A stretch of 63,722 nt of DNA, filler included, from Craspedostauros australis (lineage: Eukaryota), in the NCBI GenBank assembly GCA_030167865.1. It is 23 parts of 23 records of this genome, joined end to end, with 100 filler letters (N's around TTAATTAATTAA, not from the genome) between each part and the next. Parts side by side here need not be neighbours in the genome. Positions count along the whole stretch, not along the records: positions 40,528 to 46,519 come from JALAGF010001796.1; 22 more parts are not named here. The stretch is one strand, 5' to 3'. Positions 1 to 63,722 of this stretch are shown here, in pieces (position 1 is the first letter of the stretch; each line of letters opens with the position of its first letter). The notes below the pieces were generated by a model. The model did not search any database and was not told the DNA's origin. It was given only the letters and a program-made list of their open reading frames with translations. The translations under genes and the position numbers were made by a program.

Positions 1-619
1 ATCATGGGTGCTGAAGGTAGGGCAGCATGGTGCCATCGAGAATTTTTCGCACCCACCACCTGACTGACAGCAAGCCAAAACGACGTTAAAAATAAATTTC
101 ATACAAATTTAACTTGGATATTCAGAATAAATTATAGCCAAGCGTCCGAATGCACTGTCTATTTTTAATTTTAAACGATATGGTGTTGAGATATAGCATC
201 ATAAGCAGTTGTTTGGATGGTTTTGGGTGTGCTCTATTTTAGTCTACTTTATCACGACTCATCACGAGTAAAACTCAAAAAACACTCCACAACTAGTGTT
301 ATCGTGAGTGCATCAACTGCGACCTGGACCTCGTACTTGTGCACAAAGAGAGAAAGAGAGAAGCAGAGGACCATGCGACCAAGGCAACAACACAACACCA
401 CTCAACCCCATTCTTGAGCACAACAACAACAGACATCGAATTGCCACTCATATTCAACACACAGCTCATGATACTCATCCTAATACAAGCTATCGAAGAC
501 ACGCCATCGATATCTCTGCCATCCTGCTAGGTAGCTCGGACTGCACACTTCCTCGACAGCTGGTCCAATGCCCATCGTCCAACGTCAATCATCCAGCAAC
601 CATTGACCATCCTCTCAAA

Positions 620-3084
620 ATGCCGAATGTTACAAACAAACAACTCATTGGTGCTGCCACAGCAGGTGACTTGTCAGTGTTAAAGGGATGGAAGGAGCAG
701 AACAAGACGCAGAATGACGGGGTTGATGTCAACAAGGTTACAGACAGGATTGATCAGACTCCCCTTCATGTGGCATGCTTTGGTGGCCACCTGAAGTGTG
801 TGAAGTATCTCATTGAATCATGTGAGGCAAACATCAACAGCAAAACCAATGATGGTTCCACTCCCCTTCATTGGACATGCTCCAACGGCCGCCTGGAGTG
901 TATGAAGTACCTCATCGAATCATGTGAGGCAAACATCAACTGCAAAGACAACAATATTTCCACTCCCCTTCATTGGGCATGCTTTGGTGGCCACCTGGAG
1001 TGTGTAAAGTATCTCATCGAATCATGTGAGGCGAACATCAACTGCAAAACCAATGATAGTGAGACCCCCCTTCATGATGCTTGCCGCAACGGCCAGCTGG
1101 AGTGTGTGAAGTACCTCATCGAATCATGTGAGGCGAACATCAACTGCAAAGACAATTATGGAAACTCTCCCCTTCATCGGGCATGCCACAACGGCCACCT
1201 GAAGTGTGTGAAGTATCTCATCGAATCATGTGAGGCGAACATCGACTGCAAAAACAACCATGGAAACACTCCCCTTCATTACGCATGCATGACAAGGCAC
1301 CTGGAGTGTATGAAGTACCTCATCGAATCATGTGAGGCGAGCATCAACTGCAAAAACAATGATGGAAACTCTCCCCTTCATCAGGCATGCCAGAATGGCC
1401 ACCTGGAGTGTGTGAAGTACCTCATTGAATCATGCGAGGTGAACATCAACTGCAAAACCAATGATGGTTCCACTCCCCTTCATTGGGCATGCAGCAACGG
1501 CCACCTGGAGTGTATGAAGTACCTCATCGAATCATGTGAGGCAAACATCAACTGCAAAGACAACAATATTTCCACTCCCCTTCATTGGGCATGCTTTGGT
1601 GGCCACCTGAAGTGTGTGAAGTATCTCATCGAATCATGTGAGGCGAACGTCAACTGCAAAACCAATGATAGCGATACCCCCCTTCACGACGCTTGCCACA
1701 ACGGCCACCTGGAGTGTGTGAAGTACCTCATCGAATCATGTGAGGCGAACATCAACTGCAAAGGCAATGATGGTTTCACTCCCCTTCATTGGGCATGCCA
1801 CAACGGCCACCTGAAGTGTGTGAAGTACCTCATCGAATCATGTGAGACGAACATCAACTGCAAAGACAACCATGGTTCCACTCCCCTTCATTGGGCATGC
1901 ATTGTTGGCTTCCTGGGGTGTACCGAGTACCTCATCGAATCAGGTGGGGCCGGCATCAACTGCCAAAACAACCATGGTCACACTGCCTTTCATGGGGCAT
2001 GCCGCAACGGCAAGCTGGAGTGTATCGAGTCCCTCATCAGAGGACTTTCGCCTTCAGCTGACCCACAACTGCAACAACTGCAACAATGCTTACAACCAAA
2101 CGAGCAAGAGAATGAACAGCCACAAGAACAGTTGGGACAGCAATTGAAGCTGAAGGAACAAGAGATTGAACAACCGCAACAACAGATGAGACAGCAGCTG
2201 AAGCGAAAGAAGCAAGACAAACACTGTAGCCACAAGAGGACCAAAATCAACATTGGAGAAGACCGGCTCGGATCCTTCCAAACCGAGAACAGGACAGACA
2301 CCATCTTCTTGTGTGGACAGGGCGACGAACAGAATCAATCAAAGCAAACTCCGAAGTCCTCATGATCACCGTCCCATCCATTGAGACACTGGTCGACAAA
2401 GGAATCCAACATCAGCACGCGAATGATGGCACTGACGACGGTGCAGCCCCCATCCAAACAACCATCCCTCTTCCCAACCTTCAACCAAAACACGTCCGAT
2501 ACGTCCTCCAATGCATCTACACAGGTGAGATATCCTTCGACAACAGCACTCATGAAGACAACGCCAATACTGGTGACGCACAGCAGTCAACTCCCATCCT
2601 CAATGGACAGGACTATCCGCAACAGCTGATCCTGGTGGCCAACGAGTTCGGCTTCTAGCGACTCAAGCTTGCTCTTGAAGCAGAGTTGGCCCGCAAGCAT
2701 CTCACAGAGGACACCTTGATAGACGCATTGATATTTGCCGATCAACACAACTGCGTGGTGTTGAAGGATGCAGCAACGAGAATGACAGCTGAAGACACAC
2801 AAACCATGTTCACTGATCCAGATTTCACCAAGCTATTCCAACAGCCTCTACTGCTGCGGGAGGTCCAGGCCCGCTGCAGTAGGAGAATGGAGAGTGATGG
2901 CATTGATGATGAGTACAGTTGCATGTCCATGATGGAGCTGCACGAGGTTATAGATGAGGATGAGGGTACAGCACAAGTGGATTCATACATGGATCGGGCG
3001 ACATTGGTGGACTTCGTGCGCTCTATGAGAACCAATTGATCCGAAGTGATTGTGGCGGACGGCACTGCCAAGGAAGAGAAGTGA
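620..3084 (+). pseudogene. Ankyrin-repeat (13 repeats) + BTB/POZ-like protein gene with disrupted BTB half; ankyrin part intact as a 581-aa ORF 620-2365
   Basis: ATG at 620 (MPNVTNKQLI, matches paralogue at 10128); 13 x 34-aa TPLHxACxxGHLECVKYLIES repeats. C-terminal BTB-like motifs (DTIFLCG, YVLQCIYTGEI, LILVANEFGF, ALIFADQHNCVVLKDAA). 1-nt deletion near 2335, TAG at 2656-2658 (TGG in paralogue), and TGA at 3037-3039 before the paralogue-equivalent stop at 3082-3084. Confidence 0.85.
757..2040 (+). repeat. 102-bp coding tandem repeat (ankyrin units)
   Basis: Recurring actccccttcat...ctggagtgtgtgaagtacctcatcgaatcatgtgaggcgaacatcaactgcaaa every 102 nt. Confidence 0.95.
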
Positions 3085-5284
3085 AGTAGTTCACTCCAGC
3101 AACTGCGCTTGAGGAGCGAACACGTCATGCAGTGGAGTAGCGCAGATGACAAAGGCTGAGCGATTCGATACCAATTAGATATTCTCTATATTACTTAAAC
3201 AAGAGAGCCTTCAGACTCGAATGGAGTGAGACCTGTACGAGTAGTCGCGGTGCAAGAAGATGACGAATGATCAATCCAATGCCGCATCGCACATGCCAAG
3301 TCATGCATCAATTCGACGCCAACGCTTGTGTTGAGTGAAAAGACGAAAGTTGGTTTGCACGTGCCGAAGAGAGTGTCACAAGCGGAACTACCACGACATC
3401 AACCGATCACTCGATCATTGTGAAGTTCAGTTGAGCGGCGTTTTGATGCGACGGGGAAACGAGATGGTTGTGAATGTGAGTGCAGGTGGGCGAGGAGCAT
3501 GGGATATGAGTGCCGTCAAGCTGGTGCCTTGGAGTCAGCACCATGGAGCCTCCACTGGATTCACACTCATACTCGTCGCATTTACCACTGGTGTCTCGTG
3601 ATACACGAGCGTTTGCTTTGTTGGTCGGGCCAGCCATTGGGGCAGCAGATGAGCCAAGCAACGAAGCAAGAACCATTCGCCTCACCAATTGCACTTTGGT
3701 CATGCCTTATGCGATCGTTCACCGCCGGCGGAGTACGCGAGGCTTGATGCGGTCCAACCACTTGGCGGGGTTGGCCACTACTCTAGCGTCCAAAGCAATG
3801 CGGCTCGTGCCCAGTGCATTGGTGCCATGCGATGCTTCGCTGCCAAGCCGTTGCTTTCCACACGTCAGGATGAATTCGCCGCAGTCTTGCTCAGTGCTTC
3901 AGCTTGACGACTTGGGGATTGGCATCATCGAACGATAGATACGCGGAACCGAAGTCGACGCCAAGAGATCGCGCGCATCTTCCACATGATGCGTGGTCCG
4001 ACCTCTCATCTGAACTTGTCCGCGCAATGCGTGTGTCTGCCTTGTTCAGGCGGCGGAATTGAAGTAGCGAAGACCGCGCTCATCATCTCGGAGGTGTTTG
4101 TACCAACAGTCGGACGAGTGGAGGGAAGTGTGCTTGTACGAGCATCGTGGTGGTCGGAGACCATGGTGTGGTCAGTGTGCTGTGTTGTGGTGAGCACGTC
4201 TCTCTTGGTTGTTGTTGGTGATGGATTCTTGTTCTCGTTTGTTGGCGTGTTGTTGATTGATTCAAGTCACGCACGTGACTCGTCTAACCGACGCACGTAC
4301 AGCGCGCAGAGCAAGGCGAGCCAGACCTCAACTCCCAATCTAATCAATACAGTCAGTCTCTCATGGCGCACAACATCGATCCGCACACTCTGTCCTATTG
4401 GCACTTGTCTCCTTGTGGCGTGCGCGTTGGCGAGCAGAACATCATTGTTTGTGTGTGGCTCGTGAGGGTGCTCGTTGCTGCCATAGTAACCTCACTGAGG
4501 CGCGGCGCACAGTGATGAATCAATCGGCAGAAGAACAAATGAAAAAAGGTGGTGTGCCCTCATGATTGGCTGTTCTGACCGTTGTGAACAGTCTGAACAT
4601 GATGCCGCGAAATAATGAACTTTAGAGAGCAACGCAAACAAACAGCAGCGTTGCTGACAATGACAATGGATGCAACCCATGGCGCTGCGCACTAGTGGTA
4701 CTTGCCATACATGCCATCGCAATTCCACGGGATAGAGCCCCAAGGCAAGGCTCGGAACAATTACGGAAGGTGCCACGAACCCACAAACTACAGGCACGAG
4801 AAAGCGAAGGACGTCCTGCGCTATCAGCATAGCCAAGGCACCGAGGCAGGTGGGTTGCGTGTCAGCCAGCGGCAGCCTTTGCGCATTCTCACCGTTCGCG
4901 CTTGGCTCTGTCTTTGTCGAAAGTTGAAACCAGCTTCGGAACCAACGTAGAAGCCGACTGGAGTACTCTCTCTCTCTCCAGAGCAGAGAGCATTACTCTC
5001 TGGCGTCTGCCTCGAATTGAGTTGCGGTGCTTGCCTGGTGGGACACACGCTCCGGACCACAAATCGCCTTGGAGATAGACCACACAAGGAAAGATAAAAG
5101 ACGAAAGTCGAGCAAGCAGGAGGGCGCATGCAAGCTGGGTTGTGAGACGCTGAAGAGATCCAACGGATCACACGACGCTGGAGCAGCTGCTGCCACCACA
5201 GATGGAGCAAGACAATTTCGTTATCTCGCCTTGCTTTATCGAATTGCTTCTTCGAATTGTGCATCGATCATCAGCGACAGCACC

Positions 5285-7287
5285 ATGAAGATGCTCGCTG
5301 TCTCTGTCGTTGCCATGATGGCCATGATAGCCATGGTGATCACGGTGACGATGGCAACGGCAACGGCAACGAAACATCCGAAGAAAGTCACCAAGCCGAC
5401 CAAGAAGATGAAAAAGGCCAACGACTCCGACGCCTTTCCACCCATCGCTCGCAGAGACCCGAAAGATGATGGAACGTGCATCAACACCGACGATCCAACT
5501 CCTATCAGCCAGTACGCCATTCTGACCGTCCTCGCGCGTCGCAACACTCTCCTGAACAACGCTGAGGATGTCCGCACTCTGCTGGAGACCAACTTCGTCG
5601 ATGCGTACAACGCCGTGGCCAGCTGCGCCCAAAATGGGGCTTTCTACACTCTCACGTCCATGTCCATCCTGAGGTCCAGCATTGGCTCCACCTTCATCGT
5701 CACTGATCCATCCGCGAATGGCGGTCGCAGGCTGCAGGATGCGGAAGAGGCCGAGGAAATTGACTTCCTCATCTTCATGGAAGGAGAGTGCGTCGGTTGT
5801 CCTGATATTGGCGGTGACAGCGGGCCTGTCTTTATCGACCAGATCGATCCATCTATCCTGGATCAGACTCAGCGTCGCATGATGCAGATGTGGCAGCATC
5901 AGGAAGGGTCTTCCGGCAAGGCAGCTACTGATACAGTTGCAACTGCCAAACCTCGCGTCAAAGCCCATCATCAGACGCAGACATATGCAAACACACAGGC
6001 AAACACAGATGTGCAGGTAGATGTAGGCAACCACCAACCACACAGAGGCAGCGGGGCAAAGGACAACAAGCAACCTGGAGTGGAGAGATCCGCCATGTAC
6101 GGCCTCTCCGATGATCTGCGAGATGACAACGATGTCGAAGACGCAATTGAACCCTCCGCACCATCATCACGACCACGGAGAAAGCGCGGCCGCCTCGAGC
6201 CACGACGACACCTGGACGGTTCGAAGGAGCGCATCCACAATGGCGTCTCCTTCTCCCTTCTGCACAGACGCTCGCTCAACACAAAGAGCGACGATAGCAA
6301 GGACAAGGACAGAAGTGGCAACAGAAAGAAGGAGACCAAGGCCAACAGCGGTGACGACAACGCTGGCACTGGCGCTAGTGGAGAAGGGGATGGAGATGGC
6401 GAGACACCCGACGGACAAGCTCCCAAGTCCACGCAGGGCGCCAAGAGCGTCAAGGCATCCAGGTTCTCAGAACCCACGTCGGCTCCAACTGGTTCCACTG
6501 ATCCCAATGGACCAGCGCCTGGACCGGACACCACTGCAGCACCGTTCGGAAAGAGCAGCAAAATGGAATCACCTTCCTCCGTGCCTTCCGAATCGCAGAA
6601 ACAATCCAAGGCGGGATCGCCCATGCCGAAAGGCACGGGCACCAGCACCAAGATGTCCAAGTCGGAAAATGGTTCAAAGGAGTGCATTTGCTTTCCACCA
6701 ACTATCTCTGCCGTCATCAACGAGTACGACGCCGCCATCCAAACCGCCGCTACCATCGGTATCGACGCCATCCTCTCTCTCGTCCTCGTGGACCCCTCCA
6801 CCGCATGCACCGCCGACGACTTCGAGACCCGTACCGCCACCGTCCTAGTCACCATCCAGATCGACCCATCACTGTCTTCCACGGCCGGTGGTGGTCTCAC
6901 AGACGGACAGGTGGAGCAGTTCGAGGATGATCTAATGAACGAGTACAACGCGCAAAACAGCGGCGCGCTCAACGACCAGTCCTGCGACCCCTTCTTCAGA
7001 CGCGTCATCAACGTCGAGCTGGTGCAGGTCGTCGAAGGCTACAGCCGCCGTCTCCAAGATTCCAACAAGGATCCTTCATTCCACGGCCATCGCAACATGC
7101 AAACTTCTACTGACTTCAGCGCCTCTATTGGTGTCTCCACCTACATCTCAATCTACACCTTCTTTTGCTTCAGCTGCGAATCGGGCACGCTGCTCTACGA
7201 CGACGTCGACTTTGTCACGGTTCGTCGCGGCCGTGCGCTCAACGAAGAAGGTGATACCTACGACGACAGTGCTGACAACAGCAACAT
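5285..7287 (+). CDS. Secreted diatom-type protein with RRL-like processing motifs, KxxK/PTSAP low-complexity region and two Cys-containing repeat domains (3' truncated)
   Basis: ATG at 5285 followed by hydrophobic signal peptide MKMLAVSVVAMMAMIAMVITV. Motifs RRLQ (twice), RRHL, RRSL, RAL; KSVK, KSSK, KQSK, KMSK. ORF runs into the contig end. Confidence 0.8.
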
Positions 7288-7387
7288 NNNNNNNNNNNNN
7301 NNNNNNNNNNNNNNNNNNNNNNNNNNNNNNNTTAATTAATTAANNNNNNNNNNNNNNNNNNNNNNNNNNNNNNNNNNNNNNNNNNNN
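7288..7387. other. Artificial contig spacer N44-TTAATTAATTAA-N44 (first of 22)
   Basis: Identical 100-nt spacer with stops in all six frames. Core starts at 7332, 11248, 14207, 15786, 17291, 19289, 20598, 24708, 35681, 38766, 40472, 46564, 48114, 49309, 50552, 52058, 54042, 55336, 57703, 59565, 60902 and 62185. Confidence 0.98.
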
Positions 7388-9268
7388 CAGTTGAAGGTAC
7401 CAGGATCTTGTCAGAGGCGCACGAAGGAATACGGGCGTCCATCATACCAAGATGATGGGCGAAGCAACCACAGAGATTACCAAGTGGTTGGTGGAAGGAG
7501 TGGCAACAGTGGTGCAGATCAATGTGGTACCAAGGTATAACACTACACCGACCATTGGGCAAGTGGCACTGCAATGACAGGTTGTGGTGATGGTGGAAGG
7601 AGCCATATCAAGATGACATCTGGGACCTGGCTGCCTCTCCAATTCTATGGTATCGACTGTATCGACAAAGCTGGACCCAAAGGAAGCAGTACACCCAAAT
7701 CGCGACAGTGGCTGAAGCTCCAGCGAACGCCAAGAGAGTCTCTGTGGTTTCCACAGAACGCGGAATTGAATGGGACGGGCATGTTGGGCTCACAAAGCCT
7801 CATGACGAGCCCACTGCCGCATATGATCCGATTGAAAACCTAGTGGGGGACATGGTGCTCCACAAGGCGATGAGGGCAGCAAACCGCAACAGACTTTTGA
7901 TGGTGAGCGACGGGTCGCCCAAAGACAGGCAAGGGACATCAGTATCGATTGCGTTTGACGTCGAATCCCAGCAGCACATGTACTGCCAAACGTTCGTTCT
8001 GGGGCCCCAGAAGTTCACAGTGCCTATGGAAGTGAGTTAGCTGGGGTATGGGCGTCCCTTGCAATCGTCTCGGAGATTCCAGGCATTCACAAGGACAGTG
8101 TGATCACCATTGCCCTGGACGGCAAGCAGGCGCTCTTGCAAGCACAGGAGGACGACTTGCTACCAAGCCAAAAGGACTGGGATGTTCTCATGGAAATCAG
8201 GAGGATCCAATGGCAGATCCTGGCTTCACTGAAGTGGAAATGGGTGAAGGGGCACCAAGAAGCCACTGGCAAACAGCTGACGGTGATGGAGCAGCTCAAC
8301 ATGGAGGCCGACGAGAAAGTCAAGCAATTCTGGGAAGAAACCTGTCAGAGACCCTATGTGCGAACCTGGTCCACTGACACCGGCAGGCAGCGACTCCAGC
8401 TTTGCAAAGACAACCACTCACGCGTGGACCCAGGTGCGATGAATGAGCTCCTTCAGCCTGCCTTGGCGATGAAGTATTGATCCTCAAAGTTCCAGTGGGA
8501 CAGCAACCAGCTGGACCAGGTCGATTGGCACACGGACAAGGCAGTGCGCCAGTCCAAGCAAAACTTCAGCTTGACCATGCTCAGTTTGAAGTGGGCCTCT
8601 GGATTCATTGGGGTCAACAAGAAGTTGCTCCAGACCGGACAGATGTCATTGGCAAAGTGCAAGATCTGCAGGTGTGATGAAACCAACCAGCATGTGTACC
8701 AATGCCCAGAACATCATGAGGCATGGACGATCGCCACCTCGAACCTAGTGGATCGCATGGCGGAGAGTGGAACATCCCCACGATTGGTAAGGAACATGAC
8801 AGTGGGTTTGGTTTGGTGAAATGGAGGAGGAACGTAGGCTTGAATGACACACAAAGTGTCATTGGATGGTCCCAACTACTGGTAGGGCTTCTGCACAAGG
8901 ACTGGGTAAGCCAGCAGGAACAATGGATGATGACACACGAGTGCCGATATCCAGACGCAAACGCTTGGGCTCGGGAAATGGTCTCGTGGATACGGAAAGT
9001 GCCCTGGGAGGTGTGGCTGGTCAGGAATGCCAAAGTGCATGACGAAGAACAACACCCGGCCGCGAGGGACTTGCGTAGGCAGGTACAAAGACTGATACAG
9101 GGTGCGATCAAGGACATGAACAAATCGGAGCTACATCTACTCCAAGAAGCCCGCAGTATCAAGTACAGAACAGAGAAACAGATGAAACAGTGGGTGAACT
9201 CTATGATAGCCATCCAAGCGGTGGTGAAAGCGTGGCGACGATCGCGAACGATACAAGCCGAGCGGTGA
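7388..9268 (+). mobile_element. Degenerate 3' part of a non-LTR retrotransposon ORF2 (RNase H + C-terminal zinc motif), diatom Ambal-like
   Basis: RNase H motifs VSDGS, LDGKQAL, WKWVKGHQ, LNMEADEKVK; CKICRCDETNQHVYQC zinc motif; IGWSQLLVG. Broken by stops at about 8040, 8480 and 8819 and by frameshifts. Confidence 0.75.
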
Positions 9269-10127
9269 GCATGGCGTCGTGGCTGGGGACGGCTTGAGAA
9301 GGGACACTTGACAGATCGCTCAACACATGGCCCCACGGGGCCGGGGAGGCGAGGGTAAAGCCTTATGGCACATCTACGATGTAATCACTGAGTTATTTAT
9401 GTATATATTTGCTTTGCATACCAAAGAAAATTTAGTGTGCTCCATGACATTATATAATATAATTCTGTGTTGTGTGGTATTCGCAAGTGTTGCTGTTGCA
9501 GCTGACGCGAAGGGGTGCCACCAACGCTGTGCTGCTTTGCGCTACACGCGCGAAGGAGGAAACACACAACCGAGCCAAATCATCGACAACGTGAGGAATC
9601 AACACGACACCAAAACTGCCACAACATCACCATCCACACCATTGAATACAATCGTGGTCTGACATCGACCGTCGTTGACGTCAGCATTTTCGTCCACGTT
9701 GAAGACAAGTCAGCCAGGTATTTGTGTCGTAGAAGCTAGCTAATTAAATATGACCCTAATGGACAAGACACCACATCGTTTGCCAAAAAAGTAATGTTGT
9801 CCGATAAAAAATCGGCAGGATACTACCTTTTTGTCCTGAATGGGGTCGTATTGTGTGTGTGTGTGTGTGTGTGTGCTTTGTGGTGGATGTCGAGAAGGAT
9901 CCGCACCAACCAGTTCTTCCACGACAAACCAGAGTGCGATCATGGAACAGAGAAACAGAACGTGCGAACAAGACAACGACAACCTTGCTATTCCTTGCAA
10001 CAGTTTGGTCTCATACCGTCAGTCAGCATCTTCATCATAAGACCGACTCGTACCGTGAACACATTGAGCAATCATCCAGCAATTGTTTGTCTACCAACAG
10101 CTCAACAACCAACGACCAACGACCAAC

Positions 10128-11203
10128 ATGCCGAATGTCTCGAACAAACAACTCATTCGTGCTGCCAAGACAGGTGATCTGTCGGTGTTGAGGGAATGGA
10201 AGAAGCAGAATGAAGGACGTGATGTCAATACGGTCAAAGACTTCCTTGGCTACACTCCACTTTATACAGCAAGCATCTTTGGCCAACTGGAATGTGTGAA
10301 GTACCTCATCGAATCCACCAACGCCGATGTCAACTGCAAGAGCAAGCATGGCGACACTCCACTTCATCATGCATGCGTTGGAGGCAGCCTGGAATATGTG
10401 AAGTACCTCATCGAATCAGCCAACGCCGATGTCAACTGCAAGAACAACGATGGTTGGACTCCACTTCACTATGCATGCGAGCACGACAGCCTGGAATGTG
10501 TGAAGTACCTCATCGAATCAACCAACGCCGATGTCAACACGGTCAAAGACGGCAATGGCAACACTCCACTTCATCGAGCATGCTATGGAGGCAGCCTGGA
10601 ATGTGTGAAGTACCTCATCGAATCAACCAACGCCGATGTCAACTGCAAAAACAACGATGGCAGCACTCCCCTTCATGTGGCATGCTTATGGGGCCGTTAT
10701 GAATGCGTCGAGTACCTCATCGAATCAACCAAGGTCAATATCGGCATCCAAAACAATGACAACGAAACACCCGTCGAATTAATCATCGCGAACAAGCAGG
10801 TCAAGATGATGACATCAATCATGAAGCGTCTCGGTCATCTCAGTCGTCGCAACTTGCAACTGCAGACACAGCTGCAAACAGAGACGCAGGTGCGCAAGCA
10901 AAGCAACACAAACACCATCACAACACCAACCAAGCACAACAATCCTAAAATCCACACAACAACCAACATCAGCATCGACCAAGATCGTCGCAGCGCTGTT
11001 CGNTCTGAGGCCAAGGCAGACATCACCTTCCTGTGCGGACAAGGCGACGAACAACAGCCAATCAAAGCAAACTCCGGAGTCCTCATGGTCACTGTTCCGT
11101 CCATTCAGACATTGATCGGCTCGGGAATCCAACATCAGCATGTCGATGACGGCACTGATGACGGCACTGATTCTGCCACTGCCCTCACCCGCAGGCTCAT
11201 CCC
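10128..11203 (+). CDS. Ankyrin-repeat (5 full repeats + cap) + BTB-like protein, paralogue of 620-3084 (3' truncated)
   Basis: MPNVSNKQLIRAAKTGDLSVL N-cap; TPLHxACxxGSLECVKYLIESTNADVN repeats; BTB start ADITFLCGQGDEQQPIKANSGVLMV. Confidence 0.9.
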
Positions 11204-11303
11204 NNNNNNNNNNNNNNNNNNNNNNNNNNNNNNNNNNNNNNNNNNNNTTAATTAATTAANNNNNNNNNNNNNNNNNNNNNNNNNNNNNNNNNNNNNNNNN
11301 NNN

Positions 11304-12712
11304 TCTTTCAGATCTTGGATGTAGGAGTATTCGCCTTCGTTGTACGCCCCTTCAAGTTCCGTGTTCCAGCTAGTGAACATTTGCATGTCCATATTGGATG
11401 ACATCAGAATCTGGAGGTATACGTCCTCACTCTTTGATGTTGGGTTGGCACGTCCGATGTAGTACCTGAGGTCTTTCCACGCTGCTGGGATGTCGGCTGA
11501 GGTGATGATGCATCCTTTGGATTTGTTCTTTTTGTACCATGGGCTGATGACCAGGCTTGAGTCCAAGTCCTTTGCTTCTTCGTACCACTGTCTGAACCGC
11601 TCCTGGAAATCTCTGACCGGGGTGCGGGAGCCCTTGGATATCTTCAGTCGCATCTCGAACCTTTCGTAGTACCGTCGGTTCGGATTGGACATCTGAGGGG
11701 TCTTCTTCTGCTTTTTGGTCCACCCCTCTTCCTCTCCTGATTGGTTTGGTGCTGTCTCATTTGATGCCTCGGGTTTGCGTGCTACGCTTGGTTTGCCATT
11801 TGCGTCTCTTGGAGCTGGTGCCGTGATCCTTGTGGCTGTTGTGAATGATGTGAGATTAGACTGTCGAAGCGGCTTTTTGTTGATGAGCGATTTCAGGTCA
11901 TAGCTGTCGTCGTCTTCACTGTCAACCTGCATTTTCTCTGCGTCTGAATTCACTTCCGGAGGTGGCAGCTCGTCCATGTATTGACATCCCATGTAGTTGG
12001 TGGCTGCTGCCCACAGGACCGTCATTTGATTGGCTGCCATTGCTTTCTCTCCTGGCTTGAGCGCGTCCTTGAAGCATTTGACTGGATCAGTAAGCGATAA
12101 GTCTGCTATCAGCTGTTTGATGGCCATTCTTGCTGGGGCTTCGGGTTGAATTTTGGTCTTCCCCAGCCTCGTGGTGCGACCATCCATCACTGTCTGGAAG
12201 AATGCTGTCGTCTCTGTGATCGTGGGCATGCTGGCTGACACCAATGCTGTGTTTTGCCCTTCCCATTTGGCTTTCATGATAAGCGTCTTCTTCACTTGGT
12301 TGTGCAGAGCCCTCTCTTCTTCTCCGTACACTTCGTCCGGTTGGAATCCTTTGGCGTGTTGTGCCATCGTCTCATTCAGCTTTTTCCATCGCGAGGTGTT
12401 CGGATCTCGCCAAGCTGTCGCTACTTCTCCGTTTTTCTCCATCATCTCTTGCTCGTTCTCTGTCGGATTTGGCTTGGGTGGTGGCTTGGGTGTTGCTGTT
12501 TGCACAGCTTGCCCTGCTGCCGGTGCCATCTCGTTGTCGTCGGTGCGGTCGTCTACAATTCTCACGTGTTTCGTCATCTTCATCGTCGGTTTCGGATCTT
12601 TCGTGTCACGTACAATTTGCTGTAGGTTGAGTACTGGTTTGATTGTGTTGTGTCGTTTTTTGTTTCTTTCTAGTGTTATCGTTGTTTTTTCGGGTTCTGG
12701 TATTGTGACCAA
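11304..12712 (-). mobile_element. Probable ORF1 (5' part) of a non-LTR retrotransposon
   Basis: Long intronless ORF of about 470 aa on an A-rich coding strand; disordered N-terminus, then RFEMRLKI...DSSLVISPWY, which resembles ORF1 proteins of diatom LINEs as I recall them. Runs to the contig end. Confidence 0.45.
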
Positions 12713-12720
12713 CGATTACC

Positions 12721-14074
12721 ATGTCGAACAACAACAATGAACAGTCCACCTGCTACTTCTCCTTTGACGGTGCCAAGCCTGAGGAGTGGTACGAGTGGCA
12801 GGCAAAAGTCCTCTCCGTCACACGTCACCGTGCATGGTACGAGGCACTCATCCTCAACTGTTCTCACACCCGGACACCAACCATCGAGCTTGACGACGAG
12901 CAGAAGGCTCATGTCAAACTCAACAACACAGCATGGAACTGCCTGGCCGTTGCCTTGTCCAAGAAGGCATTCTCAATCATTGACCTCCATGGCAGCATGG
13001 ACAACGACACCAACTCCCATCATGACAATGCATACAACATTTGGACAGCACTCTCCAAGAAGTTTGAGCCAACTGACGGCGATGCCTGCATCAGGCTTGT
13101 CTTGCAGTTCGCCAACTGCAAGCTCAAGAACAAGAAGGAGGACCCTTGCCAGTCTCCCCAAAGACTACAGGGCCATCTGCCACTACACTCGCAAGGATTC
13201 CGACACCAACATGGACACCCTCACCAAGGAACTCCATGACCGCTGGTTGACCCTCTACGGGTACTGCAAGACAACAGATGCCAAGAAGGCATTCACCACC
13301 ACCGATTAATCCCAAGACAAGAAGGGGAAGAAGAACTGTCAATACTGTGGCAAGCAAGGCCATTGCAAGGAAGAGTGCTACAGTCTCATCAAGGACAAGC
13401 ACAACAACACTGTGCATGAGGATTGCAGAACTGGCAAGTTGTCCAACAAGGGAAACAACAACGGCAGGAAGAAGGACCACAACAAGGTCAAGTGCTACTG
13501 TTGCGACAAGATGGGCCACTATGCTCGCCAATGCCCTGAAAAGGACAATGGCACAGGCATGACGGCCTATGTACTCATGGCGACTGATGCCTCCACCAAT
13601 GAACCATTCGACAAACTGCTCATCTGCGAAGAGGTCGCCACCAATGCAACCATCGACATGTTCCATCACACCATGTTTGACATATCTACCAACAACGAGT
13701 GGCTTCTCGACAGTGGGGCTACCAGCAACGTCTGCACCAAAGACGTCGCTCTTACCAACGAACACTCCAGCAAGCGCATCATCCATGGTGGAAACAGTAC
13801 AAGGATCCGTGAAACCTCTGAGGGGGTCACCCAGGTTGTTGACAACCGTGTTCCTCAACACTGCATCATCGAACAACACAGATTCCGCGAATCACGGTCA
13901 AGGGGGACCAACGACAGCGACAACGTCGCCACACGATGCCACCTCCGTGAACACAGCAACGCCTTCTCCAACATTCCCTGGCGTTTTGTTGCCGCCTGCA
14001 CCGACTCACTAACTATCGCCATCAGCATATGCCTGGCAACAGGGCATGCCTCACGGAAATACTCTGCTGGTTAG
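12721..14074 (+). mobile_element. Degenerate Ty1/copia gag-protease region
   Basis: Gag motifs WYEWQAKV and AYNIWTALSKKFEP; zinc knuckles CQYCGKQGHCKEEC and CYCCDKMGHYARQC; protease WLLDSGATSNVC. Frameshifted. Confidence 0.85.
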
Positions 14075-14078
14075 TCCA

Positions 14079-14162
14079 TCCCAGCCACCTGCTCTCCCAG
14101 CCACCTGCTCTCCCAGCCACCTGCTCTCCCAGCCACCTGCTCTCCCAGCCACCTGCTCTCCC
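14079..14162 (+). repeat. 16-bp tandem repeat (tcccagccacctgctc) x5+
   Basis: Exact units running into the contig end. Confidence 0.95.
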
Positions 14163-14262
14163 NNNNNNNNNNNNNNNNNNNNNNNNNNNNNNNNNNNNNN
14201 NNNNNNTTAATTAATTAANNNNNNNNNNNNNNNNNNNNNNNNNNNNNNNNNNNNNNNNNNNN

Positions 14263-15741
14263 GAAGAAGTTGCGAAGTTCTGGTGTGAGCATCTTACTGT
14301 CCTTGACGACTTCGATCATGACTGGGTTGACGCCGTTCAAGAATTGACGTGCAAACTCCTGGTCCTCCTTCCAATGATTGAATGCGTGTTCTGGGAGCTT
14401 GAGGAATGGATTGTCCACTTCCATACCGAGTGGTCCCTTGGCCTTGAAGATTCTCTCGTAGTTCTCCTTCGTGGCGATGTCATTGATAGTGAGCGGGTTC
14501 ACGGCGATTCCGGCCTGAGTCTTCAAGGCACAGGCGATCACTCTTGCAAACTTCTTGAAGGAGAACCAGTACTCGACATGCGGTACGCCTTCGACCTTCT
14601 TCATCAACTTCGTTGTGTTGAAATCCGGATACTGCGTTTGTTCCAGAATGGAGAAGGGTGTGGTGGGGCAATGAATGGAAATCGACGGGTAGGAATGATA
14701 TCGAAGATACGAAGAATGAATGGGTCGAAGAGGAGACATGAAACAGAGGAGCAATGAAGGTGTATACAGTTTGTCACATATGTGAGTGTGCGGGAGCGCA
14801 GAGCCGTCAAATTTCATGTTCATCAAGGTTGGTGCGATCGCTCCCAAGCAGAAACACGATCTATGTCCTCCACCGTGAATGCACGTACCTCGTCGTGCCC
14901 GCCGTATGTTCCGTAGTCGTATGTGGCATTGCGATACAAGGCGTCTGGCAGCTTCTCCTTCAGGAATTTGATGATGCCGGAACCGTTTCCGCCGCTCTTG
15001 CCTTCGCTGTAAGCGCCGAGGACGACTGGGTAGAATGCAAAATCGAAGATCAACTGCGCCCAGTCCCTGCTGAGCTGGCCGCTGCGCAAATCCTTGATGG
15101 CCAACCGGAGGAGCAACCGAGCAAGAGGAGGCGTGTTGGCTTTCCAGAATTGCACGAGGCATGCGACGGATGCTTGCGAAGATGCTTCGATCGCGGCGAG
15201 CGGGAAGATGAGGATGGCCAAAAGGCCACCTTCGTCCACGACCCTCTGGAGTCTGAGAGGTTCTTTGGGTTTCATCGAAACGAATTTCTGCATGATCTCG
15301 GCCTTGTCCTCGGCCTTCGTTGTGGCCGCTCCGGACTTGACCGCGCCGAATGCGGATGTTGGCTCCGTTTTGTCGTCGGGGGCTTGGAATCCGTCAAGCA
15401 GTTCGTAGAGGAGCTCCGCCTGCTCGACGTCCATCTCGGAAGTCTCCGTGAGGACCTCAACGTCTTCGAAACTCGCGAATTCTCCCTCGACGGACTCATC
15501 TGTTTCGTCAGCGATGGTTGATCTGTCGCCGAGAGGGGTATTTGCTTGGTCAAGGAGGGAACTGTAGAAATCCATATCCTCGTCGGCAGGCACACCATTG
15601 GGTTCCGTGGTGGGCTCTTCGAGCAGCCCCTTGCTATCCATCAACGGAGCGATGTTGACCTTGCGCATAGCTGCGGCACGCGGGATGACAGGCCTTGCCA
15701 TCTGAAATGCGGAGCTCGGGCATGCCCAGAGCAATCCGGCC
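14263..15741 (-). CDS. LOX: Lipoxygenase, N-terminal part (exons 15741-14889 and 14631-14263; intron 14888-14632), plastid-type presequence
   Basis: GAG|GTACGT donor and CAG|TAT acceptor join GGHDE|YPDF in frame. WKEDQEFARQFLNGVNP is the lipoxygenase W..D.EFARQ.L.G.NP motif. N-terminus AGLLWACPSSA-FQMARP is ASAFAP-like. 14263-14517 overlaps 15842-16096 exactly (255 nt). Confidence 0.9.
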
Positions 15742-15841
15742 NNNNNNNNNNNNNNNNNNNNNNNNNNNNNNNNNNNNNNNNNNNNTTAATTAATTAANNN
15801 NNNNNNNNNNNNNNNNNNNNNNNNNNNNNNNNNNNNNNNNN

Positions 15842-17246
15842 CAGGCCGGAATCGCCGTGAACCCGCTCACTATCAATGACATCGCCACGAAGGAGAACTA
15901 CGAGAGAATCTTCAAGGCCAAGGGACCACTCGGTATGGAAGTGGACAATCCATTCCTCAAGCTCCCAGAACACGCATTCAATCATTGGAAGGAGGACCAG
16001 GAGTTTGCACGTCAATTCTTGAACGGCGTCAACCCAGTCATGATCGAAGTCGTCAAGGACAGTAAGATGCTCACACCAGAACTTCGCAACTTCTTCGAAA
16101 AGGAAGGAATCGTCAACCTCGAGGCCCTTGCCAAGGCCAACAAGCTCTTTTACGTGGACTACGTCGGCTTGGACGATCTCGAGAAAAACCCTCACCAGGC
16201 ATATCCGGAGGTGTACAACAACGCCATCACCACTCAGGACCAAGAAATCTTGAGCCGCGTCGGAAAGGAGCCGCGCTACTTCAAGGCCCCGATGATCCTC
16301 TTCCGCCAAACCCAGAATCTCAAGAATATCGAGGTCATGGCCATCCAGCTTGATCGCGACGCTGATTCCAAAGTTTACACAGTCGGGAATTCCAACGAGG
16401 CTGAATGGTTGTTCGCCAAGACCACCGTCGCGGCCGCAGATTCTCAATACCACGAGGTAAGCATGCGATACGTCGTTCCACGATGTACCGTGCAGTGGGG
16501 CGCAATGTTATGCAGTGCTGTACTGTACAGCGTGCTGGTGATGCTATCCGTTCAAAAATATTTGCAGTTGTGGCAACATCATTCTGCAGAGAGTTGCTCG
16601 TTCGGCTGTCGATGTCCAATCTATCGGAGACCGATGCCTGTTTCCATCGGCCACACTTTGTCGATATCCCGCTCACAACGCCAAACATATCCCACTCAAC
16701 ATATCCCTGCCCTCTTTCTTGGTCTCCTTCTATCCTTGCGTCCAACATTTCGCACTTTGACAGTGGGTGAGCCATCTTGGAAAGACCCATTTGACCATGG
16801 AGCCACACATCATCGCCATCCACAACACCCTGCGCAGATACAACCACAAGATCTATCCATTCGTCAGACCAATGTGCCGTGACACCCTTTTTCTCAACTT
16901 CGCGGCGCGTGATACTTTGGCCGCTTTTGCACCAAACAGCCTTGGTGATTACATGACATCCGTCGGAACTGGCCAGTTCATGGTACTCATTTACAAGTAC
17001 TGGAAGGATTACGACTTCTTCAAGTCTTCCGCCTTCGACGAAGAGCTGGAAGGGCGCGGATTCACCGACGATGTGAAGCTCGACAACTACCGCTACCGCA
17101 ACGATGGCAAGGAGCTTTGGGAGGCATACGGCTTCTTTGCAACTCAGTATGTCGATGAGTGCTACCAAAACGACACGGAAGTCAGAGGCGACGCCGTCCT
17201 GCAATTGTGGGCTCACGAAACCACTGCTGAGGACCGTGCTTTCATC
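15842..17246 (+). CDS. LOX: Lipoxygenase, central part, variant A (intron 16457-16763)
   Basis: WLFAK; ADSQYHE|WVSHLGKTHL (iron-ligand histidines) joined across a GTAAGC...CAG intron; YRYRNDGKELW; DAVLQLWAHE. Confidence 0.95.
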
Positions 17247-18840
17247 NNNNNNNNNNNNNNNNNNNNNNNNNNNNNNNNNNNNNNNNNNNNTTAATTAATT
17301 AANNNNNNNNNNNNNNNNNNNNNNNNNNNNNNNNNNNNNNNNNNNNACTCCACACTCGTCTCTGTTGTGATCCGTCCAGAGCAGGGCAGAGTCGAGGAGA
17401 GCCACCATTTCGTGGTTTGCTTGTGTGACCAAGTGCACTTGATTAGTTCGATCACTTGCCGGCCTTGTCTTCTTGGGTCACGAGTGACAAACTTGTGCGA
17501 CTTATTTATCCGTCATTCGATTTTAATATCCGTCATTCGATTTATTTATCCGTCATTCGATTTATTTAGAAGTAGAAACTGTTTGTCATTGGTATAGACG
17601 GGACTCGATCAATTAGGCCAGCGGCATCAATGCCTCGTTTTGTTTCTCCGAAATAGGTCCAACAGGGTTTCCCACTAAGTTCTTCGAAAGGAGATTCGTT
17701 CTTCGCCAATCGTGGAATGTCAATAGCGGCCTTCTTGTGTCTGAGTGACAAAATTGTTTTTGGATGTCAAAGTAGTCGTACTAGTCGAAATGCGTTTCCG
17801 TTGCTTTTTGCCGGGTGTCCCTGTTCCCATCCATCACGAGTATGTACTACTACTTCTACGACTAGTAGTACATGAACAACAACAAGAAGGAAGACAACGG
17901 AGGGTTCTGACGACAACAGGGTTCTGTTGTGTGGCATTGTCGAAAACGAGAATCTTCGACTGATACGACTATGAGTCAGATCATCGAAGAAGACCAATGA
18001 CTGTGTTGACATCTGTCGAAGCGCAACGAATGCGAGAGATCGTTGATGGTCATACCCAAGTGGTTCGAAATGGTCGTTGGGTGTTTCCATTGGTCTGGAC
18101 GGTCTTGTGGCCTTGAGTCTGCCTCCGACAACTCGACTTCAGCCACAATCAACATCACATCGGTTCGAAGCAAACAACGCGAAAGTCTCCGGAGGCAGAG
18201 ATACAGAGATACAGAGAGACAGAGAGACAGAGGGAGCTGCCATCACCACAACCATGGGCCATGCTTGCTTGCGTCATTGTAGCATCTGCTGTTGAAGCAA
18301 TGGCTCCTTCACCGGCCTCTACCCGGAAGTGAACCAAACGGCAAACCAGATGAAGAGCAATGGGATTGTTGTTGTGGTGTAATCAGATATTTTAAACTGG
18401 ATTTATGGCTGGTTGCTGCCGATGTCCAGTTTGTTGTTGTTTCTCTTGTGTTTGCTTGCTTGGTGTTGGTGGTGGCTACCAGCTGTAGTGTTACAACGAC
18501 GAATGACGTCATTGGTATTTTCTGGTTTCTTTGGTTTCGTGCCATCTGTCCTCACAATTTGAGCATCTTCTCCAACAATCACCATCCAAATCACTGCGAT
18601 TGACTCGACCGAGTGCAACCGTATCTCTTGGCATCACTGGAAGATCCACGCATCCCCTCACCACAAAGTTGCCCAAAAACCCCAACCAGGATGCCAGGCA
18701 CACAACAACACAATCCGGTGTCACCAAATCCAACACAACAACAGACACTCCACCATAGCCTGAGCGAAGAGTCCAAGGACAGCCCATAGAATACCATCAC
18801 CGCCGATACTCATACAGCACATCCCCACTTCTTCTCCAAA

Positions 18841-19244
18841 ATGACGCAACCTTCCTGGACTCCAGCGAAAGCGAAGATGCTTTGCCTCGCCTACCTGGAA
18901 ATCAAGAAGGAACCAGGCAAATGCAAAAACGGAACTTGGCCTCTCATTTTTGAGAATTTCAAGCGCCGCATCGCGCGGTACAACGAAAGGATGGCAATAA
19001 AGAGATCGAACAGAGGATACGGCGGCAGAAACGACGGCGACTTCGGCGGTGATTTTGATGTCGTCTCATGCACGGCTTCTGCAGATAGTCTCAGACACGT
19101 CTTGGACACCCTCCGGCGTTCCACTCTGCAACTTCGAAAGATTCTTCCGCCAACACCTCACACTTCACCGGAAGCTGAATTTGAATGGATCGCAGATTGG
19201 CGCGAATCGTGCGACAAGAGATTCAGACACTCTCGTCTCAACGT
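18841..19244 (+). CDS. Myb/SANT-like DNA-binding protein fragment (possibly Harbinger-associated), 3' truncated
   Basis: WTPAKAKMLCLAYLEI...W..IFENF resembles a trihelix/Myb-like pattern; clean ATG after a pyrimidine-rich leader. Confidence 0.35.
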
Positions 19245-19344
19245 NNNNNNNNNNNNNNNNNNNNNNNNNNNNNNNNNNNNNNNNNNNNTTAATTAATTAA
19301 NNNNNNNNNNNNNNNNNNNNNNNNNNNNNNNNNNNNNNNNNNNN

Positions 19345-19982
19345 AGATCATCGAAGATCGGTTCAGTCACGGGAGTGGATTCCAATCGTGTTTCACGATG
19401 GTGTCAATTCGTCGATTCTGACGAACTTGTTTCGACATCGTCCAACAAACACCATCGTCATTGTTGTCAATGGAGGAGAGGTCTGGAGGTTGGTGACCAA
19501 CGCAACGGCACAACACAACACAGCATGGCATGGCATGGCCATGAGATGAACGAGATGAAGCGACATGATACGCAGCCATGATGACACCCAACGATGGATG
19601 GAACAGTTATTGGCATCAACATGACCTTCCTTGCACGAGGATGCGGATACGGAAGGTGCATTGAGCCGTCTGTGATGGTTGCGCAGACGGCTCACCGACC
19701 CCAAATCGTGAAGATCGTTTGCACCCAAAGCTTGGATGCTCAGATAAACAGGACAATGATCAATGCATCCATTGCATTCATTGCATTGATCAGAAGCGAT
19801 TTAGCAAAACTGTGTCCAGGTACCCGCAAACGTGGCTTCCATCACCTATCCTGCGACTCGCGCTGAAACACGGGGAAAGCTCTCGGCATTCTACATCGGC
19901 GATCTATCGTTTCGGCACAAGGGCAACATCAATGCCCGAGGGCTCCACGGCAATAGCATCAGCAACAGCAGGAGTAATAGCA
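19345..19982. repeat. 638-bp segment repeated in reverse complement at 20654-21291 (adjacent contig)
   Basis: Direct comparison; the overlap ends at an (AGCAAC)n microsatellite, consistent with assembly redundancy. Confidence 0.9.
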
Positions 19983-19983
19983 T

Positions 19984-20018
<35 letters not shown>

Positions 20019-22100
20019 TCAGCAACAGCAACAGCAACAGTGATACCGCCCGATGATTCCACCCGAGCACGACAGCCACGGAAGCTGTTCATGACCGATG
20101 ATGTGATGCAGTTCGTCTGCTGGTATTCTACATGATATCGGAAGGCAAGGCAAGGCTGTCCTCACTCCAAGGCTTCCAGGTCACGACGCCGGTGTCGTTC
20201 GAGTCGCTGTCGAGGCAGCTCATCAGCTGTGCCATTTCCGCCGCTATGTCAATGAAACAGAACGAGCGGCCTGATCTCCAGACCATCGTGACAAATGGTC
20301 TGCGCATGTCCATCGCTGCTGTGGCCGAGACGCGAAACGTTGTAGGCGCGGATACCACCGCAGACGTAGATGCAGAGATATCGACGACAACGATGATGTA
20401 GCTCAAGGATCCTGGAACAAGATTGGTGGTTTCGTGCCGATTTCGATCGTCTCACCCGCTGTGCTGTGTTGCGGGCCGATCGAAGAAGCTCGCAAAGATG
20501 TGGGCACGGCAGATAGAGACTGAGACGGTTCCCTTCGTATCCTTTCCGGTGGCNNNNNNNNNNNNNNNNNNNNNNNNNNNNNNNNNNNNNNNNNNNNTTA
20601 ATTAATTAANNNNNNNNNNNNNNNNNNNNNNNNNNNNNNNNNNNNNNNNNNNNTGCTATTACTCCTGCTGTTGCTGATGCTATTGCCGTGGAGCCCTCGG
20701 GCATTGATGTTGCCCTTGTGCCGAAACGATAGATCGCCGATGTAGAATGCCGAGAGCTTTCCCCGTGTTTCAGCGCGAGTCGCAGGATAGGTGATGGAAG
20801 CCACGTTTGCGGGTACCTGGACACAGTTTTGCTAAATCGCTTCTGATCAATGCAATGAATGCAATGGATGCATTGATCATTGTCCTGTTTATCTGAGCAT
20901 CCAAGCTTTGGGTGCAAACGATCTTCACGATTTGGGGTCGGTGAGCCGTCTGCGCAACCATCACAGACGGCTCAATGCACCTTCCGTATCCGCATCCTCG
21001 TGCAAGGAAGGTCATGTTGATGCCAATAACTGTTCCATCCATCGTTGGGTGTCATCATGGCTGCGTATCATGTCGCTTCATCTCGTTCATCTCATGGCCA
21101 TGCCATGCCATGCTGTGTTGTGTTGTGCCGTTGCGTTGGTCACCAACCTCCAGACCTCTCCTCCATTGACAACAATGACGATGGTGTTTGTTGGACGATG
21201 TCGAAACAAGTTCGTCAGAATCGACGAATTGACACCATCGTGAAACACGATTGGAATCCACTCCCGTGACTGAACCGATCTTCGATGATCTCTCAGACAC
21301 CAAACAAAACACGAAAGAAACGCGACGATGGCATCATCATCATCATCACACAAAGCAACAGATCCGTCGATGAACGGAACAGGATGGGATGACAAATGGA
21401 TGGGATGGCAAATGGACGGAAGCAGCATGCGCGAGGCCAACGAACGCAGTGGGTCCAACACAGAGCCGCACGCAGTTCGAGTCCAAATCCAAGTCCAACC
21501 CGACGTGGCCGAACGCTTCGCCATGGCGTAGTCATGCCATCGCATTCGCTGCTGTTGATTCCATCAGCTGCTCTTGGATGGCGTACTACGACTAGTCCAC
21601 ACTCGGCGAGCAACGAGTTGCCTTCATGAGAGGCACTCGTTCCAGCACAGTCCAAAGGCGAGAACAGCGCCATTGGCATCACTCCACTCCTCAACGATCA
21701 TCGACACGCATCATACCACACTGCAAACTCCGCAGCGCCGTGAACGGAGAAACTGTGAAGCAAGGGTCGCTCACGTGGTTCATCTCAACGGGTTCTACTC
21801 TTATTGTACATATAATAGTTATCTGGACTTTCATTTGTGCGATGTGATATGTTGTGATACTCTGTGATATACTGTGACCGCCATCGTCGTTTGTCTCTTG
21901 GCATTGACCAACATCGCTGAACTTGAGAACGGCAGGCCACAGAAGAAGAAGCGGCATGCGCTTTCGTGATGCGAAAGCCATAGGATTGTTGGTTTCCCGA
22001 CTATCGATCGCAGGAGCCACCAAAACCAACACCAACGCGAGTGAATTGGTGGAACTGGGGCGGTGGGAGTCTCGGTGCTGTCTTTCCAGCTTCTGGGGAA

Positions 22101-24663
22101 TCAGCTGGTTTCCCCCAGGTATGGCAAGTCGGAATCATCGTCCATGCTTTCATCATCATCCGTGCCTGCACCTTCCATGCCTGCACCAACCATGCTTGCA
22201 CCACCGAACATGCTTGCACCACCGAACATGCTTGCATAGTCGTCTGTGCTTTCATCATCATCCATCTTTGCATCGTCGTCCGCGTTTGCATCATCATCCG
22301 TGCTTTCACCATCCGTGTTTTCACCATCCGCCCCTTCACCATCGCCTGAGGATTGATTCAGCTGATCGGCCACGCCAACAACTGCGTTTGGTTCACCAGA
22401 CAAAACCTTCACGCAAGTCTTTCCATGTTTGTGTGTCATCGCTCCGTCGCTGCGGAGGCTTTCCAATCTCTTTATGGGCCCCCGAAGAAGAGGTACCTTA
22501 TCCACAGGAAACGATCCGAAAGGGATACGCGCCTTTTTGTGTCGAGGTGCTTTCGGGAAGCTGGTGGATCGGCTCGAAACACAGTAAAAGCGATGCTGCC
22601 CAAGCTCTTCGTCCAGGATTTCGTTGTGCACATTGTTCATGTTCAATTCAAGTTTCGTGCACGACACCGCTCCGAAATAGTCTTTGGATTGGTTGCAAAT
22701 GGTGAACATATCGAGGTCTTCGACCCGTAAGATCTGCTTCCCATCTTGTTCCTCTTGTGTTATTTGGACACCAACACAAGACACGTATCCGTCGGCAAGG
22801 TTGCTGGTCCGAGTCGGAAGGGTTGTGATTGGCGGAAAGAACTGCTTTGCGATTCGATTGTCCGGCCCAGGCAGCTCGAAAGTCTTTGCTGCTTTGACAC
22901 GTTCACGATCTTTTTCCACCTCCCTCAACACCTTGCGCATGTTGTTCGATAGATCGTTGTCGATCTTCAAGAAGGCTGTCTTCTGCGTAAGCCGGAGAAG
23001 ATCCCGACCATTCTCACGTGTGGTCGGTTGTAGTTGGCTATCCACCTCGTCTTTCGGCGTCAGCTTCAGCTTCTTGATGATAACTCCCGTCTCCTTTGTT
23101 GCTGGATCCTCTACTTTCAAGTTGAAGTTGCCCTTGTGGTAGTAGGAACCTTGGAGAGCTTGGGGGGTTCTGTACGAAATTGGCACGAAGTTGGCAAGTT
23201 TCTTCCATACCTCTTGGATTCTTTCATTGACAAGCAGAGGTGTGCCTTCGGGGTAGTCCTCCGTTGTCTTGCCCAAGCTGTTGGCGTACATCTTCAGGTG
23301 TGTCTTCAGGATGTGTTGAAGGTTGAGATCAAGTCGTTTCTCCAGCTTGACTGTCATGGCAGCAGCAATGACGCAGTTGATCAGCTGAGTTGACATCATC
23401 TCAAAGGCGAAGGGTGTGGTCCCCGTGAAGGCTTCAATCGACATTGCAGCCTCGCGCCCTGACACCATGTAAAGTGACAAGAGCAGCATTGCCTCGTCGA
23501 CTTCGAATGGCTTGGGGATTGCATGGGTCAAGACTGCGTTGTGTCCTGCTTTGGTAACCTCTTTGTCGATAGTTGGTGTCACCAGACCAAACTTCGCGAC
23601 GAGTAGCCACATCATCGTTTTCTTGCTGAGCTCCTTTCTCTCGTCGGTTCCCTCGTCTTCCGTAAACTTGGGATCAGTCATGACCTCTTCGAATTCCAGG
23701 CCATAGTCCATATCTGCAAACTTGCTTGCTGCGACTTCCTCTTTGAGCTTTTCGGGATGGAACTCTGTTTGGTAGAGGAAGACAGCGATCGCCCTTGCTC
23801 CTGTCAGCATCATTTCGGATGGGGAATCCTGAAGCATTCGCATCCCATTGCTTTCGATGAAGGTATCAAAGACCCGGATCAAGAGTCTGGCCTCCTCATG
23901 TGGATGCCTGGGAGACAACTGGGTGGCGTTCATCTCGTTCAACAAGATCGATGTCATCCTCGAATTGTTGTGGACTATGGCACGAAGAAAAGGGAAGTCG
24001 TCGAAATCAGCGAAGTCAGGGAGTGAACGTGCTTTGACATCTTTCTTCTCATGGCAGGTGTATTCGTTCCGCAGGACGTTGTAGACATTCTTTCTGCGAT
24101 CCGGATGGTCTGCGATGGTCTTGACGGGCAGGTAGTTGCCATGCTGAGATCCAACAGCAATCCCGTACACACCCGTCCCTGCGATGGAGAAGACGACGTG
24201 GACTCGGAATAGGTCGTTGGAATCCTGCCTTGCGTCGTCACCCGCACACCGGTTCATGAAGAATTTCCCCAGGCGCTCTCCAAAGTCTGTGTGGTGGCGA
24301 ATAATGGATCGGGATATATTCTTGAGGAAGGATGCTTCATCGATGGCCACGACCACTCTGATCACCTTCTTTTTTGCTTCGGTGACCTCAACACCCGGGT
24401 TTTTTGCTCGATGGTATTCGTTCATCTTCTCGATGAAGCCGACAACTTTGTCAATTGCTGCCTTCGATCGTGTGGCCGTTTCCACCATGGCCTCCTGGAG
24501 CACATTATACGACGATCTCTCCCGAATCGCTGTCGCCCTTTGCTCGACCGTATCGGTTGCATCCGGCGCTTGGTTCTTGGCTTCCTCCATTCCGTCCGAA
24601 ATGTCGTCATCGATCTTCAGTACCATCGTGAGAGCAGCCTTCCTGGTCACAGAGCTTGCTGCG
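22101..24663 (-). CDS. P-loop NTPase + putative PD-(D/E)xK (QxK) nuclease-fold protein, paralogue 1 (5' truncated)
   Basis: Intronless ORF of about 850 aa. Walker B IRVVVAIDEA; FSIAGTG; NNSRM; C-terminal SNLADGYVS...NQSKDY; acidic repeat tail. Collinear with 43115-46519. Confidence 0.7.
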
Positions 24664-24763
24664 NNNNNNNNNNNNNNNNNNNNNNNNNNNNNNNNNNNNN
24701 NNNNNNNTTAATTAATTAANNNNNNNNNNNNNNNNNNNNNNNNNNNNNNNNNNNNNNNNNNNN

Positions 24764-25050
24764 CAACGACTACTACTACTACACGACGCCACTACCAGGG
24801 CGAGCACAAGCATGGAACACAACAGCGAGTACGCATGACATTGGCGAAGAAAGTTGCGAAATAGAGCGAAAGTGTGGCGATGATGTTTGAATTTGTGAAC
24901 GGATGNCGATGATGTTTGAATTTGTGAACGGATGTCGATGATGTTGTGTGTGTGATGTGTTTTGTGTGATGTGTTTTGTGTCATGTGTTTTGTGTCATGT
25001 GTTTTGTGTCATGTGTTTTGTGTCATGTGTTTTGTGTCATGTGTTTTGTG
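24764..25050. repeat. Minisatellite-containing segment (14-bp tgtgttttgtgtca array and a 29-bp duplication); 24764-24990 recurs in reverse complement at 59621-59847
   Basis: Direct sequence comparison. Confidence 0.9.
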
Positions 25051-25639
25051 ACGAGCAAAATGTGAGATCATGTCGCAGATGCTAACGTGTATTTAACGCG
25101 TACCAACCGAACGACATCTTCGACGTCGTCTCCGTGACTGAATACCATACGATAAATAAAAAAGAACATCAAAGAACTTTCTGAGAAACAAGCAGGAGTT
25201 TCATGAGGTGCGACCCATACGACTAAAAATCACTTTTGATCGCCCATAAAACTTAAAATAAGGTCTAACCGAAAAGTAATTTGTACCAGTATTTGGTTTT
25301 AGAACATGAGGATTATGAATATGCGGTTGGTTTGGATCTACTATAAAAATGTTGTTGAGTCCCATAACAAAGTGCAGGTCGACTCACTGATCGGGCTCCT
25401 AGTGGTAGACTCACTTGGGGGGCTCATAAAGTTCCCAGAATGTATTGAGTCAAGTCAATCGAATGGTTGGAGTCAGCAGTGATCCGTGAATGAAAGGGGA
25501 GGAAAAGGGAAAGGAGAATTTTGCTGTGTTCGGAGGTGGAAGATTTCGCGCCAAAACTGGCGAGCCAAATTAATTTCATGAGGCGACATGGGACACACTA
25601 CAGGTGGAAAGTAGTCTGTTCTTTCGATGAAATTCAACT

Positions 25640-25805
25640 GAATTGGACTTGTTCGCGTACCCTCGGAGGTTGGACGTCATCGGCTCGTGTGGGAGGTGGA
25701 AAAGCCGTGACATTTCGCTTTTGGTCCGGAAACGATCCTTGCCCAACATTCATTTGTTTTTCTCTCGATCCCAATTGTCAGTTCTACTGGCAGCTCGTAT
25801 CACGA
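25640..25805 (+). promoter_or_regulatory. Duplicated upstream segment, second copy at 28400-28600
   Basis: gaattggacttgttcgcgtaccctcggaggttggacgtcatcggctc is identical in both copies, followed by a diverged alignment. One copy precedes the GPCR gene, the other the dCache sensor gene. Regulatory role is inferred. Confidence 0.5.
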
Positions 25806-26025
25806 GGACAAGCATCTGCGGTTCGTCACTCACGGGCTTTTTGCTTTGCGGCACAGTCACATTGCGTTTGACAGCATCCAACAAACTCCAACTCAACTCG
25901 ACTTGACACAACTCAACTCAACTCAACTCTGACTCTGCTTGCAACCACCTCAGTATTCATCACAACTCTGCTCGCACACAATACGAATACGCCACATCAA
26001 ACCACATCACATCACATCGCAAACC

Positions 26026-27354
26026 ATGGACTACAGCACACCCGAGCACGCCGCGTTGCAGGTGACAGCCAGCACCAGCGGATTCGTCTCGCTCTGCGGA
26101 TCCGCCATCATCCTTAGGCTCATCATCTGCGACTGGAACGGCAAATTCGGCCAGATCAAGTACCGATTCCTCTTCGCGCTCAGCGCTGGCGATATCGTCA
26201 GCTCCTTGGTGTACATGGCATGGAATCTGCCGGCGCCGTCCGACACTCCCAACCTGTGGGGCGCCATGGGCAATGACACCACTTGCGGCATCCAAGGCTT
26301 CCTCTACCAGGGCTGCCTCATCAGCATGTTCTACAACGGCGCGCTGGCTCATTTCTTCTACAAGTCTGTGTGCCAAGGCTACAACGACGAGTCGTACTAC
26401 AACGATGGGTGGGAGCACTTCTGGCATATCCTTGCGACAGGGTTCCCGTGTATCTCTGGTCTGGTGAGCGTCGCGTTGGGGACGATGAATTTCGGCAGCA
26501 ACGGTTGTTGGTTTGCTCCGTCACCGCCCAATTGTTTAACGGAGGAGGATGTGGAATGCGAAAGAGGCGAGAGCGCATTCATCCTTGGCTGGGCCTTCGT
26601 CGGTGTGCCATGCATCGTCCTCGTGTCCCTCATCACATTCTTCATGTGGAAGATCAACAAAGAGGTTACAGCTGTCGTCAAAGTGGCTCATGAACAGCAG
26701 CAACAGGAACGGCAAAAACGAATCAAGGCAAAGGCCGCCAAAGATGCCTCCATGCAGCAGCGATTGACCAGCGGGCGACGAATGGGGATGGATGGATCCG
26801 TCGTGATGCCCAAAGCCGTGGCAACGAAGAGCGGGCGGACGACTGCGGAAAGGCAAACTCCAGCCGATCAATCCACAACCAGCGGCGTCGTCGATCGTGT
26901 CCAGGAAGTTGCCACGCAGGCCTACTGGTACGTCGGCATTTTCATGCTGACGCACGCCCCCGGGTTCATCCCATTCAACCTTTACATGCTGGGAATCAAG
27001 GTGCCATTCGTGGTGACGTTGATGTACGTCTTCCTGTGGCCGCTGCAGGGATTCGGTAACGTCCTCGTCTTCTTGCGACCTCGCGTCACGCTGCTGCGAC
27101 GCAAGTACCCACACTTGACATACGCACGCGCTGTCGTGTCCGCGATATTCAACTACGAAGCCTTGGTGGCGACAACATTCTCCGAGAACCCGCGATCGTC
27201 GTCTCAGGAATCGCGACATGCATCAAATGAGGACTCACGAGCATCCAAAACCCGATCGAAACGAAGCAAGTCGCAAAAGGCGCTGAATTCGAGAACGGCA
27301 AGCCGAGATAGCGATAGTTTGAATGAGAGTGACAGCAGCACAGATCATGTATGA
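26026..27354 (+). CDS. 7-transmembrane GPCR-like protein (cAMP-receptor/Git3-like family common in diatoms)
   Basis: Seven hydrophobic helices; YRFLFALSAGD, AMGNDTTCGIQGF, GCWFAPSPPNC, VATQAYWYV and LWPLQGFGNVLVFLRPR motifs; Ser-rich tail. Confidence 0.85.
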   Translation: MDYSTPEHAALQVTASTSGFVSLCGSAIILRLIICDWNGKFGQIKYRFLFALSAGDIVSSLVYMAWNLPAPSDTPNLWGAMGNDTTCGIQGFLYQGCLISMFYNGALAHFFYKSVCQGYNDESYYNDGWEHFWHILATGFPCISGLVSVALGTMNFGSNGCWFAPSPPNCLTEEDVECERGESAFILGWAFVGVPCIVLVSLITFFMWKINKEVTAVVKVAHEQQQQERQKRIKAKAAKDASMQQRLTSGRRMGMDGSVVMPKAVATKSGRTTAERQTPADQSTTSGVVDRVQEVATQAYWYVGIFMLTHAPGFIPFNLYMLGIKVPFVVTLMYVFLWPLQGFGNVLVFLRPRVTLLRRKYPHLTYARAVVSAIFNYEALVATTFSENPRSSSQESRHASNEDSRASKTRSKRSKSQKALNSRTASRDSDSLNESDSSTDHV

Positions 27355-29334
27355 TGTGGAGGAGGATGCACAAGATCACGGCGAGAGCTGCGCTGAAAGT
27401 GCTCCACAGCATAGCGGAAGACGCTGGCAGTCCCCCCAGTTGAAGTATTGTTGATGCTACGATCCATGTAATGCTTTAGAGAGAATCATCGTTTAGAAAT
27501 CCGCTGAGAGTGGTGGACGACCCCCCTCCGCAACAACAGCTGCAAACGCTCACTAATGAATGGAGTACCATACATGGTACCCCGCTCATCCATCGCACAG
27601 AGTTGGAACAGCTCGGCGGGAGTACTTGAACAAAAAATGCAACACTACTCTCAGATAGTTGTAACGAGCCAGGCTGCAGCGACGGGGTCTCGCTGAAGCC
27701 ATTTTCGCTGTATCTTACATCCTCGTACTCGCACCCCGGATGGACCTATGAGACTTCTTCGTTCCGATTCATGTCATCAGTCAGCTGCTTGCAACTTTCC
27801 ATAGCCAACGGAACAACTTGTCAAGATCTCTTGAATAGTATGTCGCCAACAAGTGTAATGAGCAGTGGTGCTCGCGATGGCCCAACGCAAAATCATATGC
27901 TTTCAACACAAGGCCTGCGGCACGGCCAAATCCACAAACGACAAAACAAAGCCACATGGAGGATAAGTGTTGCTGATCAAAGCGGATGATCCTTGTCGTC
28001 ACCCTTCACCACATTCCTTTCAGTGTTCACAGGGAACAACAGCCAATCAGCCTCAAAGAAACGGGTGAAGAACACAGTCGTTCCATCACCTTTGTCGCTG
28101 GTGGTGATCGTCCACTCCGGCCAGACGTGCAGGCGCGAAGTTTGTCGCGTACCCACAAAACGCATCTCTTGGAGGGAAAACCTTGGAAATCTCCGCAGAA
28201 TCGAAGGACATCAACAACCGACACATACACGTTCTCATCGTGGACACACTCAGCGAGTGTTCACTAGATGTCCAATGTTTGTGAAGCATAGTAACAACAC
28301 GGAGTTCCGCAACACTTTCGAACATTGGGGCGCCGCAATCTTTGTCAACTTCGCACATCATGTTGTCGACAGTTGCTAAACAGTATTCTATTATACACGG
28401 AATTGGACTTGTTCGCGTACCCTCGGAGGTTGGACGTCATCGGCTCTCGTAGGAGGTGAAAAGCCGTGACGTTTCGCTTTGGTTGGGAAACGATCCTTGC
28501 CTGACATGCGTTTGTTTTTCTCTCGATCCCATCATGCTTCCTCCTTCACTCAACAATCGCTTCGCCCAATTGTCGGTTTTGCCGATAGCTCGTGTTCGAA
28601 GTCACTTTCTGCAAAGCAAACTTCCGAATACGACATGTGACGCAACTGCCGCTGGGTGACGTGGACGTGTCCATGATACGTTGCAGCACTTCTGCAAGCA
28701 GGATGTTCCGTTCGCGTTGGTCCTTGTGACTTGATATTTAATGGTTGTGGAAAATGGCTGAAAGCGTGTCACACAATATCGATGTCGTTGTTTGTGAAAG
28801 TAGTCATGCACAAGTGACCGAATTGTGTCACGATCCTTATTGGGGAATCCGCTGAGCAAAAGAAGGGAAGACTTCTCAGCGAAAGAGGGAAACGCTCGTC
28901 GAGAGCAAGTAAATCGGGCGTGGCGCCAGTCAGGAACAGACAAAGCAGAGAGACACAAAGGCAGAAAAGTGACCCTGAGGTTATCCAAGTGTAGCAAGCA
29001 AGTGCAGCCAGCACGCGAAGGAAGCAATCGACTTTCCATTTCTCATCATCGAGGTCGTTGTGGTTGGGTAACCCAAGGAGCCAAGAGCGCATCGGACTTC
29101 AGTTACATTCTCATAACATTGTCCAACCTACTCTCCCATCACACCCCTCTTCTCCATCCTTCACAGCTCTGGCAGCCCTTGCAGGAGATACATTTTGTAC
29201 GTATAATACACACGTGCATTCCTGCTTCTATTAGTAGAGTACTCTCAAGGTCGCGCAACTAACCCATCTGCCGCTCTCTCCGCAGGCCAAGGAGGTCAAT
29301 CAGCAGGAGCAGAAGAAGCAGAAGAAGCAATAGC

Positions 29335-32300
29335 ATGGACTCCAACAACATGGACTCCAACCACCAGGGTCAGCCTTGTCAGCAAGCACAGCAGCAAAGA
29401 CAGCAGATCACTACTATGAGCACTACTATGAGCACCACTATGAGCAATAATACGAATGATGACACCTTCACGGAACAGTCCCCGTCCTCGCATGATGCCT
29501 ACGCTCTCGCCATCATGGCTGTGGAAGAAGGCACGAGGCATCAACAACAGTCTCAGCAGCAGCAGCAACAACAACAAGTGGAGCTGGATAGATTGAGCAC
29601 GGCATCATCGGCCAGCTTCGCGCAAAGCAGTTCGAGGCAGCTCGAAGTGGACTCTCCGCAGCTTCAGCCGGAACAGGCACCACTTCGATCACCACTTCAG
29701 TCTGCCAATACTGCAGACATCAACAACAAACCAACCACCAGCACGTCTTCCACACCACAGGGCACAGTCGTGTGCTGCAACTCGGCCGCCAGTAGCGACG
29801 ATTCCGCGGCCGATCACAAGGCCTCCTCCGATTCCAGTCTCACTAAGCATCGCAAGTCCTCCTCCATGGAGATCCGTCGTCAACCCACACCGGCCTTGCT
29901 CATGCCCGTCCTCGAAACGAGCGGCACGGACGTCGATGACAGCGAGGACGATGACGGCAGCCATATGGTGCACAAGGGCGATGCTGATATTCACACCAAT
30001 CGCGAACTTATTCTGCCTCGCACGAGTTATGATGACGACGATGATAACCTCAACGACGACGATGAACATACTGCCGGCACGTTGTGCGGCATGCGATGCA
30101 TCCAATGGCTGTGTCTAAGACCCAGAGTCACGTTGCAGGCCCAGCTCATGCTGTCCTTCGGCTCCGTCCACACCATCGCCACGCTCTTCGTCATGCTCAC
30201 GTGCATCCTCATGGTCTACATCATCGGTCAGGACGTCAAGGACATCAACACGAACACCTTCCACGATCTCAACAACAGGATTCAAGGACGCACGGCGCGC
30301 TACCTCGCGGAGTCCCTGCAGGAACACATCTATCCCAAGGATATCGTGGAGATTCTCTATCATGCCACGTTGGATCGATTCGAAGGTTACAACGCGGCGG
30401 AGCTCGACGAAGGCACGGCCACGGATGCCTACGTTCCCTTCTGGGATATGAATGCAAAAACCAATCGGTATCCCATCCAGACGCCGCCTCTGCCGTTGGA
30501 TTGGGATTTCACCGACGTCGTCTTGGCGACAGAAGACAACCGCGACGACTATTTGCAGGAGCGGTTGGACAGGTACAGCTCCTCACGCAACGCGGCCTCG
30601 CAATTCGATATCAAACCGATCGTCAGCACGTCCACGGCCTCCTTCTTCATAACGGGCACCTGCGATCCCGACGAAACAAATCCCAACATGCGCACCTACA
30701 TGCCCAACTGCACAGCCGCCAACAACGACATTACCACCGGCGGCGTCATGCTTCCGACACCCTACACGCAGCACATCCACCGCAAGGGCAAGGACATCAT
30801 CCCCCTCATGAAGGCCATGTTCGAATTCAACCGCAACGTGCGCGACATCGGTCTCTACTTCGCCAGCCAAGGCGCGGGCGCCACGATCAACTATCCCAAG
30901 TACGCCATCAACGCGCGCGCCAATTTCACCTCCATCGGTTGCGAATGGCTCAGCGCTCCTAATCCATACGACTCATCGCGCACCATCGGTCACGGCATGA
31001 AGCTCGATCAATTTTGTAACGACAAAGGCACGCAGCTGCAATCGCGCGCTCATTACAATCCCGTCGAACGTGGTTGGTTCCGTGATATGGCCCTCAATCC
31101 GGAACAGGTCGTCGTCGACGGGCCCTACCTCGACGCGTGGATTCCCAATTCGTGGCTCCTCTCGTTGGGACGCGCCATCTACGATCGACGCACCAACGAC
31201 TTCATCGGATGCACCTTCGTCAGTATCGCGATCGAGTTCCTCGAGGATATCCTCAAGGCGGCGCGACTCACGGACAATTCAGAAGTCTCCGTGTTGCGAT
31301 GGGATGCGATGGGCACCGTCGTGGCGTCGTCGGCCCTCAGCATCGCCAACACGGGCAGCAGCGTCACGGCGTCGCAGATCAATATCGGTGTGACGACGGA
31401 ATTCTACGAGGAACTTTACAATCTCATTCCGAAAGATGGTCAGACGTGGGATCCGGTAACGATGCAGGAACGGTTCGAGAACACCATCTTGGATACGGAC
31501 GACTTCAGCGTCTCGGGATATCCCATCCCGCCCATCCCGGATGAGTACGATCCGAAGTACGTTCCGGCGTATTTGGCCATCGTCTCCAATGCCAAGGAAG
31601 ATGTATTGGAACCCGTCGAGAACCTCAACGAAAGCGTCGACGACAACCTGGATCATGTCATCAAGATCGCGGTCGGCGCTGGTGTTGCCAGTCTCTGTCT
31701 AGCGGCAATTATCATCCTCCTGGTGGCGCACATCATCACGGCGCCGTTGCAGGACATGAACACGACGGCCGACAACATCGTCAACAGCTTTGGCGAAGAA
31801 CGCGATCATGACGAACCAGCCACAACATCGGGAACCACCTACACCATCGGCGGTGCCGCACAATCCGGCGACGCATCCACCACGGCATCCACCGCAAATG
31901 GAAAATCGATTTTCCAGCAGGTTCAGCCCAAAACGACGAGCGCGCGGCTGCTGTGCACGCCGACGACCGAAATCGAACTGGTCGTCAAGGAATTCAATAA
32001 GATGGTGTGCAACTTCAGCGGGTCGCTGATGGCCCAATCCGATAAGAACAAGCTCGTCGAAACCCCGAACCGCTTCTTTCTGCGCGAACAATTCGTCGGT
32101 CTGTACAATCGCAAGAACAACAACAACAGTAACAGCAGTCTCGACGATATCGCAGCAGGTTACCAACAGGAGCAAGCGGAAGTCAAATACGAATTTCTGC
32201 ATCCTGGTCCCAACACCATCAGCGAGGAGAACGACAACAACATCCCGCAAAGCTCCTCCAAGTCCACAAGCACCCTCGTGTCCTCCAGCGCCGCAAGGAT

Positions 32301-35300
32301 ATCCCTGGAGCATCGACGACGTCCGTTGAGATCGCCGCTGTTCCTTTGGGTGGTGATACTGATCATCACCCCGTTGTTGGTGACGACTGTCACGCTTTCC
32401 GTCGTCGTCGTTTGGATCGCGTCCGATGAATTTCAAGAAAGCATCGACGATGCGCGAGATAGCTTCCTGCGCGTCAAACTGGACGTGCTGCGCATCAACA
32501 CGCGGTTGCGGGCAGACTACGTCGCGACGCAGACCAGCCGATCGATCCACGATGCCTACATTCTGAGACGGTACGCCAGCTGGTTGCTCTTTGGTGGTTT
32601 GAAGCTCGCGGCCGAGGATGCCTTCCAGGAGATATCGTCGACGATCTCGCAGTGCAGCGTCTATGGCTCCCCTTTCGAATGCCCGTGGGCGAAGGAGAAC
32701 TTTGTCTGTGACTGCGCGTGGCATGAGGGTTACCCGGGCTGCCAGGATTACGCAGTGTCTCAACGCCGCAAGCAACTACCGTACTACTTCGTCGAAAAAG
32801 ACAGAAACGGCAAGGATGGAGAACGCCAGGCCACGACTTTTCCGAACGTCGGAGTGACGCCAGCGAGCACCTCGTGGTACGAAAACATTCAAGATGTGCC
32901 CAACGAAACATTGCTGGATGTGGACGATCCGTACGCAGCGTTCAACATGCACAGCACGATGTACGATCGGCTGCGGGCCATTTCCGCAATTCCGATTTTC
33001 GCAGCGCTCCAAAATTACGATCCCACCAATGAGAATGGCATTGGGCGTTTCGTCGGATTCGAAGCAGATGGGTTGGGAATTGCTGACCAGGGTTGCGACA
33101 ATCATATGCAGGGCATTGCAGCGTACTGGGAGTCAACGGAGGAAAATCAAGGAAACGTGTACCGACCCGATCTTTGTCCAATTGGAAAGCATGGGATTGA
33201 CGTAAGGTGAGTGCGCGCCTGTGTCTTGTGCCTATGTATTGTGTGTGCAACAGATTGGCTGTTGCTTCTGCTGAGACTTCATGCATGGCGCTCTTCCCCT
33301 GCACCTTGCTGTGGCTTTCTGCATCATTGAATAAAGACATGCATTTGCCCATTTCGTCGCACATCCATCAATTGATTCACCCATCCAATCCATTGCCTCT
33401 CCCATCACATGCTCATTCATTCGCATGACACCGTAAAAACTATGCTCTGCTCGATTTCCGCTCGCAGATGTCGAGTATGGTATCACACTGGAAAGATGCT
33501 GGCAAACCCCCCACCGGGTGTAGAGCCGACGCCATTTCATCTGACAGCGCCATACGAGTTCGTCGATGGCAACACAGCCCAAAGCGCGACATTCTCCTTG
33601 GTGAACCCAAACACCGAAGAATATGTCGGCCAAGTGCTCCTCGATTTCACCACGGACAATATTTTTGACATCATGAACGAACATCGGACGCCGCTGTTGA
33701 AGAATGGAGTCCGTGCGCTGCTGACGCCTGGCACCAACTCGTCAGCTCCGCAGATTGTGCTCGGGTCGTCCTCTCAAAACAGCGATGACACCCAAGTCGA
33801 ATTCGACTTGTTCTCAGGATCCCACTACGCATGCGACACCTCCACGCCAAAATGCCAAAAGCAAGCGCGGGATGCGACGAAAATCTCGAATGACATGAAC
33901 ACTGGCAAGGCATCGATCGCCCGAATTGGTTTGTTTGTGGACGTTGATACAGTGGTGGATTCATACATTGCATACGAACCGGTATATGTCAACTCCATCA
34001 AGTTTGTCAACGCATCCGATTTCACCAGCGGGATCAACGTCAATTCAAAGCACATCATTTACTCGTTGGCGCTGGGTCAATCGATCGAAGAGATATTGCA
34101 ACCATTCGAGACTGCCGAAGATGAACTGCGGAGGGAGACGACGATCGGCATCGTGATTGTGTGCATCGCTATCGCCATATCCATCGTCGCCACCATCTAC
34201 ACCTCCTATGTTGTCACCCAGTCGATCACGGAACCCATGCTGTACCTGCTGGATCTGATCCGTTGTCTGAACAAGAATGACACGAGCCACGACCCTCCCA
34301 CCGTCGACCAGAACAAGGGCTCGAAAGAGATCATCAACGTCTCGAACACCATGGACACGCTGTACCGCGTGATCAAGCTGGCGAATGAAGCGTTCTACGC
34401 GGGAGAGTTGGGTACGGCGTATCACGTGCTGGTAGATTCGCTGGGCGTCTTCCGGGGCCTGAATAACAAGAAGGCCATCGGCGTGGTGTGCAACAACCTG
34501 GGCAACACGTTGCTCGCGATCTACCGCGAGATGCAGCAGAGCGGTGTGGACGTGATGTACGGCATCACGAAGAAGCAGCTGATCAAGAGAGGCACTTCGT
34601 ACTACCACGATGCCATCCGCGTGGGTGAAGACCTGTACGACGAATTCTACGCCGCGGAAGGCTGGACGCCGAACTGCCTTGACTTCATGCAGCATCTGTC
34701 GAACCGTTACTTCAACCGCGGCATGTTCCTGCTGACGATCAAGGATGACCATGATCAGCCGGATAAGATCATGGAGCTGGGTAACCGCGACTTGCAGATC
34801 TCCCGCGACATGGACGTGGAGATCGTCGACCAAGGCATCGAGACGGGATGGGGCAGTCTGAAGCGCGAGGAGAAGCTGTTCAATGTGTACTTGGTGCGCA
34901 TCCGCGGGTACCTGCTTCTGCTGGAGATGGGATTCCCCGACGACGGGCAGGCCATGGAGCACCTGAAGGAGATTCAGGAACTGTACGAGTCCGAGAAACG
35001 CAAGCTGCTGCAACCACGAGGCACGTCGGAGCTGTTCGCCGAGGTGGGATCCACGGGGCGGCTGCAGCAGGTGGAGGCGGAGCATGCCAAGTACTTCCTG
35101 ATCAAGGGCGAGCTGGAGAAGTCCGCCTCGATCGCCATCCGCATGCTGTTCGAGGACGAATTCATCTTCGTGGACGCGCAGCTGCAGGTGATGAAGACGC
35201 TGCAGCTGTACACGGAGCAGACGACCGCGCTGGGCGGCGAATACGCTAGAATCCGGCTGGGCCGCAAGCTGGAGGAGCTGAACGAGGCGCTGTGCTACGA

Positions 35301-35622
35301 GATTCAGTCGGAGCGCGTGTTGCAATCCAGCGACAGCATGACGATCCTGTCGTCGTTGGAGCACAATCAGGTCGCAGGGATGATGGGGACGAGCGGTGCG
35401 CGGCTCTCGTCGGGCGATCATTCGCTGAGGAGCCTGCAGGATTATCGCAAGTACGATGCACGCAACAGCCAAGGCAACAGCACGCACAGCACCGTCGGTT
35501 TGAACGCGTCGCTTCATGGTGGTGTGGATGGTGGTGGTGGTATTAGCAACAGCACCAAATCCAACAAGCGATGGTCGATCTCGGAGCGGTCCGGTCAATT
35601 TGTGACGATGGAGCGGTTCTGA
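29335..35622 (+). CDS. ~2008-aa membrane sensor: 2 x (TM-dCache-TM-HAMP-like) + TPR-like C-terminus; intron 33207-33467
   Basis: AG|GTGAGT donor and CGCAG|A acceptor join the 1291-aa and 737-aa ORFs to give GIDVRCRVWY. Cache motifs YNPVERGWF..PYLD and DVRCRVWY..PYEF..LLDF; four TM helices; HAMP-like ITAPLQDM and ITEPMLYL; TPR-like AIGVVCNNLGNTL. Confidence 0.8.
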
Positions 35623-37367
35623 GAAGCTCTGGACTANNNNNNNNNNNNNNNNNNNNNNNNNNNNNNNNNNNNNNNNNNNNTTAATTAATTAANNNNNNNN
35701 NNNNNNNNNNNNNNNNNNNNNNNNNNNNNNNNNNNNATTCGTCCTGTGGTACACGAATACCACACGACTCATTCGAATACTACCAAGATGAGTGTAGTTG
35801 GAGCGTTCGATGTGTTATTAGTCATCGGATCTTCGCCTCCTGCTCTGACTTGGAGACAGATGTCAACGTGGTGACATGTTGACATCCTGTTGACGTCAGT
35901 AAGCGTCCTTCTGCTCTCCAGATGTCACATTCCATTGGTGATGCAGGAGTCTGTCAGATGATATCGTCATCTGAGGTTTAGTTGGGAAGTACCTCGAGAT
36001 TCTCTTGGTACCATTGATGGATGGACGGACGATCTTCCAATTCTCTCAGAAATCGTCGATTGCAAATTTCCTCCAGAAATCTTGCTTATTTTCATGTGTT
36101 CCATTTCCGCTGTAATTCTGACGAATCACAGCATTCTATAGACACGAATGTAGTTATACCGTCCAAGTGCGTATGAGAGAATAACGGGTGAACGATGCAC
36201 ATATACACGTACATCTTGACGTATACTCACATGTACATCTCGACAAAAAGACGGACACTCTTAGTTGGATTTTTGTGTGCTTGTGGGACACGATCCAGAA
36301 GGGAAGACCTTGCTGACTGCCAGACTTGGTGAATCTGTTGATGCAGTTAGTGAGGATAAACCATCTGGGTGATAGTTGTTGGTGACAATGAGTAGATTAG
36401 TGCTGTTGTGCTGATCTTGAGTTGTGCTACTTGTTATTTTGAATAGTCTGCATTGTGAGTTGATCAGTTTGAGATGTAGGATGAAGAAACGATGTTCAGT
36501 TGGATGGTGTGGCTCTGCACTGACCCTCAGAGGTTCAGTGCTGAGAACGGACAAGGCTTCTCTCTCTCTCTCTCTCTCTCTCATTCTCCACCATCTGTAG
36601 TAGTCGTTCTATGCTCAAGTACAAGGCCTTGACATCTCGATTGAGGTTGTAATTGAGAACATAGGTAGTCAAGCAAGAGGAATTGCAGTTGGATTCCCTG
36701 TTCGTGTTGAAGCAAGTCGGATCTCCTTGTTGCTGTCATGTGGAGTTGTTAGTTGACATAGCTGGCAATGGAATCGAGATGAGCTGTGACACAAGGATTC
36801 AGAGGAGCATATAGTTCCCGGAGTACATTGAGTTCCGTGAACCAAGTGAGTTTTGAGTCCGCAATGATTCATGAATGAAAGTGGGAGAAGGAGGGAAAAG
36901 AGGGATTGTTCCGTATTCGTAGGCGGAGGGTTTCGCGTCATAATTGGCGCGCAAAAACAAATTCATTGTTCGACATGGGACACACTAAGTGGAAAGTAGT
37001 CTGTTCTTTAGATGAACTTCAACTGTGTCCATGAGACGTCGTATGGACATCTGGACGCTTTGTGCCACCAAGTGTTGCAAGAACAGGTTGGTTGGTGGAC
37101 ATCGGCACTTCAAAAGGGCTGGTTCGTCAATTTCCTCAACAAAAAAGAAAGGAACTTGTAACCAGCGAACCTTCCGTTGATCCGGGCGCGACGCAGAGAT
37201 GACTGGCCTCGCATGAGAAACAGCGGCGAAAAGTCGAGTCCAAAGACATCATCCCAATTGATCAGCGATTTGATTGATTGACTCATTGATTCATTGATTC
37301 TAATAGCTTCATTGATTCAGCGACAGATCGACTGATAGACTGATGAACTCATTGACTGATAACAAAC

Positions 37368-38129
37368 ATGAAAACCGTATCAGCCGCATCATCCGCATCA
37401 TCCGAACCAGCCGCATCATCTGGCAAGTACAAGATATTTGGACCAGCTCTCTTGCGAACATTCCGATGTTTGTGGATACTGGAAGAAGTGGGTGCTGACT
37501 ACGAGCATTTCGCAGTCCTTCCACACTCAGAGGAACTCAAGAAGGCGACCGGGATCCGCAAGGTGCCCGTGCTGATCACGCCGAACGGGTTCACTGTGAG
37601 CGAAAGCTCCGCCATCAACACGTACCTGTGCGACACGTTCTGCAACGAGCATCCGACGCTGGTCCCTCGTGCTGGCAGCCATGAGCGCGCGAGGTACGAT
37701 CAGACCATCTCCGTGCTGACATCAGACCTGGATGCACAAGGCATTTGGATTCAATCGAAATACGAGACAATGAGAGAAATATACGGCTACATCCCCGAAG
37801 CGGTGAAGCAGGCGAGGAAGCACTTCAACAAAACCAATCGCTCGTTGATCAAGCAGCTGCAACAGGAAGGTCCTTACCTGATGGGAAAGCATTTCACGCC
37901 CGCAGATCCGATATACGTGCACATGCTGGAAATCAGCCGAGCGATCGGTTGGGATGACAAGTGGAAAGATGTGGAGTGCATGCGCAACTACATGGCGCTT
38001 TGCACGCAACGGCCTGCATACAAAAAGGTGCATGCCGTGAGAGTCAAAGAAATGCAAGGCACATCCCCGTACGAAGCAGTACGACGAAACGTGCGATCGG
38101 CAAAAACCAAGCAACGCAGCAAGCTCTAA
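37368..38129 (+). CDS. Glutathione S-transferase family protein
   Basis: RTFRCLWILEEVG, KVPVL (cis-Pro), SESSAINTYL, and the YLMGKHFTPAD N-capping motif. Confidence 0.92.
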   Translation: MKTVSAASSASSEPAASSGKYKIFGPALLRTFRCLWILEEVGADYEHFAVLPHSEELKKATGIRKVPVLITPNGFTVSESSAINTYLCDTFCNEHPTLVPRAGSHERARYDQTISVLTSDLDAQGIWIQSKYETMREIYGYIPEAVKQARKHFNKTNRSLIKQLQQEGPYLMGKHFTPADPIYVHMLEISRAIGWDDKWKDVECMRNYMALCTQRPAYKKVHAVRVKEMQGTSPYEAVRRNVRSAKTKQRSKL

Positions 38130-38821
38130 TAATAATCGATCTCCTATGGTACATTCAAAGACTGGATTATTGTGTTCTACATACCTCAAGCATAGAGACA
38201 TCATCAAATCCTTGCGTTTGCACATTACCAGTGCGTATGGCACGATCATACCATTTCTACAGGTAAATAAATATATAACCCACTGATTAGCTGTTCCATA
38301 CCCACGGCTGCGTCGTTGATGCTTTTCTCCGCCTCCTTTCAACTTCGCATGGCACGCGAAGGGGGAACGGACTCGGGTCGATTGTGTTCCTTATGTTGAT
38401 GTTGGTGCCGGTGTCGGTTTGCCCTGTGCTATCCTGAAGCCGTTGGGTGTACCCACCTTCTTCCACTTGTACAAGGGCCCGCTAGCAACAGGCTCCTGTA
38501 GGATTGCGGCGGTTTGCTCCATCCACATCGCCAGGCCCGACGCTGGGGCTTGCCTGCCTGGGTATGCGGATTTGGCATGGCCTAGAGCTGCGTCATTGTT
38601 GCTCAACTGATCGAGGATGGTCTGCACGCATTCCTGCATTGCTTGAAGCATGGCTCCTTCCGCAGAGTCTTGACTGGTGTGCATATCATCATTGCATGAG
38701 AACCATTGGTCCCATGTGATGNNNNNNNNNNNNNNNNNNNNNNNNNNNNNNNNNNNNNNNNNNNNTTAATTAATTAANNNNNNNNNNNNNNNNNNNNNNN
38801 NNNNNNNNNNNNNNNNNNNNN

Positions 38822-40420
38822 GAGGCACTACCAGGCGCAACGGTCTTCAACTGGGTTTGGTTCTACGTCGTATAGACGCAAGAGAGCAACTGTAAAAAGC
38901 TTGTGTCATTTGTGATGGGTCCACCTGGGGTGGCAATGTGCACATCTTTGGTCACACATATGCTGCTACTCCCGACCTCATGGAGTTCCGCATCTTGGTG
39001 GNCATCGTTAAAGTGCAAGGACTGCTCATGTACAGAGCTGACATCGCGAATGCAGTCGCCAAAGCACCTGCCAGTGCACAACATCACTACATGCAAATCG
39101 ATGATCAGTTCCGCAGCTAGTGGAAGCACAATCATGACGTTGCTCTGGGTCAACACATGGTTGTGCTTTTCTCAAGAATCTACAGAGCATCCTGAAGCAC
39201 CGCTACAGCAGAGTCCACATACCAATCAGCTACTCAAGGACATGGGGTTCACACAACAACTCAAGCACCATGTTTGCACATTGGAAACCTTCATGCCCAC
39301 AATGCATACATGCCCTGGCAGGTGGAAAACTTTGCGGTGGCAACCAAGGATGAGACCTTTATGAGGAGTTCTGTGACATGCTTGATGCTCGGCTGAACCA
39401 TCCCATCACTTGGTACGGTCTGTTTGCACACTACAACGGACTGGATCTCACTCAGGCCTGACGACGTGTGAATGAGCACTGCTCCACATACATCGACAAG
39501 GTGCTCTGGCAACACAATTGGCATTGATTGAAGTCTACACAACGCCTACCCATGTGCGCAGACAATGGATGTGTGTGGCAATTGGATCAGGCAGTCTTAC
39601 CCAACATGGAAGCCAAGCATCATGGTCTGCAATCCAAGTCCTTCAGCTACCACTGAGCCATNNNNNNNNNNNNNNNNNNNNNNNNNNNNNNNNNNNNNNN
39701 NNNNNNNNNNNNNNNNNNNNNNNNNNNNNNNNNNNNNNNNNNNNNNNNNNNNNNNNNNNNNNNNNNNNNNNNNTACCTCTTCAGGTATGTTGCATCCACC
39801 AGGGACTTTGGGATCACCTACTGGTGACAGTCTCCTGTTCCGCAGCTTGCAGATGTGGCAGCACTGAAACACCTCTTGCCTGCCAACAACAAGCGCCACA
39901 GCCCGGCGGACCAGGCCACCATCCAGGCGACTTTCCTCTACGTATATGCAGATGCCAATTGGGGTGCTGATACAAGGTGTCGTAAATCCACCAGTGGCAT
40001 TGCGTTGCTTCTTGGCGGCCCTGCTGTCGCGTGGAAAGCCCACGTCCAACCCACCATTTCTCTCAATACCTCTAAAGCCNNNNNNNNNNNNNNNNNNNNN
40101 NNNNNNNNNNNNNNNNNNNNNNNNNNNNNNNNNNNNNNNNAGATCAGTGTGTGCCAACAGCATGCCATACTTATCTACAAGGACAACCGAGGTGCCAGAA
40201 TGATGGCAAACGCCAACCAACCGCCAAGGAACTCCAGGCATATCGATATACACACATTTGCGGTCTGCGATTGAGTGGGCAGAGATCTCATCCTCATCGC
40301 TGATGTGTCATCCAACCCCAATGCTTCAGATCTGTGCAACAATCAGATGCCTGTGATTCTGTTATTTTGACATACGGACCTACTCATGGGATGTATTCCA
40401 TCATTCTACGTTCGCCGGTG
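38822..40420 (+). mobile_element. Degenerate Ty1/copia reverse transcriptase-RNase H
   Basis: ADIANAV, YADANWGAD..RKSTSG, YKDNRGA and RHIDIH motifs, with stops, frameshifts and gaps. Confidence 0.85.
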
Positions 40421-40589
40421 AATGCCGNNNNNNNNNNNNNNNNNNNNNNNNNNNNNNNNNNNNNNNNNNNNTTAATTAATTAANNNNNNNNNNNNNNNNN
40501 NNNNNNNNNNNNNNNNNNNNNNNNNNNCAGAAGGTGAACTTCAAATGGCGAGTACTCATGGAGTAGGAACCAGTACTGAACAAACGGAG

Positions 40590-40825
40590 TGTCGAATGCG
40601 GAGTACGCATCGAACACGGAGTATCGTGTAGCATGAGCACACGATGTTGAGAGAGAGAGAATACAGAGAGGAGCGAGAGAGGATCTTGCGTACCGACTCA
40701 TAGTCGGAGACCGAATCTACAAAACAGATTGAAGCGCTGAGAGCATCGGGCAAGAGAACGGCGTACACCGAGAGGATCGGAGTAGCCAAGCAATGAAATA
40801 GCAAACAGACGGCTATCAACCAACA
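40590..40825 (+). mobile_element. Possible 3' LTR of a copia element
   Basis: Short ORF end, then purine-rich gaacaaacggag, then TGTCG...CCAACA termini. Confidence 0.35.
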
Positions 40826-41249
40826 TCATCTTCCACGATCGTAGGTTACCGCGAGCGGAACTTGCCAACAAACGTGCGGATTATGAGATAAGTGCTATGG
40901 TTCTTCCCTTCGAGGGGGATCTCCTGTGGTGTCCTGAATGACAATGCGTGGGGTTTGTGTAGCCCAAGTACCGTGGGTTGAGATCCGTTGTCTGAGTTCT
41001 GTGAGAGACAATGGGCGATGATGCGCGTTGCTGTGGCTTTGGTTCCGTGCGTCGGCGTTTTGGCGATGGTGGGTGTCAGAAACTTGGTTATCGGAACCCC
41101 ATTGCTTCCCTGACACGAATTCCGAAGATCTGCTTCAAGGTTCTGGATCTGTCCCCAAACGTGGGGGCCGGTGAAGTATTCGTTTGACCTACTGGAATGC
41201 TGACAAGTCGGATGATTCGTAGTCTTTCTCACGAAGATGGTTACTAGTT

Positions 41250-41739
41250 TAGCTCTATTATTGAACAAGCAGCTCTCCTTCTCCACCGCAATGGTGGGGC
41301 TGCAGCAATCGAACTCGCTGCACTGAGCGGCGCAGGTCTCCGGATTGCTGAGGTAGTTGGATCCGGAGCAGATTCCGTTGATGTAGGTCTCGACGGACTT
41401 GAAGCCGTCGGCGCCCGCGGCCGGTGGGGCGCCCGGTGCTCTGGTGGGCGACGGCGTCGGGTTGTTGACGGAGTCGGAGTTGTCGTTGGACTTGCCGATC
41501 TGCGTGACGAGGACCGTGATGACGATGGCAACGACGATGCAAACGACGGCCATCGCCAAGTACAAGCAATTTTTGTTCCACCTCGTGTTCTGTTCCATGT
41601 GCTCCGTGGTGTACTTGAATCTGGGCTGCTCTTCGCTTTTGTGGCTGCGGCGGCCGGCCGCGGTCTCGTCCTCGCCGAGGTCGCTCACATCGTCATCGTC
41701 GTCCTGTCGGCGCCTGGCATCTTGTGTTCTTTTATTGTT
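41250..41739 (-). CDS. Type II membrane protein exon with PTPSPTRAP stalk and Cys-rich repeat; apparently truncated near 41250
   Basis: TM LAMAVVCIVVAIVITVLV; C..C...CC...SC pattern; GC3-rich codons that end abruptly. Candidate acceptor CTAACAG at 41746-41740. Start codon not located. Confidence 0.55.
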
Positions 41740-41901
41740 CTGTTAGTTGGTTGGCTGGCTGGCTATGCTCTGTTATTGTTCTGTTAGTGCTCTGTTGGGC
41801 TGGCTGGCTGTATCAGCACAAAATCCGAATAGTGCTAAGTACGTTACTCCCGTAGCCCCCACTATCTATAAATTTCACTTGTGTTCGGTTCAGCAATCGC
41901 A

Positions 41902-41971
41902 TCGCCTGTACCTCAACGGTAGAGCACCAGTAATTCTAACTGAGGTTCTGGGTTCAAATCCCGGCATGGTG
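41902..41971 (+). ncRNA. tRNA-like module in 5' LTR (mutated A and B boxes)
   Basis: TACCTCAACGG and GGTTCAAATCC variants of the 3' LTR module. Confidence 0.6.
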
Positions 41972-42358
41972 CTTTGCTTTTGCTCTCCCCTCGTGATTTT
42001 TCGATAGTGCTCTTTCAGATTAACAGTCGCAGCTAGTTCTGCATCGCTGAGTTAGGACAACCTTGCACAACATGCCTTCGTGGGCGCGTTGCGATCACCG
42101 GATTTCGACCCAGTCTCACACTTGTCTGCTACGGCAGCACTCCCACTTCGTCTGGCAGCATTAGCCACCCAGCAATGAGGGTGCCCCGAGATGGGGAGAC
42201 GCGGGAGATGATAACTTTTCGTCATAGTGCTCTTGAGCAGGTGGTCCACGGTCGTAGCGTAGGGGAGTGTCAGCACAAAAACCGAATAGTGCTAAGTACG
42301 TTACTCCCGTAGCCCCCACTATCTATAAATTTCACTCGTGTTCGGTTCAGCAATCGCA

Positions 42359-42428
42359 TCGCCTGTAGCTCAACGGTAGAGCACCAGTAATTCTAACTGA
42401 GGTTCCGGGTTTGAATCCCGGCATGGTA
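42359..42428 (+). ncRNA. tRNA-like Pol III module in 3' LTR (not a functional tRNA)
   Basis: A box/D arm TAGCTCAACGGTAGAGC and T arm CCGGGTTTGAATCCCGG; TATAAA about 30 nt upstream and T-runs downstream. Acceptor stem and anticodon loop are non-canonical. Confidence 0.75.
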
Positions 42429-43114
42429 CTTTGCTTTTGCTCTCCCCTCGTGATTTTTCGATAGTGCTCTTTCAGGCTGTGTTGCGTACCTCTGGCAGTG
42501 ATCGAATGGAACCAAATTGGGCGGACTGAGGTATTGTATCAGCCGCTCTGTGAGTTCTGTGAAGTCGGTGTCGACTTGGTGCGTGTGGGTCTCTTGCTCG
42601 CTTTGGTTGGGAAACACTGTTGCTGTCTGGATGACAGAATCAATGCAATGGTGGATGCAATCGCAGCTTCACTTCCAAAAGCAAGGGATGAGAAAGCCCG
42701 TTTGTGCACCAAGCGCTGTGTTTCTTCACGACACTCCAGATGCTCATTTTGTGATGTCTTGTCCTGTTCTATCTTTGTCTGATTGTGTCCGATCTTGTCA
42801 TCGCAGAAAGATTCCAAATGACTCCGACCCACCAAAAAACGATTCTTGAACTCGTGAACAAACCCAAATGTCATGAGATTGTCCCAAACCCAGAAAAAAC
42901 AACACGACAGATCGCGGGCTCCATTAGATGTAGCCTTCCCAACTTCATGACCTCATGACTTTAAAGATAAAGCCCCTATGGAGCTATAATCTCGGATTAT
43001 TAATCTAAGTTTGTTAAATTGCATGTTTGCCAAGTTTCATTTAAATTGAAGGCCCAAAATCAAAGAATCCCTGGAGGGACCGCACCGCTATTGACTCACG
43101 GGTCGTATGTATGG

Positions 43115-46100
43115 TCAGTCATCACGCCTTGTCGCATTCCCATCTGGTTCGACATCATGCTCCTCGTCGTCTGCTGCGTCTTCGTCCTCGAACTGATCCA
43201 TCTCCCCCGCGTTTTCGTTGTTCTCCTTGCCCCTTCTGCTTTGCGTATTGATCTTGTCCAGAGAATCCCGCATCCAACTGACGATGTTCCGCACAACGTT
43301 CATATCCTGACGAGTGGTGATGCGATACGCATTCTTGTCGGTCTTCTGACTTTGCCGGCGACGTTCGTCGAGCTTGTCCATCGATTTGGTCAGCAGTGGA
43401 CTCTTATCGGTGGGAAAGCCTGCGTAAAGGGACGTTCCATTGACCTTGTTTCCGGAATACGGGATATCAAGACGAAGTTTGTCTTGCCTGCTTGCAACGC
43501 AGTACAGTCGGTTAAAGCCAAATATGATGTCAACGAGGCTGTTGTGAATCTTGTCTCTGTTGTCGCGGATGTCCTCGATTCCAATTGGGGTGGAATCAAA
43601 ATAATCTTTGGCTTGGACGCAGGCCGTGAAGAGTTCCACTTCCCATCTCGAGAAATTACCTGCGTTGTCTGTGATCTTCCTCGCGCCAACAGTGGAAACG
43701 TATCCATCTGCGAGATTGCTCGATCCCTGCGCCACGGTTGTGAGTGATGGGCAGAATTTCTGATTGGTTGGATTGAATTGGGGCGCTTCTATGTCTCTGA
43801 TCACTTTCTCAAGATCGACGCAGGCCTTCCTCATCTTGAGAAGCTCGTCTGCCAGCTTCTTGTCTATGTCCAACGTTGGCACCAGGGTCTCCCATGTGAT
43901 AGCATTGAAGCTCTCGGCGTTGTCCCATGCCGAGATCAGTTGACGAGGATCTTTGCCAGAGTTTGAATTGACTTGCTTGGTTTTCAACTCGTCCCAACGC
44001 TTCAACACGATGCGAGCCTCAAGGGCTTTGCGAAGTCTTTTCCATTCCTTTTGTAACCACTGATTGGCCTCCTTCGTGGTCTTGGATCCAAAGCCCTCGG
44101 GCTTTTTCGGGCCGGTCGGTTCGTAGACGCTCATCTGAGAAATCTGGTGGTACATTCCATCCATCGCGAGGTCAGACCAACTAGAAACCGGAATCACATC
44201 TTTCAGTGCTTCCCAATTCTCTCCTACGTAGTCTGTCTCGCCACCACTGTCTCCCGTGGACAGCTTGAGCTTCATTCCAAGGGTATCCTCAACGATGGAT
44301 TGGATGCATGTCCTGTTATCCAATGAGACGGTCGTGGCTGCAGTGATGGCAGCACCAATGATCTGCGTTGACAACGCCTCGTAGGCAAATGGCGTTGTTC
44401 CGAGAAAGCCATCTTCACCGTTTAGACTCTTCCCCCTCTCCAACAGCCACACACAGAAGAGTTGAATTGCCTCATCCACGATGAATGGCTTCTCCAGTGT
44501 CGGTTGACCCTTGAAGGTTTCATTGATCACGGTGTTGTTGTTTGCATCCAGAACAATGTTGTCGAATATCGTGAACGGCTCGGGTGTCACCAGTCCAAAC
44601 CTCGTGACGAGAAAATACATGATCTCCTTGTTATCCATTCCAAAGTCCTCAAAGTTGATTCCATAGTCGAGATCCATCGCATGTTGCCTTGCTCTTTCGA
44701 TGTCCATGGGCACGGTGAAGTTTGTTTGATACAGAAGAATCGCAAGTGCCTGTGCCGCTCGCAGAGATCGGTCGCTACCTTTCTCTTCAAAGTCCCTATC
44801 GTCCCACAGACCCGCCAAGCCATTGCTTCTCGCGAATTTATCAAACACCAACGACATCAACCTCATCTCATCGCCAAGCTCGCCGAACTTCAACAGCGTC
44901 TCTGTCAGCTGGTTGACCAAGATCGAGGCCATCCTTGCATTGTGTGATGCGATGATGCTCAGGAATGGCGTCTCCATAATCTTGTCGTAGGTGGGAAGCC
45001 TGGACTGTTTCTTTAGGTTTCCGTCGTATCCATTGCAAAGGGCTTCGTACACTTCCTTGGGATCCTTTTTGGCACTGGGTTCAAGACAGACGAAGTTGTC
45101 GCTTAGAGAACCGACAGCCCCACCGTACATTCCGGTACCTGCGATGGAGAAGACCACCTCGATGGGTGGCTTGCTGGTGTCTCGTGGGAGCCCGCCATCA
45201 TCCGTACTGTTTCCGTTCTTCACGTTTCCAATGGCCTTGTTCATGATGTAGTGACCGAGATCTCTTCCAAGGTCTTCATAGTTTCGAATGACCTCTTTCG
45301 CAAGATTGGGACAGTACCTTGCTTCATCAATGGCAAACACTATCCGAATCCTGTCGTCCTTCACCTTCGGGTGTCCATTGCCTTGCGCGTCGTCGTCGGA
45401 ATCGTCGTCAGAATCGGCGTCAGTCGCGGCGCCTTGCGCGTCGTTCGTGGCTTGAATCGAGTCGAGTGTACGCAACCGCTGCTGCACCGTGTTTGCGATC
45501 GTTGATAGCACCTCGCCGTTGTTTTCGAAGAAGTCATCATCCATACATTTCTTCAAAAAACCCCGGCTCTGATTCGTCCGAGCTTCGCTTGCTTCCGCCG
45601 TCGCTACGTCATTCTTTGCTACGTACATCAGAGTGATGACAGCATCTCTTGACTCTGCACTTGTGGCCAAATCGACTGTCTTGCCTGTACCGCTGCCGGA
45701 AAAGAAGACACGGACAATGCTGGATGCTGCCGGTTCCTTATATTGGGTGAGATGCACTCTTCGGGGGATTCCATATTCGTCGCCCATATGTCGGAACTTG
45801 CATTTGCCGATGTAGTATGCTACTGCTGTGGCAGTGCCACATTTCATGCGGCGAAGAGAATGCTTTGTGCGTTTCCGTACAGCGGTGAAGAGCCTCTCGA
45901 GACTCTCCAGTACCGATTGGCGGAGATCCACTTTTGGGTTATCGAGTCCACCGAGACCCTTGATCGACTCCCATGCGAATAGCGCGTTGCCCTCATTGCC
46001 ATCGTTGTAGAGCCATTGGGCGAGGAGGTGGTCTTTTTGAAGCTCGGCATAGGCGTTACTGTACGATCGTATGTCTCCCTCCTTGTCGCCATCCGTTTTA

Positions 46101-46519
46101 ACCATTTCGATGATCTTCTTTCGGAAGGTCATCATTCTGTCGAGCCATTCAAGCTCCCATGCGCTCATCTTGTCTTCATCTGAACCTGTTACATTCATTT
46201 TGTTGATTGCGTCCTTGATGACGCTTTCGCCAGGCTTCGGCAACGTCTTCAGCATCTTGATGACATCGCCATCATCCTTGATGGTCCAGAAGTCGAAGGT
46301 CTTGAAGACAGAATCGTAGCTGGTCACATTGAGCAGCGCGTCACCACCGGTGGAGCCGGCCTCATTGGTGGAGGGTGCGGCCATGCGGAAGCCGGGGTGC
46401 CAACGTTGGTGAAGTCCATCGTGATGATGTTGGCACTGACCACGACGCAGTTGCGCAAGGAATGGCGAGGACGACACCGAAGGGGTGGAGCCAGACCTGA
46501 ATGGCTGCAATGGCCGTGG
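43115..46519 (-). CDS. P-loop NTPase + putative PD-(D/E)xK (QxK) nuclease-fold protein, paralogue 2 (>1130 aa; frame open to contig end)
   Basis: Walker A SGSGTGKT; Walker B IRIVFAIDEA; FSIAGTG; HNARM; SNLADGYVS...VQAKDY; acidic tail. Confidence 0.75.
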   Translation of the reverse strand, partial: PRPLQPFRSGSTPSVSSSPFLAQLRRGQCQHHHDGLHQRWHPGFRMAAPSTNEAGSTGGDALLNVTSYDSVFKTFDFWTIKDDGDVIKMLKTLPKPGESVIKDAINKMNVTGSDEDKMSAWELEWLDRMMTFRKKIIEMVKTDGDKEGDIRSYSNAYAELQKDHLLAQWLYNDGNEGNALFAWESIKGLGGLDNPKVDLRQSVLESLERLFTAVRKRTKHSLRRMKCGTATAVAYYIGKCKFRHMGDEYGIPRRVHLTQYKEPAASSIVRVFFSGSGTGKTVDLATSAESRDAVITLMYVAKNDVATAEASEARTNQSRGFLKKCMDDDFFENNGEVLSTIANTVQQRLRTLDSIQATNDAQGAATDADSDDDSDDDAQGNGHPKVKDDRIRIVFAIDEARYCPNLAKEVIRNYEDLGRDLGHYIMNKAIGNVKNGNSTDDGGLPRDTSKPPIEVVFSIAGTGMYGGAVGSLSDNFVCLEPSAKKDPKEVYEALCNGYDGNLKKQSRLPTYDKIMETPFLSIIASHNARMASILVNQLTETLLKFGELGDEMRLMSLVFDKFARSNGLAGLWDDRDFEEKGSDRSLRAAQALAILLYQTNFTVPMDIERARQHAMDLDYGINFEDFGMDNKEIMYFLVTRFGLVTPEPFTIFDNIVLDANNNTVINETFKGQPTLEKPFIVDEAIQLFCVWLLERGKSLNGEDGFLGTTPFAYEALSTQIIGAAITAATTVSLDNRTCIQSIVEDTLGMKLKLSTGDSGGETDYVGENWEALKDVIPVSSWSDLAMDGMYHQISQMSVYEPTGPKKPEGFGSKTTKEANQWLQKEWKRLRKALEARIVLKRWDELKTKQVNSNSGKDPRQLISAWDNAESFNAITWETLVPTLDIDKKLADELLKMRKACVDLEKVIRDIEAPQFNPTNQKFCPSLTTVAQGSSNLADGYVSTVGARKITDNAGNFSRWEVELFTACVQAKDYFDSTPIGIEDIRDNRDKIHNSLVDIIFGFNRLYCVASRQDKLRLDIPYSGNKVNGTSLYAGFPTDKSPLLTKSMDKLDERRRQSQKTDKNAYRITTRQDMNVVRNIVSWMRDSLDKINTQSRRGKENNENAGEMDQFEDEDAADDEEHDVEPDGNATRRDD

Positions 46520-46619
46520 NNNNNNNNNNNNNNNNNNNNNNNNNNNNNNNNNNNNNNNNNNNNTTAATTAATTAANNNNNNNNNNNNNNNNNNNNNNNNN
46601 NNNNNNNNNNNNNNNNNNN

Positions 46620-46792
46620 TCGGCAACCGAGGAAATCATTGCACTCCGATACGCACTCCGATCTCTGGGAGTCACAGTCAAAGCGCCAACGATCACGTTC
46701 GGCAACAACAATGCAGTGATATCGAACACGACCATTGCAGACAGCTTGCTTCAAAAGAAGCACGTGGCAATCTCATTCCACAGAGTCCGCGA
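46620..46792 (+). mobile_element. Ty1/copia (CoDi-type) RNase H fragment
   Basis: ATEEIIALRYALRSLGV...FGNNNAVISNTT...LQKKHVAISFHRVRE. Confidence 0.85.
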
Positions 46793-49364
46793 NNNNNNNN
46801 NNNNNNNNNNNNNNNNNNNNNNNNNNNNNNNNNNNNNNNNNNNNNNNNNNNNNNNNNNNNNNNNNNNNNNNNNNNNNNNNNNNNNNNNNNNNNNNNNNNN
46901 NNNNNNNNNNNNNNNNNNNNNNNNNNNNNNNNNNNNNNNNTGACAATTCTCACAGAATTCCTTACTTCTTACTTCTTTACTAATCCTATTAGTCAAATAC
47001 TGGTCGGGGGCTGTCTTCGGACAGCACTCACAAACAAACAACAAAAGCTCCGACCAGGGCACGAAACAACGGGCCAATACGTCTTTCGTAGTTACTTGCA
47101 CTGTTTGACAATCATCTCCATCTCCATCTCTTGCCATGGTCGCCTTCGTCCATCCTTTTTGGCATGTGATGTTGTGCGTGGCTGCTTGTTTCACCCATGC
47201 ATTGCTTTACTGGTCATGTATGCGTACGACTATGACACATTGGCTGACACCTCCATCAATGCACATAGTCGTACGCAAGTACAACAATGATCTCTTCCAC
47301 AGAACGAGGACATGTATTGCCATAGTCGTTGAGTAGTTGTTCTGTGTGACATCAACATCAACAGTTCGTTGTTTTGGTGATGTCAAGAATTGTTGGCGCA
47401 CTTCAATCGTCTGCCTGTCATCCGTGGTTGATCGTGTTTGGGGTAATACGATGCCAGTAGGAATGGTTTGGACTTGGTGACAGGTCCAAATAGAATCAAT
47501 GTGAATGGTTTGTGGTGTGCGGATCTGTTGATGTTGATGTCGATGTTGATGTTGCCACTGTTGATGTCGATGTTGTGTTCTGCCAGAGATGTGCGTGTTT
47601 GTGATAGATCTTCATGTTGGCCATTTCCGTGTTTGGATTCCGAGTTGTTCGCATACCTCTAACTTGACTGTGACTAGTGTGTTGTCAACGAAGGATGGTT
47701 CTCATTCCTTGTTCTTCCACACCCATCACACCCATGTTCTGTCGACTTTGGTTGTCTTGGCAGCATAGGATCTGCCGTTCATCCGGTGCTCCAACGATCA
47801 TCAAGACCATGTTGCGTCAGCGCATGGCCAACGAGTGCTGCGGCGATTAGCCGACGCAAGAAGCTGTCCTGTTGGCGGCCGATGTGCACCCGTCCGCAAC
47901 CAAGAACAGCAGATGCAAATCCCAACCAGCCAATCCCTCACAGCGCTCCAAGTCAACGTGCAAAAACTGAAATCTTGTCTCAAATTCGTTTGACATCGCC
48001 TGTATGATCGATCAGAAGGTGCATCGACCGTGGCTTTCCAGGTACAGCCTGTCTCTGCTGACTCTCAGCNNNNNNNNNNNNNNNNNNNNNNNNNNNNNNN
48101 NNNNNNNNNNNNNTTAATTAATTAANNNNNNNNNNNNNNNNNNNNNNNNNNNNNNNNNNNNNNNNNNNNAGTTTGCCCAGCACGTCCTTGATATTGGATT
48201 CCCTCATGCGACGCTTCAGTCGGCATTGATGCAGCTTTGCGGCAAGCTCCTCGAGGGATTTGGTGGCATTGTCGAGTTGCTCACCAAAATTGCTGATCTC
48301 AGTGTTGCATTGAGAAAGTAGTTCGGAAGGTAGGGTTTTGCTCGTGTCCAACTTACATTTCTGCATCATGTCTTGGGCTGCCTTGATGCTTTCGTCGAGT
48401 TGCACTCTTATTTTGGCCTCCTTCTTCTCCGCATCGCTGATCTGTTGTTGGATATCCTCCTCATNATCGCTGTCATCCTCTTCCTCCTCTCCGATCTCCT
48501 CGAGAACNGCCCCACCACCGCCGAGACTCACGAACTTTTTATTCTNTTTTGGCGGCATCGTACTTTCGTGTTCGAATTGTTTGTCAAGAGCTGATTGAGA
48601 ATTATGTTTGCCCGATNATGTGAGCTTGTGGCTTTCCCAGCTTCACAACTTGTTTGAGTTTCGGGGTTTTGTGAGAGCGTGGTTGGGGGATGTGTGGAGC
48701 ACATTGCTGCGCTCCTGTTGCATTCCGGTACACCTTCAAGACATGGTCGCACGCCAATTCGAACACGCACAAGATCGCATCAGATCGCACATGCTCCGAG
48801 TTTGCAACACAGTGCTGCGTTGATGCCGAATCTTGGAGTGCAGCGAGGTTTCAGAAGCGTTCGACGAAGTACCAGTCTCATCACTGGGCGGGTCGCCCAA
48901 AGACTTCTGACAATTGCTCCACTGCTCTTCGACAGCTTCCCGACGATGGATCAGAAGTAAAGCTCTCCGAAAGAGTCACCTTCGCATCACGTTGCATTGT
49001 ACTTTCGGGACATGGTCGCACCCTGGAGTTTGGACACGCAGAAGGTCACAGCAGATGTCATCCAGCTCGAGCGTGTGCTCGTAATGCTGTGTTGAGTTGT
49101 CACAGAATCTTGGGTGACTTGCGGCTTCCAGAAGCACCCGATGAAGTTCCGTCGTCGTGAACTTGGCACGTTGCGCTGGTGTGGGTTGAAGTACTCTCCG
49201 TGGATATCTTGGAATCTGACTGATGGTGTTCGATTCTGTTCGATGCTTCGGTGCCACAGATCGGNNNNNNNNNNNNNNNNNNNNNNNNNNNNNNNNNNNN
49301 NNNNNNNNTTAATTAATTAANNNNNNNNNNNNNNNNNNNNNNNNNNNNNNNNNNNNNNNNNNNN

Positions 49365-50507
49365 ACCATCACACGGGGCCAGCTCCTCACTCTGCGCAAC
49401 TACTACGAGCTCTTGCGCGAGGGCAATGTGCTTGGTGCTGCTGTTCACAACTATCGTGTCAGCACATACAGCTTGGCTGGCATGGTGTCCTTCATCAGCA
49501 ACACAACCACATACAAGGTGGGCCTTTGTCACAATATCAAATTGGGAGGGGTGATATTTGAAAACGTGCCAGTATTCGAACGTGGCGGAACGAGCGTGGG
49601 CGAACTGTTCCAAATGTACAAGACTACGACGAACAATCCAGTCGGCGAGCCAGCATTCCGAGCAATGACAGGCCTGCTCACACGCAGAGACAACGTGGTT
49701 ACTGGTCTCTCCTCTTTTGAAATCTACTTCTGGATGGCAATGAAGACGTTGAAGGAGATGCTCATGTGCTTGAATACCCTACTTGAGGATTCATTCAACA
49801 GTGATGACGGACACGACGACCTAACCGTGGAGTATATTCAAACCTGTGAGACATTGGTGCGCGATCTGGACCTAATGATCACATGCCTCAAGTGGGAGTA
49901 TACTGCGTCGCACATGCAGATCAAGTGCAAAGAAGACTGCATGCACTGCGCTCATTTCGCGCTTCGCCGCGATCCAAAAACGCAACAGGCTAAATCTACA
50001 CTCAACACCACCACCACAACAGCACCTGCCAGCACCGATACGACATGCGTGGTCATTCATCCTCCCACAACAACAACAGAGTGTGATGCCAATGCCATTT
50101 CTCCCATCACTCATGATCAACAAGGCAAAGTATGCGACAGATGTGGAGACGCGATGCGATTCATGGATGTTCGCGTCGCACCATTCATCGAGACGCTCAA
50201 GGNCAATCATCTTGGCGACCATGAGGATGAATTAGGCAGTATGCTGGAGGCGGTACTGGGCTTCAACAATGAGATCACTGTGTACATGGCACACTGAGTG
50301 AGAGCAAAGGTCCAATTCAATCAGATGAACAAGTACAAGGCCAAACTCAACAACAATGACAAGTGCGCCTATGTTGTCATCAACCATAAGCAGAAGATTC
50401 TGTTGACAGCGCAAGGAGAATCACAGACAGAGTACTGGGGCAAGAAGGGCATGTCGCTCCTTGGCGTTATGATTGTCACTTGCAAAGATGACGAATTCAC
50501 GTATCGC
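49365..50507 (+). mobile_element. Transposase remnant, Sola3-like
   Basis: HCAHFALRRDP, CDRC, YMAH*VRAKVQ (in-frame TGA at 50295-50297) and ESQTEYWGKKGMSLLG. These resemble the RESQxDWFGKRGxS motif I associate from memory with Sola3-type transposases. Confidence 0.5.
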
Positions 50508-50607
50508 NNNNNNNNNNNNNNNNNNNNNNNNNNNNNNNNNNNNNNNNNNNNTTAATTAATTAANNNNNNNNNNNNNNNNNNNNNNNNNNNNNNNNNNNNN
50601 NNNNNNN

Positions 50608-52013
50608 GATGAAAGCACGGTCCTCAGCAGTGGTTTCGTGAGCCCACAATTGCAGGACGGCGTCGCCTCTGACTTCCGTGTCGTTTTGGTAGCACTCATC
50701 GACATACTGAGTTGCAAAGAAGCCGTATGCCTCCCAAAGCTCCTTGCCATCGTTGCGGTAGCGGTAGTTGTCGAGCTTCACATCGTCGGTGAATCCGCGC
50801 CCTTCCAGCTCTTCGTCGAAGGCGGAAGACTTGAAGAAGTCGTAATCCTTCCAGTACTTGTAAATGAGTACCATGAACTGGCCAGTTCCGACGGATGTCA
50901 TGTAATCACCAAGGCTGTTTGGTGCAAAAGCGGCCAAAGTATCACGCGCCGCGAAGTTGAGAAAAAGGGTGTCACGGCACATTGGTCTGACGAATGGATA
51001 GATCTTGTGGTTGTATCTGCGCAGGGTGTTGTGGATGGCGATGATGTGCGGCTCCATGGTCAAGTGGGTCTTTCCAAGATGGCTCACCCACTGTCGAAGT
51101 GTGAAATGTTGGACGCAAGGATAGAGGGAGACCAGGAAAGGAGGGCAGGGAGATGTTGAGTGGGATATGTTCGGCGCTGTGAGCGGGATATCGACAAAGT
51201 GTGGCCGATGGAAACAGGCATCGGTCTCCGATAGATTGGACATCGACAGCCGAACGAGCCACTCTCTACAGAATGATGTTGCCACAACTGCAAATATTTT
51301 TGAACGGATAGTATCACCAGTACGCTGTACAGTACAGCGCTGCATAACATTGCGCCCCACCGCACGGTACATCGTGGAACGACGTATCGCATGCTTACCT
51401 CATGGTATTGAGAATCTGCGGCCGCGACGGTGGTCTTGGCGAACAACCATTCGGTCTCGTTGGAATTCCCGACTGTGTAAACCTTAGAATCAGCTTCGCG
51501 ATCAAGCTGGATGGCCATGATCTCGATATTCTTGAGATTCTGGGTTTGGCGGAAGAGGATCATCGGGGCCTTGAAGTAGCGTGGCTCCTTTCCGACGCGG
51601 CTCAAGATTTCTTGGTCCTGGGTGGTGTTGACGTTGTTGTACACCTCCGGATATGCCTGGTGAGGGTTTTTCTCGAGATCGTCCAAGCCGACGTAGTCCA
51701 CGTAAAAGAGCTTGTTGGCCTTGGCAAGGGCCTCGAGGTTGACGATTCCTTCCTTTTCGAAGAAGTTGCGAAGTTCTGGTGTGAGCATCTTACTGTCCTT
51801 GACGACTTCGATCATGACTGGGTTGACGCCGTTCAAGAATTGACGTGCAAACTCCTGGTCCTCCTTCCAATGATTGAATGCGTGTTCTGGGAGCTTGAGG
51901 AATGGATTGTCCACTTCCATACCGAGTGGTCCCTTGGCCTTGAAGATTCTCTCGTAGTTCTCCTTCGTGGCGATGTCATTGATAGTGAGCGGGTTCACGG
52001 CGATTCCGGCCTG
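50608..52013 (-). CDS. LOX: Lipoxygenase central part, variant B (intron 51398-51091)
   Basis: Near-identical reverse complement of 15842-17246 with the same ends; intron 1 nt longer; 5 amino-acid differences. Confidence 0.95.
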
Positions 52014-52113
52014 NNNNNNNNNNNNNNNNNNNNNNNNNNNNNNNNNNNNNNNNNNNNTTAATTAATTAANNNNNNNNNNNNNNNNNNNNNNNNNNNNNNN
52101 NNNNNNNNNNNNN

Positions 52114-53997
52114 CTTTGCAGCGGTGTTGCGTATGCTTGCCTGTACTTGAGCTCGTTGGCCTTCATGCAGTGGGCAATAACTTCGCGTTCTTTGCTGAAT
52201 GTTCTTTCTTCGCCATGCTCGTCTTTGGCGATGACCGTGGTTACCTTGCTGTTGCTGGCTCCGCCTTGTAGCGTCCGCTTGATTGACCGGAATGTTTCTG
52301 CTGTCTCTTCTCGGGCGATGATCGCGGCAAGTGCTGTGCTGGCGGATGTGTTGCCAGCTTCTGCCATTTCATCGGCGCGTTGCTCAAGGAAGGTCCTCCT
52401 GTGTGCAAGAGCGCTCCGTTTCACGAGCTTCCACTTCTCGTGGGCCAGCTTCCGTTGCTGCTGGATGTCGTCTGCGGTGAGGTGCGATGTTGGCTGTCGT
52501 ATGCCGGCTTGCTGTTTGGCCCGGTCGTACCACCTCGCACTCACCCTCTTTCCCTGTCGTCGCCTCCATGCGATTTCCCAGAACTTCTTCTCCATTGCCG
52601 CTTTTTTGGCAGCTGGTGAGTATGGTACTCGTCCCGCGAATATTCGTCTGGATCCTCGTTCTGCTTGGAGCATGATCTCCTTTCTGTCTTTGTCGATGTC
52701 TTCTGTCTCCTGGATGAGCGTCTCAGTCATGACCCCGTCATCCTTGAGCATAGCCAGTACGTTTTCGGACCGGTGCCGCAGGTCCGCTTTGGAATATCCA
52801 GCCTTGACTGCTTGTTGGTATCGTTTCATTGTAGCTGGTTTGTTCGTTTGCAGACGTCTTCCTTCGAATTTCTTGGTCGGTCGGCTTCTCACTCCGAAGA
52901 TGGCTTCACCGGAGATCTCGATCCATGCTGTACGGTGGTCCCAGCTTCCGTAGTCGCTGTATCCTGCCCTCTGTACCCCCACCGATTCTGAGACCCATAT
53001 GCCATCTATCACTCTTGCTGTTTCTGCTCTGACTTGCGTTGCTACCGGTGCTTGTTGGGGATGCTTGCTGAGTATGGCTTCCTTCATGCCTTGTCGCTCG
53101 AGCATTGTTGCCATTTGTGAGTGTGCAACCTGCATGTTGATGTCCCCGCCCAGTATGATCGTTTCGCCTTGTGTGTGCCATTGCTGTATTTCTGCTTCCA
53201 GGTCGTCGATGAGGGTGGCTATTGGTGGGGCGGTGATTCCCTGCAGCTCTAACCAGGCTGATTGCTGGTTTGCAACCGTGCGAGGTCCTTTCCCTGATGT
53301 GGTTGGAACGTACACGCTTACAATTCTCACAATAGCGTCGTCTTTGCCGCGGAGCACCATGCTTGACCATCGTCCTAGCTGCCTTGGATCCTCTGCTGAT
53401 CCCCTGTGTCGCCCAGCTGTTTCGTTGATAATCAGGCAGCCCGTGCCTCCCCATTGTCGTACGGGTCCCATCTTCTCTTGTTTGTTGTACGCCATCGTTT
53501 GGCGCCATGAGCTGTATTGGCCTTTGATCCGCGAGTGCCATGAGTGGCGTTTNGCTANTTTGGACCAGTTCAGCCCGATTTCGGAAAACATTGCCACGTC
53601 GAGTTTTAGNTTCTTNGTCCATTCCCANGTGTCTCTGTTTTTCCAGTGTCCTGTCTCTTCCGGTAGACAGCCCACGTTGAGGGCGCCGATGCGTATAGTA
53701 TGGCNTCCTTTGTCGCGTGGGTTGTCTCCCCAGTAAGAGACTTGGAGGTTGTGCTCATTCCGACGCACTTCCTCCCCGAGAGCATCCGTTTGGCTTGCGG
53801 AGGTGGGTGTTGATGCTTCCCCTTCCTCCAGCCTTGTGTTAATCAGTTTGCTGGCCCCCGTCCGTGCTTAAGCCGGGGGATTTTGAGTTCCCGGGTTCCT
53901 CCTCTGCGTGTTTGGCTCTCAGCTCCTCGATGATTCTGTCTTTTTCGATGAGTTCTTGCCTCTGGTCCTCCACTTTCTTTCTGTTGGCTTCTGCTTG
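52114..53997 (-). mobile_element. Non-LTR retrotransposon: ORF1 end (stop at 53841-53839) and ORF2 apurinic-endonuclease region
   Basis: IRIGALNV, MFSEIG, QWGGTG, DPRQLGRW, IVSVYVP, GGDIN, VIDGIW and WDHR motifs of APE. Scattered Ns suggest a collapsed repeat. Confidence 0.88.
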
Positions 53998-54153
53998 NNN
54001 NNNNNNNNNNNNNNNNNNNNNNNNNNNNNNNNNNNNNNNNNTTAATTAATTAANNNNNNNNNNNNNNNNNNNNNNNNNNNNNNNNNNNNNNNNNNNNATA
54101 GGGATCGCCTCTGTTTCGCTTTCTCACATTAGGTCCTCAGGGACGCGTCGACT

Positions 54154-55291
54154 TGTTCAGATATATTGGTTGTCGCGCTCATTCGATTCACTCAGGGCTG
54201 GTGTGTTGCCATCATCATAGATCTCTCGGTTCCCGACCGTTATCGGGACATGGCCGAGTAGGCCACTGGATGAGGGTGCTTGGATGTCGCATAAGACAGG
54301 TANNNNNNNNNNNNNNNNNNNNNNNNNNNNNNNNNNNNNNNNNNNNNNNNNNNNNNNNNNNNNNNNNNNNNNNNNNNNNNNNNNNNNNNNNNNNNNNNNN
54401 NNNNNNNNNNNNNNNNNNNNNNNNNNNNNNNNNNNNNNNNNNNNNNNNNNNNNGGTATCTTTGCAAAGTCGTACCCCCGATTCCTGACACCCTTCCATTG
54501 TCGCACCACCATACTCACTCACACACACAAATCGTCTCTCGTCACACTCCCTTGTCTTGCTCTTTCATTCATCTCTTCTGTCCCATTAATCCATGGTCGA
54601 TCTCAATTGAATGATGCTCCCTTTGTGTCTATCGTAGATCTCCTTCTTTGTATTCTTGGTGAAGCCGTCTGCGATATTGTCCTCTGAGCGCACAAATTGA
54701 ATTCGTGCTTCTCCGTTGTCTATCAGCTCCCGAGTGAAATGATGTCGTATGTCGATGTGTCTCGTTCGCGCTGATGTCGACGGATTGGAGGCAATGAAGA
54801 TAGCCCCCACATTGTCCACATACACATCCACTGGTTTGGTCATCGTCAAGCCGATGTCCTCCATTAGCTGCGTAAGGAAGCGAATCTCTTTTCCTGCTTC
54901 TGACAGCGCGACGTATTCCGCCTCTGTCGAGCTGAGAGTTACACTTCGTTGTGCCTTCGATCTCCATACGATGGGCACCCCTTGAAGTAGGACGAGATGT
55001 CCCCCGACACTGATCCGGTTATCCTTGTCTCCCGCAAACTCACTGTCTGCGTAGATCTCGATCTTCCATGCGTTGTTCTCCAGTGGGGTTGGTTGCATTC
55101 GTAGTCCGTAGTCCCTCGTGTCTGATACGAACTTCATTACTCGCAGCATCTCCTTGTATGCTGCAGCTGATGGTCCGTCCAGCACCTTGGTAAGTTCGCG
55201 CACCGCGTTCGCAATGTCTGGTCGCGAGTGCTTCACCAAGTATAGCAGCATACCTACTCCACTTCGGTATCTGCTGTGTCGGTCACTGTCC
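54154..55291 (-). mobile_element. Ty1/copia RT C-terminus-RNase H (54586-55291), PPT and probable 3' LTR (54546-54154)
   Basis: SRPDIANAV, YADSEFAGD, LSSTEAEYVA, DNVGAI, RHIDIRHHF and NIADGFTK; purine tract followed by TGTGAC...GAACA. Confidence 0.92.
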
Positions 55292-55391
55292 NNNNNNNNN
55301 NNNNNNNNNNNNNNNNNNNNNNNNNNNNNNNNNNNTTAATTAATTAANNNNNNNNNNNNNNNNNNNNNNNNNNNNNNNNNNNNNNNNNNNN

Positions 55392-57658
55392 CGCGAAAAA
55401 ACATTGGAGTAAGGCCACAGACGGTCCAGTGCACAACACAAACCATCGGAACGGGTGACGACCGGGAAGAGGCGCACGAGACGCAACGAGCTGAGGAACC
55501 GCGAGGGGACTCGGCGAATGGTTAGACCAGAAGGGCAAGAGCAACAGTCGGTGGCAGCACGACGAACGACTCAGAGCCCACAACAAGCGCCTGCGGATCG
55601 GGAGGTTATACCGCAACAACCCAACAGCAGCAGACGACAGGATACGAACGAAGGGGGAAGGATGACACGGGTGAAGAGGAGAATGCTGAGGAAGCGAACG
55701 GGGCAACTGAGGATAGGGTTGCAGAACTTTGGAGGACTCGGAAGGAGACCAGGAGTAGTTGACGAAGGATTGAAGAGGTGGATGAACGAAGGCGAATTCG
55801 ATGTATTTGGGATCACGGAGGTGAATGTGGACTGGAGGACGGCATCAACAGAGCACACACTCAAAGGGCGAATACAGGAATGGTGGCCAACAGGAACGGC
55901 AGTGGCGAAGACGGCGAATAACACGACCAACGAACCCACGCAAAGCAAACAGTGGGGAGGAGTGGCAATGATCAGCAGATTCCAAGCGGCAATCCGCATC
56001 ATGGGACAAGGCGAAGACCCAACCAAGTTGGGGCGATGGGTGTGGCAGCGATACCGCGGAGCAAATCAGCAAACGCTCCGAGTGGTAACAGCATATAGAC
56101 CGTGCAGACCACGAAGCAAGGGATTCTTGAACACACACGCACAACAGCGGCGGTACTTCAATGAGAAGAAGATGGACAAGGAGCCTCGAGCGGCGATGAT
56201 AGAGGACCTTCAGAAAGCGATTCAGGCGTGGAGAGNGGAAGGCGACCATGTAATCGTGGCAATGGACTGCAACGAAGACACGAATTCGGCCACAATGCGG
56301 CAATTCCAAGAGGCCACAGGGCTAACCAACACGATGGAATGCGCAGGTGACGAAGTCAGTCGATTGCCAACGCATCGACTAGGAAAAGTGCCTATCGACG
56401 GAATCTTCGCTACAGCAGGAGTTCGGATCGAAGGGGCAGGAGCAAGCGAATGGGACGAGGGGATACAAATGAGGCAAGCAGACCACCGATGCCTGTGGAT
56501 CGACGTCAGCATGGTCGCGGTGCTCGGGCAATCAATGCCCAACTTGCGCAAGGCGGTGTCGAGGAGAGTGAAGACAGAAGACCCAAGGATCGTACAGAAG
56601 TTCAACGACGCCTACAAAGCGCACTTGAAACAGCACAAAGCAAGGGCAAGAGCGTTTCGGCTGGAACAAGCGGCATCAGAAGAATGGACGAAAAAAATGG
56701 AGAAGGAGGCAGAGAAACTTGACAGAATTCGCGTGGAAGGAATATGGAAAGCCGACAAGACCTGCCGCAGACTAAGGATGGGAGGCATACCGTACTCGAA
56801 GGAGTACAAACGGATTGAAGCCAACATCGGGCTGTGGAACAACGTGGTGAGAAAGCAACGAGGAGCCAACATCTCGTCGAAGACCATCGTGAGACTGGCG
56901 AAGAGAGCAGGGGAAACGCGTAAGGTACAAGAACTGATGAGATGTGCCAACGAGGAGGTAGCAAAGGAACAGGAATCGGCGTATGGGAACCTCAAGCAGT
57001 TCAGAACAAGAGCGACGAAAGCGAGAGAGAACTGGTTAGAAGGACTAGCGGAAGCGAGAGGCGGGGAGGAAAGGAGACGAAGAGGGGAACAGCAGCGAAG
57101 CAACAACAGAGGAAGAGAAGAAAGAGAGGTTGGAGAAGCGACATCGCAGCAACTACGTCAGCTGAGGATGAAGGAGAGAGTGCGGGCAACATATCGGAGG
57201 ATACGGATGGCCACAGGCGAAAATGCAACGGCAGGTATATCCATGGTGATAGCACCGGATGGGAACGGGCAGTGGGTGGAACGGACCAGCAAAGAAGACA
57301 TCGAGAAAGGATGCATGGAAGAAAACAAGAAACGATTTCGGCAAACCGAGAACACGCCGTTCATGCACGGCCAGCTGGCNAGAGAATTCGGGTATCTCGG
57401 GGTGACCGAAGCGGCGGAGCAAACGCTCAACGGAAGCTACGCACCACGACCATGGGTTGATGAAGGCGCTGCGAAGCTCCTACAAGGGCTGAAATCGGTA
57501 GCAAGCCGGAGCATACCAGCAGGAATGACAACGAAGGAGTTCCAACAAGGATGGAAAAGAGCCAAGGAGGACATGTCGGCAGGACCATCGGGGCTGCATT
57601 TTGGCCATTTCAAAGCTATAGCGCACCATCGGAGGAATTCGGAGTTTGAAGCAAGCAT
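55392..57658 (+). mobile_element. Non-LTR retrotransposon ORF2 apurinic-endonuclease region up to the RT start
   Basis: LRIGLQNFGG, GITEVN, QWGGV, DPTKLGRW, VVTAYRPC, MDCNE, PIDGIF, ADHRCLWID and SAGPSGLHFGHFK. Confidence 0.9.
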
Positions 57659-58864
57659 NNNNNNNNNNNNNNNNNNNNNNNNNNNNNNNNNNNNNNNNNN
57701 NNTTAATTAATTAANNNNNNNNNNNNNNNNNNNNNNNNNNNNNNNNNNNNNNNNNNNNAACACAGCTGCACGAAGCGGAGAAGCGCTTCAAGCGTGTCTG
57801 CGCATCGAGGATGTTGAGCATCCATGGATGGAAGATGCTTCCACATGGCCAGCTCACAGTTGCCAACGCCAGCATTCGTACTCGGCACTTCATCAAGTGT
57901 CATGGATTGGAAAACACACACACAGATCAGGAATTCGGAAAGCAACGATTGCCGTCGTTGATGAATCCAGCACCAGTTCTATCATGGAGGAGAGCATTGC
58001 ATGCCAGGCGACGATGAAGGAGAGGATTGACGAAAATGACCAACATCTTCCCCGCAATCTACATCCGATGGAGATGAAAACATCAGGCAACCGATGCCAT
58101 GAGTACCTTACAACATGTCCGACGAGTCATCCCCAATGAAGGTCCTCAAGTAACGGGCACAGCAGTGCGTTGTGAAGGCTTGTAGCCGTCAAGACATCAG
58201 CAGATTCGCGACACAAGTTCCAACGCGCCGCCCGAAACGTAACGGACTGGAATGAATGCTCCTGCTCTACCTTCGGAGGGCATGTGTTGCGTTTCGCATC
58301 TTCCCCATGCACTCTTTGCTTTCCCGGACGGTTGCGGTAGAATTGGCTTGCGTGAACTGTGCGGCAGTGACATCAGGCAACACTATTGGACTTGATTTCG
58401 AGTGGACGGGACGCATGCTTTATCAGTTGATATGCGTACGTCAGGTAGAGACGTTGGCAATGGATCTGCTCAAGGCTCGGCTGTGCTGACGTTCCGTACT
58501 CCTTGCTAGTTCACCATCACACCAGCATCAATCGGATCTTCCTATCAGATCGAGACGTCACAATACCAGACCAAAAGCATAACACTCTGGCGATTCTGGT
58601 ATGCAGTATAGTACTATCCACAACGCTACGCACAGCATTGGCAAAGCGAGCACAACGTGCAAATCAACCTTCTTTCTTTTCATTGAATGCAAGCAAAAGG
58701 GTTGAACTGGTGAATGGCTCGACATGTGCGGCGTGCCATTGGATGGATCACTGATCATCTGCTTGAATCATAGTTACTAGTACTACTCTGATTCCTCGTC
58801 TGATCCATCTTCTTCATTCCATGACATGCTTGCTCCTCAGTCTGGTGTTGTTGTCGTTGGTGCT

Positions 58865-59520
58865 TTATTTCGCTTCCTCGGCAGCGCCGTCGCTCTCAGC
58901 CACCCTGGAGGATGTGATGGAACGCACGAAGCGCAACAGCGCGACGCGATCCATGTACGAATCCACCTGCACAGCCCCCTCGTCTTCATCCACAACCTTG
59001 TACAACTCCATCATGGACATGCCACCATATTCATCATCACCTCCATCGGCCACCATTCCCTCACTGCAAAGGACATGAATGTCTCCCATCAGTTGATGAT
59101 GTGGAATCAGCTTGCTGAAATCTGGATGAGCAAGTAATGTCTGCATGTTTTGAGCTGCCATCCTCGTTGCCGCGTCTTTCAGCAGTGCACAGTCATGCTG
59201 ATCGGCGAATATCAATGTATGCACCATGGTGTCCTGTGTGAGATGCTTGCGGGCCAACTCCGCTTCAACAACAAGCTTGAGTCGCCAGAAGCCGAACTCG
59301 TTGGCCACAAGGACCAGCTGTTGCAGATCGCCCTGTCCATTGAAGGAGCGGGGTGGCTGGTCCGTGCTATCAGGATCAGTGTCGTCACGAGTGTTGTTGC
59401 TGAAGGATATCTCACCTATGTAGATGCATTGGAGGTTATGTTGGACGTGTTTTGGTTGAAGGTTGGGAAGAGAGACGGTTGCTTGCATGGGGGCCGCGTA
59501 GTCTTCTGTGCCATCATTCG
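58865..59520 (-). CDS. BTB/BACK-like C-terminal half of a third ankyrin-BTB family member (5' truncated)
   Basis: Intact frame aligning with 2421-3084: LQCIYIGEI, LVANEFGFWRLKL, LIFADQHDCALLKDAA. Confidence 0.85.
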
Positions 59521-60588
59521 NNNNNNNNNNNNNNNNNNNNNNNNNNNNNNNNNNNNNNNNNNNNTTAATTAATTAANNNNNNNNNNNNNNNNNNNNNNNN
59601 NNNNNNNNNNNNNNNNNNNNAAACACATGACACAAAACACATCACACAAAACACATCACACACACAACATCATCGACATCCGTTCACAAATTCAAACATC
59701 ATCGACATCCGTTCACAAATTCAAACATCATCGCCACACTTTCGCTCTATTTCGCAACTTTCTTCGCCAATGTCATGCGTACTCGCTGTTGTGTTCCATG
59801 CTTGTGCTCGCCCTGGTAGTGGCGTCGTGTAGTAGTAGTAGTCGTTGNNNNNNNNNNNNNNNNNNNNNNNNNNNNNNNNNNNNNNNNNNNNNNNNNNNNN
59901 NNNNNNNNNNNNNNNNNNNNNNNNNNNNNNNNNCATCACATCCGACTAGCAACAACTATTCTCTCCAGCAACAACTCCACCATGCCTACCTCTGCCCCTG
60001 CCAAGACCCTCTCCAAGGATGCTAACCCCTCTGCTCGTAAGAAACCCCGTTCTGCTGGCCTTGCATCTGCTCCTCCTGCCGACTCCAAGGGAAACTTGCT
60101 CCCAACCGCGGAGCAACTGTTGCCTGACAAGCCATCCGCTGCGTTGAGGAAGCCAACCACGATCACGCAAGTGATCGATGTGAAGCCGATGCATGCAGCG
60201 GATGGCAGCCTCGTCCCGAACGGTACGCATGCGCACGCCAGCGAGCTGCATGTGTACNTTCACATCCTCCACGACAACGGAGGCGTCTTTGACGACTCCA
60301 ACGTCAAGGTGCGATCAGAGGGACGAGGTGTCGGCGATGGAACAGTGGTGAGCATTGTCGTCAACGCGCCACCCCTGCCTTCTGTACCTGACGTTGCTCC
60401 ACCTGTCGAGCCTACCCCACCAGGGAGGCTTCCCCGGCGCTGAAACACTGTAGTTGCCGGGGGGTACGCAGATCCCTCTATTGACAGTGACAGCACCTAC
60501 ATGGACAACATGGAGGAACAGATGCGCGCCGGCAGGGGCAGGAGGGGCGGCAAGTTCGAGGGTGATACATCAGAGGAGGGGAGCTGGA

Positions 60589-60857
60589 TATTAGAGCACT
60601 ATCGAAAAATCACAAGGGGTGAGCAAAAGCAAAGTACCATGCCGGGATTCGAACCCGGAACCTCAGTTAGAATTACTGGTGCTCTACCGTTGAGCTACAG
60701 GCGATGCGATTGCTGATCCGAACACAAGTGAAATTTATAGATAGTGGGGGCTACGGGAGTAACGTACTTAGCGCTATTCAGTTTTGTGCTGATACTCCCC
60801 TACGCTACGACCGTGGACCACCTGCTCAAGAGCACTATGACGGAAAGTTGTCATCTC
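60589..60857 (-). mobile_element. Second copy of the tRNA-LTR TRIM: internal 3' part, PPT and 3' LTR (60794-60589)
   Basis: 60857-60795 matches 42205-42267. The LTR has an intact B box GGTTCGAATCCC, with the tRNA-like module at 60704-60635. Cut by the contig end. Confidence 0.92.
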
Positions 60858-60957
60858 NNNNNNNNNNNNNNNNNNNNNNNNNNNNNNNNNNNNNNNNNNN
60901 NTTAATTAATTAANNNNNNNNNNNNNNNNNNNNNNNNNNNNNNNNNNNNNNNNNNNN

Positions 60958-62140
60958 TGGATCGTTGCCGAAGAATTGGCGATGTGGTGACTCCTTTTGA
61001 TTCTTCGCTACGGTGATGTTGGCGATGGCAGTGGCAGTGCTTGCAGCTGCTGCCCACAGGCCATGCCTATACTCTTCGTCGAGTTGTGCTCCGTTGAGCA
61101 TGGAGCGGATCTTGGTGTAGAGGTACGCAAACTTGCGTTCTACTCTGCCGTTCTGTTGCGGCGTGTTCGATGCCGTGAATTTGAATTTCACGTTCAGTCC
61201 TGCATCGATGAGAATATCCTGCGTGGATTTGTTCTCTCCGCTGTTGTCNCCTCGGAAGATGATTTGTTGATCACCAGTCNGTGACTTGATNGTNTGGANG
61301 AATNGTTTGATGTANCCTGGTTGNTCACTNTTGTTCTTGAGAAAGAAACTCCAGCAGTGATCCGTGCAGTCGTCCACGATCAGGGTCCAGTAGCGTTTAT
61401 CTCCGAAGCTTATGTGTTTAGTGTATCTAATGTCAATGAAGAGCCGTTCGCCGTGGCGAGTTGCTCTCGGAATGGTTGCCTTCGGGATGTTCTTCACTCT
61501 TGCGTTCGCGACCGCGCAGTCACGACATACTGGCATCTCGCCGATAATCTTCCATCCGTATTGGGCGGCTGTCCGCTTCATGGCTTCGAGTGGCGCGTGG
61601 CCGAGCATTCGATGCAAGTTCACCGCGCTGATCTCCTTGGATGGGTTCTTGACGATGGCTGTGCAAGCCTTGTCGTCGTTCGTTGGCATGATGGAATGCA
61701 TCTGCACTCCCGTGATGAATCCGTTGGCTGTGGGGAAGACTCGATCGAATACGATCTTCGTTCCGGATCCGTTGATAATGTCCATCAGAATGCCGTTGCT
61801 ACCAAGCTGGTAACCGTTGTACAGAGCCTTGTTCGTGGAGAAAAGGTTCACCGCCATTTTCGGTGTGTACTTCACGTCATCGAGCCGGATGATGTGGCCA
61901 GTGTTGTCTCGTTGCTTGACCTTCAAGCGAATGGATCCCATTTTGGGAGAGTCCAGTTTCGTACTGTCTCCCACTTGGATGAAGGACTTGATGTGCCGCA
62001 CGTTGAAGAGAGCGGCGTCTGAATTGACGATGTGACACGAAGCTCCACTGTCGGCGAGCCAGGTGTCCTTGTTGACCTTGTCTTTGTATCGAGTGCTCAG
62101 CTCATGGAGCTGCTCCACAGCTGCTGCAGCTGTATCGGTC
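60958..62140 (-). mobile_element. Ty1/copia protease, GAG-pre-integrase and integrase
   Basis: WLADSGASCH; LHRMLGH...CRDC; RLFIDI; IVDD; DNSGEN; TPQQNGRVERK. Confidence 0.95.
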
Positions 62141-62320
62141 NNNNNNNNNNNNNNNNNNNNNNNNNNNNNNNNNNNNNNNNNNNNTTAATTAATTAANNNN
62201 NNNNNNNNNNNNNNNNNNNNNNNNNNNNNNNNNNNNNNNNTCTTCCTCCACATCAACACATGTTCAACATGCACTTGCAATCTGCCCATCCCACACTTCG
62301 ACATGCCAACATTGCAATGA

Positions 62321-63722
62321 CACTGGCTTCTTCTGCTGTTGCAAAACACAATTGAAGCATGCCTTCTTTCCAGTTCTCACAAAAAACAGCAGCAGCACAC
62401 TCGAGCAACTTCCACCCCAGCGACGGACAGCATCATCAATGCGAGCAACTCACCAAACCAACAGCACCGTACTCGATCAACTTCCACCCCAGCAACGGAC
62501 AGCATTATCAATACAAACAACTCACCAAACCAACAGCAGCAGCACCGTGCTCGATCAACTTCCACTCCAGCGACGGACAGCATCATCAATGCTAACAAGT
62601 CACCAAACCAACGGCACCGTGTTCAATCAACTTCCACCCCAGTGATGGACAGCATCAATGCGAACAACTCACCAAACCAACAGCAGCATGCTCGATCAAC
62701 TTCCACCCCAGCGACGGACAGCATCATCAATGCTAACAACTCATCAAACCAACAGCATCATGCTCGATCAACTTCCACCCCAGTGACAGACAGCATCATC
62801 AATGCGAACAACTCACCAAACCAACGGCACCGTGCTCGATCAACTTCCACTCCGGTGACAGACAGCATCATCAATGCGCACAACTTACCAAACCAACAGC
62901 AGCATGCTCGATCAACTTCCACCCCAGCAACGGACAGCATCATCAATGCGAGCAACTTACCAAACCAACGGCACCGTACTCGATCAACTTCCACTCCAGT
63001 GACAGACAGCATCAATGCGAACAAGTCACCAAACCAACGGCAGCAGCACCGTGCTCGATCAACTTCCACTCCAGCGACGGACAGCATCATCAATGTGAAC
63101 AAGTCACCAAACCAACAGCACCGTGCTCGATCAACTTCCACCCCAGTGACAGACAGCATCATCAATGCACGCAACTCACCAAACCAACGGCAGCATGCTC
63201 GATCAACTTCCACTCCGGTGACAGACAGCATCATCAATGCGCGCAACTTACCAAACCAACGGCAGCATGCTCGATCAACTTCCACTCCGGTGACAGACAG
63301 CATCATCAATGCAAACAACTCACCAAACCAACAGCAGCAGCACTGTGCTCGATCAACTTCCACTCCAGCGACGGACAGCATCATCAATGCGAGCACCTAC
63401 GGGCAGGGTGTCAGCACTGGCGCATTCAGCATGCATAATGCAACACAGGACCCAAATCCACAGCCAGCCACAGAACCTGTGGATGGTGACATCCATCAAG
63501 TGTCCCAGAGTCCACCTCGACATATTTCAGTTGCGCCAAACCAATCCTTGATTGGTGTTGCCACTGGCCTCGGTGTATGCCTCAACAGTGGCGACGACAA
63601 CACCAGCAACAACAATGTTGACCACAACAATGCCAACACCAACTCCGACAATGATGACAATGGCAATGTTGGCTTCAATATTGACAGCATAAGCAATGGA
63701 GATGACAACGGTAATGGAGATG
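62321..63722 (+). CDS. Low-complexity ORF fragment containing 14 x ~24-aa repeats (not in the supplied ORF track)
   Basis: Frame open from 62321 to the window end; unit HRARSTSTPVTDSIINANNSPNQ; N/D-rich tail. No start or stop visible. Confidence 0.45.
62387..63393 (+). repeat. ~72-bp minisatellite, 14 units
   Basis: Recurring gctcgatcaacttccaccccag..acagcatcatcaatgc..aactcaccaaaccaa; unit length varies only by multiples of 3. Confidence 0.95.

Follow-up and report, generated by a model that had tools for sequence, protein, structure and literature searches.

The segment at positions 41811-42474 of the window, by which we mean the whole stretch of 63,722 nt analysed here (filler included) from the diatom Craspedostauros australis (assembly GCA_030167865.1), is very probably a tRNA-bearing TRIM. 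On balance, we take it for one insertion of a non-autonomous TRIM-class LTR retrotransposon of the Helenus type, 664 bp long, in which each LTR carries a tRNA-like module. The kind of element has already been described; new here are the diatom host, a candidate primer-binding site (PBS) corresponding to tRNA-Asn, and the extra copies.

Structure of the element

The whole region lies inside one gap-free contig (40528-46519). The repeat search and BLASTN recover the LTR-core-LTR layout that an earlier note on this DNA had put forward: two direct repeats of 207 nt each, 41811-42017 and 42268-42474, with mismatches at 8 of 207 positions, enclose a non-coding internal core of 250 nt (42018-42267), and the total comes to 207 + 250 + 207 = 664 bp. 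Before trimming, the repeat search pairs 41810-42018 with 42267-42475 at 96% identity. Neither gag nor pol is present between the LTRs. No ORF of at least 120 aa is found in the core, the longest stop-to-stop frames overlapping the element reach 40-105 aa, and no ORF inside the element bears a Pfam domain. The features are the following.

41806..41810, + strand: 5' target-site duplication (TSD), GGCTG, identical to the 5-mer at 42475-42479
41811..42017, + strand: 5' LTR, 207 nt, starting with TA and ending with CA, 8/207 mismatches to 42268-42474
41867..41872, + strand: TATAAA of the 5' LTR, about 30-35 nt 5' of the tRNA-like unit (motif only)
41907..41966, + strand: tRNA-like module in the 5' LTR; against Rfam tRNA it reaches 22.2 bits (E 0.18) over model positions 6-65 of 71
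41909-41919, + strand: A box of the 5' LTR, mutated by a single change, TACCTCAACGG (motif)
41951-41961, + strand: B box of the 5' LTR, GGTTCAAATCC (motif)
41978-41981 and 41997-42001, + strand: T4 and T5 runs of the 5' LTR, 3' of the module, possible Pol III terminators
42018..42033, + strand: candidate PBS, GATTAACAGTCGCAGC, immediately 3' of the 5' LTR, complementary to the tRNA-Asn(GUU) anticodon arm
42018..42267, + strand: non-coding core, 250 nt, with a T4 run at 42216-42219
42261..42267, + strand: polypurine tract (PPT) AGGGGAG, abutting the 3' LTR; an identical tract precedes the LTR of copy 3
42268..42474, + strand: 3' LTR, 207 nt, starting with TG and ending with CA (repeat comparison, alignment)
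42324-42329, + strand: TATAAA of the 3' LTR (motif)
42364..42423, + strand: tRNA-like module in the 3' LTR; against Rfam tRNA it reaches 32.7 bits, at a gathering score of 29, with E 2.2e-4
42366-42376, + strand: A box of the 3' LTR, TAGCTCAACGG (motif)
42408-42418, + strand: B box of the 3' LTR, GGTTTGAATCC, a single change (motif)
42435-42438 and 42454-42458, + strand: T4 and T5 runs of the 3' LTR, 3' of the module
42475..42479, + strand: 3' TSD, GGCTG, identical to 41806-41810

The TSD GGCTG named in the earlier note is found on both sides, and integration is shown to have duplicated these 5 bp of the target. Upstream, the flank consists of a short repeat of the GGCT type, with a further GGCTG at 41798, so that a chance match of 5 nt comes more easily here, and since GGCTGT stands on both sides the boundaries may shift by one base (LTR ...CAG, TSD GCTGT). 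The PPT next to TG and the terminal CA, read off earlier as well, hold up: AGGGGAG abuts the 3' LTR, which starts with TG, and both LTRs end with CA. The TG start belongs to the 3' LTR only, TA being found in the 5' LTR, in a third copy and in one contig of the sequencing run X1 (both described below). The start typical of the family seems to be TA, not TG. Within the core, the stretch ~42211-42241 resembles the LTR 3' end, with a 19-nt BLASTN match of core 199-217 to LTR 188-204.

The tRNA-like module in the LTRs

The tRNA likeness of the LTR modules is beyond chance. With Rfam RF00005 the modules score 22.2 bits in the 5' LTR, 32.7 in the 3' LTR and 35.4 in copy 3 (E 5e-6), and thus two of the three copies clear the gathering score of 29 bits; the E values listed for the two LTRs come from a 2.5-kb search. 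All three alignments are limited to model positions 6-65 of 71; they take in the D, anticodon and T arms and leave out the acceptor stem, of whose 7 pairs 4 remain by eye. In each LTR, TATAAA, A box, B box and T-runs follow one another in the order and with the spacing of a tRNA gene. The A box TAGCTCAACGG is intact in the 3' LTR and in copy 3 and reads TACCTCAACGG in the 5' LTR, while the B box GGTTCGAATCC is found in copy 3 only, with GGTTCAAATCC in the 5' LTR and GGTTTGAATCC in the 3' LTR. Most of what the earlier note had said of the module is thereby borne out: its motifs are located in each LTR, with the A box of the 5' LTR mutated, and its kept arms beside a decayed acceptor stem agree with a match that stops at positions 6-65. 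It had also considered a canonical tRNA gene array, with which the unmatched acceptor stem and the presence of PBS and PPT do not agree.

The origin from a tRNA-Arg(TCT)-like sequence that the same note suggested is rejected, as is any other isotype. The Infernal-aligned anticodon loop has 7 nt and reads AAUUCUA, and ARAGORN at a lowered threshold gives each of the three copies a different isotype: Glu(ttc), SeC(tca) or Leu(caa). A functional tRNA gene is rejected too: ARAGORN at default settings calls no tRNA gene anywhere in the window, the three modules included, the Infernal match is local (6-65), and the module folds are no more stable than those of shuffled sequences (z 0.40, 0.15 and -1.77). 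The Rfam matches over 41000-43500 at E<=10 are two tRNA matches and one chance-level miRNA; a Cassandra/Ajax 5S LTR and a retrozyme were discarded on the lack of 5S and hammerhead matches in this search. As for a tRNA-derived SINE, the module begins ~90 nt into a 207-nt unit, and terminal direct repeats surround a PBS and a PPT, by which this candidate was also dismissed.

The candidate primer-binding site and metagenomic families that share it

Reverse-complemented, the 16-mer that follows the 5' LTR reads as an anticodon arm whose loop is CTGTTAA. The 17-mer derived from it is the anticodon arm of tRNA-Asn(gtt) genes called by ARAGORN in 118 of 120 prokaryotic loci. Positions 27-40 of these prokaryotic genes, which may differ from the host's, equal the reverse complement of 42018-42031; in the examples inspected by eye, 14 of the 16 nt of the PBS complement match, in one uninterrupted stretch. 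Judging by this complementarity, the PBS is likely of the tRNA-Asn anticodon-arm type. Inspected by eye for self-priming, or priming by its own tRNA-like RNA, the LTR module is not convincingly complementary to the PBS region.

Among the 120 metagenomic loci holding the 16-mer, 48 have it directly after an LTR end (...TTCA). These 48 loci make up two LTR-retrotransposon families (39 loci and 9 loci), in which the LTRs begin at a sharply defined, shared 5' boundary. The 16-mer was the search key for the families, hence its identity follows from the search and only the position after the LTR is independent. Compared with the window element, the L022-like (412-nt LTR) and L035-like (~500-nt LTR) families have the same 16-nt PBS after an LTR ending with TTTCA, and share with it a short LTR motif, ATTTCACYYGTG, which is weak evidence; they differ from it in their longer LTRs and their long ORF, and otherwise show no sequence similarity to it. 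In the metagenomic loci inspected, an ATG-led long ORF lies 43-60 nt 3' of the PBS. For 12 such downstream ORFs of PBS-sharing loci no Pfam match is obtained, nor is there a CCHC motif in them or a tblastn match to the window. P0032, a longer relative of 820 aa, has no Pfam and no Atlas match and is unlike the Copia fragment of the window. A tRNA-like Rfam match (E<=1) occurs in 0 of 20 scanned loci of the two families, which fits the published idea that the autonomous partners are without a Pol III unit (PMC10886601, in the portions used here). A 24-mer from the tRNA-like part of the LTR has 0 matches in metagenomic contigs and 0 in viral contigs, and a 20-mer of the LTR end plus PBS has 0 in viral contigs.

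Other copies and the age of the insertion

The window holds a third copy, cut by a scaffold end, with the following parts.

60593..60857, - strand: third copy, BLASTN 95-97% identity
60795-60857, - strand: end of the core, its last 63 nt, with the PPT (alignment)
60593-60794, - strand: LTR (alignment)
60640-60699, - strand: tRNA-like module, the best preserved, Rfam tRNA 35.4 bits, E 5e-6
60687-60697, - strand: A box, TAGCTCAACGG (motif)
60645-60655, - strand: B box, GGTTCGAATCC (motif)

Core tail, PPT and LTR of this copy are as in 41811-42474, and its flank is different. Further evidence comes from X1, a public sequencing run assembled as Logan contigs. One contig runs over the 5' LTR/core junction (41987-42141) and another over the core/3' LTR junction (42192-42418), and the entire 250-nt core is tiled by contigs and joined to LTR on both sides. 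The core part 42112-42218 is present in two versions, with 2 and 11 differences. After 42475, a contig continues with 168 unlike letters, that is, with a different flank; 41300-41986 and 42497-43000 are uncovered. The joining of the core to LTR, together with the two variants, indicates several copies with the same short core. Complete copies with a TSD number one, and the multicopy layout rests on the X1 contigs and one truncated copy.

The copy at 41811-42474 looks old and is probably inactive, in view of its LTRs being 3.9% apart, of CpG changes in the B-box region and of the mutated A box of the 5' LTR. Three LTR differences at CpG sites lie in or just before the B box, and 4 of the 8 fall inside the ~60-nt module. 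When the insertion is removed in an empty-site model, no long minus-strand ORF is restored, and the insertion therefore looks intergenic or intronic. A neighbouring ORF has 1134 aa, with homologues that give no clear taxonomic signal.

Proposed mobilisation and transcription

We propose that the first strand would be primed by a 5' fragment of tRNA-Asn(GUU) ending near position 40, which would pair with the 14-16 nt immediately 3' of the 5' LTR, an internal 'half-tRNA' priming of the sort known from Copia-lineage elements. Gag, reverse transcriptase and integrase would come in trans from an autonomous LTR retrotransposon with the same primer. A Copia partner is plausible, considering that the TSD has 5 bp and that the PBS looks complementary to an anticodon region; by BLASTN, though, the window's one Copia fragment, located on a different scaffold, has no sequence in common with the element, and its Atlas matches come from mixed taxa. 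The decayed tRNA unit in each LTR may serve as promoter, as proposed for 'TRIMp3' elements, the chances for and against being about equal. Transcription by Pol III would begin at about 41900, within the 5' LTR; a share of the transcripts would run past the weak T-runs and terminate at those in the 3' LTR, giving an RNA of ~540-560 nt with the tRNA-like module as its repeated R region. The T4 and T5 runs of the 5' LTR and the T4 run of the core (42216-42219) precede the 3' LTR and so could halt Pol III early, and TATAAA could equally serve Pol II. As far as such motifs can tell, Pol III as the working promoter has an even chance at best.

A wider reading would place the element in an independent stramenopile TRIMp3 lineage with a captured tRNA unit, TATA and terminator included, within an undescribed LTR clade primed by the 5' half of tRNA-Asn, whose autonomous relatives without the unit would be abundant in microbial-mat metagenomes and whose active copies would be transcribed by Pol III; taken as a whole, we regard this as rather unlikely.

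Alternative explanations

It is possible, though we doubt it, that the element is a Pol II-driven TRIM in which the tRNA-like unit is a passenger, left by an old tRNA gene or a tRNA-derived SINE in the ancestral LTR. Pol II would then start ~30 nt 3' of TATAAA, and the module would merely be the 5' part of R. The location of TATAAA 30-35 nt 5' of the module agrees with this, as does a module fold no better than that of shuffled sequence. The three T4-T5 runs between the presumed start and the 3' LTR would hinder Pol III, yet the T-runs are at the place expected for the terminator of a tRNA gene, and by eye the stretch from the module to the end of the LTR is free of AATAAA. The A and B boxes have decayed like neutral DNA, half of the LTR differences being in the module; however, the decay of dead copies is uninformative on selection acting on an active master copy. 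Moreover, the A and B boxes of copy 3 still agree with the published motifs, with acceptor stem and anticodon loop degenerate, and boxes kept with the acceptor lost is the pattern of SINE heads and of Helenus in the portions of PMC10886601 used here.

Two other explanations concern the element itself. That it is a one-off product of internal deletion or recombination from an autonomous element with the same tRNA-bearing LTRs, with no miniature family, appears improbable. Such a product could be suspected since copy 3 is cut 63 nt into the core by the scaffold end and the rest of its interior is unseen, since the core stretch like the LTR 3' end hints at past rearrangement, and since the next scaffold (60958-62139, - strand) encodes a Copia Pol_BBD domain and, by eye, an integrase-like stretch. 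The scaffolds, however, are joined by artificial N44-TTAATTAATTAA-N44 linkers, which makes their adjacency meaningless, and this Copia fragment has no sequence in common with the element. The core tiled in X1, joined to LTR on both sides and present in two variants, speaks against a unique product, and so does the TSD, by which the short form itself integrated unless the deletion came later. We give hardly any credence to the remaining view, that there is no retroelement here and that we see a local tandem duplication containing a pair of tRNA pseudogenes, an array of tRNA genes or an artefact of assembly. ARAGORN by default does call no tRNA, the draft assembly is fragmented and rich in gaps, and the repeat-like upstream flank eases a match of 5 nt; but the PBS after the LTR end is common to two independent LTR-retrotransposon families, the PPT abuts the 3' repeat, the same LTR stands in other flanks in copy 3 and X1, both junctions are bridged by X1 contigs, and the gap-free contig contains the entire region. 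Nor do tRNA-like parts without an acceptor stem make a working tRNA array.

Relation to known elements

Helenus is the name of TRIMs with tRNA-derived sequence in their LTRs (Kojima 2024, PMC10886601). The portions of that paper used here give as hosts fungi, six animal phyla and Selaginella (one lycophyte), in agreement with the fungi, animals and plants of the earlier note. They report lengths of 311-1263 bp, TSDs of 4-5 bp, conserved LTR motifs TRGCY...YGG (box A) and GGTTC (box B), and anticodon-loop primers of Tyr, Ile, Asp and iMet. Helenus is defined there by structure and is considered polyphyletic by the author, who proposes multiple independent origins, and the proposed origin is a tRNA-derived SINE inserting into the LTR of a TRIM. 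An anticodon-region PBS is tied in the same portions to Copia, as in Drosophila copia, yeast Ty5 and Puccinia Copia families. Diatoms, stramenopiles and oomycetes have 0 mentions each in PMC10886601. Our literature search found no report of a tRNA-bearing TRIM from diatoms or stramenopiles, in agreement with the earlier note, whose author knew of none.

The element fits the Helenus definition as published in those portions. Its two LTRs are short, its small non-coding interior holds a candidate PBS and a PPT, and its 664 bp lie inside the range of 311-1263 bp. The LTRs include a tRNA-like segment which has A and B boxes and would hardly give rise to a functional tRNA; the boxes of copy 3, TAGCTCAACGG and GGTTCGAATCC, fit TRGCY...YGG and GGTTC (PMC10886601). 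Fungal Helenus in particular is resembled in the 5-bp TSD and in the candidate PBS, with its complementarity to the anticodon region of a tRNA. The differences are the diatom (stramenopile) host, the presumed tRNA-Asn primer and the TA start, and the likeness is one of structure. An anticodon stem-loop PBS directly after the 5' LTR and a 5-bp TSD are also features of the Copia lineage (PMC10886601, same portions), from which the diatom element differs in being without coding capacity and in a primer that would be tRNA-Asn. Cassandra is likewise a TRIM with a small-RNA gene unit in its LTRs, having a Pol III promoter and terminator, and serves as the model of how an LTR element could be driven by Pol III; for Cassandra, transcription by Pol III is stated, whereas here there are motifs, and the unit is 5S there and a tRNA-like module here. 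As in SINE2, a tRNA-related head carries A and B boxes, the acceptor stem has degenerated and T-runs lie downstream, and the differences are the ~90 nt 5' of the module in the repeated unit and a mobilisation of the LTR type, not LINE-dependent.

If our reading is true, tRNA-bearing TRIMs extend to the SAR supergroup, which would support a repeated origin of the design, and a non-autonomous class would be added to the diatom TE inventories, which are Copia-dominated in the publications examined. LTRs of this sort run the risk of being mistaken for tRNA pseudogenes or SINEs in diatom genomes. The tRNA-Asn anticodon-arm PBS, common to two abundant metagenomic families, may serve as a marker for finding the autonomous partners. 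With ~0.66 kb, the element would be a short test case for Pol III-driven LTR retrotransposition in transformable diatoms, and should the TRIMp3 reading hold, TFIIIC-binding tRNA-like units would be scattered through diatom genomes.

Architecture of the element

The element under study occupies 664 nt (41811-42474) inside a single gap-free contig, 40528-46519. Our repeat search returns a direct repeat whose copies, at 41810-42018 and at 42267-42475, share 96% identity, and cutting the repeats to canonical ends leaves two LTRs of 207 nt each, 41811-42017 and 42268-42474, with 8 mismatches. The core between them (42018-42267, 250 nt) contains no long reading frame according to the ORF search. The short motifs of the element are as follows:

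41806-41810 and 42475-42479: target-site duplication (TSD), identical 5-mers GGCTG
42018-42033: predicted primer-binding site (PBS) GATTAACAGTCGCAGC, first bases of the core; reverse-complemented, it can be read as an anticodon arm, with CTGTTAA as the loop
42261-42267: polypurine tract (PPT), purine run AGGGGAG, directly adjoining the 3' repeat

The TSD is to be read with the caveat that a GGCT-type short repeat makes up the upstream flank, and since GGCTGT is present on both sides, the element boundaries can be shifted by one base. In this flank (41714-41810) short repeats of the TGTTCTGTTAG type occur together with GGCT units, and the element is integrated into, or beside, a microsatellite-like tract. 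Both LTRs terminate in CA. A TG start is found in the 3' LTR only; the 5' LTR, a partial third copy in the window (copy 3) and one contig of another data set (X1, a public sequencing run) start with TA, and since TA starts outnumber TG, the family-wide state is probably TA. Overall, these features are those of an integrated, non-coding LTR retroelement. The repeat search and motif coordinates bear out the LTR-core-LTR layout, TSD, PPT and terminal CA that the earlier note had described. Within the core, a stretch TTTTCG..ATAGTGCTCTT..CAG (42211-42241) resembles the final ~26 nt of the LTR and may be what a past rearrangement left of an earlier LTR end.

The tRNA-like unit in the LTRs

Scoring by Infernal against the Rfam tRNA model RF00005 (gathering score 29), proposed earlier as a check on the LTR module, finds a tRNA match in all three copies:

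41907-41966, +: tRNA-like module, 5' LTR, 22.2 bits
42364-42423, +: tRNA-like module, 3' LTR, 32.7 bits
60640-60699, -: tRNA-like module, copy 3, 35.4 bits, E 5e-6

The three alignments all span model positions 6-65 of 71: they include the D, anticodon and T arms but leave the acceptor stem unaligned. Part of the element's LTR has a tRNA origin. Since ARAGORN at default settings calls no tRNA gene here, and the RNA fold of the module is no more stable than that of shuffles (z 0.40, 0.15 and -1.77), the module is a tRNA relic, and a working tRNA gene is rejected. As for the isotype, the earlier note had suggested a tRNA-Arg(TCT) origin, which our results neither support nor refute: Infernal leaves the anticodon loop as AAUUCUA, and ARAGORN gives Glu(ttc) for one copy only at an 80% threshold and three differing answers at 70%. 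With such inconsistent calls, no isotype is assigned.

The layout around the module is that of a tRNA gene, with TATAAA 30-35 nt upstream, an A box TAGCTCAACGG, a B box GGTTCGAATCC, and then T4 and T5 runs. Both boxes are intact in copy 3. The element's own boxes are altered, the 5' LTR A box containing TACC and the two B boxes reading GGTTCAAATCC and GGTTTGAATCC. Three of the 8 LTR differences (LTR positions 139, 145 and 146) are CpG-site transitions, which would agree with decay of methylated, inactive DNA. Given the LTR divergence of 3.9% and the box mutations, the element at 41811-42474 is probably dead.

The primer-binding site

We take CTGTTAA to be the anticodon loop of tRNA-Asn(GUU). 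A 17-mer probe, made of the PBS complement with the stem closed by three paired bases, has exact matches at 120 or more loci in prokaryotic genomes, and for 118 of the 120 among the matches listed ARAGORN calls tRNA-Asn(gtt), the 17-mer forming the anticodon arm. Between the prokaryotic tRNA-Asn and the PBS complement 14 consecutive nt agree, at positions 27-40. Therefore the PBS complement is a natural tRNA-Asn arm, on prokaryotic evidence that may not hold for the diatom's own tRNA-Asn. Priming from the anticodon region is described for fungal Helenus elements, which are TRIMs with tRNA-derived LTR sequence, and for Copia elements, with precedents in Drosophila copia and Ty5, in PMC10886601.

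In metagenome contigs the 16-mer PBS has at least 120 exact matches. At 48 of 120 loci among the matches listed it stands in PBS orientation directly 3' of ...TTCA, and TTTCA precedes it in 43 of the 121 matches listed. Identity of the 16-mer is built into the search; its position directly past the LTR end is independent. As this position recurs in two separate families, the 16-mer is probably the working PBS of a retrotransposon lineage. Outside the 48, a few matches represent the 3' portion of tRNA-like sequences of bacterial type. At seven loci (L020, L034, L063, L036, L090, L094 and L102) a T arm and ...GCCA lie 3' of the 16-mer, with no tRNA-like 5' half (ARAGORN, 0 genes); these may be tRNA-Asn 3' parts at bacterial mobile-element integration sites. 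The remaining matches look like chance.

Metagenomic families sharing the PBS

The 48 loci form two families, 39 similar to locus L022 and 9 similar to L035 (among the matches listed). In the L022 family the similarity begins sharply 412 nt upstream, with an LTR starting TGAAAG and ending TTTCA; in the L035 family the LTR is ~500 nt. An ATG-led ORF starts 43-60 nt past the PBS in the inspected loci of both, and the ORFs show no Pfam match, no CCHC motif and no Atlas match. Compared with both families, the element has BLAST-detectable similarity only over a stretch of 23-31 nt that takes in the five terminal LTR bases and the PBS. A motif of 14-15 nt, ATTTCACYYGTG plus flanking bases, is common to all three LTRs, lying near the LTR 5' end in L022 (LTR ~1089-1500, element orientation) and L035, and ~60 nt in, directly past TATAAA, in the window LTR (41870-41885); it barely exceeds shuffles: three first-family loci score 23-30 and L035 scores 20, where the shuffled sets have means of ~18 and maxima of 24-28.

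Rfam at E<=1 yields no match in 20 scanned loci (15 L022-like, 5 L035-like), and their LTRs carry no tRNA-like match. According to PMC10886601, a Pol III unit (SINE or tRNA gene) is proposed to have entered a miniature element's LTR, autonomous partners retaining Pol II LTRs; the families would fit as such partners. One locus, L061, has a tandem arrangement within 1-960 (element orientation): a first LTR and PBS lead into ~94 nt of 5' UTR and ORF start, after which LTR and PBS recur ahead of the complete ORF. Its 452-nt repeat is 92.7% identical, and since no PPT precedes the second LTR, the locus appears to have arisen by recombination or template switching and not to be a TRIM.

Further copies and surroundings

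The window is a draft assembly of many short scaffolds linked by 100-nt artificial linkers N44-TTAATTAATTAA-N44 (e.g. 60858-60957), so that scaffolds adjoining across a linker are not genomic neighbours and gene order there is not trustworthy. N runs of 61-151 nt elsewhere look like true scaffold gaps. BLASTN of the element against the window detects one additional copy, copy 3 (60593-60857, -), with the last 63 nt of the core including the same PPT, 202 nt of LTR and then unrelated flank, the scaffold end cutting the inner side. The adjoining scaffold (60958-62139, -) carries a pol fragment with a Pol_BBD domain of Copia type (Pfam E 1.7e-14) and, as read by eye, an integrase-like stretch; several of its positions are single Ns. 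This fragment has no LTR on its own scaffold and no sequence in common with the element by BLASTN, and the linker makes its adjacency to copy 3 meaningless.

In X1 (Logan contigs, either RNA or DNA; contig alignments used, not depth or uncovered parts), 15 contigs align to the element, 14 of them at 95% identity or more. One spans the 5' LTR/core junction (41987-42141) and one the core/3' LTR junction (42192-42418), and two versions of the core region 42112-42218 are present, one with 2 differences and the other with 11. A second data set therefore shows the short core with LTR attached at either end, and more than one sequence variant of it. Another contig departs from the LTR past 42475 into 168 unlike letters, showing at least one further insertion site there.

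Elsewhere in the window, lipoxygenase-like ORF fragments (PF00305, E 3.5e-5 to 8.9e-20) lie at 14263-15393(-), 15842-16882(+), 50608-51399(-) and 51084-52013(-), on several scaffolds, which suggests a multigene family or collapsed paralogues. A long ORF at 55413-57656(+) that weakly matches Exo_endo_phos (AP-endonuclease-like), at E 3.9e-5 and slightly under the Pfam cut-off, could be a non-LTR retrotransposon endonuclease, and an ORF at 13310-14074(+) with a borderline zf-CCHC (zinc-knuckle) match (E 1e-3) may be a gag remnant from a different retroelement. At 24960-25047(+) the pattern listing gives TTTT seven times at 14-nt spacing, suggesting a 14-nt tandem repeat.

Mechanism and relation to known elements

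The first strand is probably primed by a 5' tRNA-Asn fragment ending near position 40, the plus strand probably from AGGGGAG, and the proteins would probably be provided in trans. Pol III transcription from the tRNA-derived unit, starting near 41900, has about an even chance of being right; TATAAA could equally place Pol II at the same start site. With R as the module up to the T-runs and U5 as the last 16-37 nt, the full RNA would be ~540-560 nt, within reach of Pol III. What speaks most against Pol III is that it would have to read through a T4 run in the core as well as the 5' LTR's own T4 and T5. Cassandra, whose LTRs retain the 5S terminator (PMC10886601), presents the same paradox.

By structural definition the element agrees with Helenus in TRIM architecture, tRNA-derived LTR sequence, boxes A and B, PPT and a length in range; a predicted PBS and, in the one complete copy, a 5-bp TSD would fit as well. 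Cassandra and Ajax differ in carrying 5S, and both identities are rejected for lack of a 5S match in the Rfam search; a retrozyme is rejected with no hammerhead match in Rfam, and a SINE identity is rejected as well. The host marker is a GST ORF (37356-38129), which shares 92% identity with a Craspedostauros-labelled transcriptome protein, the other named relative being from Seminavis; judging from this one gene, the element's host is a diatom. The genus Craspedostauros belongs to the raphid pennate diatoms.

PMC10886601 names fungi, six animal phyla and Selaginella as Helenus hosts; diatoms, stramenopiles and oomycetes are absent from it. The earlier note knew of no such element in diatoms, and our full-text literature search likewise finds no tRNA-bearing or Pol III-promoter LTR element reported for them; Repbase, Dfam and the Helenus supplementary tables could hold a stramenopile entry. 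One Phaeodactylum paper, in the portion seen, lists 27 'putative TRIM/LARD' with no further detail, and a 2025 diatom TE preprint mentions neither TRIMs, SINEs nor tRNA, its sole 'trim' match being the software TrimAl. The element is best filed as a Helenus-type design, described in 2024, in a new eukaryotic supergroup. Both the tRNA-bearing TRIM design and the idea that it arose repeatedly had been put forward before, and use of Pol III here is a prediction; what is new is a probable tRNA-Asn half-primer PBS together with autonomous-looking metagenomic relatives that share it.

Follow-up and report, generated by a model that had tools for sequence, protein, structure and literature searches.

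A likely Helenus/TRIMp3-type TRIM with a putative half-tRNA-Asn primer site in a probable diatom

The plus strand of the window, by which we mean the whole 63,722-nt stretch of DNA that was analysed, holds a compact repeat-bounded element of 664 nt at positions 41811-42474. The host, Craspedostauros australis, is probably a raphid pennate diatom, a stramenopile. A repeat search returned a direct repeat of 41810-42018 and 42267-42475 at 96% identity, with which BLAST agrees, and this repeat comprises a 5' LTR (41811-42017, + strand, TA...CA) and a 3' LTR (42268-42474, + strand, TG...CA) of 207 nt each that differ by 8 substitutions and no indels. Between the LTRs is an internal region of 250 nt (42018-42267, + strand) that is non-coding, with a maximum stop-free run of 77 codons and neither gag nor pol. 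It terminates in a polypurine tract, GTAGGGGAG (42259-42267, + strand), that abuts the 3' LTR, and about 30 nt 5' of this tract BLAST finds a near-copy of the LTR 3' end (42223-42241, + strand; CATAGTGCTCTTGAGCAGG versus GATAGTGCTCTTTCAG). The outer ends of both LTRs are abutted by the same 5-mer, GGCTG, as left and right target-site duplications (41806-41810 and 42475-42479, + strand).

Because the GGCTG duplication sets the boundary independently, the inner end of the 5' LTR can be assigned to the CA at 42016-42017, and the G at 42018 is the first base of GGCTG only by coincidence. The left flank of the element is GGCT-rich, with further copies of GGCTG at 41753 and 41798, so that the duplication is somewhat less improbable than that of a random 5-mer would be. 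Taken together, the 207-nt LTRs, the target-site duplication, the polypurine tract and the LTR ends indicate an intact TRIM that was integrated by an integrase. The TRIM is not young, as its LTRs are 96% identical and its 5' LTR starts with TA, and the primer site could thus have drifted.

A third copy of the LTR is present on the minus strand at 60593-60857, where BLAST identifies a 63-nt internal tail (97% identical), the same polypurine tract and an LTR, starting at a contig edge. The LTR part (60593-60794, - strand) is 95% identical to the TRIM LTR and is without the last 4 nt. The near-copy of the LTR 3' end is also kept in this third copy (60819-60837, - strand). Two of the three LTR copies start with TA (41811-41812 and 60793-60794), with TG found only in the 3' LTR of the TRIM (42268-42269), and the consensus of the LTR family may be TA...CA.

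Each of the three LTR copies contains a tRNA-like segment. The segment in the 3' LTR (42364-42423, + strand; TAGCTCAACGG; GGGTTTGAATCC) matches Rfam family RF00005 with 32.7 bits and that in the third copy (60640-60699, - strand) with 35.4 bits, against a gathering cutoff of 29 bits, while the decayed segment in the 5' LTR (41907-41966, + strand; A-box TACCTCAACGG, B-box GGGTTCAAATCC) falls below the cutoff at 22.2 bits. A box A, TAGCT...CGG, and a box B, GGTTC, are present. The matches span model positions 6-65 of 71, and the segments are thus without an acceptor stem; ARAGORN calls no tRNA in any of them. In the window as a whole ARAGORN finds no tRNA genes, with or without introns, and Rfam detects the LTR tRNA-like segments only and no tRNA gene. 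About 35 nt 5' of the segment in both TRIM LTRs is a TATAAA (41867-41872 and again 42324-42329, + strand), a putative promoter element. Just 3' of the segment in the 5' LTR are T-runs of four and five residues (GCTTTTGC at 41976-41983 and ATTTTTC at 41996-42002, + strand), which we take to be possible pol III terminators. On account of these LTR tRNA-like segments the element fits the Helenus/TRIMp3 class.

Immediately 3' of the CA that ends the 5' LTR is the sequence GATTAACAGTCGCA (42018-42031, + strand). The initial annotation had proposed this as a primer-binding site lying directly behind the LTR in place of a TGG-type site, and reading the sequence at the junction bears this out, with no TGG-type primer site after the 5' LTR. 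Allowing up to 2 mismatches, the 14-mer matches the window once, with 0.30 matches expected, and the primer site is present in only one element copy within the window. In the reverse complement of GATTAACAGTCGCA, a stem strand of 5 bases leads into the loop CTGTTAA, which is followed by 2 bases of the returning strand, and TGCGACTGTTAATC is what the host tRNA-Asn(GUU) would be expected to read at positions 27-40.

We extended this reverse complement by 3 bases that close the stem, added by inference, to give a 17-mer anticodon arm, for which there are 97 exact-match stretches in viral contigs. ARAGORN was applied to the first 60 of 80 loci listed, and in 58 of these the 17-mer lies across the gtt anticodon of a called tRNA-Asn, in agreement with the proposed complementarity of the site to tRNA-Asn(GTT) positions 27-40. 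The remaining two loci, L002 and L019, gave no call. Both have a T-arm-like GGTTCGACTCCGATC about 30 nt past the 17-base Asn arm, which would suit tRNA-Asn genes that carry an insertion or have an unusual variable region. These stand-in tRNA-Asn genes come from phages and giant viruses, not from the host. All 14 bases of the primer site are complementary to positions 27-40 of the sampled viral tRNA-Asn(GTT). Of the 97 viral occurrences tabulated, 89 have a G at position 26, immediately 5' of the arm, and since the element has G rather than C opposite this position the complementarity stops exactly at the stem, after 14 nt; 3 extra bases could pair if position 26 were bulged. The sequence CTGAGTTA, for which additional pairing with the D-arm had been proposed, is present at 42047-42054 (+ strand) as described. 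Folding 42032-42110 against the 5' part of a viral stand-in tRNA-Asn gives -23.4 kcal/mol, a value equalled or bettered by 14 of 500 shuffles; support for the D-arm pairing is weak.

The anticodon arms of eukaryotic tRNA-Asn vary between lineages, and on the tRNA side the sequence match described here is with viral stand-ins and rust-fungus elements, not with host tRNA-Asn. Furthermore, tRNA-Asn normally bears heavy modifications at loop bases 34 and 37, which could weaken pairing; the iMet half-primers of copia and Ty5 have the same modification problem at position 37. The resemblance might then be due to chance or decay, the host tRNA-Asn having a different stem and the true primer being another one or no longer recognisable. 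Such a reading would be in keeping with the use of stand-in tRNAs for the comparison, with the presence of the site in a single copy of an element whose LTRs are 4% diverged, and with the relatives of the copia fragment considered below, which are without the site. It is nevertheless difficult to reconcile with a match of 14 out of 14 bases in a known half-tRNA register at the sole possible position for a primer site, for which we calculate a chance of less than 1e-6 (14 given bases at a fixed position, allowing for about 50 tRNA arms and 3 registers). In addition, the site agrees with the sampled real tRNA-Asn arms in the lineage-variable part of the stem, and the same 12-nt core occurs at the same position in consensus sequences of fungal Helenus elements in the supplement of Kojima 2024 (PMC10886601). 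We regard chance or decay as unlikely.

The interpretation that we favour, and consider likely to be correct, is that 41811-42474 is a Helenus/TRIMp3-type TRIM in a probable diatom that is primed by half a tRNA-Asn and copied by the proteins of another element. The site at 42018-42031 would pair with positions 27-40 of cytosolic tRNA-Asn(GUU), a stretch that takes in all of the anticodon loop together with the 5' strand of its stem and two bases of the 3' strand. Priming from within a tRNA requires a free 3' end at that point, and the primer would thus most likely be a 5' tRNA-Asn fragment produced by cleavage behind C40. We infer such a cleavage by analogy with Drosophila copia, for which cleavage of the initiator tRNA for priming has reportedly been demonstrated biochemically. 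Synthesis of minus-strand DNA would begin at 42017 and proceed back across U5 and R. Having no genes, the TRIM would depend for its copying on proteins from an autonomous element, in all likelihood one of the Ty1/copia superfamily.

The same site could also be served by a different source of primer, whether an intact tRNA that is nicked only once annealed, a tRNA-Asn from an organelle, a tRNA-Asn precursor, or the tRNA-Asn-like transcript of another repeat family. Sequence alone does not separate these sources, and no positive evidence points to any of them; to our knowledge, the only biochemically characterised case, that of copia, used a pre-cut cytosolic tRNA fragment. In favour of such a source, tRNA fragments are abundant in diatoms according to Rogato 2014 (PMC4247016); the supplement of that study lists one tRNA-Asn GTT gene, without its sequence. 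Overall we consider a source other than a pre-cut cytosolic tRNA-Asn to be distinctly improbable.

Self-supply, in which the primer is either a pol III-made, processed tRNA-like RNA from the LTR (expected to end in ...CUGUUAAUC) or, as in Tf1, the 5' terminus of the element transcript itself, is very improbable: the LTR does hold a tRNA-like unit in which A-box- and B-box-like motifs can be recognised and which is followed by T-runs, but the longest Watson-Crick run of 42018-42047 with either LTR is 4-5 nt (shuffled sites: mean 5.8, maximum 12), the predicted duplexes, at -13.9 to -14.6 kcal/mol, are less stable than those of shuffled sites on average (-18.3), the anticodon region of the LTR tRNA-like segment, CCAGTAATTCTAACTG, does not read GTT, and the tRNA-like sequences of Helenus elements are described as not complementary to their primer sites (Kojima 2024, PMC10886601). 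With no pairing between the primer site and the LTRs that flank it, self-priming is not supported.

The surroundings of the TRIM have to be read in the light of how the window is built, since it consists of small contigs chained by N44-TTAATTAATTAA-N44 linkers (37 sites, for example 60858-60957 and 62141-62240), with scattered single Ns. An 8-base family, D1, reported by the repeat search simply reflects these linkers. Beside the TRIM is a 1131-aa ORF (43118-46510) with no detectable homologue. Elsewhere in the window, a GST ORF (37356-38126) is 92% identical to a Craspedostauros-labelled marine transcript and 42% identical to a Seminavis protein, whilst for an ORF at 29335-33207 the protein atlas points vaguely to chytrids and ciliates. 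The GST match outweighs the latter and is the basis for placing the host as a probable raphid pennate diatom. Long ankyrin-repeat ORFs are found at 308-2362 and 10068-11204, and several ORF fragments with a lipoxygenase domain lie on different contigs (14263-16879 and 50608-52013). A 751-aa ORF (55455-57707, + strand) has a weak endonuclease/exonuclease/phosphatase match (E = 4e-5; 23.9 bits, with a cutoff of 24.5) and is possibly a non-LTR retrotransposon. A long array of ~60-nt tandem repeats occupies 62400-63400 (- strand) inside an open frame.

Several stretches of the window are related to copia. One is a Ty1/copia polyprotein fragment at 60958-62139 (- strand) that reaches from the protease beta-barrel to the integrase (Pfam Pol_BBD, E = 1.8e-14) and has 105 copia-type relatives, the best about 41% identical. 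This fragment and the third LTR copy are co-oriented on neighbouring contigs, with the linker at 60858-60957 between them. Adjacency across contigs is no proof of linkage, as the window is made of linker-joined contigs; should the order across the linker be that of the scaffold, the TRIM might have arisen from the neighbouring copia by deletion, and the fragment may be regarded as a candidate helper. A second piece, at 54454-55290 (- strand), is the C-terminal RNase H part of a copia polyprotein (RNase H end at 54589-55290), with 52-61% identity to relatives from metagenomes. Behind it come a stop, a 3' UTR, the purine run GGAAGGG and the LTR start TGTCAGGAATCG, and then by a gap; this LTR represents a second family that has only its first 6 bases (TGTCAG) in common with the TRIM LTR. 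More distant still are two pieces that are 21-29% identical to metagenome copia proteins, namely an RNase H-like stretch (39831-40376, + strand) and a gag-like ORF in which a zinc knuckle is weakly recognisable (12721-13558, + strand); neither an LTR nor a primer site could be made out 5' of the gag-like ORF.

It had been anticipated that the primer site would lead to an autonomous helper carrying the same site, an expectation that our searches did not bear out. Among 79 metagenome loci of relatives of the copia fragment (30-46% identical), none has ATTAACAGT in primer-site orientation, and none has the iMet-half motif outside coding sequence; many of the contigs concerned are circularly collapsed, so that LTR pairs are not reliably definable in this set. 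The junction motif CAGATTAACAGTCG has 83 matches in viral contigs, none of them beside a copia gene, and a copia scan of the viral contigs revealed no relatives. Six of the 79 metagenome loci (L106, L109, L111, L112, L115 and L126) share a conserved AACA|CGTTTAAACGTG between LTR-like sequence and gag. This motif is a palindrome in primer-site position and fits none of the compared tRNA arms. A tRNA-Leu reading of the CGTTTAAACG motif in the six loci was rejected, as its register closes no stem and the sampled tRNA-Leu(TAA) arms differ.

A bolder proposal, to which we attach a low probability, is that the TRIM extends the Helenus/TRIMp3 type for the first time beyond fungi, animals and plants and is perhaps an internal-deletion derivative of an autonomous diatom copia with the same tRNA-bearing LTR, in which the tRNA-like module acts on the genomic RNA (for example on its 5' end, stability or packaging) and is not a pol III relic acquired by a parasite. 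The idea of a deletion derivative arises because the third LTR copy, with its identical polypurine tract and tail, adjoins the co-oriented copia fragment. An action on the genomic RNA would follow from the position of the module just 3' of the TATA box, where this RNA would begin. If this proposal is correct, the tRNA-like module is part of the LTR of a working autonomous element.

Half-tRNA priming was long regarded as an oddity of copia and Ty5, both primed by initiator tRNA. The tRNA-Asn primer of the TRIM had initially been taken to be unusual, a view that is overtaken by Kojima 2024 (PMC10886601), in which half-tRNA priming is extended to several tRNAs, including tRNA-Asn, in TRIMs of rust fungi, and tRNA-Asn-GTT is given as having been chosen once among fungal Helenus elements. 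What stands of the initial annotation as a whole is the site, the tRNA-Asn arm and the register; the rarity of the primer does not, and the tRNA-like segment in the LTR had been missed. As tRNA-Asn half-priming was described in fungal elements in 2024, the present case represents a new host and not a new mechanism. Going by the text of that paper (PMC10886601), the class and the primer type were already on record for rust fungi; the novelty lies in the host lineage and perhaps also in a tRNA-bearing LTR common to an autonomous copia. LTR copia elements dominate the repeat content of diatoms (Maumus 2009, PMC2806351), and a term search of that account of diatom copia found no discussion of primer sites, tRNA or TRIMs; likewise, among the literature matches listed there is no account of Helenus or TRIMs in diatoms. 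The occurrence of the same site and LTR design in a probable diatom suggests either a repeated origin or travel with an old copia lineage between distantly related eukaryotes. Elements of this kind inflate tRNA-gene predictions, and the type of primer site provides a marker for pairing TRIMs with their helpers in diatom genomes.

The closest parallel to the element is with the Helenus elements, which are described as TRIMs with tRNA-derived LTR sequence from fungi, animals and one plant (Kojima 2024, PMC10886601), groups to which the probable diatom host does not belong. The TRIM architecture is alike, with two short LTRs, a primer site, a polypurine tract and a non-coding interior, and a tRNA-derived segment with A-box and B-box is found in each LTR, the published Helenus boxes reading TRGCY and YGG (box A) and GGTTC (box B) (PMC10886601). 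The 5-bp target duplication reported for fungal and plant Helenus (PMC10886601) is also shared, although GGCTG here stands in a GGCT-rich flank. In both, the primer site is not complementary to the element's own LTR tRNA-like part, and a copia-type helper is presumed; primer-site types of fungal Helenus are stated to be common to Copia elements (PMC10886601).

The likeness extends to the primer site itself. Most fungal Helenus families are said to have primer sites for an anticodon loop, with that of tRNA-Asn-GTT among them; tRNA-Asp is named elsewhere in the same text, probably for the same group (PMC10886601). The Asn-type sites read [c]gattaacagtcg and belong to the families Helenus-3_PGr, LTR-2_PSt, Helenus-2B_PSt, Helenus-3_PHord, Helenus-9_PHord, Helenus-9B_PHord, Helenus-4_PHor and Helenus-2_UVF (PMC10886601). 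In the supplement to that paper, 8 Helenus internal consensus sequences begin [c][g/a]ATTAACAGTCG, Helenus-2_UVF-I begins GATTAACAGTCG right behind an LTR ending in CA, and iMet-type sites begin ggttatgagcccag, with 14 nt in the 27-40 register. The half-tRNA register originally assigned to our site from copia and Ty5 is thus matched in position, 14-nt length and register by published iMet- and Asn-type Helenus sites. The first 12 bases of the site are those with which Helenus-2_UVF-I starts, in the same register after CA, and 11 of them (ATTAACAGTCG) are found in the 8 consensus sequences. Bases 13-14 are CA here and AA in the Asn-type families, a difference that is expected if the tRNA stems of the hosts differ.

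Two further differences concern host and LTR: the host here is probably a diatom, as opposed to rust fungi for the Asn-type families, and the LTR is 95% like a copy that possibly belongs to an autonomous copia, whereas the Helenus LTRs of Kojima 2024 (PMC10886601) are described as unlike those of their Copia partners. Kinship to described Helenus was judged by short-motif look-ups in the supplement of that paper, in which five LTR-specific strings out of 6 motifs sought are absent and the other is found only in unrelated tRNA-like parts. The absence of the five LTR strings indicates that the element is not one of the listed Helenus families. Sequence similarity to these is not required, because multiple independent origins are proposed for Helenus (PMC10886601).

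Other systems can also be compared with the TRIM. In comparison with Tf1-type self-priming, complementarity to the element's own LTR is limited to a 4-5 nt run, no better than in shuffles. Cassandra is likewise a TRIM with the relic of a pol III small-RNA gene in each LTR, this being 5S rRNA in plant hosts as against tRNA here (PMC10886601). Half-tRNA priming is known from Drosophila copia and yeast Ty5 (genus Hemivirus; Kikuchi 1986 and Ke 1999, as cited in PMC10886601), and plant copia elements have sites for half tRNA-Met (Osser/Bryco) and half tRNA-Ile (Bianca) according to Neumann 2019 (PMC6317226). These differ from our element in being autonomous copia elements rather than a non-coding TRIM and in using initiator Met or Ile rather than tRNA-Asn(GUU), with cleavage of the primer assumed here by analogy. 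In all of them, as in the TRIM, the site abuts the 5' LTR, pairs with an anticodon stem-loop over ~13-15 nt and ends within the 3' strand of the stem.
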